Shown: positions 1 through 64,000 of the stretch, in pieces
Position numbering within the stretch: the first letter of the stretch is position 1
Layout: each line of letters begins with the position of its first letter
Program-made: the position numbers and the translations under genes
NCBI GenBank assembly: GCA_051294905.1
Contig: CM119371.1
Coordinates: 15,688,001 to 15,752,000 of the forward strand
DNA length: 64,000 nt
From: Botryllus schlosseri
Taxonomy: Eukaryota
Direction: 5' to 3'
The notes under the pieces: model-generated
Databases searched by the model: none
The model's input: the letters and a program-made list of their open reading frames with translations, nothing else
Told to the model about the DNA's origin: nothing

Positions 1-479
1 AAAACTAATGGAATATTTGTAAATTATACAGAAACACGTTTCATTCTTAATGACAAACTTCAGTCATTGCTTACGTTAAATGAATTGGTGATACGACTGT
101 TGATATTTAATTCTGTGACGAGTTTCAGCCGAAAATATTCGGGTATATTTGACTATAAATGTATTATTATATTTGTAACACCCCCGATTCGACGTGAACT
201 ACTTAACAAGGACGTCGTTATGTGCCAACTGTTACAAATTAATTACCAGGGTGTCACGAATTAAGTAAATTTTATCGACGACAGGGCCCTAGATAGCCTA
301 CGCAGCCTCTTCATGATATTTCCGGATCCATTCTATCACTTTAGAGACGGAAACAGTATCCGAATTGGATCAGGATTTCATCTTATCGAACAGGATTGCA
401 TCCGAACCGCGTAAAACTTGACGCGTTCCTTCCTTCCTATTGATGACCACATGACGTCAAACTTATTGTTTCATTGCAG

Positions 480-646
480 ATCCTGCTGCACCGGCGATCG
501 CTCAGGCACAGTTTCTCAGCGCGTGGGTGATTGTGTTGATAGTGCTGTTTATCCTATTTCTGATCATTATCGTCGCCATCATTATCGTATACTACTGCCG
601 GAAAAGACAAAGAGAGAAACAGAAAGGGTCGTATGACGTTTACGCG
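480..646 (+). CDS. Internal exon encoding the transmembrane helix and juxtamembrane region of a type I membrane protein (rest of gene not resolved)
   Basis: Acceptor TTGTTTCATTGCAG ends at 479 and donor GTAAGT starts at 647. Open frame (D)PAAPAIAQAQFLSAWVIVLIVLFILFLIIIVAIIIVYYCRKRQREKQKGSYDVYA gives a ~23-aa hydrophobic helix, a basic stop-transfer cluster and a KGSY motif. Not in the ORF track. Confidence 0.8.
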
Positions 647-684
647 GTAAGTATAACGATGCTAGTATTTCCATATGTTCGTGT

Positions 685-800
685 GGCGAGATAGCGTAGT
701 GGTACGTTCCACAGCTGCGACACCAATGGCTTGCGGGTTCGAGTTCGGCCGAGGTCGACTCCAGAACCCCTATATCCGACTCCAAACTCGCCATTGCGGG
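685..800 (+). mobile_element. tRNA-derived SINE head (3' end approximate)
   Basis: GGCGAGATAGCGTAGTGG (A-box-like) and GGTTCGAGTTC (B-box-like), followed by non-tRNA body sequence. Related copies at 11640-11859, 36530-36650 and ~62940-63053. Confidence 0.7.
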
Positions 801-3800
801 CTGAACTATCGTGTGCACGGGATCGTATGCCATGACATTGGATTATGTGAACTGTGCACACAGCCGGAAACAGTGGAACGTTTCCTGCTAAAATATCCGA
901 AATGCTCAACTAACAGACAATTCCATCCAAGCTACAAGGAACCATGGCGGCAACATTGTGTTACAGCAAATTCTTACTAGCCCTTTCACTGCAACGCTTA
1001 TTATAGAATTCGCACACCTGTCGAATCGAATAGTTTAGAAAAGTCTTGTTCTCTAATCAAACTTTCGATTTGGTGCACCAAGCAACAGTAGCCGAGCATC
1101 AATAAAAACCATACCCAGTACCCACCAACCAACCCTAGGTAACTCAAATGTCTTCAAAGATATTCGCTATCTTTGTACTGTAGGCTAGGCTATCCGTGGT
1201 GTCATTAGGCATTTTGAGTCGCGAATGTACATCACAGCCACTTTCGATTAACGGAAAAGAGTTTGCCGCACTTAGACAAAATCTACTGTTTGTAACTACT
1301 CACTCAAGTTATTTTAATACCATTCACCTCTACTTCCAATTGATGTTGCTTCAACATTAAATATTTAAAAATTGCTACTTTTATTCCTACTTCAGTAGCA
1401 AGACTGAAAACTTTGACCGCTTCTGATTATTACATTAGGGCTGCGTATACTGAATCGCAAGTGCATGGTTGCTAACGATTTGCCTTCAATACCAGATCCC
1501 AAAATCTCGACGCGAAAGAGGACATAATATTTCAACTGTATCGAGAGAATCTTACGACAACATGGTCATCGATTGATTTCGTCGCTGGAACCAACCAACG
1601 TGTTGTGTTGCTAAATTTATGCAGTTATCGCTGCTAAGCTTCGCAGAATATGTACCAATTTTCCCGTGCCTATGTTTTTGTATATACGACTTGAGATGGC
1701 GAGTGCTATGCGCTATTACCCGGCTTCTACAGTTCTATTCGTCTCAGACTGTTTTTTAATGCTAACATTTGCTCAGAGGTTGTCAGTTACTATGTGCTTC
1801 TACTTTTCCGAGTATACTCAAGTATCTTTTGCACACCTGATCTACAATTGGATATGGCTTTAGACCAATCCTACTACTATGCTTATTAAATTTACTTTCC
1901 GGGCAAAACTACTTACTTTTACACTTTGGATTGTGAAAATAGAAAGTAGTTTTGAGATATGTTTGCGTCACTTTTATGATTGAAGTTATCATGGCAACTG
2001 AGCGAAAGTAACCCATGTGTCGGAATAACCGAATATATTGTCGAAAATTACATCTGTTTGTTGGTTAGGTCATTGCATCCTGCAATTTTGATAGTGATCG
2101 CCTCCGATTGAAGCGACACATCGACAACATTTGCTTTTTGAAATGCGACTTAATCGAGTCTTTTTCAGATCTTCGCGTTCTACTTCCATTTGAAATTATT
2201 GGTATCGAAAATTTCTTCGGGATTACTATACTTCTACCTGTAATTGAGATATTCGGCCCTACTTCTATAGTTATGCATGAATACTTCACGCAGACTACTT
2301 TGAATGTAATTTGCTCCAATTCCATCAATCATCAACTCTAACCATACCGTCATTGAATAAAATTGAAGACTGTGCCGAGAACAGTTATTTTCACACAAGT
2401 TATCTACTGCATGCCTGAATGCCTTTCCTGGAATTCGATTTGCATAGTAGCCATAAATAGGTCTGCAAGTTATTACAATAATATATTGTGCTTGTTACTA
2501 AGTTTAGGTTGGTGTCTAATTGAACGAATTTGATATTTAACTATGTTACAGGGATGTTGGTAACCAAGCCATGAGGTTTTACAGTTATTCTCTGATCCTA
2601 ATTTTTGACTCGTGTCAATTTCACTCATCCGCCGAGTCGTTCGCAAGTGCGAGCCCACGCTACGAGAGGTCGAGTCCAAGTACGTACTTGTACGAAAACT
2701 CGTGTCAAATTTAAAATCTATGCTGTAACTGTTTTGTATGCGCTGCGTTAGATATCAGTTTGATATGGCCGCCGCTGGCCGCGCATTCACGCGTATTTGG
2801 AGAAGTGCCTTAAATCGTCTTCGTGTGTCATTAAGACCATTCGGATGCTGGGCTACATATAATAACCGGCTTTGGTAGTGCGGCGCTGGCAAGACGAATT
2901 GGCGTACGAGTGAATACGAAAATTGTCATGACAAACGGGAGAAATACGGGTCTTTATAGGCCATGACGATAGCACAATCAATATACCCATTATCAATTGA
3001 TGTCAGAAGCTGAGAAGTCCGTTCATGCATTGAAATCGTGTTTGCTGACAGTCATGACGGAGAAGCTCAATTCAATTTAAGGTAGGCCTCTACTATTTGA
3101 AAAAAATGAATACACTAAATACTGGCGGAATAAACGGATATTCCATCGATCAAGGAGGTTATACAAACACAGTATTTCAATGTAATAACATAGCGAACGA
3201 CCGAATACCGTATGGTAGGGACGGGAAACATACGGCCCGCGGGTCGGATCATGCCCACGAAGGGACTTTGAGCGGCCCTGAAAGTTAAATGCTAATATGA
3301 AAGTATTGACAAATTTTATGCGTCACAGAATGAATCAAATTTGCCAACCAGAGAAAAATGATCATGAAACTACTTGCTCTATTTAGGTCTACATACATTT
3401 TCAACCATGGACATTAACGAGACAAGGCTGCGTTCCAATATAACTTATGCTCACGTCCAGTCATTACTAAGGGTTTGTACATGCGAGATGCAGCCAGAGT
3501 TCAAAGAACTCGTCAAAAACTTTGACTCACCACAGCTGATTGTAAATTCATTGAATACTGTTTTTAGTCTCCATGCTTTAAACTTGAAGTTTATACATTA
3601 AATACTATTTATTCTTTGTATAGGTGGATAAATATGCGGAGAATTTGCCCGTCCCTGCCGTAGGGACTAGGGTGAGGGGTTATGCAGCCAGTGACAAAAA
3701 GGTCCGAAGAATATAAGTGTGTGTTGATTTTATTGATTTAAGCATAGTATCGAATTCAAGCATGACTAAATAAAAGACCAAAATTCTATTGGCGTAGAAA

Positions 3801-6108
3801 GAAGTATGCGATTCTGAACTCTGAATAGCAGTGCAGCTGCAACAATTTTTTGATGGTGCTACAGCGCCCCCTTCGGAACTGCTTCTTTTGCGTAGGCTAT
3901 GCTTTGAGTCGTCATTTGTGCAGTTTCAGTACGTCTCGCATTTGTAACACAATATTTAAAAAAATAAGTAATGTCTCGGCTTAACATTTTCATGAAACGC
4001 TAACTTTTAGTTAATCTTTTAGTTAAATGTAATTAAATTGCATGCACGTTTGTCGTTTACGTAGTGGTGGCGATAAAGCGTCTGCCACCCGGCGGCCCGG
4101 CTTCATAATTGGGTTTATTAGCAAACAGAGGTTATTCTTGGCTCCTCTTCTCCCGTGTCGCTGTTCTTACGGCAACAAAAAGCCAATAAATAGACCAGAT
4201 GAAAGAGTGCACTTACAAGGAATGGAAACAACAAACAGTGATGCGCGGATAGAGACAAATATCAAAGAAAGAACTGCGAGATCGGACACTGGGCCGAGGT
4301 GGATGCCCGTTTAAGAGGCCGCAACAACAACGGCAACTGGTCGTTCGGCATCCTCCAATCTGTTCATTACGTCGCATTACGCCTTATCGCTTTGATATTG
4401 AGTAAACAGCATATATTCCGATACCTGAGTTGTCGCTGATTGCATCGTTTTATATCTGTTCATTTGTAACTAGCACTGACCCACGAACCTAACTTTGTGC
4501 TTCTTTACAGCTTTGTATTGTTCATGTTCATGTTCATGTTCGAAACTGTTTGCTCGAATAGGCACGTAGACCCGAACAGTCTTAGCTTCGCCCTGAATGC
4601 CTTTACTGTTGAGAAGATTTCGTGAGCAAAAGTACTCTTCCCTTGAAATCTGGTGTTCATTGTTCAATTCATTAATTTGTTCAAAGACATCAACTAAGAA
4701 CCAAGAACAATGAAAGTATAAGAACAAAAATAAAACAAAGAAGTAAAGAATTAACTAGACGAGACACTCTTATTTGACGTAGCAAGCAAGTGATGGGGAA
4801 TTGCGGCAGACTGTGGCCGCGGGCCGCTCGGGATCCCGTCGTGGGCCGGATCCGGCCGCGGGTCGTATGTTGCCCGTCCATGCACTGAAGTATCTGCAAT
4901 TAGTATGATTTAGTTTGTCCTTTTTTCCGAACTCTAAATTTCAAACACTTCTTCCATATATTTTCGATTACCGAATTTCAAATGGCCAGCCGGAGCCGGA
5001 TGGATTCGGAAATGAGACCATTTCTGCTCTCCGCTAGCTCGACCGTTAATAACTGCTGTATCAGCTAAGCCTCTTTACCATATTTTTTTATAATATTTTC
5101 GTCCTCTGTATTTATGTAATCATAGGCATGCTACAATCATTGATTTGCTCGCTGGTTGACTGGTAAATTATCTCTTAACTCTCTCTCTCTCCCGCTCCAA
5201 AATAAACAATAACATTGAGTAGGAGTGGAGAACACGCTGAGCTGACTGCTGATGGTATCCAGTGGCTCAAATGTTTATATATTTGACAGCCAATCGTTGT
5301 TTATGGTGGCTTGTAGTAGTTTGTTCTTGAAGATCTAATGGCCTTGCGGTACATGATGCGATAAGCGTACGTGTCGCATATCACAGGTATACTCGAATCG
5401 TAGCATGAGACGGCGATGGGTCCGACAATTAACTCGACTGACGACGTGAGTGTGAGACAGTAAAAAGCGAAAATTGTGCTGGAACAGACGAGGAAGCGCA
5501 AAAACACCTTCCCAGGTTCTAGTCAGTATCAGCGAGCTAGGCACAGGAATATCTGCACGCGAGAATGAAACATGGATAAATTCAACCTGTTAAGGTTGAA
5601 CTCTTTGAATTTAGAACCCCTTTCTGATGTGATAGGCTATAGAGCAAATAGAGCTCACGATCTACTTTTGATTTATCCGATTTCAAAACTGTTTGGAAGT
5701 TAGCCTGCAACTCGTTTAGGACCAGTAATATATGAGAAAGCTACTGTACACAAATTTTTAAACAAACTTTGACAAAATTTATCGCTGTTAGCAATATTTG
5801 GAAGTATATTAGATTCTAGCAAAGTCAAATTTCTTTCAAAACAATTTCAATTGTCCAAATCAGTCGTAATTGAATTCTTGGTCGACTTTGTAAAACCACT
5901 GGTATACTTTGTTCGAAATTAGACTACTATTATTTTTACTTAGCATTACATTGTAACAGTGCTAAACCACTTGAATTGAATATTTATTTAACTGCTGGTG
6001 AATCAGTCTTTTATTGCATACGAACGCAGTCCGATTTGGTGTAGGCTGACATGTGAAAATTATTATTCATGTTCATTGATAAATCATTTAGCCATCTACT
6101 CTATTAAT

Positions 6109-6578
6109 CAGGGTTGTAATGACTGGAGTCATGACTGGACTCGAGTGGCGAATTTTGGGTGACTCAACTTGACTCGAGTCATTTTGTCAAAATACTGAAA
6201 TTGACTCGACTCTGCCAACCTGTGCATTGACTCGACTTGTACTCCAGTCATTGCGCTAATTGCGCATGACTCAGATCAAGTCATATGGCTTGAGACTCGG
6301 TCGGCCAATAGTGACATTTCCACATCATTACTATTTCGTCTATTAGTACGGGTAATAGAAACTGCGACCAGAAACTGTTAAAAGTGTTGAAAATTGGTAT
6401 ATTCTCAATGAGAAGCATTCGATAACAACAAGCAGAGTTGTAAAAAGTGAGTTTAACAAGACTTTAATTCGAAAATGAACAGTCAACACAATGACTTGGA
6501 CCCAGACTCAATGGTGAATTGAAAATGACTCGACTTGAATCTAATCAAAACTATAAAAGTGAATTGGTTACAACCCTG
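6109..6578. mobile_element. hAT-like MITE with GACTC/GAGTC subterminal repeats
   Basis: Termini CAGGGTTGTAA...TTACAACCCTG with dense GACTCGAGTC motifs. Related copies at ~8989-9709, 52899-53566 and 55965-56412. Confidence 0.7.
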
Positions 6579-6771
6579 CCACTGCCATTATTATAGTAAT
6601 ACCATCGTTGATGAGCACCCCCTGCAGTTTTCCAATGCAGGTTAATCTATCAATGTTATTCATTTTGACAATCAACACCCCCTAATTCAATACCTGTTTA
6701 TCTATAATCATGTTTACTTTCAAAACAGGACTAGTCTCTATTATTGTATCCTTGACGGGTGATCAGTTATC

Positions 6772-8421
6772 ATGGTGCGAGTTGTACGTCCTGATGTGGA
6801 AAAGCACGCAGTTTGTATGATGGCTGAATTGCATCGAATGAAGCAAGATAGCGATCATTGTGATTTCATAATTCAAGCTGGAGATGATGTCTATCGTACT
6901 CACAAAAATGTATTGTCGGCTGGCTCCGCTTATTTTAGAGCTATGCTGAAGCACGACACGAAAGAGAGTCGTGAAGGAAGTGTCGTTTTCAAAGACGTTG
7001 ATTCAGAGTGTGTAAAAAATTGCATCGATTTCATATATTCCGGTGAATTTGAGATTCCTGATGGAACTATCGTGGAACTTCTTCACGTCGCAATCATGAT
7101 GCAGTTGGAAGACGTAAAGCAAGCCGTATCCGATATTTTGGCGGATTCACTTACTATTGAAAATTATTTCTCTACCAGAAATGTGGGTGATATTTATGGA
7201 CTGGTTGATGTTTCTTCGAGATGTAGTATATTTTTACTGGAAAATATCTTGGAAATCTCAAACCAACCTGGATTTGAAAGCATTGAGAAAGATGATCTTC
7301 TCAATCTTTTGAAATCGCGAGAGTCGGAATTATGTGAAGAAGAAAAACTTGCGTTATCGCTCAAGTGGATCGACAAATGTCAGGGTAAAATCGAATTTTT
7401 GCACGAATTTCTCGAAGTAATCAAGTTTCATCAAATCTCCCCGGTGTATTTGCAGCATATTTTAGAAATTCATCCCCGTATAAGCAACGAATTGGAGTTG
7501 TACAAGTTATTCACTGGACATATTCTGAAAGCTTCCTTCAATGTCAAAGAGGATAAGGACGCTAATAAATTGTTAATTCTTTTCGACTACCGTGCACAAT
7601 GCCTCCGATCCTTCAATCCGAGAACAGAGGAAATAGAAAAGTTTCATGTTGCAAAGTGTGATTTCGATGAATCTTTCACAGCGATTCTCCATGACTCATA
7701 TATATATGTCCTTTGTGAAGCTAAATCAGTTCATCGGCTCAATTTTGTTGACAAAAATTCAAGATGGGAATAGATGAGTGATATGATTTGTGACCATGGT
7801 TGGTATCCGCGCACAGTTTGTTAAACTGGATCAATATTCGTTATTGGAGGAAGCGCATTCACAGCAACAACTGATGTGGAAGAATTTGACTCGTCTGAAA
7901 ATAGATGGTTTCAACTGGAAAGCAAACCATCAGCAATTGCGCATGCAAGTCTTGTATCATTGGATGGTTCTATTTATTGTATCGGAGGCTTGCGAGATGG
8001 TGTCGTTGTTTCTTCGTTCTGCAGATTCTCTCCATCCTCATCAGAGTGGGTTGACCTCGATCCAGTGCGATATCCTGTGTCTGGTAGTGGAGCTGTTGCA
8101 GTTTATCAGAGGATATTTGTGATCGGTGGGTGGAGTGGAGAAGATGACATCGATAACGTAGAATGTTACAATGTTACTTCAGCTCAATGGACTTCATCGC
8201 CATCTATGAATTCCTGTCGTGGTGACAATGCTGCGTATTGCATCGGCAGTTGGATTTTTGTAGTGAATGAGTTTGGCGACACTGATGCCATTGAGAAGTA
8301 CGATCAATTGAACAAAAAATGGTGCAAGACGAAGGTAACAGATAAATTTCTGAGTTTTTGGATCTGTAATGGTGAAGGAAAATGGATGAAAGAGGACATG
8401 AGATGTCACAATGTGCACTAA
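6772..8421 (+). pseudogene. Kelch-like (BTB-BACK-Kelch) gene with premature stops; could still encode a 333-aa BTB-BACK product
   Basis: BTB motif HKNVLSAGSAYFRAML and Kelch GG motifs (IYCIGG, IFVIGGWSG). ORFs 6772 and 7876 share a frame but are separated by TAG (7771-7773) and TAA (7822-7824). The intact paralog has K and S at these positions. The C-terminus is frameshifted relative to the paralog. Confidence 0.9.
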
Positions 8422-11417
8422 AAATCCTGTGAATAATGTTTGAACGTGCGTCTATGCGCTTGGAATGAGTTTCAGTTGAGCTGATGCTTCAGGGGGATTA
8501 AAGATATAATTCGAAATGCAATTGTGGGTCATTCGATCAGGATTCTATCTATTTAGTGACACCTCATTTGAGTAATAGATTGTGATTTCTTGATTGGACA
8601 TTGCGGCAGATGTGCCCGACGCATCTGATGATTTAGCGAATAAAATAGTCCAAAAATGTCATGGAATGATGCCTGTGCCCGTATTATAAGGACAGTAGTT
8701 TAGACGAAGAGCAATAAGGAGAACTTTTGTCAGATACGGTGTAAATACTTTGCTCGATTAGTATACGTTAATAACAAATATATTTACTGTAATGAAGCAT
8801 GTCATATCATTGGCAACAATGTGGTGTGAACGGAACCAGGCAACACGCTACCTAAAATATATTCACGGATACTTTTGTAAAAAGATATTAGCCACACCAT
8901 GCAGTGTGCCGTACTGAATTTTTATGAAATTTTTCAGTCTTTCTCTCTAGTCTCTAATATAATACTTCTACTTGACAAATTGAAAATCAGGGCTGTAATG
9001 ACTCGACTCGAGTCATGATTTTCTGATGACTCGACTCATTATCTCATAATTCGGAAATGCGCATGACTCGAACCGAGTCATATGACTCAAGACTCAGACA
9101 GCAAGACCGACATTTCGACACACTCTTGTGATTTTGTCTATTGGTACTGGTACTTGAAAATGCGACCAGAAACATCTAAAAGTAAGGAAAATTAGTATAT
9201 TATAAATAGGATCCATTCGATACTGCCATTGAACAGAGGGCTCTTAGCACAGGGTTGCAATGACTCGAGTCACGATTTTCTGTTGACTCGACTTGACTCA
9301 AGTCATTTCCTCAATCTGTGTATTGACTCGACTTAGACTCGAGTCATTGACCATGACTCGAGACTCAGACAGCCAAGACCAACATCTCATTGGAATTTCG
9401 GAGAAGAGTAAAGTAACCACACTATCGGGATTTCGTCTATTGGTACTGTTACTTGAAAATGCCACCATGCACTGCTAAAGGTGAGGAAAATTAGTATGTT
9501 GTAAATGCGAACCATTCGATATCACCAAACATAGTTATAAAAAGTGGGTTTAACAAGACTTTAACTGGAAACTGAGCAGTCAACACAATGACTTGGACTC
9601 GGACTTGATTCAGTGGTGAATTGAAAACGACTCGACTTAACTCGAGTCAAAACTATTAAAATTGATTGACTTGGACTCGGAACCTTGTGACTCCTTACAG
9701 TACAACCCCGAGAATTCGGCATTTCGTCCGCAGCGACGGCAAGGGTCATCAACATTTTATTAAAATTTGAAAGTGGGCGTGGCTGGACACGTGGCGCTCG
9801 CTCATTGGCCGGCTATAACCGGCCTACCCCTACTACTGACGACGCCTCAAATTAAAGATAAAATCGGGATAAAATGTGTCCGCAGCCAGTTTGTTCAGAA
9901 AGACGCCGTAATAGTATACTGCAGCTAAAATACAATTCTAACTATCCCCGTTTGCTCGCAAGCTGCATAAATAAATTTTTATGGTGTCGCGGTTGCTCGT
10001 TGTTGCTACAAATTGCTGGCACGGTTTCTTCACTGTGGTCCGTGCTCGACCCAGTTTCTCGACAAGACTGCCCTCCCCTATACCAGGCCAGACAGCATGG
10101 CTAGAGTCACGAGGTAAAAGAGACTCGGCGTAAAAACTTCCAACAAAATAAAAATTCTGTAGCTGATCCACTTCAAGAAAAAATCGAAAAACGAAGTAGA
10201 AGCGGACACAAAACCATGCGCCAACTGCGGGGCTTCATTGTAACATGACTAGAGTGGTCCTCAACCGGTGCGCCACGGCATATACCAGTATGCCATTCAC
10301 GTCTCGCAATGGTGCCGCGAGAGATTTCTTCAAAATTGGGAAATTATACGCAAAATAATTCTAGTCTATGGCAAACAATCAATAATCTAAATCGGGATCG
10401 ATATGAAGTTTGTATATATGTCAAATCAAAATTGCTGTTATACCTAGGCAATCAATACTATACCCGCTAATTCGCTTTACCCGACCTATCGCGTGATTTG
10501 AATGCGATTTAAGTTTTTCACAATATACGTTGATTATTCGCAGAGAAGATTACAGACTTGGCGGTGCCCGTGTGACAATCCAATTTTCAAATTCTCATTG
10601 TCTTCCTAATCACAAGCGAGAAATGAACTCGTTTGGCAGTGATGTCCACGTTTACAAATTCGAATTACAGACATAGCCATCCACACTGCGATTGTGAGGC
10701 AGCGTGCTGGCACTGCCGTTGCAAAATAGGCTTGTAGCGCAACTTTATGTTAGACACGACGAATTTAACAATTTATAAGTAAAGTTGATCAAATTATATC
10801 AGTTAACAAATTTAACGGCCGCAAAGGTTATAAATCGGTTTGTTGGAAGCTTGGAACTATAATTGAACTGCGGGTGGATGCCAGTAGAATTTTCGAGGTT
10901 TCGCTATCCTCGAATGTGATACACGATCTGCGTGGAAATGCGTTTTGGATCCAAGGTTAGCGACATCGACAATGCGGAAGGGTGCATAGTTTGTCAAACA
11001 AATCTTATGAATATATTACTGATAATAGGAGCTCAATTATAGCAACGCCTTTATTCGCATACGGAATATTGCTAGGCCCGTCCTATGATTTATTATTTTG
11101 AAGTTTCCAATACTGCACTTACGATTCATTACTACCATAAAGGCGGCTAAATATTAAACCTCTATTTTATCGATTCAGAAATTGAACCGGACCAATATAT
11201 AAATACAAGTTATAGTTATCATAGAAACGCCTACTGCAGAATACGCTCGCCATCGGCCAAATGGATTGAATTCAAATATCCGTTTCCTCGAATATTAACA
11301 ATTAATCAAGCGATGATTAAAAAGGGCAATAATGAAGTAAACATTAATTTTGTATATAATTGAACAGTAAAACATGTGGTAGAAGCTGGAAACGATTGTT
11401 TGTTGAGACGTCTATTG

Positions 11418-13117
11418 CAGCAGTTCTCAACCGGGGGTCCGCGAAGCAATTTCAGGGGGTCCGCGAGACCTCTAAATTTTTAAAATGATCGATAACCTAA
11501 TTTTAATTTGAGAAAGCATGAGGCAGTTTCGCACCACAACTGCTAAAACCTCATGACTCATATCATCATAACAATCGTCTGACATTGTTTGTTTTGTGGT
11601 ATTCATGGTGTTTATCGACTACTTTAGGCACGTACACCAGGCCGATATTCTTCATTATTTTCCGTAACTGCCCACTTATAGCACGGCCCACCTCTAGGCT
11701 TTTTGTAAGACACCGCTTACGTGGATGAGGTGGCGTGGAGGAGCCTATAGGTAAACCTCAAACACTTAGGTATCGGAATTCTGAAGTCAACCTCGGTCGG
11801 ACTCGAACCCGCACCCATTGATGTTGCAGCCGCGGATTATACCACTGCGCTATCTCGCCACTAAGCGTCTGACATGAACTATCGTAGTGTGGAAATTCAT
11901 TTTCATTGCCAATTTTCCAATAACCTGCTGATACAAACATATTGTTGTTTAGAGACGTATTGTTGGGGTTTGTGGACAAATAAAAATATGGAGATAGTAA
12001 CGTCAGTCAGGGTGACTTCGTAATGTCTGCGAAACTTTCTCGATTCGAAGTTGTCAGTCTCATCAAATTAGTGTACAGTCGTTTGAAATAAAAATTTCCG
12101 AAGTATTTCCCTAATTTGTCCCAATTCAGGGATTGAAACCTCGCCACGAAATCCATTTTATCCGGTGATATACATAACCTCTATTTCCACAGCTTCTTGG
12201 AGGTACAGAACTTCAATATACAATTGAGTAGTATATTCATATTGAAATAAACCCGAATAATTTCGGCTGACACTCGTCATAACGGCTGACACTCGTCATA
12301 AATCGGACAATGATATACCTGCTCAGCTCGGCTATCAGATTTGGCGCATTCTTATTGCGGATGCCCTATCGACAAGGCTGTTTTTTTTATGAACAAGGAG
12401 TGTTTCGTTGCTATCAAAGCATTACGCTCCAACCCTGAAATCCATATCACCAGTTACATTGGTATGCACATGCACTATGCAGCCTTGTCTTGTCTTTCTT
12501 AGGTTGGAAAACTTGGATCCATTCTTTGGCCCATTAAATTTGTATATACTTTTAGATTAGGATTTCCATTTGACGGTAGAAATTCTCTGCGGGCCGATCA
12601 AAATGCCGTCGCGGGCTGAATCCGACCCACGGTCCGTATGTTGCCCTTCCCTTCGCTATAGATGCTGGACGTGATCTGCTCATAAGATATATGTTTCTTC
12701 ATTTTGGTGCCATAAATGTGGCGATCACACCAAAAGTGGGCCTATCGTCGGAAGCGTTATGCGTTAATATTGCATTAGCCTCCATCTATCTTTGCGGAAA
12801 TGGTTTTCGGCACTCCTCGTTAATATCGAAACGAAGACGCGGATTTTCAAGACACGACCACGCACTTCAAGAAATACAGCAGCAAAATTAGCTTTGAAAT
12901 AATAAAAGTCTACCAATTTATAGATAAATAGTATGATGTTATTTTAAAGAAAAATAATAATTTTGCTGTTTATCACAAGCCTACAGTTTATATTTGCACA
13001 CGACAGGTGACGGTCGCACCATAATTATGCTAAATTTGAACTAAAACTTGAGGGGGTCCGCGAGGGTCCATGACGGTCAGAAGGGGTCCGCGAAGCCAAA
13101 AAGGTTGAGAACCACTG
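11418..13117. mobile_element. Non-autonomous hAT-type DNA transposon with internal insertions
   Basis: Termini CAGCAGTTCTCAACC...GGTTGAGAACCACTG, exact 8-bp TSD GTCTATTG (11410-11417, 13118-13125), GGGGTCCGCG subterminal repeats. Confidence 0.85.
11640..11859 (-). mobile_element. tRNA-derived SINE nested in the hAT element (3' end approximate)
   Basis: Minus strand reads GGCGAGATAGCGCAGTGG...GGTTCGAGTCCG (Pol III A/B boxes); homologous to the copy at 685. Confidence 0.7.
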
Positions 13118-13125
13118 GTCTATTG

Positions 13126-13440
13126 GCTAATCAATAGATTTGGTGTTCTAGACATGGACGATATGAGGAAGCTAGAAATTGCCAAGTTTGTATCAGTTCC
13201 ATTGTGGTCAAAGTCCCACCAATTTTAACTACTACTTCACGACTTCACCTCGGCATCAAATGCGCATAGCTACAACACACGCGCGTCCTCGAAGAACAAC
13301 TATCATATGATCAGGATGGAATACAAGGAAGCGCATAGCTCTAATAAGCAGTATGCCGGACCTGCAGTGCGCAACAGCATCTCGGCGGCTATCCGACATG
13401 CATCAAATCGAAACAAATGCAATTTCCACTGAATCAATAG
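13126..13440 (+). mobile_element. Degenerate 3' end of a CR1/L2-type LINE ORF2
   Basis: Broken frames give LGVLDMDDMRKLEIAKFV...NAHSYNTRASSKNNYH...YAGPAVRNSI, resembling the post-RT C-terminal motifs of CR1/L2 clade elements. Confidence 0.55.
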
Positions 13441-13756
13441 GCTAATAGTCCACCCACAAGATCACCTGACCGCAATCTGACATGTCGACCTCGCCTATAA
13501 CGGCAAATGATCCATTCATTTTTGTCGCTTACTTTTATGTTTTCCTTTCTTAAATCCAGTGTGCATGCCTTTTATTTAAATGTTGTACATGCCGAAATCA
13601 AATTGGGACAAATGCTGAATTACAACTGATTGCATTTTTGATACTATAATGCAAGTAGAATGATGACTCGTCTCTATTGTCCAATGTAATGCCGCACACA
13701 ATGGATAATGTATTGAACAAGAAAAAGAACCAAGCACTGGACATGGACAATAATGG

Positions 13757-15420
13757 TCAATTTGAAATCTTGATATACTTGGCATACGACGCGCAGCACG
13801 CCTCCATGACGCCAGCACTTCGTTTGGTAGGTTGCGCCTCATTCGCGGGGATTTCAAGCTCGCGTAGTTCAACAGTTTTAACGTCAGTGCCCAACACGCC
13901 GCCGAATATGTACAGTTTGTCGGAAAGGTGGACTTTGACATGTCGGCATTGTATCTCTAAATTGTTCAAAATCTGCCATTGCCTCGTCTGTTCTTTTAGG
14001 AATTCGACTGTACACGTGACGCCTCCGAGAGCGTACAGAAATTCCTTGTACCAAATGGCTGCCCCGTACGCCCTCCCCTTGATCATCGATGGAGATTGCG
14101 AATACTCCTTTTTTTGGAGTATCAATCTTGAAACAGAAGTGCTTTCGTCTGCATCGGTGTATCCTTCCCGTCCGCCCAACACATATACTGACTTTTTATC
14201 GCTAGCAACAAAAAATCCATCTGAAAGTCGCATATCCTCGTAATCCACCCTGTGCCCACCAGCAGAGGCTATATCAAACATCTTAGTTGACCGAATGGAG
14301 ACCATTATCACCCACTTTCCGGTGCAAATAATCTTATTGTACTGTGACTTATCGCGGCCATCGTATTCTTCGTCGCTTTCGTCTTCGTCGTCGCTACCGT
14401 TGTCTTCCCCCATTGTCATTACACATCTCCATTCTGTCCCGTTGAAGGCGTGCAAAGAAACACTGTCGCCAACGTAAAGTATTCCGTGATATTCCACAGC
14501 CTGACAATGCCGGCCAACAGTTGATGGCAGTTCACCGGCTTTTTCCCACGTCCCATTGCACAAGTCGTATTGGTAAAGCACTTTCGTAGCTGTATTAATC
14601 GACGTGATGTGACTCATCGGCGGGATCCTATTCTCAGCGGGAGGTAGCGTGCCTGCGAAGCAATTGCGGATATGTTGCAGGCATTTCAGCGAGCCGTCAA
14701 TCAGATTCACTGTATAAATTCGCTTTTTAACGATTTCTCGCGGAATGCGTTGTAAATCGATCTTTAGAAATAGATCGTGAAATTGGTTTTTTCTTTCTTC
14801 GACATTCGCGTTCGTCCACACCACCAGCCCGGCCCATTTTATGAGCTCGGACGATCGAAACGAACCACTCATCAAATCGAAACAATAATCCATCATCTCG
14901 TAATCCAGCAAGTTGATACGGGTAGACTTTACGAGCGCATATAGATTAGCACCAAGAAATGTCAAATCGGCCCATTTAAAGCATCCTTGTTATAGAGACG
15001 AGACAAGTTGATCACTTCCGCGAACGTTGTCAGATCGATGTTTTCGGCCAGGAATTCGACGCATAGTTCGGATAGTTTCGGCATCTGCAGCATTTCCGCA
15101 GCATCAAGCAGGCCTCTCGCTAATATCTTGGAGATCCCCACAGACCCCAAATAAATGAAGTGGACGCATTGGCTCAAAACCTCGGGAGTCATTGCCGAAG
15201 AGAAGTCTATAATTCCGGTGTTGGCTTCGTACGTGTCATTGGAGAACATCCCCCTAAAATATTCCGTGCATGCGGCCAAAACGCATTTATGCGCCATAAC
15301 TTTGACGTGTCCGCATGTAATGGTGACGTCGCAAAACTCCCCATTTGCTTTTAATTGCGACAACAGATTGCTTTGGTGCGGTTCCGATTTTTTGTAAACG
15401 ATCGTCATCTCAGATTCCAT
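13757..15420 (-). pseudogene. Second, divergent intronless Kelch-like (BTB-BACK-Kelch) gene with one frameshift
   Basis: ORF 14962-15420 has the BTB (FCDVTITCG...AHKCVLAACTEYFRGMF). Overlapping ORF 13757-14965 has BACK and Kelch motifs (VYVLGGR, LYALGG, LYIFGG). Total span 1664 nt = 3n+2, implying a 1-nt loss near 14965. Confidence 0.85.
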
Positions 15421-15425
15421 AATCT

Positions 15426-15546
15426 ATTTACATCCGCCGGCAAGCGTTTGAACCGCGTGTTTCGGATATCGGTCAGGAACATATGGCGGTCACAATGCCG
15501 TTGTATGAGAATAAAGAGGAATCTATATAGTGAATGAGTTCTTTAA
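15426..15546 (+). repeat. ~120-bp diverged direct repeat (second copy 37067-37188) of the region just upstream of the 15420 Kelch gene
   Basis: ATTTACATCCG...TTTGAACCGCGT...TATCGGTCAGGAACATATGGCGG...GAGAATAAAG...GAGTTCTTTAA occurs at both sites with scattered substitutions. Confidence 0.85.
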
Positions 15547-15984
15547 TGCCCGTATTATGAAAAATTTGATAGCACGAGAATTACGTAGTACTCGTATTAA
15601 AACGCGATTTAGGACTGACGGAGGTTGGCATTACAAAAATAATCTTAGTCGGCGCCTATCAAATACTCGTTTCAGCTTTAGAACCGGGGAATCGCGTCAG
15701 AAAGGTGAGTAATACCTACGGTACCGGTTCGGCACGCTAGCTTATGGTTACTCGAGCTGCTCATTTTTCTAGTTCTGGACAACAATGGTCGGTCACACCT
15801 GGCTCGCCTACAAAACAGAAGAGAAGCATTTGTCATTTTCCGATTATTTCAGTCAGACTGATACACGCAATGTTATCGAATATGGATTCTGAGAAGAGGG
15901 GAGAAAAGGAGCGAACTATTCAGAATATGAAAAGGAATTATTGGTCAATTTGGTGGCCAGGACACCGAAGTAGTTATATAGATC

Positions 15985-16447
15985 GCTCGTGATTCGCCAT
16001 TGTTTCTTATGGGCCCGCTGGTGAGGTGCCGCGAAACTCGTATTGGTGATGGCACCCTTTTGACCCCCCCTTCCGCTGGTGAGGTGCCATGTGTTCTTAT
16101 GGGATCTCTGGTGATGGCACCCTTTCCGGTATAGGCTTCGTCGGTGATGTGCCGTGAAAACTCGTGTTGGTGATGGCACCCTTTCAGACCCCCTATCGCT
16201 CGTGATGTGCCATTGTTTCTTACCAGATCTCTGGTGATGTGTCATTGGTTATTCGCCATGTGTTCTTATGGGTGCGGTCGTGATTCGCCTTTTCGGGTAT
16301 AGGGCGTGGTCGTGATTCACCGTGAAAACTCGGGGTCGTGACTCACCCTCTTTGCTATAGGCGGTGGCGGCGATTCGCCTGTCGTGTATTCTTACGGGTT
16401 CTGTGGTGATTCACCATGTGTTCTTATGGGCGCGGTCGTGATTCGTA
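15985..16447 (+). repeat. Subterminal array of ~16 GTGA-nnn-GCC/ACC motifs (mirror at ~33127-33589)
   Basis: CGTGATTCGCC, GGTGAGGTGCC, GGTGATGGCAC and GGTGATGTGCC variants mostly ~25-33 bp apart, with a higher-order period of ~123 bp (16020 vs 16143). Confidence 0.85.
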
Positions 16448-17914
16448 CTTTCAGGTATCTCTCGCGTGGTGTTGAATATGTACGAGTCGCCAACAATAAC
16501 CGCACAAACGGAAACGTGGCTTGTTGTGAGGATTTACGCAGTGCGTGCGACAGACGGCGATTCGAATATCAACAATAGTCGCGTTCGCAAACTAACACTT
16601 CAAAAAGATGTGAAATATTTGTAAAATCCTACGATCGCTCACAAGATACCACTTCCGGCAAATCGATCTATCACTCAATACACAACCGAAGTTGAATTGT
16701 AATTGAATGCGTAAATTTATCACCTCGACATCAAAATTCGAAAACAACAACTTGACGCTTTATGTTCTCACTCTAATTTCATGATAAGTGTAATAAGTGC
16801 CGAATAACAGATACATCACCGGCGAGACTTGAATACCAACAAATTGTCACTTATTTCTATTCTAGCCGTAATCCTTTGTGAAGTTAAAGTTCAAAAAGGT
16901 GTGAAATAGTTTGCAAAACCCCGCGATCACTGACAAGATAATGTCTCAGACATACCCATCTTTCACGACTTGGTGTCATAGCCATACCGATCGCTCACGC
17001 GGTGAAATTTTAGTAATCAGTTTGTCACAGAACTAGATTTCACTGGTAAGATTTAATAAATACCGACTATCAGAACCATCAGTGTGGGTAACTTGAATAG
17101 CAACAAATTGTCACTTATTTCCGACGGGAAATTCACTAAACCGCAGTACATTGTGTGATTTTGAAAAACAGATGTTTGCGCTTGCGTTTTGATATGTGCG
17201 ACCCACTAACTACATCCGTTTTGCGAACACGGCTTGTTGTGAGGATTACGCGCGCGCCCTATATTTCGAATGACCTGCGCGCTGAAGTGCGAAATAGTTT
17301 GCTAAATCTAGTAATCAGTCGCAAGGTGTTACTTTAGAAATTAGTTTACCATAGAACCGGCGTAGTCGGTGATTCGAATACCGACAAATTTTCACTTATT
17401 TCTGACCCAACCCTAATCCTCTGTGAAGTTGACGCTTATTCAAAAAGGTGTGAAATAATTGTAAAATCCTAACCCGAAACCGATTATTTTGACTTTGGCG
17501 TAGTGTGCATTGAAATAGGATTGACAAACATGACTAGCAACTTCCCCACAGTCCCGTTTCGATATTATACACACATTGATTTGAAACAAGTAATGTAACA
17601 TTACAACTCTATTCCCGATCCAGCTTTCCGTTTGTCAAAGAGACATTTTAACATCTTACCATACTCAAAAGAATTATTCACAACATTAACAAGTGTTTAA
17701 AATCTAGTTTTCACTTACTTGGCTATATCAGTACAACTCACAAACTTGAATTAATTCATCTGGTTGTATTCATAGGACCGATAATTTTTATCCAACTGTA
17801 AAGGTCGTTATACTATTCTGTAAGACAGAGTATTTATTAAGCGGTGCATATACGATTTGACTTGGGCATATTATATTTTGAGTATACGAGATTTGAGTGT
17901 CAGAACAATAACTG

Positions 17915-17993
17915 AGAATTAAATTATCACAATTGAATCCATATACGACAGCGTGAATTAAATTATCACAATTGAATCCATATACGACAGCGT
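17915..17993 (+). repeat. 39-bp tandem duplication in the arm (mirror ~31581-31659)
   Basis: GAATTAAATTATCACAATTGAATCCATATACGACAGCGT x2. Confidence 0.9.
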
Positions 17994-20900
17994 AAAAGAT
18001 ATTGGGATGTCAGCATCTCTTTACGGTTATAGTTACAACCACATTACCTAATTTACCCGACCAACTCGTCATGATCATTCCCGAAATCAACACAAACATG
18101 ACTACTGACTTGAGTCAACCACAAAACAGCATCAAGTTTTAAATCCACTTGTAGCTTACGACTTATTTGAATGCGGGTTATGTTTTGTTGTAATTGAGTG
18201 TACGGAAATAGTATTACGTCTCGACATCTCACCATCTTACCATACTCAAAGAGTCAACCACGAAAACATTGTCAAGTAAATCCGTTTGTAACTTACCCAA
18301 CCAACTCAAACAGTATCAGTATGAAAAACAGCCAAACATACACGAATCCATACAATCACTAAAACCTAAAATCCATAACAAGCTTGGTTGTATTCATATC
18401 CCTACACATCTTTTTTTATTCAGCTTGAAAAGTCGTTACTATTCTGTAAGATAGAGGAATTACTACGCGGTATATTCTGCAAGACAAACTAATTACTACT
18501 CGGTATATTTTGTAAGACAAAAGTAATTACTTCTCAGTGTCGGCGACTTGAGATTAACATAATATGTTTGAGTATACGAGATTTGAAAGTCCGACCAACG
18601 TAGTTGAGAATTCATTTCTTACAATCGAACAATGGTGTTATATTCAAAGTTATCATGCTGTGGACATAAGATTGACACATTGATTTGACATATGAGATTT
18701 GTAATAGTTGATCATTACTTTATTATTAAATTATTTGCGTTAATTAGACCCGGCGTTATGGTAAATGTTATGACAGCAACAAACTTTTCAGTACCAATGT
18801 TATTAAAACATTAAGCTGTAAAACTATGTATGTCTGAAATGTTCTTGATAGGAAAATTACTCCACCTTGGTAAAAATCACTCTGCGTATTACGGATATCA
18901 GAAAATATTTCCAGTACCCAAGACTAAAGATGAAACGACAATTTCGTTTGCTGATTAACAACCGGTACAATACTTTATCATCATAATCCGCGGTGAGAAT
19001 TGAAACACTTTCGCGCATTACCCGGTGTCAAGATATCACACTAGGTGAATTGACATACCGCCGCTTGAATAATACCTAATCCGTTCGCACCATTTCACAT
19101 ACTTTGATCATTACAAAAGTAAATTGTGATATGTTTGTTAGATGCATTCAATTCAACTAGAAGTGTCTGGTACACAACAATCGTAATATCGAAAAAGTAC
19201 TTGCCACACTGTTATTTGCTAAACGTGTTTTGCATTGTTGTTCATTTGTAGTATTGATTGTTTTTGAACCCCCAAATCATAATTCCCGACATGAAACCAA
19301 GCCGCTGAAAGTCGTTACCATCACGAAGATACAATGTGCACGATGTTTGTCAAATGTGTCCTACCTGGCCAACAGAAAACAATTTTCACTCACTCGAAAT
19401 GAAACCAATGTGATGGTCTCCATTCGATATTTTGTTTGTGTCAAATATACTTTGCAATGAACACATTTGCGTGGTTGAGCTTTGCCATCATCAAGCTGTC
19501 ATTTGTATCGTTTAATTAACCGACATTTAGCGATTGGTGAACATACCGAACGATACACAGTCACTTCGAAATACTCCGTTGATCGTAATTTCCATCATCA
19601 TAATAATCGAAGTACAATTGCTTCGAATCGCTAGAGTGGTTGAGCTTTACATCATCAGACTGCCATCTGTACATCAAGAAGACATCCGCCTTGTAACTGG
19701 GTCGTTTACCTAACCGAGTTTTATGCACAGTTTGATATTTAGCGATTGCAGAACATACCATTTCGAAATACTGCGTTGATCTCAATTCCTTTGTCGTGAT
19801 AATCGAAGTATATTTGTTTCGATTTCATAAAAACCAACTTTTCTATGACATGATAAATTTTTGAAAAGTTATACTTAGAAGGTTGGTGCATATCGCGAAA
19901 AATAATATACCACCCATATTGATATTGCTACTCCATTGATCGGTATTTTCACGCGAGTCGATTTTCAAATGAGTAAAATTTATTACATGAGTTTCTCCGC
20001 TTAATGTAAATGAAAACTCAGTCGTCTTTTAACATCACAAAGACATTGATAAAAAGTAAGCAATCAAACACAACACTTTGTACGACACTAGTTATTGTTC
20101 CACACATCTCATTTCATACTAAGTGTATACGAAAGATATTCATGATGCACGAAAATATTCGCTCATGCTACAAACCCGTAGAATGATTGGTGGTGCAAGG
20201 CCAGCACAATTGTGGTATCCATCCGAGTTTAGTTAACACAAATTTATTACAACAGAGCCACGTAAACTTTCGTGAAAGAAAAGCATACTCACTTTCAGAG
20301 GGTTATGTCAATGCCATAGCAGTAAATCAAAAATATTCCTAACCCTTTGCACACCGGTGACAAATCATACAACAAACATTTTTTGTGAGTCGAATTGTTG
20401 TTCAGTGTCAAGTCTACCTGTTGAAAAGTGCATTAAAACAACACAGTCACAATTCAATTAAAACCACGAATCTATTTTCATTTCGTCACATACAGAAAAA
20501 TAAATTTTCTTTCCCCAACACATACTTGTAACCAATCGCTTTCATTAAACACACAACTCCATAAAAGTATTTACTTTCTACAACATAGACATTCCGATGT
20601 AGTCAAGAAATATTAAAACGGACACGACACGACTGAATGTAAGGGGATAGAAGTCTATCGCATCGATTTACATGTGGTCTTCGCTACGGTTTCAAAAAAC
20701 GAATCATCTATTTTGCATTGGTCGAGACCGAGCGAGTCAGTTACATGTATTCGCGGTAATGATTTTTCTTGTCATATGCGAATGATAGGTTTGCTACTCC
20801 GACAAATCAAATCAACAAACAACAACAATCTTCTGACGATCATAATAGCAATTTCATTTGCCACCCCTTCGTAATTGTACACGCACGAAAAGTATATTGT

Positions 20901-20999
20901 ACAACTCGGCAACTACGTTTAACAAGACCAATCACACTACCAGCGTTGAACGCAAGATACCTACCCAAGTCAAAAATATCATACGGGTTTGGACAACTG

Positions 21000-21575
21000 A
21001 CGTTTACCTGTGTAAAATTATCATTTTCACTTGGCGATCTATCCTTTCCTAGAGTAACAAACCCTTGTCGTTTACAAATCTATTTTTTTTTCCTACAACA
21101 AAAAACTATTTTCACTTGGAAAAATACTTTTACCTAGAGTAACTAATCATTTTCTTTTAAAAATATGTTTTCTCCCTGGGTAACAAACCCTTTTCGTTTG
21201 GAAAACTATCATTTACCTGAGTACCAATACCGTTTTCACTTGGCAGTCCGTCGTTTACCTGGCTAAACATATCATTTTCACTTGGAAATCTATTTTTTCC
21301 CAGAGTAAGAAACCTTTTTCACTTTGAAATCTATTTTTTCCCTGGGTAACAAACCTTTTTCACTTGGAAATATATTTTTCCCCAGGTAACAAACCTTTTT
21401 CGCTTGGAAATATATTTTTCCCTGGGTTACAAACCTTTTTCACTTGGTGGTCCGTCATTTACCTGGATAAAAATATCATTTTCCTTTGGGGGATCTGGCG
21501 TTTACCCAGTGTAACAATACATTTTCTCTTGGTCATCTAGCTTTTCCTAGAGTAACAAAACCATTTTCGTTTTGA
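21000..21575 (+). repeat. ~40-bp minisatellite in the arm (mirror ~23968-24543)
   Basis: Unit like CACTTGGAAATATATTTTTCCCAGGTAACAAACCTTTTT (21361-21400, 21401-21440) plus degenerate neighbours. Confidence 0.9.
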
Positions 21576-24500
21576 AAAGTGACAACTACATCGGTCAATT
21601 TGATATTTTTTGTATATTGTTACAACGGATAGCGACAAAATATACACCAACAACAACTCCAATACATTTGTGTAATCGCATATTCACTTGTGCTGATGCA
21701 GCCCATCAAAACCCTCAGTTACCCACATGTAATGCGCTGTATATCGAAATGCATGTTTTGGAAAATTGGACAATAGGCATCGATAGTTCTGTGATGTCCG
21801 GGTTCGTGCTTTGGATTTTCCAGAGTCAAAATGTCTGAATAAAACACCTCCTCGACGACGGTTGGTATGTGGATAACGGGGTTCGGAAGACGGTTGGATT
21901 TATGTCACCCATCGCGATAACAATTCCAGGTCGAGTTTTCCCCCCGCATGTTTACTATATTGTGTCTTTATTGGTCAATGTATGTCTCGACATTCAGATT
22001 GAAATCGGAAATGATAAAGTATGTAACCGGATCCGGATATCAACTCTGAATCGATAAACCAATGAATAATATTCAAAGTAAACATGTTACATTCCACGAA
22101 AAAATACCATCCAGACATACGTCGCGCTTGTTTGCCCACAACAGTATACGCGTAAATGGAGGTGTGTGACATTGCATGCAATGTGTTGGTATACAAACAT
22201 CGGGGAGTAATCCTTCGATCCACAGACATTATCATAGCCGGTAATTTTGATGCAGATCGAATGTCACCCGATAACAATACCAATAAGCCACATTGCAATG
22301 ACTCTGAGTCCGCACTATTACATCGATATTTCGACACCGTTCACTGATTTATTCGATGGTGTTATCGTGTTGTAACATTACAAGATAGTCATGATCCTAT
22401 CTGTAGACGGACCACCCAGATCAATTGGATACATCGGTCAATATCCATCGTGTTGTCGACACCGAAGTTTTCTGCTGAGACTACAGCGTTTGATCTAGGT
22501 GAACTATCGAAGTACGGTGCTCGAAATGATTGCAATCAGTCTTTCAGTCACGATCAATGGATGTCGCTACTCCCACATAACGACTCCGGATAAATATCGT
22601 GCAAATGTCGGACTGATATTGTGATCCAATAAGGTATGTTTCTGTGGAATGAAGACTGCAATCGTACACCACAATAGAACACTACCTCGTGATTTCACAC
22701 GCAATCATAAAACACACTTTCGTAAGGGTCTAGCTCGTCCGGTGACATTTCGAAACGGTCGTCACCACAAGAGATCGGGGTTGGTCTCGTCATATCGGAG
22801 CATTTTGAAACGACATCGTCACAAGTCTATTGACGTCGATTCAGTTGGTCATGTCAATCCGTTTCACAATCCACCGTTTTTCAACTCCCCGCACCATAGT
22901 GTTACGACACAGACAAGAAGCGTCGGTGGAAATAATAAAACACGGAAAGCACACTTTGGTGTTATTTGACATGGATTTTACACCCGACGAACCTCACATT
23001 CGAGCGATGCATTGGAATGACGCTTGTATTATTGATGTAGAAGGAACAGAAATGTATCGATTTATTGGTTTCGTACGTATCCAACAAAAATCTGGGTATA
23101 TGATTGTGCATGGTTCGCATATTTGACTGTGAACGCTCTATTGGTATATGCTGTATAGTTCACTTTCACCGTCGTGCGAATAACCCATGTTACGGTTCGG
23201 TGTTTGTGTGTCTGTATGTCACGCTTCAGATTGACTCAGAGTCATTGCAATGTGGCTTATTGGTATTGTTATCGGGTGACATTCGATCTGCATCAAAATT
23301 ACCGGCTATGATAATGTCTGTGGATCGAAGGATTACTCCCCGATGTTTGTATACCAACACATTGCATGCAATGTCACACACCTCCATTTACGCGTATACT
23401 GTTGTGGGCAAACAAGCGCGACGTATGTCTGGATGGTATTTTTTCGTGGAATGTAACATGTTTACTTTGAATATTGTTCATTGGTTTATCGATTCAGAGT
23501 TGATATCCGGATCCGGTTACATACTTTATCATTTCCGATTTTAATCTGAATGTCGAGACATACATTGACCAATAAAGACACAATATAGTAAACATGCGGG
23601 GGGAAAACTCGACCTGGAATTGTTATCGCGATGGGTGACATAAATCCAACCGTCTTCCGAACCCCGTTATCCACATACCAACCGTCGTCGAGGAGGTGTT
23701 TTATTCAGACATTTTGACTCTGGAAAATCCAAAGCACGAACCCGGACATCACAGAACTATCGATGCCTATTGTCCAATTTTCCAAAACATGCATTTCGAT
23801 ATACAGCGCATTACATGTGGGTAACTGAGGGTTTTGATGGGCTGCATCAGCACAAGTGAATATGCGATTACACAAATGTATTGGAGTTGTTGTTGGTGTA
23901 TATTTTGTCGCTATCCGTTGTAACAATATACAAAAAATATCAAATTGACCGATGTAGTTGTCACTTTTCAAAACGAAAATGGTTTTGTTACTCTAGGAAA
24001 AGCTAGATGACCAAGAGAAAATGTATTGTTACACTGGGTAAACGCCAGATCCCCCAAAGGAAAATGATATTTTTATCCAGGTAAATGACGGACCACCAAG
24101 TGAAAAAGGTTTGTAACCCAGGGAAAAATATATTTCCAAGCGAAAAAGGTTTGTTACCTGGGGAAAAATATATTTCCAAGTGAAAAAGGTTTGTTACCCA
24201 GGGAAAAAATAGATTTCAAAGTGAAAAAGGTTTCTTACTCTGGGAAAAAATAGATTTCCAAGTGAAAATGATATGTTTAGCCAGGTAAACGACGGACTGC
24301 CAAGTGAAAACGGTATTGGTACTCAGGTAAATGATAGTTTTCCAAACGAAAAGGGTTTGTTACCCAGGGAGAAAACATATTTTTAAAAGAAAATGATTAG
24401 TTACTCTAGGTAAAAGTATTTTTCCAAGTGAAAATAGTTTTTTGTTGTAGGAAAAAAAAATAGATTTGTAAACGACAAGGGTTTGTTACTCTAGGAAAGG

Positions 24501-25055
24501 ATAGATCGCCAAGTGAAAATGATAATTTTACACAGGTAAACGTCAGTTGTCCAAACCCGTATGATATTTTTGACTTGGGTAGGTATCTTGCGTTCAACGC
24601 TGGTAGTGTGATTGGTCTTGTTAAACGTAGTTGCCGAGTTGTACAATATACTTTTCGTGCGTGTACAATTACGAAGGGGTGGCAAATGAAATTGCTATTA
24701 TGATCGTCAGAAGATTGTTGTTGTTTGTTGATTTGATTTGTCGGAGTAGCAAACCTATCATTCGCATATGACAAGAAAAATCATTACCGCGAATACATGT
24801 AACTGACTCGCTCGGTCTCGACCAATGCAAAATAGATGATTCGTTTTTTGAAACCGTAGCGAAGACCACATGTAAATCGATGCGATAGACTTCTATCCCC
24901 TTACATTCAGTCGTGTCGTGTCCGTTTTAATATTTCTTGACTACATCGGAATGTCTATGTTGTAGAAAGTAAATACTTTTATGGAGTTGTGTGTTTAATG
25001 AAAGCGATTGGTTACAAGTATGTGTTGGGGAAAGAAAATTTATTTTTCTGTATGT

Positions 25056-25384
25056 TGCAGCAATTAGAGCTTATTGTCTCTGATGATCTGTATAAAAGTA
25101 CAGCTAACCAATCGTCTTGGTGCTCGGCTATACAATACTTATCTCGAGAAGCTGTTGCCTTGGGTGAAGTTCTTCGTACCAGATATATGCTCAATACAAT
25201 GGTTTATTCGACGTTGATGCAGTAGTAGCGTATAGAGTCTCAATCATAATAAAGGTAATCTCTAACACGTGTTACCTACACTTATATAGAAGTCTCGACT
25301 CTCTAGTAATCACAACGAGAAGTAGTTTCTTATTCGAGACATAGTGAAATATCATGGGCGAGTGATCACAGCGTTATCACTGCA
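25056..25384 (-). repeat. 3' LTR
   Basis: Identical to 28754-29082; TG...CA ends. Confidence 0.92.
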
Positions 25385-26083
25385 TTATCTCTACTTGAAA
25401 AGGGAATTAATTAGGAATAATTAAGGGAAAAGCCAATTAGATTATACGACCATGAATGACAAAATCGATTTACTATGTCGAATACAAGTTTTGGTACAGA
25501 AAGGTCACCCCGTCCCCATTAAAAAAAAAGAGATCGGTTAGTAACAATTACGAGTAAAGACTTAATTTCAACGACCATTTAGTAATCACATGAAATGTTG
25601 TCAACAACTACAATGAATTAGGCCTATACAGTTTCAGTTTTAGTATGAGTATTGCAAGAGCAAGGTTTTATACTGCTTTTCTAATATACAAGTTATCCTA
25701 ATTGGAATAACACAAAGCAATTTAATCCTAAGCAAAAAGTAAGCCTAATCAAATACAAATTCATCCACGTGACAGCCCAAATCATCATGAGTGGTACCGC
25801 CGCTGTTCACGTGAAGGCAGAATTCACTTCGGTTCGTGGCCGGTATATATACAAGAGTGGCCAGTTCAAACATTGCAATATCTCGATCGATATTGTACGC
25901 GTAACTTCAGTTTCGGGCCGTGGCCCATATGCACCAGTGTGTTCCTGGTCAGTGAAATCCGTACAAAATCTCGATCGATAATGTACATGTGTTTCCGGCG
26001 TACAACTTGCTACTCAACTCGTGTGTGCCTGCACTGTTGTGCACGTGCAGGTTCCTGTGGGGTCTGGCATCGTCTGCGATTCA

Positions 26084-26666
26084 TCATTGTCTGATTGACA
26101 CAGACTTCAGCGTATATATAGCGTATATATAGCTCACGCTGTGCGGGGTTGAAGATACGACGTGGCTACGTACGCGTGTTGGCGCTAAAGTGCCGGCCAA
26201 TGATTGCAGAGGTGGGATATCTTCGGGCGATCGGTCGCGGTATATCGATGTCGTTTCGTCGGTGGAATAGCGGCGAACTGTTGCTGTCAATTGTTGCAGT
26301 GCGACCGCACGTGGTTTCAGAATCGTCCCGAAGTATATTGCCAGGTCGTTGTTGAATTGGTCGAAAGCGTTTTGATGACTTTGCACATATGAGTAGAGCA
26401 TGGTACGCCGGAACGCGGAAGTGTGGACGACGGACACGTATATTTTCATCAATTCTGTAAAAACCTCACGACAGCATGACGAAGAAAGGGAATATACTAG
26501 CACGATTATAACTAGCACAAAATATCAATACATGCATGAAATAAAACACAAAGCCTATCAATAAGCAACCAGTCAGAGAAGGCACCGAATTTAGCAAGGT
26601 GTCAACAATATCAGAAACAATTAAAGAAATAATAAGGCACGCTGTTCCTACAGCGATGCAAGGCAA
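26084..26666 (-). pseudogene. Decayed membrane-protein ORF inside the LTR element (env-like position)
   Basis: Overlapping ORFs 26466-26666 and 26084-26518 join by a frameshift into a hydrophobic stretch (LLIGFVFYFMHVLIF/LVIIVLVYSL) followed by CC. Confidence 0.3.
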
Positions 26667-27229
26667 GAGTTACTCACCGTGACTTCAATCACTGGAAGCT
26701 ACGAATAAAAATGCGGGAAGCCGTGCTAAAAATTTGCACGTGGTGAGGGAAATTTAGAAAAAAATAACAGGAAGTCTGCCAGCAACTAGACGGCGCTTAG
26801 GGGTGACGGGAAAAGTCCGCGTAATCTAAAACAAATGAAGGATTTATTAGAAATGTAAGTGAGTAATTACAATATCTGTCAAACTCACATTGATCATGGC
26901 AAGATGTTATCATATACAGAGGAGTGAGAGGGCTGTTATGCGTCTGTAAATATATGAAAGCTGAAAGGCCTATGAAATCCCTTTTTGAAATGCCGTCATA
27001 CTACCATTACTCAATGTGGAGTTACGAATGGGTTCTTTGAATGAAAGATGCGTCATTATGGACGATCGGTAAAAGTACAATATTCGGGCAAATTAGCATA
27101 ATTCCGGTTAGATAATAATGGTGGAACCGAATGATGATTTCAGGCGATTATATGCTGAACAAGAAATTTGTATTGCAAAATTACACTTCCTTGCTAAAGC
27201 GTTACGAAATTTAAGAAACCGTTGTGTTT

Positions 27230-28505
27230 AGAATCAGCGGAACATGCACGTGCACGTGGCGATATAATCGAAAGCTGAAAACCACATAGCGTTTTGTGAT
27301 AAGGTTTCCGTTAACGCATCAAAAATAAATTTCCGAACTAGAGTATTTCGTAATATTCACGGTCCGTTATCTATGAATCCAAACCAATGTACGCTGTTCA
27401 GTTATTATTCGACTGAACAAGATATGACATATTAAATAGCGAATTTTATAATAGGTCTAGTGCTGAGATAAGAACATCACGGCCGTAATGTTAATAATAT
27501 TTAAAGTCACCGATAACACCTTAACTTAGCGGAGGCCATTAAGCTATGAAGGTTGATAAAAATGCGTTGTAGGCATAAAGGATGCCGCTCGACATTACAT
27601 TCAATGGATATAAATCCGACACGAGACTGCGGTACTGGTCAAAGGTTCTATCGTATAGACACAGGAATGATCGCAAAGAGGCCCGCCTTAGCCCCGGTCC
27701 GTTCAATCTGCAGGTTTGTTCGGACCAGGAAGCGTTATGCTCTGAACTTCTTCATCCCGCCTCTACACGCACCCGGGTCGAACGAATGCCAGCCCCCGAT
27801 TTCTCGCATCTCAATTCAATATACAATGAGAGTTGCCGTGTAATTGCATAAATCGGTGATATTTTCTCAGTAAATGTGGGACATAATTCCATTCTTAGCG
27901 TATGGTAATCCCATAAGATATAGTGCTTAACGAATTCAACGATTGTGGGATAAGTTAATTTGATCTGTGCACAAGATAAATCCCATATTAACGAATTCAA
28001 GCAAAAGATACCAAGACCTAATTCACATTCGACCATATCTTAGCGTAATATTTTGGTGGGAAATCATAGATTAGTGACACAGGTAACGCGTATTGAATGT
28101 AATGCGCTTCATTTTGTCAACAACCAAAGTCATTTGCCTTTGCGCGTCAGTCATATATTGTCTCAGAATTGCTGAGCTATCATTTACTGACGGCGCGACA
28201 CAATTTTGAACGGGAAGGCGATTAGATTCTTGCGGTTCGACGATAGTCGAATTTTTCGCAATGTGCGCTGATAGCCCCGGCTGTCCGGAGAAAATGGCGT
28301 CGTTATTTTGACCAATTTTAGCAATTAGATTAATTTTTGCTTCGCCTAAATACGTAGGCTCGTTTATAGCAAAGCTGATAGGAAAAGCGTGCCCAATTCT
28401 TTCATCGGCAATACCGAGTAAAGCAACTTCGTGCTTAACATCTTTAGCGTGACCGATTTCAGAGTCTAGTACCATCTCAGCTGGTTGCATAGTTTTACTC
28501 GCCAT
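27230..28505 (-). pseudogene. Decayed first ORF of the LTR element, probably gag-like (3' end approximate)
   Basis: First long ATG ORF after the PBS. Fragments WDYHTLRMELCPTF...RQLSL and FDQYRSLVSDLYP...AYNAFLSTF resemble retrotransposon capsid helices. Several stops and frameshifts. Confidence 0.45.
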
Positions 28506-28753
28506 TTAGACACTTTAGTGAACACTTGTCTATGACAAATATCGAATATGTTACGACAAAACAACAATAACACTTCAAAAATCACTAACACATACACAAT
28601 TTAATAGGGTCAGCTGTCATGATCGTTTTCAACAGAAATTGACAATTAAAAACGTGTACCGTGTTCGTCCGTGAAGAATGTCCTTGTCGTCGATAGCAAA
28701 AACGTCAGTCTCAGTATTGAAGTTGTATACCCGAACGACTTTCTCAGGGCCCA

Positions 28754-29082
28754 TGCAGCAATTAGAGCTTATTGTCTCTGATGATCTGTATAAAAGTACA
28801 GCTAACCAATCGTCTTGGTGCTCGGCTATACAATACTTATCTCGAGAAGCTGTTGCCTTGGGTGAAGTTCTTCGTACCAGATATATGCTCAATACAATGG
28901 TTTATTCGACGTTGATGCAGTAGTAGCGTATAGAGTCTCAATCATAATAAAGGTAATCTCTAACACGTGTTACCTACACTTATATAGAAGTCTCGACTCT
29001 CTAGTAATCACAACGAGAAGTAGTTTCTTATTCGAGACATAGTGAAATATCATGGGCGAGTGATCACAGCGTTATCACTGCA
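28754..29082 (-). repeat. 5' LTR
   Basis: Identical to 25056-25384; adjacent TGGGCCCTGAG on the minus strand. Confidence 0.92.
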
Positions 29083-32000
29083 ATGTGACGAAATGAAAAT
29101 AGATTCGTGGTTTTAATTGAATTGTGACTGTGTTGTTTTAATGCACTTTTCAACAGGTAGACTTGACACTGAACAACAATTCGACTCACAAAAAATGTTT
29201 GTTGTATGATTTGTCACCGGTGTGCAAAGGGTTAGGAATATTTTTGATTTACTGCTATGGCATTGACATAACCCTCTGAAAGTGAGTATGCTTTTCTTTC
29301 ACGAAAGTTTACGTGGCTCTGTTGTAATAAATTTGTGTTAACTAAACTCGGATGGATACCACAATTGTGCTGGCCTTGCACCACCAATCATTCTACGGGT
29401 TTGTAGCATGAGCGACTATTTTCGTGCATCATGAATATCTTTCGTATACACTTAGTATGAAATGAGATGTGTGGAACAATAACTAGTGTCGTACAAAGTG
29501 TTGTGTTTGATTGCTTACTTTTTATCAATGTCTTTGTGATGTTAAAAGACGACTGAGTTTTCATTTACATTAAGCGGAGAAACTCATGTAATAAATTTTA
29601 CTCATTTGAAAATCGACTCGCGTGAAAATACCGATCAATGGAGTAGCAATATCAATATGGGTGGTATATTATTTTTCGCGATATGCACCAACCTTCTAAG
29701 TATAACTTTTCAAAAATTTATCATGTCATAGAAAAGTTGGTTTTTATGAAATCGAAACAAATATACTTCGATTATCACGACAAAGGAATTGAGATCAACG
29801 CAGTATTTCGAAATGGTATGTTCTGCAATCGCTAAATATCAAACTGTGCATAAAACTCGGTTAGGTAAACGACCCAGTTACAAGGCGGATGTCTTCTTGA
29901 TGTACAGATGGCAGTCTGATGATGTAAAGCTCAACCACTCTAGCGATTCGAAGCAATTGTACTTCGATTATTATGATGATGGAAATTACGATCAACGGAG
30001 TATTTCGAAGTGACTGTGTATCGTTCGGTATGTTCACCAATCGCTAAATGTCGGTTAATTAAACGATACAAATGACAGCTTGATGATGGCAAAGCTCAAC
30101 CACGCAAATGTGTTCATTGCAAAGTATATTTGACACAAACAAAATATCGAATGGAGACCATCACATTGGTTTCATTTCGAGTGAGTGAAAATTGTTTTCT
30201 GTTGGCCAGGTAGGACACATTTGACAAACATCGTGCACATTGTATCTTCGTGATGGTAACGACTTTCAGCGGCTTGGTTTCATGTCGGGAATTATGATTT
30301 GGGGGTTCAAAAACAATCAATACTACAAATGAACAACAATGCAAAACACGTTTAGCAAATAACAGTGTGGCAAGTACTTTTTCGATATTACGATTGTTGT
30401 GTACCAGACACTTCTAGTTGAATTGAATGCATCTAACAAACATATCACAATTTACTTTTGTAATGATCAAAGTATGTGAAATGGTGCGAACGGATTAGGT
30501 ATTATTCAAGCGGCGGTATGTCAATTCACCTAGTGTGATATCTTGACACCGGGTAATGCGCGAAAGTGTTTCAATTCTCACCGCGGATTATGATGATAAA
30601 GTATTGTACCGGTTGTTAATCAGCAAACGAAATTGTCGTTTCATCTTTAGTCTTGGGTACTGGAAATATTTTCTGATATCCGTAATACGCAGAGTGATTT
30701 TTACCAAGGTGGAGTAATTTTCCTATCAAGAACATTTCAGACATACATAGTTTTACAGCTTAATGTTTTAATAACATTGGTACTGAAAAGTTTGTTGCTG
30801 TCATAACATTTACCATAACGCCGGGTCTAATTAACGCAAATAATTTAATAATAAAGTAATGATCAACTATTACAAATCTCATATGTCAAATCAATGTGTC
30901 AATCTTATGTCCACAGCATGATAACTTTGAATATAACACCATTGTTCGATTGTAAGAAATGAATTCTCAACTACGTTGGTCGGACTTTCAAATCTCGTAT
31001 ACTCAAACATATTATGTTAATCTCAAGTCGCCGACACTGAGAAGTAATTACTTTTGTCTTACAAAATATACCGAGTAGTAATTAGTTTGTCTTGCAGAAT
31101 ATACCGCGTAGTAATTCCTCTATCTTACAGAATAGTAACGACTTTTCAAGCTGAATAAAAAAAGATGTGTAGGGATATGAATACAACCAAGCTTGTTATG
31201 GATTTTAGGTTTTAGTGATTGTATGGATTCGTGTATGTTTGGCTGTTTTTCATACTGATACTGTTTGAGTTGGTTGGGTAAGTTACAAACGGATTTACTT
31301 GACAATGTTTTCGTGGTTGACTCTTTGAGTATGGTAAGATGGTGAGATGTCGAGACGTAATACTATTTCCGTACACTCAATTACAACAAAACATAACCCG
31401 CATTCAAATAAGTCGTAAGCTACAAGTGGATTTAAAACTTGATGCTGTTTTGTGGTTGACTCAAGTCAGTAGTCATGTTTGTGTTGATTTCGGGAATGAT
31501 CATGACGAGTTGGTCGGGTAAATTAGGTAATGTGGTTGTAACTATAACCGTAAAGAGATGCTGACATCCCAATATCTTTTACGCTGTCGTATATGGATTC
31601 AATTGTGATAATTTAATTCACGCTGTCGTATATGGATTCAATTGTGATAATTTAATTCTCAGTTATTGTTCTGACACTCAAATCTCGTATACTCAAAATA
31701 TAATATGCCCAAGTCAAATCGTATATGCACCGCTTAATAAATACTCTGTCTTACAGAATAGTATAACGACCTTTACAGTTGGATAAAAATTATCGGTCCT
31801 ATGAATACAACCAGATGAATTAATTCAAGTTTGTGAGTTGTACTGATATAGCCAAGTAAGTGAAAACTAGATTTTAAACACTTGTTAATGTTGTGAATAA
31901 TTCTTTTGAGTATGGTAAGATGTTAAAATGTCTCTTTGACAAACGGAAAGCTGGATCGGGAATAGAGTTGTAATGTTACATTACTTGTTTCAAATCAATG

Positions 32001-34782
32001 TGTGTATAATATCGAAACGGGACTGTGGGGAAGTTGCTAGTCATGTTTGTCAATCCTATTTCAATGCACACTACGCCAAAGTCAAAATAATCGGTTTCGG
32101 GTTAGGATTTTACAATTATTTCACACCTTTTTGAATAAGCGTCAACTTCACAGAGGATTAGGGTTGGGTCAGAAATAAGTGAAAATTTGTCGGTATTCGA
32201 ATCACCGACTACGCCGGTTCTATGGTAAACTAATTTCTAAAGTAACACCTTGCGACTGATTACTAGATTTAGCAAACTATTTCGCACTTCAGCGCGCAGG
32301 TCATTCGAAATATAGGGCGCGCGCGTAATCCTCACAACAAGCCGTGTTCGCAAAACGGATGTAGTTAGTGGGTCGCACATATCAAAACGCAAGCGCAAAC
32401 ATCTGTTTTTCAAAATCACACAATGTACTGCGGTTTAGTGAATTTCCCGTCGGAAATAAGTGACAATTTGTTGCTATTCAAGTTACCCACACTGATGGTT
32501 CTGATAGTCGGTATTTATTAAATCTTACCAGTGAAATCTAGTTCTGTGACAAACTGATTACTAAAATTTCACCGCGTGAGCGATCGGTATGGCTATGACA
32601 CCAAGTCGTGAAAGATGGGTATGTCTGAGACATTATCTTGTCAGTGATCGCGGGGTTTTGCAAACTATTTCACACCTTTTTGAACTTTAACTTCACAAAG
32701 GATTACGGCTAGAATAGAAATAAGTGACAATTTGTTGGTATTCAAGTCTCGCCGGTGATGTATCTGTTATTCGGCACTTATTACACTTATCATGAAATTA
32801 GAGTGAGAACATAAAGCGTCAAGTTGTTGTTTTCGAATTTTGATGTCGAGGTGATAAATTTACGCATTCAATTACAATTCAACTTCGGTTGTGTATTGAG
32901 TGATAGATCGATTTGCCGGAAGTGGTATCTTGTGAGCGATCGTAGGATTTTACAAATATTTCACATCTTTTTGAAGTGTTAGTTTGCGAACGCGACTATT
33001 GTTGATATTCGAATCGCCGTCTGTCGCACGCACTGCGTAAATCCTCACAACAAGCCACGTTTCCGTTTGTGCGGTTATTGTTGGCGACTCGTACATATTC
33101 AACACCACGCGAGAGATACCTGAAAGTACGAATCACGACCGCGCCCATAAGAACACATGGTGAATCACCACAGAACCCGTAAGAATACACGACAGGCGAA
33201 TCGCCGCCACCGCCTATAGCAAAGAGGGTGAGTCACGACCCCGAGTTTTCACGGTGAATCACGACCACGCCCTATACCCGAAAAGGCGAATCACGACCGC
33301 ACCCATAAGAACACATGGCGAATAACCAATGACACATCACCAGAGATCTGGTAAGAAACAATGGCACATCACGAGCGATAGGGGGTCTGAAAGGGTGCCA
33401 TCACCAACACGAGTTTTCACGGCACATCACCGACGAAGCCTATACCGGAAAGGGTGCCATCACCAGAGATCCCATAAGAACACATGGCACCTCACCAGCG
33501 GAAGGGGGGGTCAAAAGGGTGCCATCACCAATACGAGTTTCGCGGCACCTCACCAGCGGGCCCATAAGAAACAATGGCGAATCACGAGCGATCTATATAA
33601 CTACTCACCGATTTTGTTGGATAAATCGACCGCTCGATCCATATGCAATGTCAAGGAGTCAGCTTGGAAACAAATTCAAATGGACTTCAATATTGATAGA
33701 AATACAAGAAATGTCAGTGATTGGACGAAGCTCCGAGCTCTATACAAAAACCTTAAGGCAAAGGCGGCCAAACAAATGACGGATATCAATAAAGAAAATT
33801 TCAAGACTGGAGGTGGGCCGTTCAAGGATCACGATTTATCTCCAATTTCAAATAAGGTTTGTAAGCCAACTTCCTTTCGGTGTGAAGCGGTTCTTTCTGA
33901 AAATTGCTAGTCTAGTTTCTCGTTTTGAATAGTGCGATTCCATTTCCAGCTGCTTGCAATGGAGCTCGCTCAATTCAATCCAACATTACCAGACTCTGAG
34001 TTGGACACAGACACAGAAAGAGCTTCTTTTCCTCAGTTTGGTGGGTTCATTGCAAGTACAGAAAAAGGTTGGTAATCAGAAGCTCAGCTGAACAGTCCTT
34101 TCAGCGTTAGATACTATTCGTGTACCGAATCACAATAGTTTACTATAGTTCGTATGCACTCCAGCAGAGATGCGAGCACTCGTGAGTTTGAGCATATGCA
34201 ATTATGCATGCGAAGATTCGAGTGATGCAGTAATCTTGAGAGAACATTTACAAAAACTTGGTACTAAAGTGATAACATGCACATGCCAATTGCATATATA
34301 TATGTGTCCGAATACACAGATATGCCTGCTTGCATCTCTGTGAGTCTGTGTAATGCATAGAAAATGGATATATAGCATATAGGGGTCCATAGTCTACTTT
34401 CTTATTCACTCACCCTTATCATCAACAATCAGGGCTCCCCATAAACATGTCAAAATTTATGGCTTTGTAATTGATTCAGTGTTAGTTGACCGTTTAAGCA
34501 TTTGTTACCCTAACGCATCATTTATCTGTTCATCTCATGGAAAATACATTATACATGTGTCACCAAGTATCATCTCATGGAAAGTACATGTGTCACCAAG
34601 TATGTCTTGTTTGATTTCAGATGAATTGATCACACTGACAGCTGAGGTGTTGTCTCCGTCGAGCACAGCACCTGCTGACGACTCGCTACTATCTACTGAG
34701 TCGAGCAGACATCCCATCTCTTCGAAATCATTAAGAATGTATGCCACTACTCCGGAGAAACAAGCTTCTCACAAGATACCAG

Positions 34783-35030
34783 GTAGGGATGGTGTGAACG
34801 TGAGGTTCACGTTCGCGTTCCGTGTGTGAACCTCAGAAATTTAGAGGTTCGCGTTCACAAACGAACCCGTGTAGGTTCTGCACTGTGAACCTTTTTCATA
34901 TATTACAATTTTCACTTCATTATAATAATTTCTTTGGTTGAAATTTATTGCATTTCAACTGCAAGCCACTCTATGCATGGCGTTGACAGCATAAAAAAAT
35001 CAACACTAAACGAGCATGCACTTTGACGAT
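34783..35030. mobile_element. Truncated end of the TAGGGATG hAT MITE family (cuts off the Myb/SANT gene)
   Basis: TAGGGATGGTGTGAACG... is the diverged reverse complement of ~42990-43241. Confidence 0.75.
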
Positions 35031-35459
35031 CAAATGATCTGATACCAGATCAATCTTCTGTGGATTCAAAAATATTGTACATAAAATCGAGGCACATCAA
35101 AGGTGCAATAGCTGGAATATTATAACCCGATATTTTTACGATGTCATGATGCATCGTCTTGCATGATGTCTATAACTCATTATTTTAACAAATTATGCCC
35201 GCCACAAAAACAATTTTTTCAAATATTTGAAAATGTTATCTTTTTCCTAATCAAACGTGAATAGTACAAAGGGAATTACATTTTCACGATGTTTGTGGAA
35301 TGCCTGTCTGCAAGGTCCCGTTAAATAGGACCTAGCTGGAAATTATATATTGCACGTCCCTATTATTGATGCTGCGGCCCGCGGCATCAACAAAAAGTAG
35401 CAAATTGACCCGCGAGCACATTTGAGTTTGAGACCTCTAGTTTAAAACACGTTTTAAAC

Positions 35460-36969
35460 CAGGGGTCTCCAACACGCGGCCCGCGGGCCGCATGCGGCCC
35501 GCGAGGTCATATTTTGCGGCCCGCGACCTGATTTGAAATTTCGGAAGAAGGCTTAGTAAAGTATTTTGAAATGCTGAAATTGATTTCATTTTTTTAAACA
35601 TATTGTTGTTGTTGTTCAAAGTAAGTTATTCTCCTGTGTCCAATATCACTATTCCTCACTAGCTGATACGGCTTCGGCGATTGCATTATCATTCCATGGA
35701 GGAAGAACTTGTTGATATGACCATTCATATTTTCTTGACGGGCAATGGCCCACCACTGCCGAGACCGAGTCGCTTAGAAAACGACTTCGGGCTCCTCAAA
35801 AGATCAAACTTTACGAGGAGATAGTTTTCCAGCAAGAACTGTGTCCAGGCCATCCGCAGCCAATCTACGACAGTAGAAGAAACGAATTGACTCCCTAATT
35901 ATTGAGAGATTTGAATTATTCTTGAAATATTCTCCGCGCTGCACGCGGTTCGATGCGAGTTTGGTTCCGATTTTAATATAGTAGTGTGCTTATTGTTATC
36001 TGAGCCGTACAGTACAGATGCGAACAGCAGAGGAAATTGATGCGCCACATAAAGAAATACCTATTAGTAATCGTGTTCTCCTCGTGAAGGAAATTTGTTT
36101 CTGGTAGGCATACGTTTGGGCAAATCCAATATATTTCCACTATACCGACAATCCTGATGTGAGATAGCAACATGTAACAAAGGGGACTAATAACAATTCG
36201 CCCACGCAAAATGCAGCACAGCATTGATAACTTCGCTAAATGTTTGAACACACCCCCTGCATCAACTCTACCGGTGAATCTGATGACATGGGCTGAAAAG
36301 GATAAATATTTGATAGTAAGGAAAATGGACGTAGTTTATTTTTGTCCTTGATGTTTTTTGCGGCATATACACCGACTCATGATACACATGCACACGATCT
36401 GCGCATGCATATGCATACCATGAGTGCATGATGTGCATATGCCGCTGGACAAGGAAGGTACATATATAGCCTTGTATGGCTTTCTAAGTCTTTCACCACC
36501 TCTCCACACTATCCCATTATTGCATGAGCATCAAGCGGGGAAGTCATGGATACCAGTTTTACTGATCAGGTCTTTGGTCTGACCCGGCCGGGGATCGAGC
36601 CCACGACCTACCGATCAAGAAGCCGGACGCTTTACCATTACGCTATCTCGTCGATAATAGGTGAATAATAAGTAATAGGTGAAACTATACTGATATTAAT
36701 GACGAAATTTCTCATGGTTGCGGAAAAATTTTCGCGCTTCGCGCGTCTACAAAACGAATCCCTTGACTATTCATAACATGACTACTCGCGATTTCGGTGT
36801 GCATAGTAAGCCGATATGAGTAAATAGATTAGTTTAGAGTTCACCGGCAACGGACAATGGACATGAAACTGCGTTGCCTATTATTATCTCCGTATTGAAG
36901 TCATGCGGCCCGCGGCCTCTACGAATTTCGAAAATTGGCCCGCGACTCATTTTGAGTTGGCGACCCCTG
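35460..36969. mobile_element. Non-autonomous hAT-type element containing a tRNA-derived SINE (~36530-36650, -)
   Basis: Termini CAGGGGTCTCCAAC...GTTGGCGACCCCTG with GCGGCCCGCG subterminal motifs; TSD is imperfect. Confidence 0.7.
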
Positions 36970-37924
36970 TATTTAAACAAAGTGTTTTAAACAAACATTT
37001 GTTTTAAATGCAGCCTTAAATACAATAGTATTTTACAATGGGCGTCTTGGATAAGGTGTGACCAAAATTTACATCCGTCCAGCAAGAGTTTGAACCGCGT
37101 ATTTCGAATATCGGTCAGGAACATATGGCGGACACAATGCTGTTGCATGAGAATAAAGGGGAATCTATATAGTGTATGAGTTCTTTAAATCTGCGAAGCA
37201 CACCACGGAATGGTAATTGAGGTATCTCGCTTCGACATATACTGCCACGCAAGTTCCAAACATCTGAAGCAGGCGACATATCGCTTCGTCGTTCGGAAAG
37301 AGCATTATCAAACATTATTCGTGAAAACTCGAATCGATCTATTAATCTGAATCGAGTTATCGCGAAGTATTATGAGAGCCTTCAATCCGTCTATCATATT
37401 ATGCTCATTTCCAAAAGCTATTTAGCCATTTCCATAACCTATAAGCCGCAACAATGTAGGTCTATAACGCCTATCTATCAAAATATGTTACCATAGTTGT
37501 GACCAAATATAAAACGTTGTGTCTTAAAATCAACGCTCCGTAATACTGTAGAAACACATATGCTGGTATAAAGTTGTAAACCTCTTACAGGTATTGTTAC
37601 GGTGAGATATCATGTAAATACATTGCAAATCTTTTGAATTGAATCCCTAATGAAAGTATGGATAAATATTCAAATTATTCGACCGCACTGGCACTGACGG
37701 CACATGGCGCAACTTCCTATTTCTTCTCACAAACAAATCTATGTCACAGGATGTTTGTATAGGTAGTTTTACATGAATAACAAATTTTTGAATGAAATAA
37801 AAAAACGTCGATAAATGTTAGGCGTAGTGATCTGTGGTTATGGCGTAGGACACCTTTCCACGTTTTCTTTGCACATTCGGTAGATTCTGTGATACTCTGC
37901 TTTCACCACGAGATTTATACCAAT

Positions 37925-40677
37925 AGGCCTTTTGCAGGACTTCGATCACGTGACTAGATACGCATAGCAACAACAAATTGGTTAGCAAGCTACTTTCTCG
38001 CGCACCTGCTTCAGTGCTAAATATCGCACAGTGTACTGTTGATTTCTGGTTGTAAACGTTTCGGAAATTTGTTGTAGAAGTCATCAGAGATTTACCTATG
38101 CTAGATGTCAATACTGTACAACGCACATAGAATGATATCGTCAGAATTACGCAGAAATCAGTCGTTAACGTAGCCGTATTTCGGATACAGTATATTATCG
38201 TTTTCGGGCTGTAAACGTTCGCAAGTGTCATGGAGATGCGCAAGGATTCAAATATATTGGATGTCTTTGATTCATGAACTATGTAAACTCCTTGCGTCAA
38301 AATGATCAACATTGTAGCCGTTATTTGGTAGTCAACTATGATTTTATGACACAAAATTCGACATTGCAGGACATTGACTGCGTGATATTTATTGCAGCAT
38401 TAAGTTAGGTGTGGATAGTATACTATAGTTGCATTGTAGCGGTAGTTGGTAATCATTGCAGCATTTTGATGATTCATATCGATTGCAATATATATAGGAT
38501 ACTGCTATTTTTAAGCCTAAGAGACAATGACTGCCAGTGCCAGTACGTTGATGTGTTATGAATTCATGCAATGTGCTACATACCATATATATATTAAATA
38601 TCCTAAGCTATTGTATGACTTCTCAGTTGAACAATTCAAAATATTTAGACCTCTACACACACCTATATTACAAGTTATTGATCATTCTGTCATGCTGCCA
38701 AGTGCCACTACCCGAAGGAAAATGATCATCAGCTCCAATTGAGGGTGAAACAAACTGTCCCGGGGCCTGGATTACTTGATTGATTGCCTGGATTGGATTA
38801 CTTCACTCTATGGCACAGTGCAAATATCTTGAGTTTCAAGACATATGGCTATACCACATGTATAAGGATTAATGATCTGATGGATTATCCCAAGAGAGCC
38901 GAACATAGGCAACTAAGAAATTGATGATGCCCTCGTCAAGAATTCAGCCTGGAGCCAATTATTATCACCACATAAAATTTGGTCATGTGGTGGAAGGCAG
39001 CGTGGTTTCATGCCAACAGAAAATGTCAGCAGATGATCTGACCACTGACTAACTGTCCTGAACTTCTTTCCCGATGTTGATGTCTGCTTTGAAAATGATA
39101 TTTCATTTGTGTACAGCAAGACAAGCGCTCTTCCGTGGATGCTATGAATATGTCTAGACAAGTGGCTATGGAGGTAGAAGAAAATACATAGGCATAACAG
39201 TCTCGGCAGTTATTGAACTTGATAAGGTTAACATCCATTTTTCTTCAACTATTTCTTATGCTCTGGGTATCGAATGCACAAAAATTGATAAATCGATCTT
39301 TTTTGCAAGTTTTTTTGTAAATTCAATGAATCAAAGAATATCATAAGTTCAGAATATTACGGAGTCAATGCGAAAGAAACAATGTTAGTCGTCTTTAGAG
39401 GATGTTTCTGAGTTGGTTGATCCAATACACAGAGGGGGTCAGCCGCGAAGTACTATTTTATCTGAGTACTAGCGTCATTATGAGTTTATGATACTTCCAC
39501 TTCTACTTGACACTTTTTAGGTAGTACTTTTTTGTCAGGTTTGGGATTTTGTCAACTAGAATGTAGCTTTGGCGCATGATTGCATCCCCTTCAAGCGTGA
39601 GGTTGAACTGGGCAAAATAGCCCCAGTACCACGGAAACTAAATTAATTTTTGAAAATTGCACTTATTTGTGGTGTCATCACCCTTTTGCGTTGATCAAGA
39701 AGATGCAACATGCAATGTTTACAGTTGTCACATGGCATCAATTTCTAAAACTAAGTGACCCTCAACCAAATCTACTTCATGTAACGAATTTCTTGACCGC
39801 TTTTCAGAAATTCATTTCTACTTCCACTTAAAGTACTTTGGACATGTCCTGGAAGTAATTAGTGCTACTTGTACTGGAGTATAAATTAAGGCATTACTTC
39901 TACTCGGTTCCCAACAATGACCACGTTGACCACGTCTGGGTATAGGATGACCGATATTGTCACTGCGTTTGAGCTGCTCTAAGAGTTATATGATAGTTAC
40001 TTCCCTTAGTTCGCTAAATATCGCACATATGTGACATCAACTATTTATCAAAATCGAGTGTGATTTGCCAAATCCACTTCAATCGCAGTTGCGAAGTAGT
40101 GGTTATAAAATTGGCATTGTATAAGGCAACAATAAAGTGCACTGATTTGCTTAGTCTTGACGGCAGGTTCTCCCATAAGATACTTCCGATGTGTTCAGCG
40201 ACATTTGTTTTATAGCAGGCCGCCCGCACCCAAACCAGCAGACAGTATATCCTGATCCTTGCGGGTCCCGGCTGCTTCAGCCATATCTTCCATCCAAAAT
40301 CAGGCTCCACAACAGACAAATAGTACTGCTTGAACTAACAAATACTCTTACCAGAATATAAGCCAATCGCTTTACTTCAAATGCATAAATTTAAGTACAT
40401 ATGATCAGAGTTGAGTACAGTAATACGACTAGGTTACCGATGGATTTCTGCGTAATTCTGACGATATCATTCTAAATGCTTTGTACAGGATTGACATCTA
40501 GCATAGGTGAATCTCTGATGACTTCTACAACAAATTTCCGAAACGTTTACAACCAGAAATCAACAGTACACTATGCGATATTTAGCACTGAAGCAGGTGC
40601 GCGAGAAAGTAGCTTGCTAACCAATTTGTTGTTGCTATGCGTATCTAGTCACGTGATCGAAGTCCTGCAAAAGGCCT
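37925..40677. mobile_element. Defective ISL2EU/PIF-Harbinger-group DNA transposon with ~235-bp TIRs
   Basis: 37921-38159 is the reverse complement of 40443-40681, and ends AGGCC...GGCCT are flanked by AT. A plus-strand remnant YV*TSGYGGR...IT (~39140-39220) resembles a DDE_Tnp_4 motif. A minus-strand remnant W...G...YC..AGLG...HIGSILW (~40170-40300) resembles a SWIM finger. The flanks rejoin into one copy of the local gene repeat. Confidence 0.65.
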
Positions 40678-42262
40678 ATTGACACAGCGACCTTGGGCCT
40701 AGTGTTTATAACTTGTCATGCATGAGTGAGTCTCTTATTTCCTGACAGCTGTTGTAGGTATGAAATCGGCAAAGGTCGAAGCCTGTCGCTGTTAAATTGA
40801 GTGCGGCATTTGATGATGTTCGGATGGTGACTTCCAGCGACTCGGTTAATGTAAGCTCCGTGAGATTGACTTGCTGTTGGGTCATATATTCAATGGTTTA
40901 CTGGGATATCGTAGTCCTTCACAATCGAGTGCGTCGTGATGTCGCACGAGATGCAACTCGCAAATTCTTCTCGCAAGCAAATTAACATCACAGCATGTAG
41001 TCGTCGTTTTAAATAGGATACGTTTACTCGAATTGCAACAAAAGGACATAGTTTGGCGTTGCGATCGTACCGCACGTACTGAGGACAGTTTCCTTTGGTT
41101 ATTCGTTCAATAATTATGTTTCTCCCGTGGCCTAAAATAACTTAGGTATAGTAGGCCACTTTTACTCTACCCTGACTACACAAGAGATGTATACCAAAAG
41201 CACGTAAAAGCCTAGCATCACGAGTTATCGCATAGTAATGCATGAGGGCGTCTCACATTTCCGCACAGTGTATCCAATTTGCATGGCGCTTTAGCATCGA
41301 AGCTGTCTGATTGACCTAATTCTCTTGCCATGAAGAAATGCGAGCACCGTTAAGGCTCGAATCACTTGGTGCTGAATCTAGCACCATACTGAATCGATTA
41401 CTACTGAGCTCAGGAAATCAATTCTGACTACGGCATCGTCTTGCGTCAGATGACAAAGAAAAAATGCAAACATCAGCTGGACGAGATTGACGGGATCTTT
41501 AATGTAGCACGTGACTTATTCGAGATTCAATTAGTACTGAGATCTCTAGTTCGATGCTGACCCCAGCTTCATCTAGCATTTGTGTACGCTGTTCTCCTGG
41601 TTCTACATCTACACACATGACAACTGTTGACTGAAAAAGTATGCGATTAGCATTATCGTGCCTCTCTACCAACAGCATACATACATGTCCTGTGCGAGAC
41701 TGATTTCCGGGTACTAACGTGGCTTGTAACAGTAGTAGCATATGTAAGCGTCCCAATATGGAGCTCCACATCGGAAAGCTCGTAACACAGACCCGTTTTA
41801 TAAATCAGATCGTGAGATGATGCACCCTTATTTCAATACCTCGACGATAACGCAAGTTAGGCTGTGCTCAGTCAACGCGGGATATGCTTGAAAGTAATCT
41901 TCGTAACTATCTTTAATTTGACATATAAATACATTTTTATTCATCTGTCATTACGGACAGAACCGAGAAAATAATTATTAATTCTACACTCAAACAATTA
42001 AATAACATAGTATGTAGTTACTAGTTATAGTTTTCGGGTTACGAATATTCGAATTAAAAAAAATAAAGGATACTTTGTCCCATTGCGATCGTACCGATTT
42101 CGTATGATAACTTCATACTTCACACTTTCCCGCTTACTACGTACTGGACTCATATCAAATGGAGATAATAGCCTCGCGCCGCGGGTTTTTATATGGTGCA
42201 ATAGTACTAAACTCATTTTATCACAGTTCTGTTAGCTATGAAATCGATGATGAGGTAATTGC

Positions 42263-43241
42263 TAGGGATGGTGTGAACCTCTGAAAGGTTCTGGTTCGTG
42301 TGAACGCGAACCTTTTTGAAAGGTTCTGTGTGAACACGAACGTGAACCTCGTGACGTCATATTGCTAATTCCAACCCTATCTTTCAATGAAGTGATAGCC
42401 TATATTAATGTACACGATACCTAGCGAAGACTCGGGCCACATAATGTCACATTGCTGAAGTACATATTGGCGTTTTAAACGCCGCTAAATGTATCAACCG
42501 CGGTTATCAAAGGATATAATAATCTCATAAAATCAATACATTCCGACGCTTTGCCAACAATTTCGACGAGGACTTACCAGGGAATATAAGCTTACGCCTT
42601 AACGGTCTTTGCCAGACCGGACAATGTGTTCGGAGTCTGAGTATTGCTACATTGATATTTAGCAGAGTGTAAAACGGGTTTCTATACTCGGTACCGATAC
42701 CATAAACAACAAGTTATATAGCAGTAGCCATCACCTCAATCGCACGGATTTGGTTTTAGATACAGTAAAGATATGAAGTCAAGATTGATCCCGTACGCCC
42801 GCTCGATTTTTTACATTATAAAACGACATCAATATCATTGATTGGTTGAATAAGCATCATTCGCTGACTACGTATATCGCTCGTGATGTTGTGTGATTGC
42901 GGTTCAAGCTCACAGCAGAGAGTCACTAAATTTCACAAATGGAAAGCTGGATATTTCGAGAAATTTTTTGTAACAAAAAAGCAAGTAAAACTTTTAAGGT
43001 TGTCAAGGTGCATGCTCGTTTAGTGTTGATTTTTTATGCTGCTAGCGCCATGTATGGAGTGACCCGCAGTTGAAATGCAATAAATTTGAAACAAAGATCT
43101 TATAATGAAGTGCAAATTACAATTTACCAAAAAGGTTCACAGTGCAGAACCTACCAAGGTTCTGTTGTGAACGCGAACCTCCAAATTTCCGAGGTTCACA
43201 CACAGAACGCGAACGTGAACCTCGCGTTCACACCATCCCTA
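42263..43241. mobile_element. hAT MITE
   Basis: TIR TAGGGATGGTGTGAAC...GTTCACACCATCCCTA; 8-bp TSD GTAATTGC/CTAATTGC (1 mismatch). Confidence 0.88.
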
Positions 43242-44073
43242 CTAATTGCTAGAGTCGAGGATGTTAGGAAGGTGACTGCTACTGACTTTGTCAATCAAGG
43301 CGCCGTGAGAGTGACTTGCTCTGGTATCATATTCGATGGATTACTGGAAACATCACACTCATTCACAATCAAGGATGGGCTCTGGTGTCACACGAAATGC
43401 TCCTCGCTATTTTTTCTCGCAATCAAATAGACAATACAGCATTCATGCAGCTGTTGGTTTTAGTTGGTTACGATTGTATTTTAATTATAAAAACATTGGA
43501 AACTGTTTCGCATGGGGGTTCGTATCACGTGCGCTGAAGTTATATCGTGTAGCAGACCTTTCCACTTTCATTCATAAAATTATTTGTTTCTCTTGGGGCC
43601 TACGATAACTTAGGTATAACGTAAGGTGTCGTAGGCCTCGGTTCTTGTGCTTTCATTTCCACTTTTACTACGCAGGAGACGTATACCAAATTGACGTAAA
43701 ATTTTCGCGCCACGGGTTTTACATGGTCATGGTCATGCATGAGCGTGTCTCTCATTTCATCAAAGTGTAGCGACCCCGTTACGGCGTAAGCCAGTAGCAA
43801 TAACGGGATCGCGGTTGTGTTACTGGGCTCGGGACCTCGTCTCTTTGCGACTGCCGCCTGCTCAAACGACACTTACAATCACGGCACAACTAACAACACC
43901 ACAAGTCTATGCGGTTATAAGATTATATTAATACGACACAAGAAACTCATAATTACGATGCTAACGGACACATATAACGGAACCCAGACGATCTATAACT
44001 CCTATACGATACACACTGCACAGGAAACTGTAACAAAACTCCACACAAGCCTCACGCACAAGCACACATATAC

Positions 44074-45481
44074 TAGGGTTGCCATACGTCCGGAATTTCC
44101 CGGACATGTCCGGAATTTCAATGTTAAATCTGCGTCCGGGAGGAATTTCTAAAATATGCCGAAATGTCCGGAATTTTAAAGTAAGCTAATAATTTTTCCT
44201 AACTCAACATAAACAATAATAATTTTGGGCATATTTATGCTACATGAAGTTTTTCTTCGCGCTGTGCGCGATTTACTATCACATATGTTGGTTTTAATAT
44301 GGGGCTTACCACCCTCGCTAAAACTGCGATCAAAAATAAATAAAAATAGCATCCATTTACACAAATAAGTCTAATTGTAATCGCAATTACAAGATAACGG
44401 TATATTCATAGAGTCGGTTTAGGCCATTTGGATGCTTTATTCAAAGATAGTGGGTCTAAACTTGGGGGTAGTTTGCCTTTGATTCTTGGTTTCGCGAATA
44501 TGTTGAACGTAATCCGCTTCAAAAATAGGCCGTGGGTAAGTCTGGGCAAATGTGCCGACTTTTAAATTAGTAATCAGCTTATCAAATTTTGAGCTGGGCC
44601 ATGGAACAGTTTCAAATTGGAGATAAAGTCGCGAACATAAAGGTTGGAAACCACCGGATGTGCGGTGTTTATATAGCTAAGTGGTGCAGTGCGCGCAGGC
44701 ATTAGGCTGGTAAATAATCTTATAGGCGTGACATGAACATGACTTAACGATGTACAATTACGATCCTTGCATTTTCGAAGTCATAATCCTCCTCCAGCTC
44801 TCCGGCTAACTCTGATCATGTGGGCGGAGAGAGGATCAAATTATATAGTAATATATGAAAGAACCAATATTATTGAAATAATTCATTCAAATCATTGCAT
44901 ATAGGAAGCCCCCATAACTTGCATCGATTACCCTAAGGTGGGCCCAAGATTTTGGCGGGAGGGGGCTGAAAAATGTGGCTTCGGCCCTGGTTACAACTTA
45001 CAACACACAGCCACGTATTCCTGAACCGGATCGTGACCACCTCTAGTCGACAGACAAAGCTTTGCTAGCGTGACGTCATATTGATCGACAATGTGCGCAT
45101 GCCCCATTTTTAAATCCGCTAGTGGGCGCTAAAGAGCGTCCGGAATTTGTGTTACAAAAATATGGTAACCCTAGGCTTACCATACGTCCTCTTTTAAGAG
45201 GATTTGTCCTCTTTTTTGACTTTTTTGAAAGTGTCCTCGGAGGACGCCCTTTTGTCCTCTTTTTTGAGATTTTGTCCTCTTTTTTGAAAATTTAGGTCAG
45301 ATTTAGAGGAAATTGCGAGTGATATGCCGCAAATTAGCGCAGAAGTGAAGCTCCGATGGGTATTTCGGAGGAAAAGGGGTGATTTCAGCTCTGAGCGAAA
45401 AGAAGACCTTTTTTTTTTTAGTCATCCACCTGGTAATGTGGAGTGAAAAACGTGTTTTTGAGCTCTGAGTGGAAGTGATGA

Positions 45482-45519
<38 letters not shown>

Positions 45520-45648
45520 TCAACCGATCATGAAGCGGGTGAAATTTACCTGTTTTTGAGAATTCTTCTCCAGTTATGCTTGACTAAAATTTCTGAAAAA
45601 GTGTCCTCTTTTTTCATTTCCGAAATATGGTAAGCCTAGGTAACCCTA
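44074..45648. mobile_element. hAT MITE inserted in the solo LTR
   Basis: TAGGGTTGCCATA...GGTAACCCTA; exact TSD ACATATAC (44066-44073, 45649-45656). Confidence 0.9.
45172..45638. mobile_element. hAT MITE inserted inside the right TIR of the previous MITE; contains a ~35-nt poly-T
   Basis: TAGGCTTACCATA...TATGGTAAGCCTA; exact TSD GGTAACCC (45164-45171, 45639-45646). Confidence 0.9.
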
Positions 45649-47452
45649 ACATATACCCATCAGCCTAAACCTAGCCCAGCAGCAGTCTTGCCATCTACAA
45701 GCGAGTACGGACTACCAACGGGGCAACATCACTCCCTAGGTGCTCGCGCAGCACCGTCAGTGACTAGGCCGTGCCCCAGCCAACCATCCGCGCAGAGATT
45801 CCGACCGGTACGTCCAACTCAAGCCTGCAAATACAAGACCAACTATACCTACTACTTCACGCCCTAACTGCCTAACGCCACCACTACTTCACGCTGCTGC
45901 CCCAAACTACTAATACTTCACGCTACCAAACGCAGAGACATACTCACTCGCATCCATCTTCAGCCACGCTCTCAGCCAACTCCCCACTCAACTCACTCAA
46001 CACGCGGTCTCCAGCCATATCACGCGCAACAATATTCTAAACGGCAAAATACAGAACATTCTGGAAACCTCGGGTTTCCACAAAAGATTATATCGACTCT
46101 GCATGATGCTTTAATATCAAAGTTTCCTGAGTGATCGGATTTTGGCGCTCCCCACAAGGAACAAATGCACACATTTTCTAGGCACGAGTGACTTGGCGCC
46201 TAATATATCACGTGATCGAAATGAACATAAAAATTTGTAAAATTTCTATTCACCACATTAACTTGTTAAGTTCTCTATAGAAATGTTGCTAAACATATTT
46301 GGCTTAACTCCAACCGGTGGAAGCGGAGTTATTGCCGTCAAAAATTTTTGGATTGGAATAAATAGTATTTACGGAGCGGAAATTCTTCAATTGTTTATTT
46401 TTATATTTATTTTCATATCATAAAAATTCTTCTCGTGTAGCAATGCGGCTACTGGTTGCAATTGAACCAAATTTGCTGTACAGGCTTTAATGAGGTAACC
46501 TAACAATTTTAGTAGTGAGTGTACCAGTAAGGAGATATCAACACGAGAAAGCCGTTGCCACATACACGTTTTATAAATCCGATCGGGACATATCGCAGCA
46601 TGTAGATGGTATTCTACATACGTTACAGCTTTTCGAATTTAGGAAAACATGAGCAACTGTCCGGCGCAACAATCATTTTATATACCGAGGCGATGGCGTA
46701 GGACACTTTTTCACGTTTTAACTGGTACTCTGTTTCCGCCCTTTCTCGGCAAGGGGATGTGTACCAATACCAATTACATTCAAAACTTTGCGTAGCAGGT
46801 TTTTATGTATTGTCATGTATGACTGCGTCTAATATCATAACAGCTGTTGTAGCTATTAAACCGGAAAATGTCGAAGCCGCTCGGGGCTCGATGTTAAAGT
46901 GAGTGCAGCGGTTGGTGATCGTAGGATGATGAGCTTCAACGACTTGATTAATACGATATCCGTAAGATTGACGTTCTGTAGGGCCATATTCAATAGATTA
47001 GGATCCCTGTATATCGCACTCATTCACAATCTTAAAGTGAGCTCTGATGTCACACGTAATGTTACCCGCTATTTCTTCTCGCCAACAAACAGATACACAA
47101 ATACAAATAGGTATAAATAAGTACACAGTATCTATTTGTAGTTTTGAATCGGTTGCGATTTTTTGAATTATAAAAAAGATCTTCGGAAACTCTATCGTTT
47201 TGTGATCGTACCCCGTACAGAAGGTATGGCGTAGGTGACTTTCCTGTTTTATATACCAAATTATTGGTTTCTTACGGGGCCTGCGATAACTTGGGCATAA
47301 ATTAATTATCATAATCCTGATTTCTCTGCCTCCACTCTTTACTACGCAAGGGATGCATACCAAATGACCGTACGAACTTCGAGCAAGGGGTTTTACATAG
47401 TCATGCATGATTGCATCTCTCTTTTATTCACGGTGTATCGAATCTACATTAA

Positions 47453-48232
47453 GGCTTCTCTACACGGCAAGTCGCCGGACCAAACCAAACCCAACGTAGC
47501 CGTGGTTTCCATCTACACGGTTTGCTGTCTGCGGTCCGATGTACCGTGACCGCCGTGTTTGCGCAATCTATTTACATTTTATTTACACATAGTAGAAGCG
47601 TGCTTGAAACTAACATGGTTATGATGCTTGTAATCCAAATTTTATATAGTGCGGTCCGCGAATGGATTCAGATGTCGAATGCGGCCCGCGAGCTCAAAAG
47701 TTTGCCCGCCCCTGATCAAGGCTATGCTAAAATGCTATATTTCACAACAACAAAATATACTCATATCCGATTCCTCACCCTTTGAATTACACAGAAGAAC
47801 CCACAAAGATACTGTTCTTCTTCAGGAATACTATAATATCTGTATACTATACTAGTAGTATAGTATACTAGTGTATACTATATATTATATCCATATACTA
47901 TACTATACTACTATAATATATTTATACTATACCACTATAATGTATCCGTATACTATACAATATACTATATACTGTGCACTATATACTGTATACTATACTA
48001 TATACTGTGTACTATACCATACGATATCCGTCTCCACTCCACAGAAACTATAATTTCCCGACGAGACTACGGTCCCGCAGACCGACGAGATCGCTCGCTG
48101 AGCGAAAGCTTCCAAACCGATCCGTGAATTAGGAGAGAAACCAAATCGATGTTCAGTGAACCATAGACATAATAAAACAAACTAAAGAAATCCGGTTTGG
48201 TTTGGTCCGGCGACTTGCCGTGTAGAGAAGCC
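47453..48232. mobile_element. PIF/Harbinger-like MITE containing a TATAC-rich microsatellite (~47840-48020)
   Basis: ~39-bp TIR GGCTTCTCTACACGGCAAGTCGCCGGACCAAACCAAACC, flanked by TAA/TTA. Confidence 0.8.
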
Positions 48233-49859
48233 TTATGCTTTAGCATCGTCGTTGTCTTAGAAAAACGCGAATGTTAGTAATAGCGCGCAAGTATACCATG
48301 GTGCTGAACGTAGATGGCTGATTCGAGATTCGATCACCTCCGAGCAAAGGCCTTACTTCTGATCTGAGTTCAGAGTTCAGACCGCAGCTTCATATCGGAT
48401 TCGATGACGCTCTTTCCCTGACTTTACACACACGTCGACCTTGAATGCACTCGATAAGCGTGTCTCTATACCAGTGGCTCTAAACCGCCGGTCGGCGGGC
48501 CGGTGCCGATCAGCCAAATATATTGGAATTCGATATCTCAATTCCAAAATGTAAAAAGTGTAATGCTTGTCCATTAGTGATTTAAAACATCAGATTTTAG
48601 ATAGATTCATGAATTTGGAACGTGTTTTCTGCATCGTGTCGAAGTAGACAGTTCATGGTCTACTTTGGATGTTAGTCACAATGGGGCATGAGTTGTTCGA
48701 AACTGTTTAAAAGTAGACTACAGCTCGGTGCGGACAAGTTATATATGAGAAAGTGACGTAGACTTCTAAACAAACTTCGCCAAATTCCGACAATGCAATT
48801 AAACGGCACGTGGCAGAGAGACCATAACAGCAAACAGTAAAGTCACAATTTTTTCTCTCTCTCTGCTCAGGTAATCAGATTTATCGGCAGAGCTGAGTGA
48901 CGTGTTGGAAAAGGTAGGGCATCTAAACAATAATTAAACATTTTCGGGAAGACCCGTTGGTATATTGACTTCGTTGATGCTATTTCGTGCCCTCCTATAT
49001 CTAGTGAGATATGGAAATCGCTAAAACGCATAAAAAAGTACTTATCCGGCTCTGGCCGCACCAGAAAAAGTACTGATCCAGCTCCAGCCAAAAATGAAAA
49101 AGTCCGGCCGGATAACCAATCCAGCTCCGCACCATGCTCCGCACTAGCCCACACATACTTGGTGTATAAGCGGGTGGCTATGGCGGCAGTGACACGCTCA
49201 AATGTCGAGTAGAGAATTTCAAAATAACGACCCGCTAGTGGGAGCCCGAGTTTTGGGCTGAATGTGTCCATGTCCATATCAAGAACTGAATTAAATCGAA
49301 AAGCCAGAAGCAAAAGATAATCGCTTTATTATTTTTGTTTTTGTGACTCTCTGCGAAAATTATGTCATTCGCGATGTTTTGCAGATTTGCGCAACTTTCA
49401 AGTAGAACCATATGAGGATATAAGATGAAGAGAACATGTAATTTTGCCGTAATGAATAATGCTACGAGCACTCTACGAGAACTCTATATATCCCTGCTCG
49501 TAGTGTAGACGAACATACGTGTGCCTATTGCATACAATCCACTTATACAGATATTGAGAGCTGCCGTTACGAGTAACGGCAAAGGACAGCTCAATTTGGA
49601 TTCATATCAGCTATAGCAGCAGTTGGATGCTTGAGGCGTCGACGTGGAAATCGTCGTTTTGAATTTGACGTGTACAAAATTTCAAATCTTTGTCAGATGT
49701 ACATACTTCTCGCCCAGCAGTAAAGTTCGAACCTAATTTAACAATTAACATGAAAAGATATCAATAATGACGCTACATTTGAAAGTAGGCAAAGTGGTTT
49801 TACCCACCTGTGGGGAGCTGTCTCTATTGTATTGATAACCGGGCATATATGGCATGGCG

Positions 49860-50005
49860 ATGGTCCTTCAATCATACTACAACACACCCCACTACTATTC
49901 ACTGCATGATAATAAGTAGTGGAGCTTGAAATTTCGACGATTCTGCTATCAATAACCCGATATGGCCCGAAAATATGCAATGACATTCTTTTAGCCTTGG
50001 AGCAT
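49860..50005 (-). mobile_element. Possible Gypsy integrase GPY/F-domain remnant
   Basis: KRMSLHIFGPYRVID; a short motif only. Confidence 0.3.
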
Positions 50006-51814
50006 ATGTCATTTTCGTTTTTTTAGTTAACGTTATTTCCATTGTGGCCACACTCATAAATTTCGTCGACTACTTCAGCTCGGGTTCAAAAGCCTCCCCC
50101 GATGATATATATATCGCTGGCCTACCCTGACCGCACATCATTGACAACTACGGCGGAGTGTAAATGATTTTTTTTTCAAATCGAAAAAAGAAGTTCCTCA
50201 ATCCTGACAAATGACCTAAAACTTCAATAAAAAGTGACTTCAGGGGATTACCACCATTTTTAGCCGATAGCCCCCAATTTCTTCGCGTGGGGGGCGGGGG
50301 GGGGGGGGGTGGCCCATCTCGGCAACCAGTGGTCGTAGAGTCATGATATATAGCTCAAAATCTGCGGAAACATCATGTTTCTATCTGTCTTAAGAAGAAA
50401 GTTTTCTCTATTGTGAACACAAAATGAGTTGCCAAAAGCACTATATACGCACATTTTTGTTGAAATTCAGCATTTGTTCTGCACACCAAATTTGACCCAA
50501 TTCCAACCAGTAAAGACCGTACAATCTTGAATTGAAATTTTTAATTTATTGGGGAAAATTTGAAATAAAATCAAGTTGCTCGGCTTTTACTGGTTGGAAT
50601 TAGGTCAAATTTAGTGTGCATCGTTTCTTTAGACCGACTATGCTGCGTTCATAACGGATGACAAAAACAGTGAGCGAGCCTCCTACAAGCTGTGGAAGAT
50701 CACCGGAACAGATATGCAGATTTCTCGAAATCAACCATTTCATCCACCTGATTCATGTAATATTTTGCCAAGTACATCTCTTTCTTTGCCATATTTTTTC
50801 GTTTCCTGTGATGTTTAATATGTGGCTGTGAGTGGATGTTACATTTACAGTTGTATTTTTGCACATGGGGATCCAGGAAATTAATGAACAGAGCCGGGTA
50901 GGTTTGAGGGATGTAGGATATGTGATCCAACAAAATGACCATCAGTTTAAGGTAGTTTTGAGCAGTTCTAAGGCAGTGTGGGACATGGAAATGATATCCT
51001 GAACTAGGAATGCCTTATATAGTGGGGTTTTGTAGCACTCCAAACCCCAACAGCTGCACAAATCCATGTTATATGTCACTTTAACTAGGCTAGGTAAAAT
51101 CGTGACACTCAGATTTTAGGGGAATCCCCTATTTTCAGCTGCTATTTTTCCAGCTCAATGTGCACACGGATGCAGGGGACGAGTTACAAAAAAAAGTAGC
51201 CAGGATATGTTTTTAAGGTATAAGGCATGGGAATCGGACTGACAACCTGGACTTTTTGAAAGTCGGTCAATTCTGAACAACCCTAATGTACATGTACAAG
51301 GTGCTCTCACACTCAAAAGTGATATACAGCAGTGCCTGCTTCTACGATTTTCACACGCTGTGCGCTGCGGGATATAATACCTGATTCGAAACATGTTGTT
51401 CAAAATAACCCTAGCAAGCGTGACGGCAGTGTTTTAACGGGAAATTGACGATCTAAAAGTACGCGTAATTCGTTACACATGAATTAGAATAACCCACTAC
51501 ATTTATGAAAACATATGTAGCAAACATCGTCGCGTAGCGCAACCAAAAATTTCGGGATTTGACATGTTTTGTGGAATGTTAATTTGCTCTGAATAATCAT
51601 TAAGGATATGTTCTACTACCACATCCTCTACTGCAAAGCCATTTTTCTTCAGCGCCCCCCCCCTCGGAGCCCAGCGCCCCCTGGGCGTTTCCGCCCCCTT
51701 CAAAATCGTCAGCGCCCCTTGGGGGGCGCTGGAGGCACGGTTAACAACCACTGCTGTAGGCGAAGGTGGTGTCTGAATCAAAGACTACTCCAAGTCGTTT
51801 CGGCACCTTCCTAT

Positions 51815-52793
51815 CAGTGTTGGGATCAAGTCACTACCTTCGAGTCACGAGTCATTTCGAGTCATTGCACATTTTGACTCGAGTCAAGTCAAGTCAATCG
51901 ATTTTCAAAGGTGACTCGAGTCAAGTCAAGTCACTCGATTTTTGGAGGTGACTCGAGTCAAGTCAAGTCAAGTCAAGTCAAGTCACGAGTCAAGTCACAT
52001 TTCAAGTCAAGTTGCCCTTTCGAAGTATGTATGAGGCATGAATACGTCATTGCAATTTGCTAGCTGTCTGAATTACAGTTCGAGTGGTCATTGATTCCGA
52101 ACCGATGAACGAATATAGAGTTAGATATAAGCGCAAGAAGGAGCTGTATCGGTCACATATGCGTAGAGCTGCTAAACAACGTAATTGCATAGTCTCAGTT
52201 TAGAGTTACCAGCCAAAATAGAGAATAGAGAATCGGAACGATAATGATGCAATACATTGTAGCCTACCCAGTTACAAATAGATATGATACTATTGGAACC
52301 TGCGACAATGGTTGAGGACTACATAAACTATATTCGACTTGAATTTCAATAAAACAATAGGTTTGGTTATGGTAAGAACAGATAACAGATATGTACATTT
52401 TGCTATTCTATTACTTTACTGCTTGAGTTACGACAACGTATACTGTAAGCTTCTATCATTTCGTTTGCGGTCAATTTATTTGTGAGAGAACAATCGAGGC
52501 TCAGTGAAACGCATGGTCATTGAATGATTGGTCGCTTTCACGGGTTACACAAGCGTTTATAGCGAACAATTTGAACATATGCAAGATACTGTGGTTTTTA
52601 TCGACACCGATTACTTGATGACTTGAAATTGACTCGTGAATTTTGCTCCGAGTCACGAGTCAATCCACATTTCTGATACGCCGAGTCAAGTCAAGTCAAG
52701 TCATTTTAGCAAAGTGACTCGAGTCAAGTCATGCGAAAAAGGTGACTCGAGTCTGACTCGAGTCAAGTCATGACTCGAGTCATCCCAACACTG
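51815..52793. mobile_element. hAT MITE with CAAGT/GACTCGAGTC repeats
   Basis: CAGTGTTGGGAT...ATCCCAACACTG; exact TSD CTTCCTAT (51807-51814, 52794-52801). Confidence 0.9.
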
Positions 52794-54159
52794 CTTCCTA
52801 TCTTTTCATATGGCAATCTTGTGGTGTATCGATTTGATAAAATTTTTAATAAAATGATGATGACACTTTCCGTCACTGCGGTCGAAATGCCGAATTCCCA
52901 GGGTTGTAACTAAGTTACAAGGCTCCGAGTCACAATTCAATCTAATTTTAATAGTTTTGACTGGAATCATTTTCAATTCACCACCGAGTCAACTCCGAGT
53001 CCAAGTCAGCGAGTTGAGGGTCGAGTCCGAGTCATGGTACATGCATGACCTCAGATCCCAATAATGTCGTTACTTTACTTACTATTCTTCGAAATTAGGA
53101 TGAAATTTCGGTCTTGGGCGTCTGAGTCTCGAGTCATATGACTTATTTCGAGTCATGTGCAATGACTCGAGTACAAGTCGAGTCAATACACAAATTGAGT
53201 GGAGTCGAGTCATTCCTGTCCGAGTCCAAGTCATTGTGTTGATTACTCAATACTCAGTTTCCAGTTGAAGTATTAAGCCCACTTTCTATAACTCTGTCTG
53301 GTGATATCAAATAGATCCCATTTACAATATACTAATTTTCCTTACTCTTAGCTGTTTCTGGTCGCATTTTAAAGTATCAGTACCAATAGACCAAATCCCA
53401 AGAGTGTGGTTACTTTACTGCTCTTCAAACTTAAAATGAAATGTCGGCCTTGCCGCCTGAGTCTTGAGTCATATGACTTTGGTTCAAGTCATGCGCATTT
53501 CCGAATTTTGAGAAAATAAGTCGAGTCAACTGAAAATCGTAACTCGACTCCAGTCATTACAACCCCGATTTTCAATTTGTCAAGTGTGAGTATTATATTA
53601 GTAAGAGAGTGAGGAATTTCACAAAAATTCAGTACGGCCCACTGTGGGGTGTGGCTACTATCTTTTTACAACAGTATCGGTGAATATAATTTAGATAGCA
53701 GGTTTTCTGGTTCCGTTCACACCACATTGTCTTCCATATGACATAGCCTACTCCATCACAGTGAAGATATTTGATATCAATGTATACTAATCGCGCAAAG
53801 TGTTTACACGATATCTGACACAAGTTCTCCTTATTGCTCTTTGTCTAAACTACTGGCCTTATAATACGGGGCATGGCATCATTCCATGACATTTTCTGAA
53901 TATTTTATTCGAGTAGTTACCAGATACGTCGGGCACATCTGCCGCAACGTCTAATCAAGAAATCACAATTTTCGCACTCAAATGAGGAGTTACTAAATAG
54001 ATATAATCAGGATCGAATGACCCACAATGGCACTCCGAATCGAATCTTAAATCAAGTTAAAGCTTCAGCACAACTGAAACTCATTGCAAGTTCGTGAAGG
54101 CATGTTCAAACATTATTCACAGAGGATTTAGTGCACATTGCAACATCTCATTTACTCCT

Positions 54160-55779
54160 TCATCGATATTTTTTCACCATTGCAGATCCATAAACTGCGA
54201 AAAATTTATCTGTTACATCCGTCTCGCACCATTTTTTGTTCAATAAATCGTACTTCTTAATGTCCCCAGTCTCGCCAAACTCTTTCACTACAAAAATCCA
54301 ATTGCCTATGCGATAAGCAGCATTCTCGCTATAACAGAAATTCATAGATGGCAATGAAGTCCACTGAGCTGAAGTAACATTGTAACATTCTACGTTATCG
54401 ATGGGATCTTCTCCACTCCACCCACCGATCACAAATATCCTCTGATAAACTGCAACAGCTCCACTACCACACACAGGATATCTCGCTGGCTCAAGGTCGA
54501 CCCACTCTGATGAGGATGGAGAGAATCTGCAGAATGAAGAAACAACGGCACCATCTCGCAAGCCTCCGATACAATAAATAGAACCATCCAATGATACAAG
54601 ACTTGCATGTGCAATTGCTGATGGTTTGCTTTCCAGTTGAAACCATTTATTTTCAGATGACTCAAATTTTTCAACATCGACTGTTGCTGTCAATTCACTT
54701 CCTCCGATAACGAATATTGATCCGGTTGAACAAACTGTGCGCGGAGACGGACCATGGTCACAAATCATATCATTCATCTTCTCCCATCCTGAATTTTTGT
54801 CACGAAAATTGAGTCGATGCACTGATTGAGTTTCACAAAAGACATAAATATAGGAGTCATGGGAAATCACTGTGAAAGACTCACGGAAATCACACACCAC
54901 ATCATGAAACTTTTCTATTTCCTCTGTTCTTGGATTAAGGGATCGGAGGCATTGTGCATGATGGTCGAAAAGAATTATCAATTTATCAGCATTATAACCT
55001 TCTTTCACATTGACGGAAGCCTTCAGAATATGTCCAGTGAATAACTTGTACAACTCCAAGTCCTTGCTTATACGGGGATGACTTTCTAAAACATATTGCA
55101 AATACACCGAGGAGATTTGATGAAACTTGATTACTTCGAGAAATTCGTGCAAAAATTCGCTTTTACTTTGACATTTGTCGATCCACTTGAGCGATAACGC
55201 AAGTTTTTCTTCTTCGCATAATTTTGATTCTCCCGATTTCAAAAGATTGAGAAGATCATCTTTTTCAATGCTTTCAAATCCAGGTTGGTTTGAGATATCC
55301 AAGATATTTTTGAGCAAAAATAATCTGCATCTCGAAGAAACATCAGCCAGTCCATAAATATCACCCACATTTCTGGTAGAGAAATAATTTTCAATAGTAA
55401 GTGAATCCGCCAAAATATTGGACACGGCTTGCTTTACATCTTCCAGCTGCATCATAATTGCGACGTGAAGAAGATCAACGATACTTCCATCAGGAATCTC
55501 AAATTCACCGGAATATATGAAATCGATGCAATTTTTTACACAATCTGAATCAACGTCTTTGAAAACGACCCTTCCTTCGCGACTCTCTTTCGTGTCGTGT
55601 TTAAGCATAGCTCTAAAATAAGCGGAGCCAGCCGACAATACATTTTTGTGGGTGCGATAGACATGATCTCCAGCTTGAATTATGAAATCACAATAATCGC
55701 TATCTTGCTTCATTCGATGCAATTCAGCCATCATACAAACTGCGTGCTTTTCCACATCAGGACGTACAACTCGTACCAT
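54160..55779 (-). CDS. Kelch-like protein (BTB-BACK-Kelch, probable Cullin-3 substrate adaptor), intronless, 539 aa
   Basis: Uninterrupted ATG-to-stop ORF with BTB (CDFIIQAG...HKNVLSAGSAYFRAML), a BACK region and Kelch repeats (IFVIGGS, IYCIGGL, IFVIGGW...VECYN...W). Confidence 0.93.
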   Translation of the reverse strand: MVRVVRPDVEKHAVCMMAELHRMKQDSDYCDFIIQAGDHVYRTHKNVLSAGSAYFRAMLKHDTKESREGRVVFKDVDSDCVKNCIDFIYSGEFEIPDGSIVDLLHVAIMMQLEDVKQAVSNILADSLTIENYFSTRNVGDIYGLADVSSRCRLFLLKNILDISNQPGFESIEKDDLLNLLKSGESKLCEEEKLALSLKWIDKCQSKSEFLHEFLEVIKFHQISSVYLQYVLESHPRISKDLELYKLFTGHILKASVNVKEGYNADKLIILFDHHAQCLRSLNPRTEEIEKFHDVVCDFRESFTVISHDSYIYVFCETQSVHRLNFRDKNSGWEKMNDMICDHGPSPRTVCSTGSIFVIGGSELTATVDVEKFESSENKWFQLESKPSAIAHASLVSLDGSIYCIGGLRDGAVVSSFCRFSPSSSEWVDLEPARYPVCGSGAVAVYQRIFVIGGWSGEDPIDNVECYNVTSAQWTSLPSMNFCYSENAAYRIGNWIFVVKEFGETGDIKKYDLLNKKWCETDVTDKFFAVYGSAMVKKYR

Positions 55780-57905
55780 GATAACTAATCACCCGTAGAG
55801 GATACAATAATAGAGACTAGTTCTGTTTTGAAAATAAACATGATTATATATAAACAGGTATTGAATTAGGGAGTGTTGATTGTCAAAATAAATAATATTG
55901 ATGGATTAACCTGCATTAGAAAACTGCAGGGAGTTCTAATCAACGATGGTATTACTATATTAATGGTTGTAACCGATTCACTTTTACAGTTTTGATTAGA
56001 TTCAAGTCAATTCATTTTAAATTCACCATCGAGTCCGGGTCCAAGTCATTGTGTTGACAGTTCAGTTTCAAATTAAAGTCTTGTTAAACTCACTTTTTAC
56101 AATGCTGCTTGGTGTTATTGAATGCTTCTCATTGAGAATATACCAGTTTCAACACTTGAAACAGTTTCTAGACGCAGTTTCTATTACCCGTACTAATAGA
56201 CGAAATAGCAATGATGTGGAAATGTCAGTATTTGTCGACCGAGTCTCCAGACATATGAATTGATTCGAGTCATGCGCAAGTACAAGTCGGGTCAATGCAC
56301 AGATTGGCCGAGTCGAGTCATTTTCAGTATTTTGACAAAATGACGCGAGTCAAGTTGAGTCACCAAAATTTCGCCACTCGAGTCCAGTCATGACTCTGGA
56401 CAGTCATTACAATTCTGATTAATAGAGTAGAACTGTAGAAGGCTAAATGATTTAACAATGAACATGAATAGTAATTTTCATATGTCAGCCTACACCAAAT
56501 CGGACTGCGTTCATATCCAATATTAGACAGATTTAACAGCATTTAAATAAATATTCAAGTGGCCTAGCACTGTTACAATGTAATGCCAAGTAAAAATAAC
56601 AGTAGTCTAATTTCGAACAATGTATACTAGTGGTTCTACAAAGTCGACCAAGAATGCAATTATGGCTGAAGTCGCCTGTTGAGCATTGTTCTATTTAAGT
56701 TTGTGCAAGGCCAAGTTCTAATAAAACCACCACCAACTTGATTTGGACAATTGAATTTGTTTTGAAATAAATCTGACTTTCCTAGAATCTATTATAGCCT
56801 ACTTCCAAATAAATATTGCTGACAGCGATAAATTTTGTCAAAGTTTGTTTAAAAAGTTGTGTAACTTTCCCATATATTACTGGTCCTAAATGAGTTGCAG
56901 GCTAACTTCCAAACAGATTAGTATGAAACACATAAAACATTTTGAAATAGGATAGATCAAAAGAAGAGCGTTAGCTCTAATGGCTCTATATCACATTAGA
57001 GAGGGTTCTAAATTCACAGCGTTCAACCTAAACAGACAACAGGTTGAATTTATCCTTGTTTCATTCTCGCATGCAGATATTCCTGTTCCTAGCTCGCTGA
57101 TACTGACTGCAACCTGGGAAGGTGTGTTTGCGCTTCCTCGTCTGTCCCGGCACAATTTTTGTCTTTTTACTGACTCACACTCAAGCGGTCACGCGAGTTA
57201 ATTGTCGGACCTGTCGCCGTCTCAAGCTACGATCCGATTATACCTGTGATATGCGACCCGTGCGCTTCTCGCTTCATTTACTGCAAGGCCACTAGATCTT
57301 CAAGCACAAACTACTACTAGCCATCATAAACAACGATTGGCTGTCAAATATATAAACATTGACATTTGAACAACTGGATACCAATCATCATCAGTAGTCT
57401 GCTCACTGTGCTCAGCGTGTTCTCCTACTCAAATACTCAATGTTATTGTTTATTTTCTAGCGGGAGAGAGAGAGAGGTAAAGAGAGAATTTACTAGTCAA
57501 CCAGCGAGCAAATCAATGATTGTAGCATGGGCCTACCTATGATTACAGCAATACGGAGGAAGGAAATATTATAACAAATATGGTTAAGAGGCTTAGCTGA
57601 TACAGCAGTTAATAACGGTCGGGCTACCGGAGAGCAGAAATGGTCTCATTTCCGAATCCATCCGGCTCCGACTGGTCATCTGAAGTTCGGTGACCGAAAT
57701 ATGAAAGAAGTGTTTGAAATTCAGAGTCCGGAAAAAGACTAACTAAATCATACTAATTGCTGATACTTCAGTGCAGGGGTGGACAACATACGGCCTGTGG
57801 GCCGGATCCGGCCCGCGACGGGATTTCGAGCGGCCCCGACCACAGTCTGCCGCAATTCCCCATTACTTGCTTGCTACGTCAAATTAGAGTGACTCGTCTA
57901 GTTAA

Positions 57906-60330
57906 GGGGGGAAGGTACACCTACCTTACGTAAAATTTCAAATTGCTATATTTTCTACAATATACAGTCTGGCGTCTTAAAATTTGGTGTGTGAGTTCAA
58001 TATACCATACTCCATATTCTATATAAATTTCGGTTTCTTAAAATAATTCCTTGGGCCCAAATTGGGGGGGAGATTTTCAAATCGGACACTTCGCATGGCG
58101 GAAAGTCTGTCTCTCCAAGGAATGCTTATAAACTCCAGATAATGATTGATTATGTATCTATATACCCCTAAGCACCTGGTAGAATGCTTGGAATTTCCAA
58201 TTACGCAGAAAAAATCACATGAAAGTCGATTTGACACTAATACGTTACCGAGTTCTCCATTTTTTTTCATAAAACAAAACAAATCATAACTAGCAAACTG
58301 AAACTCTGACTCTAAACTCAAAATTCCATCATTCTACCAGGTAGAACACATCTACTTCTGTAATTGAGCCAAGTTTGATGAAGATTGGAGATCATTTGAT
58401 ACCAAAATTTCCTTCCGCAGAGAAACAATACCAGTGAAAATTAAAAAGCTGAGAAAATCAACTTTGAAAATTGAAAATTGTATTTTTGAAAAATTAGAAC
58501 AGATATGCGAAATGTGATGCTCTCCCAGTAATCAGGCATGCTTGAATTAGGATATAGCCAAATTTGAAGGAGATTGAATATACATAAATGCATAATAAGT
58601 GACATAAAGTATGACGGGTTTTACAGTTTTTCACTCAAAACTGCTATTCCATATATGAACATTTTTCAAACCTTGAATTGGACAAGCATAAGATCACAGT
58701 TGGATCTAGAACAGTTGAAATGACATATTTGGATCCCTGCGACACTGTCAAGATGCAATGCAGTTGTTACTGATTGAACATATTATGGCAACATTACACT
58801 GGATTCCTTCAACGATGCAATTTTATAACATCAAATTTATAATAAAAATAACGCAAGAAAAATTAGTTGATGGAAGAACGGTACAACAGTGAGAGCCCAG
58901 AGCCAAGGATGCAGCATGGATATGATTAAAATTTCCCTGCACTGTAAGCAGTGCCTTCCTTCTCAAACTCTCTTTCACTGCATCATTTTTTTAATTTCCT
59001 TCGTTTTCGATCACAAGTTGTGTCAATTGGAGCGTCAGAATTTTTCGGTCCGAATTGCGTCGTCTCTAATTCCTACATATCTGACTCTGAGGCTCATTGG
59101 AATTCCTACCACCTGTTGCACCGGTGTTCCATCTTATCACTGCTAGAGCTACCGCAAATTCCAGGTAGTCTCTTTCAAGACGAGTCTCCTCGGAGCATCG
59201 CTTCCATAGGGTGCTATGGAGGCACTCGTTAGCATTCTACGTTTGCAAGTTCATGCACTGTGAAGATCCATACTTGCAAGGTCCTTGAAGACGGGTTTGA
59301 CTGCTTGATACATTTTGGCTGTTAGCGGATACTTACGGATTGGATCGGTAGCACCTTCAAGTAAAAGCACCACTTTTCATCACAATTACCGTGCATCGGT
59401 TCTTCTGGAGTTGGACTGTTAGGCATCAGTATTGCCCACACTTTAGTCGATGCATTCTGTGCATCTATGGTGCACCATTTACGATGGCATTATGATAATA
59501 CTGGCTCCACTTTGGTATTGATCTGGTGATGACAGTGCTTTTTGCCTTCCTCTTCAACATCATCTCTTTTTGACGAGGTGAACCAACGAAAAATTTCTTT
59601 CTTGTAGCACGACACTCCGATGCTAATCTCTTTAGCAAAGCCTTGCTGGATAGTTTCCCAACAGCCCTTGCCTGTTGAACCACAGTCAGGGCAAGTCACA
59701 ATACATTGAATGACTGATGCATGACTTGCTAGGAATAAGGTTTCCTCAGAATTTCATCATCCACCATCAGACTTCGAAGCAGATAAAAGGTCCAATCTTT
59801 TCTATAATGACTTTTTCGGTTTCTTAGAAACTTTTCTTTTACCATATTATACCTCGCTCCTTCTCTTGCTATATGCCTGCTTTGTTGTTATCTTTGTCCC
59901 ACCCATTGTAAATTCACCACTAACTATCAATTTTCTCACAATATTATCTTGAAAAGTATAATAATTCAGAAATTTCCTCCCGACAACAGGATAGCTAATG
60001 ACACATCTTGTGAGTGCTCACAACTGCTTTGTCAGCCAGATAATGTTATGATATTCATGCTTGAGTGATTACCGATATGGCTCTTTGTTATAACTATCTA
60101 AATTACAAGGACAGGGTGTTTGGTGACAATTTTGAGCTAGTTAAAAAATATGGGGGGTGGGATTCTCGATTTTCCACGAAAATGATAGATTTTAAATGGA
60201 ATTTTAACCTACTTATTGCTTGAAATCATGCAAGATGAATATATTTTATGAAAGAGCCAGTCTGATACTTCGTAATCCTGCAATAAAAAAATTCTGAAAA
60301 ATTTTGATGGTCTGGGTGTACCTTCCCCCC
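57906..60330 (-). mobile_element. Internally deleted Kolobok-type DNA transposon
   Basis: TIR GGGGGGAAGGTACACC...GGTGTACCTTCCCCCC with TTAA TSD (57902-57905, 60331-60334); the left arm has a single TTAA at 4751-4754. Minus-strand transposase remnants: CPDC...GFA...FTS, QYYHNAI, HGNCDEKWCFY, KPVFKDLA, NANECLHSTLWKRC. Purine-starting ends argue against piggyBac. Confidence 0.85.
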
Positions 60331-63300
60331 TTAATACTTTAGTTCTTTGTTTTATTTTTTTCTTAGTTTCTTTGTTCTTGGATCTTAGTTGATGTCTTTG
60401 ATCACATTAATGAATTGAACCATGAACACCAGATTTCAAGGGAAGAGCTAGTACTTTTGCTCACGAAATCTTCTCAACAGTAAAGACATTCAGGGCGAAG
60501 CTAAGACTGTTCGGGTCTACGTGCATATTCGAGCAAACAATTTCGAATATGAACATTGAGCATTTACAATACAAAGCTGTGTAGAAGCCCTTGATGAGCG
60601 TAAAATGAGGTTCGTGGGTCAGTGCCAGTTACAAATGAACAGATATAAATCGATGCAATCAGCGACACTCAGGTATCGGGGTACATGTTTACTCGATATC
60701 AAAGCGATAAGGCATATTGAGACGTAATGAACTGATTGGGGGATGCCGAACGACCAATTGCTGCTGCAGTTGCGGTCTCTTAAACGGCCATCCACCTCTG
60801 AACAGTATCCGATCTTGCAGTTATTTCTTTGATTTTTGTCTCTATCCACGCATCACTGTTTGTTGTTTCCATTCCTTGAAAGTGCACTCTTTCATCTGGG
60901 GTATTTCTTGGCTTTTTGATGCTGTAAGAACAGCGACATGGGAGAAGCGAAGCCCAGAATAGCCTCTGTTTGCTAATAAACCCAATTATGAACTCGGACC
61001 GCCGGGTGCCGGGTGGCAGACGCTTATCGCCACCACTACGTAAACGACAAACGTGCATGTAATTTAATTACCTTTAACTGAAAGATTTTCACTGACGCTC
61101 ATCAAAGTTAGCGTTTCATGAAAATCTTGAGCTGAGACAGTACTTGTTTCATTAAATATTGTGTTAAAAACGCGAGACGTACTGAAACTGCACAAATGAC
61201 GACTCAAAGCATAGCCTACGCAAAAGAAGCAGGTCCCAAGGGGGCGCTGTAGCGCCATCAAAAAATTGTAGCAGCTGCACAAGTGCACAGCTAATCAGAG
61301 TTCGGAATCCCATATTTCTTGCTACGCCAATAGAATTTTGGTATTTTATTTCGACATGCTTGAATTCGACACTATGCTTAGGTCAATAAAATCAACACAA
61401 ACTTATATTCTTCGGACCTTTTTGTCACTGGCTGCATAACTCCCCACCCTACGGCAGGGGCGGGCAAATTCTCCGGTCGACGGGCCGAACATGGGAAAAT
61501 GAAGTAGCCTACTTGGCTGGCTGGATTACCGAATATATAAATTATTCGCGTATTTATCCACCTATGCAACGAATAAATCGTCTTTAATGTATAAACTTCA
61601 AGCTTAAATCATGGAGACTAAAACCAGTAGTCAATGAATTTATCAACAATATCAATCAGTTGTGGTGAGTCAAAGTTTTTGACGAGTTCTTTGAACCCTG
61701 GCTGCATGTGTTACATGGGTTACTTTCGCTCAGTTTCCATGATAACTCCAATCATAAAAGTGACGCAAGCATATCTCAAAACTACTTTCTATTTTTCGCA
61801 ATCCAAAGTGTAAAAGTAGGAAGTAGTATTGCCCGGAAAGTAAAGTTAATAAGCATAGAAGTAGGATTGGTCTAAAGCCATATCAAATGGACTAAGTAAG
61901 ATCAGGTGTGTAAAAGATACTTGAGTATACTCGGAAAAGTAGAAGCACATAGTAACTGACAACCTCTGTGTAAATACGAGCATTGAAAAACAGTCGGAGA
62001 CGAATAGAACTGTAGAAGCCGGGTAATATAGCGCATAGCACTCGCCATCTCAAGTCGTATATACAATAACATAGGCACGGGAAAATTGGTACATATTCCG
62101 CGAAGCTTAGCAGCGACAACTGCATAAATTTAGCAACAGAACACGTTGGTTGGCTCCAGCGACGAAATCAATCGATGACCATGTTGTCGTAAGATTCTCT
62201 CGATACAGTTGAAATATTCTGTCCTCTTTCGCGTCGAGATTTTGCATGGGATCTGATATTGAAGGCAAATCGTTAGCAACCATGCACTTACAATTCAGTA
62301 TACGCAGCCCTGGTGTAATAATCAGAAGCGGTCAAAGTTTACAGTCTTGCTACTGAAGTAGAAATAAAAGTAGCATTTTTAAATATTTAATGTTTAAGCA
62401 ACATCAAGTGGAAGCAGAGGTGAATGGTGTTAAAATAACTTAAATGAGTAGTTGAAAACAGTAGATTTTGTCGAAGTGCGGCAAACTCTTTTCCGTTAAT
62501 CGGGGGTGGCTGTGATGTACGTTCGCGACTCAAAATGCCTAATGACGCCAGGGATAGCCTAGCCTACAGTACAAAGATAGCGAATATCTTTGAAGACATT
62601 TGAATTACAGGGTTGGTTGATTGGTACGGTTTTTATTGATGCTCGGCAACTGTGGTATTGTGCACCAAATCGAAAGTTTGATTAGAGAACAAGACTTTTC
62701 TACATTATTCGATTCGACAGGTGTGCGAATTCCATAATAAGCGTTGCTGCGAAAGGCCTAGTAAGAATTTCCTATAACACAATGTTGCCGTCATGGCGCT
62801 TGCAGCTTCGTTGATATATTGTCTGCTAGTTGAGCATCTCGGATATTTTAGCAGAAAACGTTCCACTGATTCCGGCTGTGTGCACAGTTCACATAATCTA
62901 TGTCATGGCATACGATCCCGTGCACACGATAGTTCAGCCCGAAATCGCGAGTTTGGAGTCGGATATAGGGGTTCTGGAGTCGATCTCGGCCGTACTCGAA
63001 CCCGCAAGCCATTGGTGTCGCAGCTGTGGAACGTACCACTGCGCTACCTGGCCACACGAACCTATGGAAATACTAGCATCGTTATACTTACCGCGTAAAC
63101 ATCATACGACTGTGTGATTATCTCTTACTACTATCTCTCTCTCTAGTAGTTTCCCTAAACGCATGAGCGATCTCGTCTTCTTGTTGTTGTGATTGTGCGA
63201 CGTGCGTGCAATCCGTGCATGCATGTATTAGGGCCAGCACCGTAACTGCCGCACCCCAAACCCCCCAATTGGGGGGGGGGCGAGCTCGAAGGGGGCCCAA

Positions 63301-64000
63301 AATTATTTCGTGAATTAGCATAAATCATAGAGTATTTTTTTAAAATTTATGCAATTTTTTCAAAAATTTTTTCGCGCTGCGCGCGAATTCAAGATGCCAT
63401 TTATCTTGATTATTGGGTATTGGGCCATTACCGCGCTACGACCCACCAAGACATACAATCAAGTTGTAAGCCATATAACATGAGACTCCAAGAAGTGTGC
63501 CAAAACGATCGGCAGCGAGAAAACCTTTGCCGAAAAGGACTATGCCGTTATGCTGACCGAAGACTTCGTTATATATACAAAATACATATAGATTTAATTG
63601 TCCATAGGCGCCTAAATGACTGGCGCCGAATGTTCCCGTCTTGGCAATCTGAACCTCACAAGACAAATACCATCCCGCTGAGAAAAATTTTACGCCAGTG
63701 AAGAAATACCAATTTGAAATCGTGTGCGTCTTTCAGTTTAGTACGTTCATGTGATTCTATATTTTTTGATCTAGCAGACTGGAAGTCGCGAAATAACATC
63801 ATGTAACGAAGTCATATCAACGGGTCCGCGCGCCCGAAAATGTTTAATTATTATTTACGGGTCCTGCCGTCTTCAAGACACTTCACTCAGCTCTACCGGT
63901 AAATTTAATTACGTGAGTAGAGAGGACAAAGTGATAGCAATATATATGCAATTGCCGATCTGATTGACCGATTTTATCATAAATTACCGAAAATTTTTGC

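Follow-up and report, generated by a model that had tools for sequence, protein, structure and literature searches.

We describe a 17,637-bp insertion in the genome of Botryllus schlosseri. Most probably it belongs to a fold-back family of about a thousand non-autonomous copies that derive from a Polinton/Maverick and are mobilised in trans. It lies in a window of 64,000 nt (GCA_051294905.1, contig CM119371.1, positions 15,688,001-15,752,000 of the forward strand), and all coordinates below refer to this window. Polintons/Mavericks are regarded as viruses that also act as transposons; their replication cycle has been modelled only, and to our knowledge their non-autonomous relatives have hardly been described.

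The element runs from AGTAGT at position 15969 to ACTACT at 33605 and is flanked by two unstranded copies of the target-site duplication (TSD) CACCGA (15963-15968 and 33606-33611). Its left arm (15969-22310, plus strand, 6,342 bp) is mirrored on the minus strand by a right arm that lies in two parts, an inner one at 23233-25055 and an outer one at 29087-33605 that terminates in ACTACT. These parts sum to 6,342 bp, equal to the left arm, from which they differ at three positions (20158, 22001 and 22067 in left-arm coordinates). A unique, unstranded turn-around spacer of 922 bp separates the arms (22311-23232). The right arm is split by a non-coding LTR element that inserted later (4,027 bp, 25056-29082, plus strand) and is flanked by a 4-bp TSD, ATGT (25052-25055 and 29083-29086). 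Its 329-bp LTRs (25056-25384 and 28754-29082, TG..CA) agree at all 329 positions; its longest reading frame does not exceed 146 aa, and three of its frames had no match in Pfam. With the LTR element subtracted, the fold-back measures 13,610 bp, 93% of it self-complementary.

The terminal region (15969-16600, plus strand) consists of degenerate units of roughly 41-45 bp with GGTGA..GCC / TTCTTATGG cores (repeat families D6, D9 and D13) and opens with AGTAGT-N6-GATCGSTC, which is common to clade-D Polintons (12 termini aligned); presumably integrase and replication proteins recognise it as their cis signal. Further inside, the left arm carries a tandem array of units of about 41 bp (20980-21545, plus strand; families D1, D2, D4 and D5), with a period of 41 and 8.3 copies at 21109-21447, and its mirror image lies at about 23980-24560. 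The insertion interrupts a host Myb/SANT-like frame on the plus strand, which breaks off at the TSD (15893-15968) and resumes at 33612-33907: once the element and one CACCGA are removed, it reads as 124 continuous amino acids, and from the insertion site onwards its downstream part fits the Pfam profile Myb_DNA-bind_5 (positions 20-77, E 2.2e-5). This anatomy, from the ends, TSD, arms and spacer to the rejoining of the host frame, had been described in a first-pass annotation of the same DNA, and we recovered all of it upon recomputation.

The first-pass annotation took the element for a snap-back derivative and proposed a search with the element's end for further copies with different TSDs. 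Genome-wide, the 20-nt terminal motif gave 1,148 and 1,138 matches, greatly in excess of chance (0 and 3 for the reversed control), and the 133-nt terminal pattern 787 and 779, and the terminal 632 bp of the window copy found paired matches on many contigs. From these matches we put the family at about a thousand copies, which amount to roughly 3% of the 495-Mb genome. The window copy is thus no locus-specific accident but a member of this family. All 16 elements inspected have AGTAGT...ACTACT ends, and 15 of the 16 have perfect 6-bp TSDs, all of different sequence; in the remaining, old copy (C25) the duplication agrees at five of six positions. Inverted arms of 6.1-6.7 kb are present in 9/9 full-size copies read end to end, and four more copies are inverted across the entire 1.9-2.3 kb examined (99.6-99.96% identity), so that near-identical inverted arms occur in 13/13 full-size copies examined. 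Arms are 99.63-100% identical within a copy, compared to 81-99% between copies, with 0-24 arm-to-arm substitutions per copy.

The spacer junction of the window copy recurs in copies C16, C5a and C8. A subfamily (C7, C12a and C5b) has a spacer and inner arm unrelated in sequence to those of the window copy; we considered independent fold-back events as the source of its shifting arm/spacer boundaries and rejected them, as C7 equals C12a minus 226 bp. The fold-back architecture appears to be ancestral and to have been kept through 15-19% sequence divergence. Two short derivatives, one of 3.3 kb with 375-bp terminal inverted repeats (TIRs) and one of 6.6 kb comprising one arm, also have perfect TSDs, so that the fold-back may not be needed for integration unless the deletions came after insertion.

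The assembler has trouble with these palindromes: at two loci (C14 and C2a) a 100-N gap lies between arm-spacer-arm blocks that are 100% duplicated, which counts in favour of the mirror structure being an assembly fold-back artefact absent from the organism's DNA. Against this stand the recurrence of the structure at 13 separate loci, the real substitutions between arms, the LTR element with its own TSD in one arm of the window copy, a LINE within the spacer of C8, the 6% arm divergence of the old copy and the perfect TSDs. A precise empty site in an independent sample completes this evidence: in run X5, from a different sample and study, two contigs hold a single copy of CACCGA, and their left flank runs through position 15968 directly into 30 letters, of which 28 match window positions 33612-33641 (compared by eye). 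For the family, the artefact is already refuted, and we give it practically no probability. Instead, the data support an insertion that is real and recent and, because the window insertion is missing from another individual's DNA, a family that has moved recently; they speak against the copies being ancient, fixed in every individual and no longer mobile.

The window copy has no detectable coding capacity of its own, which supports its being non-autonomous. Across its arms and spacer, none of the 71 frames of at least 45 aa reached a Pfam E value below 0.01 (best E 0.028), tblastn of the 11 proteins of a gene-bearing Polinton on contig 11, its three polymerase pieces included, had no match in the window, and an Rfam search of 15500-34100 returned no family. 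We found no capsid protein, packaging ATPase or adenain-like protease in the window copy by Pfam and tblastn, and no rve integrase either there or in the other fold-back copies examined, as the first-pass annotation had stated for polymerase and integrase. In seven fold-back copies no frame exceeds 155 aa, barring an inserted LINE. The latter accounts for a 998-aa frame in the C8 spacer, which we considered as a transposase and rejected on account of its endonuclease and reverse-transcriptase motifs (identified by eye). It is very unlikely that the window copy is autonomous by virtue of an unrecognised, perhaps intron-split transposase in its arms or spacer: no origin has been assigned to the inner 5 kb of the arms or to the spacer, and six-frame searches do miss short exons, yet the absence of longer frames in the seven copies, the Pfam and Rfam results and the replacement of the inner arm and spacer in C7, C12a and C5b, which a required gene would not tolerate, all count against it.

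Proteins that could act in trans are abundant in the same genome. The contig-11 Polinton encodes an A32-type ATPase, an integrase with rve and chromo domains and a polymerase in three pieces with a DTDS motif (motifs identified by eye), whose nearest Atlas cluster is 94% PF03175. Of 770 integrase candidates, 144 matches were scored, most with open frames of 339-359 aa, and about 76 of those scored fall in a 47-49% clade; for the polymerase, at least 78 matches were scored, and the open frames of many run to about 1,290-1,310 aa. Many apparently intact Polintons reside in this genome. A whole-genome search with Pfam PF03175 returned nothing, a false negative given the at least 78 polymerase genes found by protein searches, and one with PF00770 likewise returned nothing, though the protease gene was found by other searches. 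Neither the polymerase piece nor the protease received a name from Pfam (E up to 1) or PDB sequence searches. The nearest Atlas clusters of the protease contain Peptidase_C5 (23-28% of members), and its AlphaFold model, built from a 2-sequence alignment, has a mean pLDDT of 47, too poor for a fold search.

It is to one group of these elements, clade D, that the fold-back family connects. At 13 of 18 clade-D polymerase matches, integrase and protease follow downstream on the same strand, and the Polinton capsid gene stops 8-12 bp short of the protease. Eight AGTAGT-bounded pairs of 15.1-29.5 kb each enclose a clade-D integrase, and below 23.7 Mb on contig 1 such pairs enclose three of four clade-D integrases compared to none of five from other clades. 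The 133-nt terminal pattern is present at both ends of three integrase-bearing clade-D Polintons, and one clade-D terminus agrees with that of a 13.4-kb fold-back copy at about 72 of 80 letters (counted by eye); homology between the two groups is seen in DNA over the terminal 80-133 nt and, at the level of protein, in the protease. Their sub-terminal repeats also have a common architecture over at least 133 nt. Next to the contig-11 Polinton lies an AGTAGT..GATCG match without the GATCGSTC part, which is due to chance. For the autonomous partner with polymerase and integrase that the first-pass annotation proposed to look for, clade-D Polintons with shared termini are candidates. The annotation's assignment of the insertion to a Polinton-type element is likewise borne out by the 6-bp TSDs and by these ends, in place of non-Polinton termini with another TSD length, the case it had named as refuting.

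We therefore consider it exceedingly improbable that the family is a classical long-TIR foldback transposon of the Drosophila FB/Mutator-like or Galileo/P-like type whose resemblance to Polinton ends is due to chance. FB elements have TSDs of 9 bp and Galileo/P elements of 7-8 bp, whereas 15 of our 16 copies have TSDs of 6 bp and the other agrees at five of six positions; at least 133 nt of the ends are common to integrase- and polymerase-bearing Polintons, and sister copies hold a Polinton protease. What speaks for a classical foldback is the general build, as long, internally repetitive inverted arms with little or no coding sequence are a hallmark of such elements (PMC3573991 and PMC3169594).

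The protease also points to the origin of the arms. At the right end of a copy of about 14.5 kb (L030), an open protease frame of 191 aa lies 688 bp from the terminus, flanked on both sides by segments homologous to the window arm, and the opposite arm of this copy holds the same frame inverted and 100% identical. Seven further inverted pairs have protease frames open in both arms, and among pairs of protease pseudogenes the same stops occur in both arms in six of eight. In these sister copies, which of the capsid, packaging ATPase and protease genes retain just the protease, that gene faces outward in both arms, at a distance from the terminus like that in clade-D Polintons, where the single proteases, 87-94% identical (amino acids), are 592-890 bp away from one end. 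In the window copy the body of the protease is deleted: a remnant of 26 leader residues, upstream of where sister copies keep the gene, matches residues 8-33 of the L030 frame at 16894-16971 (minus strand, tblastn E 2e-6) and is mirrored at 32603-32680 (plus strand).

The fold-back arms hence both carry the protease end and neither carries the polymerase end. Because sister copies carry an intact clade-D protease in both arms, the outer 1.2 kb or so of the ancestral arm probably derives from the protease end of a clade-D Polinton; it is the sole part recognisable as Polinton, the inner 5 kb or so and the spacer not being so. For the latter two, we detected no similarity to the contig-11 Polinton proteins; fold-back halves compared by blastn and tblastx with the contig-11 Polinton, which belongs to a different clade, showed none either, and L030 has no capsid gene upstream of its protease. 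Given an inner arm unlike this Polinton and the lack of a capsid gene in L030, what we observe is not the snap-back of a complete Polinton end. The snap-back derivation put forward in the first-pass annotation thus holds for the outer 1.2 kb, which duplicates the protease end, and finds no counterpart in the inner 5 kb and the spacer. The mirror structure may go back to one event and have been inherited since: a Polinton derivative would have undergone inverted duplication of its protease end, through snap-back or template switching.

How the arms have stayed alike can be followed from their substitutions. In three trios of copies, mirrored sites, at which the arms agree and the copies differ, outnumber single-arm sites by 87 to 24, 149 to 4 and 1,082 to 18, the second being the window copy's own trio. 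In C25, the arms are 93.9% identical. We infer that homogenisation is tied to propagation and not to in-place gene conversion, an argument based on this one old copy. From the anatomy, we further infer mobilisation in trans, replication by a helper, a single-stranded hairpin stage and packaging. A retroviral-type integrase from the many clade-D copies with open frames would recognise the shared ends and integrate the element. A single-stranded stage during propagation, for which the helper's protein-primed polymerase might be responsible through displacement synthesis, would keep both arms identical: the strand would fold back on itself as a hairpin of 6.3 kb whose loop measures 0.9 kb, the blunt end of this hairpin would restore the duplex origin, and its mismatches would be repaired. 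Length may be constrained as well. Within the first 23.7 Mb of contig 1, 21 of 39 terminus pairs span 12-15.5 kb and four are shorter, and a length held at 13-14 kb, compared to 15-15.7 kb for the shortest clade-D Polintons, suggests a size requirement, for instance encapsidation by the helper. Such helper-dependent replication and packaging, together with interference, would constitute defective-interfering behaviour.

Two life cycles can be envisaged for such a fold-back derivative. In the first, which we put forward tentatively, it would be a chromosomally inherited defective-interfering hyperparasite, combining the snap-back hairpin with the helper's polymerase, capsids and integrase and competing with that helper. 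Each copy would give rise to a single strand, by excision or by copying, with the 6.3-kb hairpin accounting for the mirrored substitutions; the helper's protein-primed polymerase would replicate it from the regenerated blunt end; packaging in helper capsids would explain a length of about 87-90% of the helper's; and hairpin RNA that targets the shared termini and the protease might silence the helper.

In the second, possible though doubtful, the same family would use the helper's integrase in plain cut-and-paste movement of double-stranded DNA, with neither helper polymerase nor capsid, its arms kept alike by intrachromatid gene conversion as in large sex-chromosome palindromes and its copy number growing by gap repair and S-phase transposition. 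Integrase alone suffices for the TSDs and shared ends, TSDs also flank the short derivatives and gene conversion yields mirrored substitutions. However, a gene-less element moving in this way is expected to shrink, and on contig 1 just four pairs are shorter than the main size class; in-place conversion is not obviously efficient when the arms of C25 have drifted to 93.9% identity and the window copy has its LTR insertion in one arm only; and helpers number roughly a hundred but the family about a thousand, which suggests efficient copying. In one RNA run, 18 reads fitted a 2-kb stretch and the element's terminal 0.8 kb drew almost none, a count that says nothing about DNA intermediates, and no RNA run was listed as containing the queried sequence.

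The TIRs of Polintons end in 5'-AG...CT-3', and the fold-back family shares this type of end with them, along with 6-bp TSDs, homologous termini and the protease. It differs in having no polymerase, integrase, ATPase or capsid gene, in exceeding the gene-bearing elements about tenfold in copy number and in inverted repeats of 6.1-6.7 kb that make up 93% of the element and are mostly sequence not recognisable as Polinton. Inverted repeats of 100-1,500 bp are given for Polintons in 10.1101/2023.08.22.554363, and a lizard Polinton has repeats of 584 bp in a survey that describes non-autonomous copies as apparently absent (PMC3014272). In butterfly Polintons, TIRs of about 2 kb hold the hexon and adenain genes (bioRxiv 10.1101/2025.02.07.637071), and there, as in our family, the protease can sit inside the inverted repeat and hence occur twice.

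As with snap-back or copy-back defective viral genomes (defined as in PMC13506859), one parental end is mirrored (the outer 1.2 kb or so), genes are lost and terminal cis signals kept, the size is close to but below that of the parent, and the element presumably depends on a helper. Unlike those genomes, it is integrated and heritable, in about a thousand chromosomal copies whose subfamilies span 15-19% divergence, and most of its arm is not recognisably parental. Incomplete particles of adenovirus reportedly contain long inverted duplications of one genome end. With Drosophila FB, Galileo and nematode Tm1, as described in PMC3573991 and PMC3169594, the family has in common a short middle enclosed by very long, internally repetitive inverted arms, a greater similarity of the arms within a copy than between copies, and copies that are mostly non-coding. 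It is set apart from them by the 6-bp TSD, the Polinton ends and protease, and arms several times longer than in examples of those elements. Like MITEs, it comprises gene-less copies that share only their ends with an autonomous element they outnumber, whereas MITEs shrink to a few hundred bp and the fold-back is held at 13-14 kb and is almost wholly palindromic. Our literature searches turned up no gene-less Polinton derivative of fold-back type or of high copy number; an unpublished entry in a Repbase/Dfam library may still exist.

A gene-less derivative has here outgrown its presumed helpers about tenfold, filling about 3% of the genome and retaining near-helper length and perfectly mirrored arms. 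This leads to testable predictions on single-stranded and hairpin intermediates, on which Polinton end carries the cis signals for replication and packaging, and on capsid size limits. If the hyperparasite life cycle were true, the family would offer the first natural read-out of the self-synthesising, panhandle-type Polinton replication that has never been demonstrated. Hairpin formation, rearrangement and double-stranded RNA are likely to be concentrated at the thousand long palindromes, and as a repeat class these break assemblies, as at the two gap-containing loci. For annotation, the family can be recognised by AGTAGT-N6-GATCGSTC, a 6-bp TSD and a 13-14-kb palindrome.

The fold-back element occupies 15969-33605 of the window, opens with AGTAGT, closes with ACTACT and is flanked on both sides by CACCGA, as a first-pass annotation made from the sequence alone had stated. 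A script comparison reproduced its arms of 6,342 bp each, with 3 mismatched positions, around a 922-bp spacer (22311-23232). Only one of the two arms hosts a further insertion, a young, non-autonomous LTR retroelement of 4,027 bp (25056-29082) with identical 329-bp LTRs (TG..CA) and a 4-bp target-site duplication (TSD; ATGT). This retroelement is non-coding, having no reading frame longer than 146 aa. When the fold-back element and one CACCGA copy are removed by script, a 124-aa host frame is regained, as the annotation had proposed for a Myb/SANT gene; its downstream part, beginning at the insertion site, aligns with a Pfam domain of Myb/SANT type, whose profile it covers from position 20 onward. 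The reported absence of polymerase and integrase holds as well, with none of the 71 frames of at least 45 aa in arm and spacer reaching a Pfam E value < 0.01 (best 0.028) and no Rfam family matching the element. Around the insertion, intron-poor BTB-BACK-Kelch reading frames (6763-8421, 13757-14989 and 54160-55788) form a local gene family cluster.

The insertion is polymorphic. We compared window positions 14800-16800 with contigs from three DNA-type sequencing runs and with the reads of an RNA run. Two contigs of run X5, from another sample and study, cross the left flank to 15968 and continue for 30 letters, 28 of which agree with window 33612-33641 (by eye); they are a precise empty site with a single CACCGA, the unoccupied allele that the annotation had envisaged. 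One contig of run X2 also departs from the reference at 15968, with 36 letters beyond. Summed contig depth, which is not a copy number, was 10^2-10^3 in the flank and 10^4-3x10^5 within the element. In the host flank (14800-15968), contigs of X1, X2 and X5 depart from the window sequence at many fixed single-base positions; the assembled haplotype differs from these samples.

The element belongs to a fold-back family that is real, abundant and recently mobile. Paired genome matches to its first 632 bp lie on many contigs, mostly spaced 13-14 kb apart, and TSDs are perfect 6-bp repeats in 15 of 16 elements, every one different, in agreement with the predicted existence of further copies. Six other copies were retrieved whole, together with three longer ones. 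Counting that in the window, nine copies are complete, and each has inverted arms of 6.1-6.7 kb and a spacer of 0.8-1.0 kb, the exception in spacer size being C8, enlarged by a LINE; four additional copies are inverted at 99.6-99.96% identity across the whole 1.9-2.3 kb compared. The fold-back is hence a family trait and not a local snap-back accident, and the annotation has to be corrected on this point. The LINE in C8 (L039+L040, element positions 7674-10667) has a 998-aa open frame with endonuclease and reverse-transcriptase motifs recognized by eye.

The terminal motif AGTAGT-N6-GATCGSTC occurs 1,148 + 1,138 times in the genome (reversed control, 0 + 3), and a 133-nt pattern combining it with two sub-terminal cores occurs 787 + 779 times (control, 0 + 0). 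Contig 1 has 39 terminus pairs in its first 23.7 Mb, of which 21 span 12-15.5 kb, 4 are shorter and 14 longer, the last including nested copies, insertion-bearing copies and gene-bearing elements. Assuming a thousand copies of ~13.5 kb, we estimate that the family makes up near 3% of the 495.5-Mb genome. Three terminus pairs of 41.8, 28.7 and 14.7 kb are nested in each other at G000:C1:16768420-16810257, and family elements appear to insert into one another. Two short relatives with perfect 6-bp TSDs, one of 3.3 kb with 375-bp terminal inverted repeats (TIRs; L053, G000:C1:19317105-19320606) and one of 6.6 kb with a single arm and 878-bp TIRs (L054, G000:C1:21592362-21599184), have either been shortened by internal deletion or preserve an ancestral, unfolded layout. 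At two loci, C14 (G000:C14:15384400-15408400, L043-L045) and C2a (G000:C2:28391300-28414200, L050-L052), a 100-N gap separates 100%-identical direct duplications of arm-spacer-arm, of 9.5 kb and 7.2 kb, respectively. The palindrome has probably led to scaffolding errors here, an indication of assembler difficulty with such palindromes and not of their invention.

Arms within a copy are 99.63-100% identical, whereas copies diverge from one another by 1-19%. In three trios of copies, sites at which both arms agree in every copy while the copies differ numbered 87, 149 and 1,082, against 24, 4 and 18 single-arm differences. The copies are also mosaic, with segment identity between one pair ranging from 70% to 98%, and the group formed by C7, C12a and C5b has an inner arm end and a spacer of sequence unrelated to the window's group. 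Near-identical arms within diverged, mosaic copies argue that the mirror architecture is ancestral and was maintained during sequence turnover.

A whole-genome Pfam search for Polinton polymerase gave no match and proved a false negative that missed all Polinton clades. A packaging-ATPase match pointed to an ORF-dense Polinton on contig 11 (L055+L056, G000:C11:4508001-4524000), whose ends were not found within the 16 kb examined. It encodes an A32-type ATPase, an integrase with rve and chromodomain, a weak double-jelly-roll match and a polymerase split over three frames, with motifs recognizable by eye and a nearest Atlas cluster that is 94% PF03175. At its edges, a BIR (IAP-type) frame (L055:783-1223, minus strand) and a caspase-domain frame (L056:6794-7564, plus strand) may be cargo or neighbouring host genes. 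As queries, its integrase gave 144 scored matches of 770 candidates, most with open 339-359-aa frames and falling into four identity classes; its polymerase at least 78 scored matches, many with open frames of ~1,290-1,310 aa; and its capsid at least 97. Four or more clades of Polinton are present in the genome, and in each of them many copies keep polymerase, integrase and capsid frames open. The capsid matches formed one class more, a fifth (36% identity, frames of 504 aa), which had no corresponding integrase class among the matches listed.

Clade D, a different clade from the contig-11 element, is the most divergent class (47-49% identity to that element for integrase, 37-38% for polymerase and 34-35% for capsid), and it shares its ends and TSD length with the fold-back family. 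Three of the four clade-D integrases located below 23.7 Mb on contig 1 are enclosed by AGTAGT-bounded pairs (17.3-20.9 kb), compared with none of the five integrases from other classes; five additional pairs enclose a clade-D integrase, the three shortest measuring 15,055, 15,407 and 15,727 bp. Integrase and protease lie downstream on the same strand for 13 of 18 clade-D polymerase matches, and the capsid gene ends 8-12 bp ahead of the protease. Both ends of three integrase-bearing pairs match the 133-nt pattern, and over the terminal 80 letters one such pair agrees with a 13.4-kb fold-back copy at ~72 of 80 positions (by eye). Clade D is the likely autonomous partner with polymerase and integrase postulated in the first-pass annotation, the interpretation of which is largely upheld.

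With the contig-11 proteins as tblastn queries, the collected loci gave a single match, a protease at L030, the right end of a ~14.5-kb fold-back copy on contig 4. Its open 191-aa frame faces outward, 688 bp from the terminus, flanked by homologues of window-arm positions 1-576 (97% over 283-576) and 823-1503. A genome search with this frame found it twice in its own element, inverted and 100% identical. It also returned seven more inverted pairs, spaced 11-13 kb, in which the frame is open on both arms, and eight pairs interrupted by stop codons, the stops being the same on the two arms in six of them. Clade-D Polintons have single matches (87-94% identity), outward-facing and 592-890 bp from one end. 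The protease may belong to the adenovirus-protease family, a lead taken from its nearest Atlas clusters, where 23-28% of members carry that assignment; Pfam, PDB and a low-confidence structure model did not confirm this identity. In the window copy, only a remnant persists, in both arms: a 26-residue stretch of the leader that lay upstream of the protease. Given the outward protease in both arms and its clade-D counterparts near one end, the ancestral arm started with a clade-D Polinton terminus followed by that Polinton's protease. Polinton homology of the arm ends where the protease starts; beyond that point the Polinton carries its capsid gene and the fold-back a different sequence. Demonstrable Polinton sequence is confined to the arm tips, a second point on which the annotation has to be corrected. 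At G000:C1:38197352-38210707, proteases of two types, a fold-back one with leader (minus strand) and a Polinton one (plus strand), are 13 kb apart and have a clade-D integrase match between them (C1:38205684); this may be a fold-back/Polinton chimera or two adjacent elements.

We infer that the clade-D integrase inserts fold-back elements in trans, and that a single inverted duplication, affecting the protease end of a Polinton derivative, gave rise to the mirror form. The arms would be made equal again at each propagation, most simply when a displaced single strand folds into a hairpin by snap-back, which the panhandle model of protein-primed replicons would predict. The main rival keeps the helper integrase and replaces replication and packaging with cut-and-paste and gene conversion in place; against efficient conversion in place stands one copy, C25, old and broken, with arms 93.9% identical, large insertions and a TSD matching at 5 of 6 positions. 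Length is suggestive only: clean fold-back copies measure 13.2-14.0 kb (n = 6) against 15.1-15.7 kb for the shortest helpers, the 4 shorter pairs being a minority, as a length requirement such as packaging might produce. The defective-interfering nature proposed in the annotation would imply a putative interference with the helper; snap-back defective genomes are defined in PMC13506859.

Polintons are described in 10.1101/2023.08.22.554363 as 13-25 kb long, with TIRs of 100-1,500 bp and TSDs of 5-8 bp, encoding polymerase, integrase, protease, ATPase and capsid proteins. Because it is gene-less, the window element is not an autonomous Polinton; its characters place it among the non-autonomous members of the superfamily. 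In a lizard Polinton the TSD is 6 bp and the TIR 584 bp long; the survey describing it recorded no non-autonomous copies (PMC3014272). In the literature searched, there was no account of a gene-less Polinton derivative that folds back and reaches high copy number. The nearest structural precedent is that of butterfly Polintons, whose ~2-kb TIRs hold hexon and adenain genes (10.1101/2025.02.07.637071).
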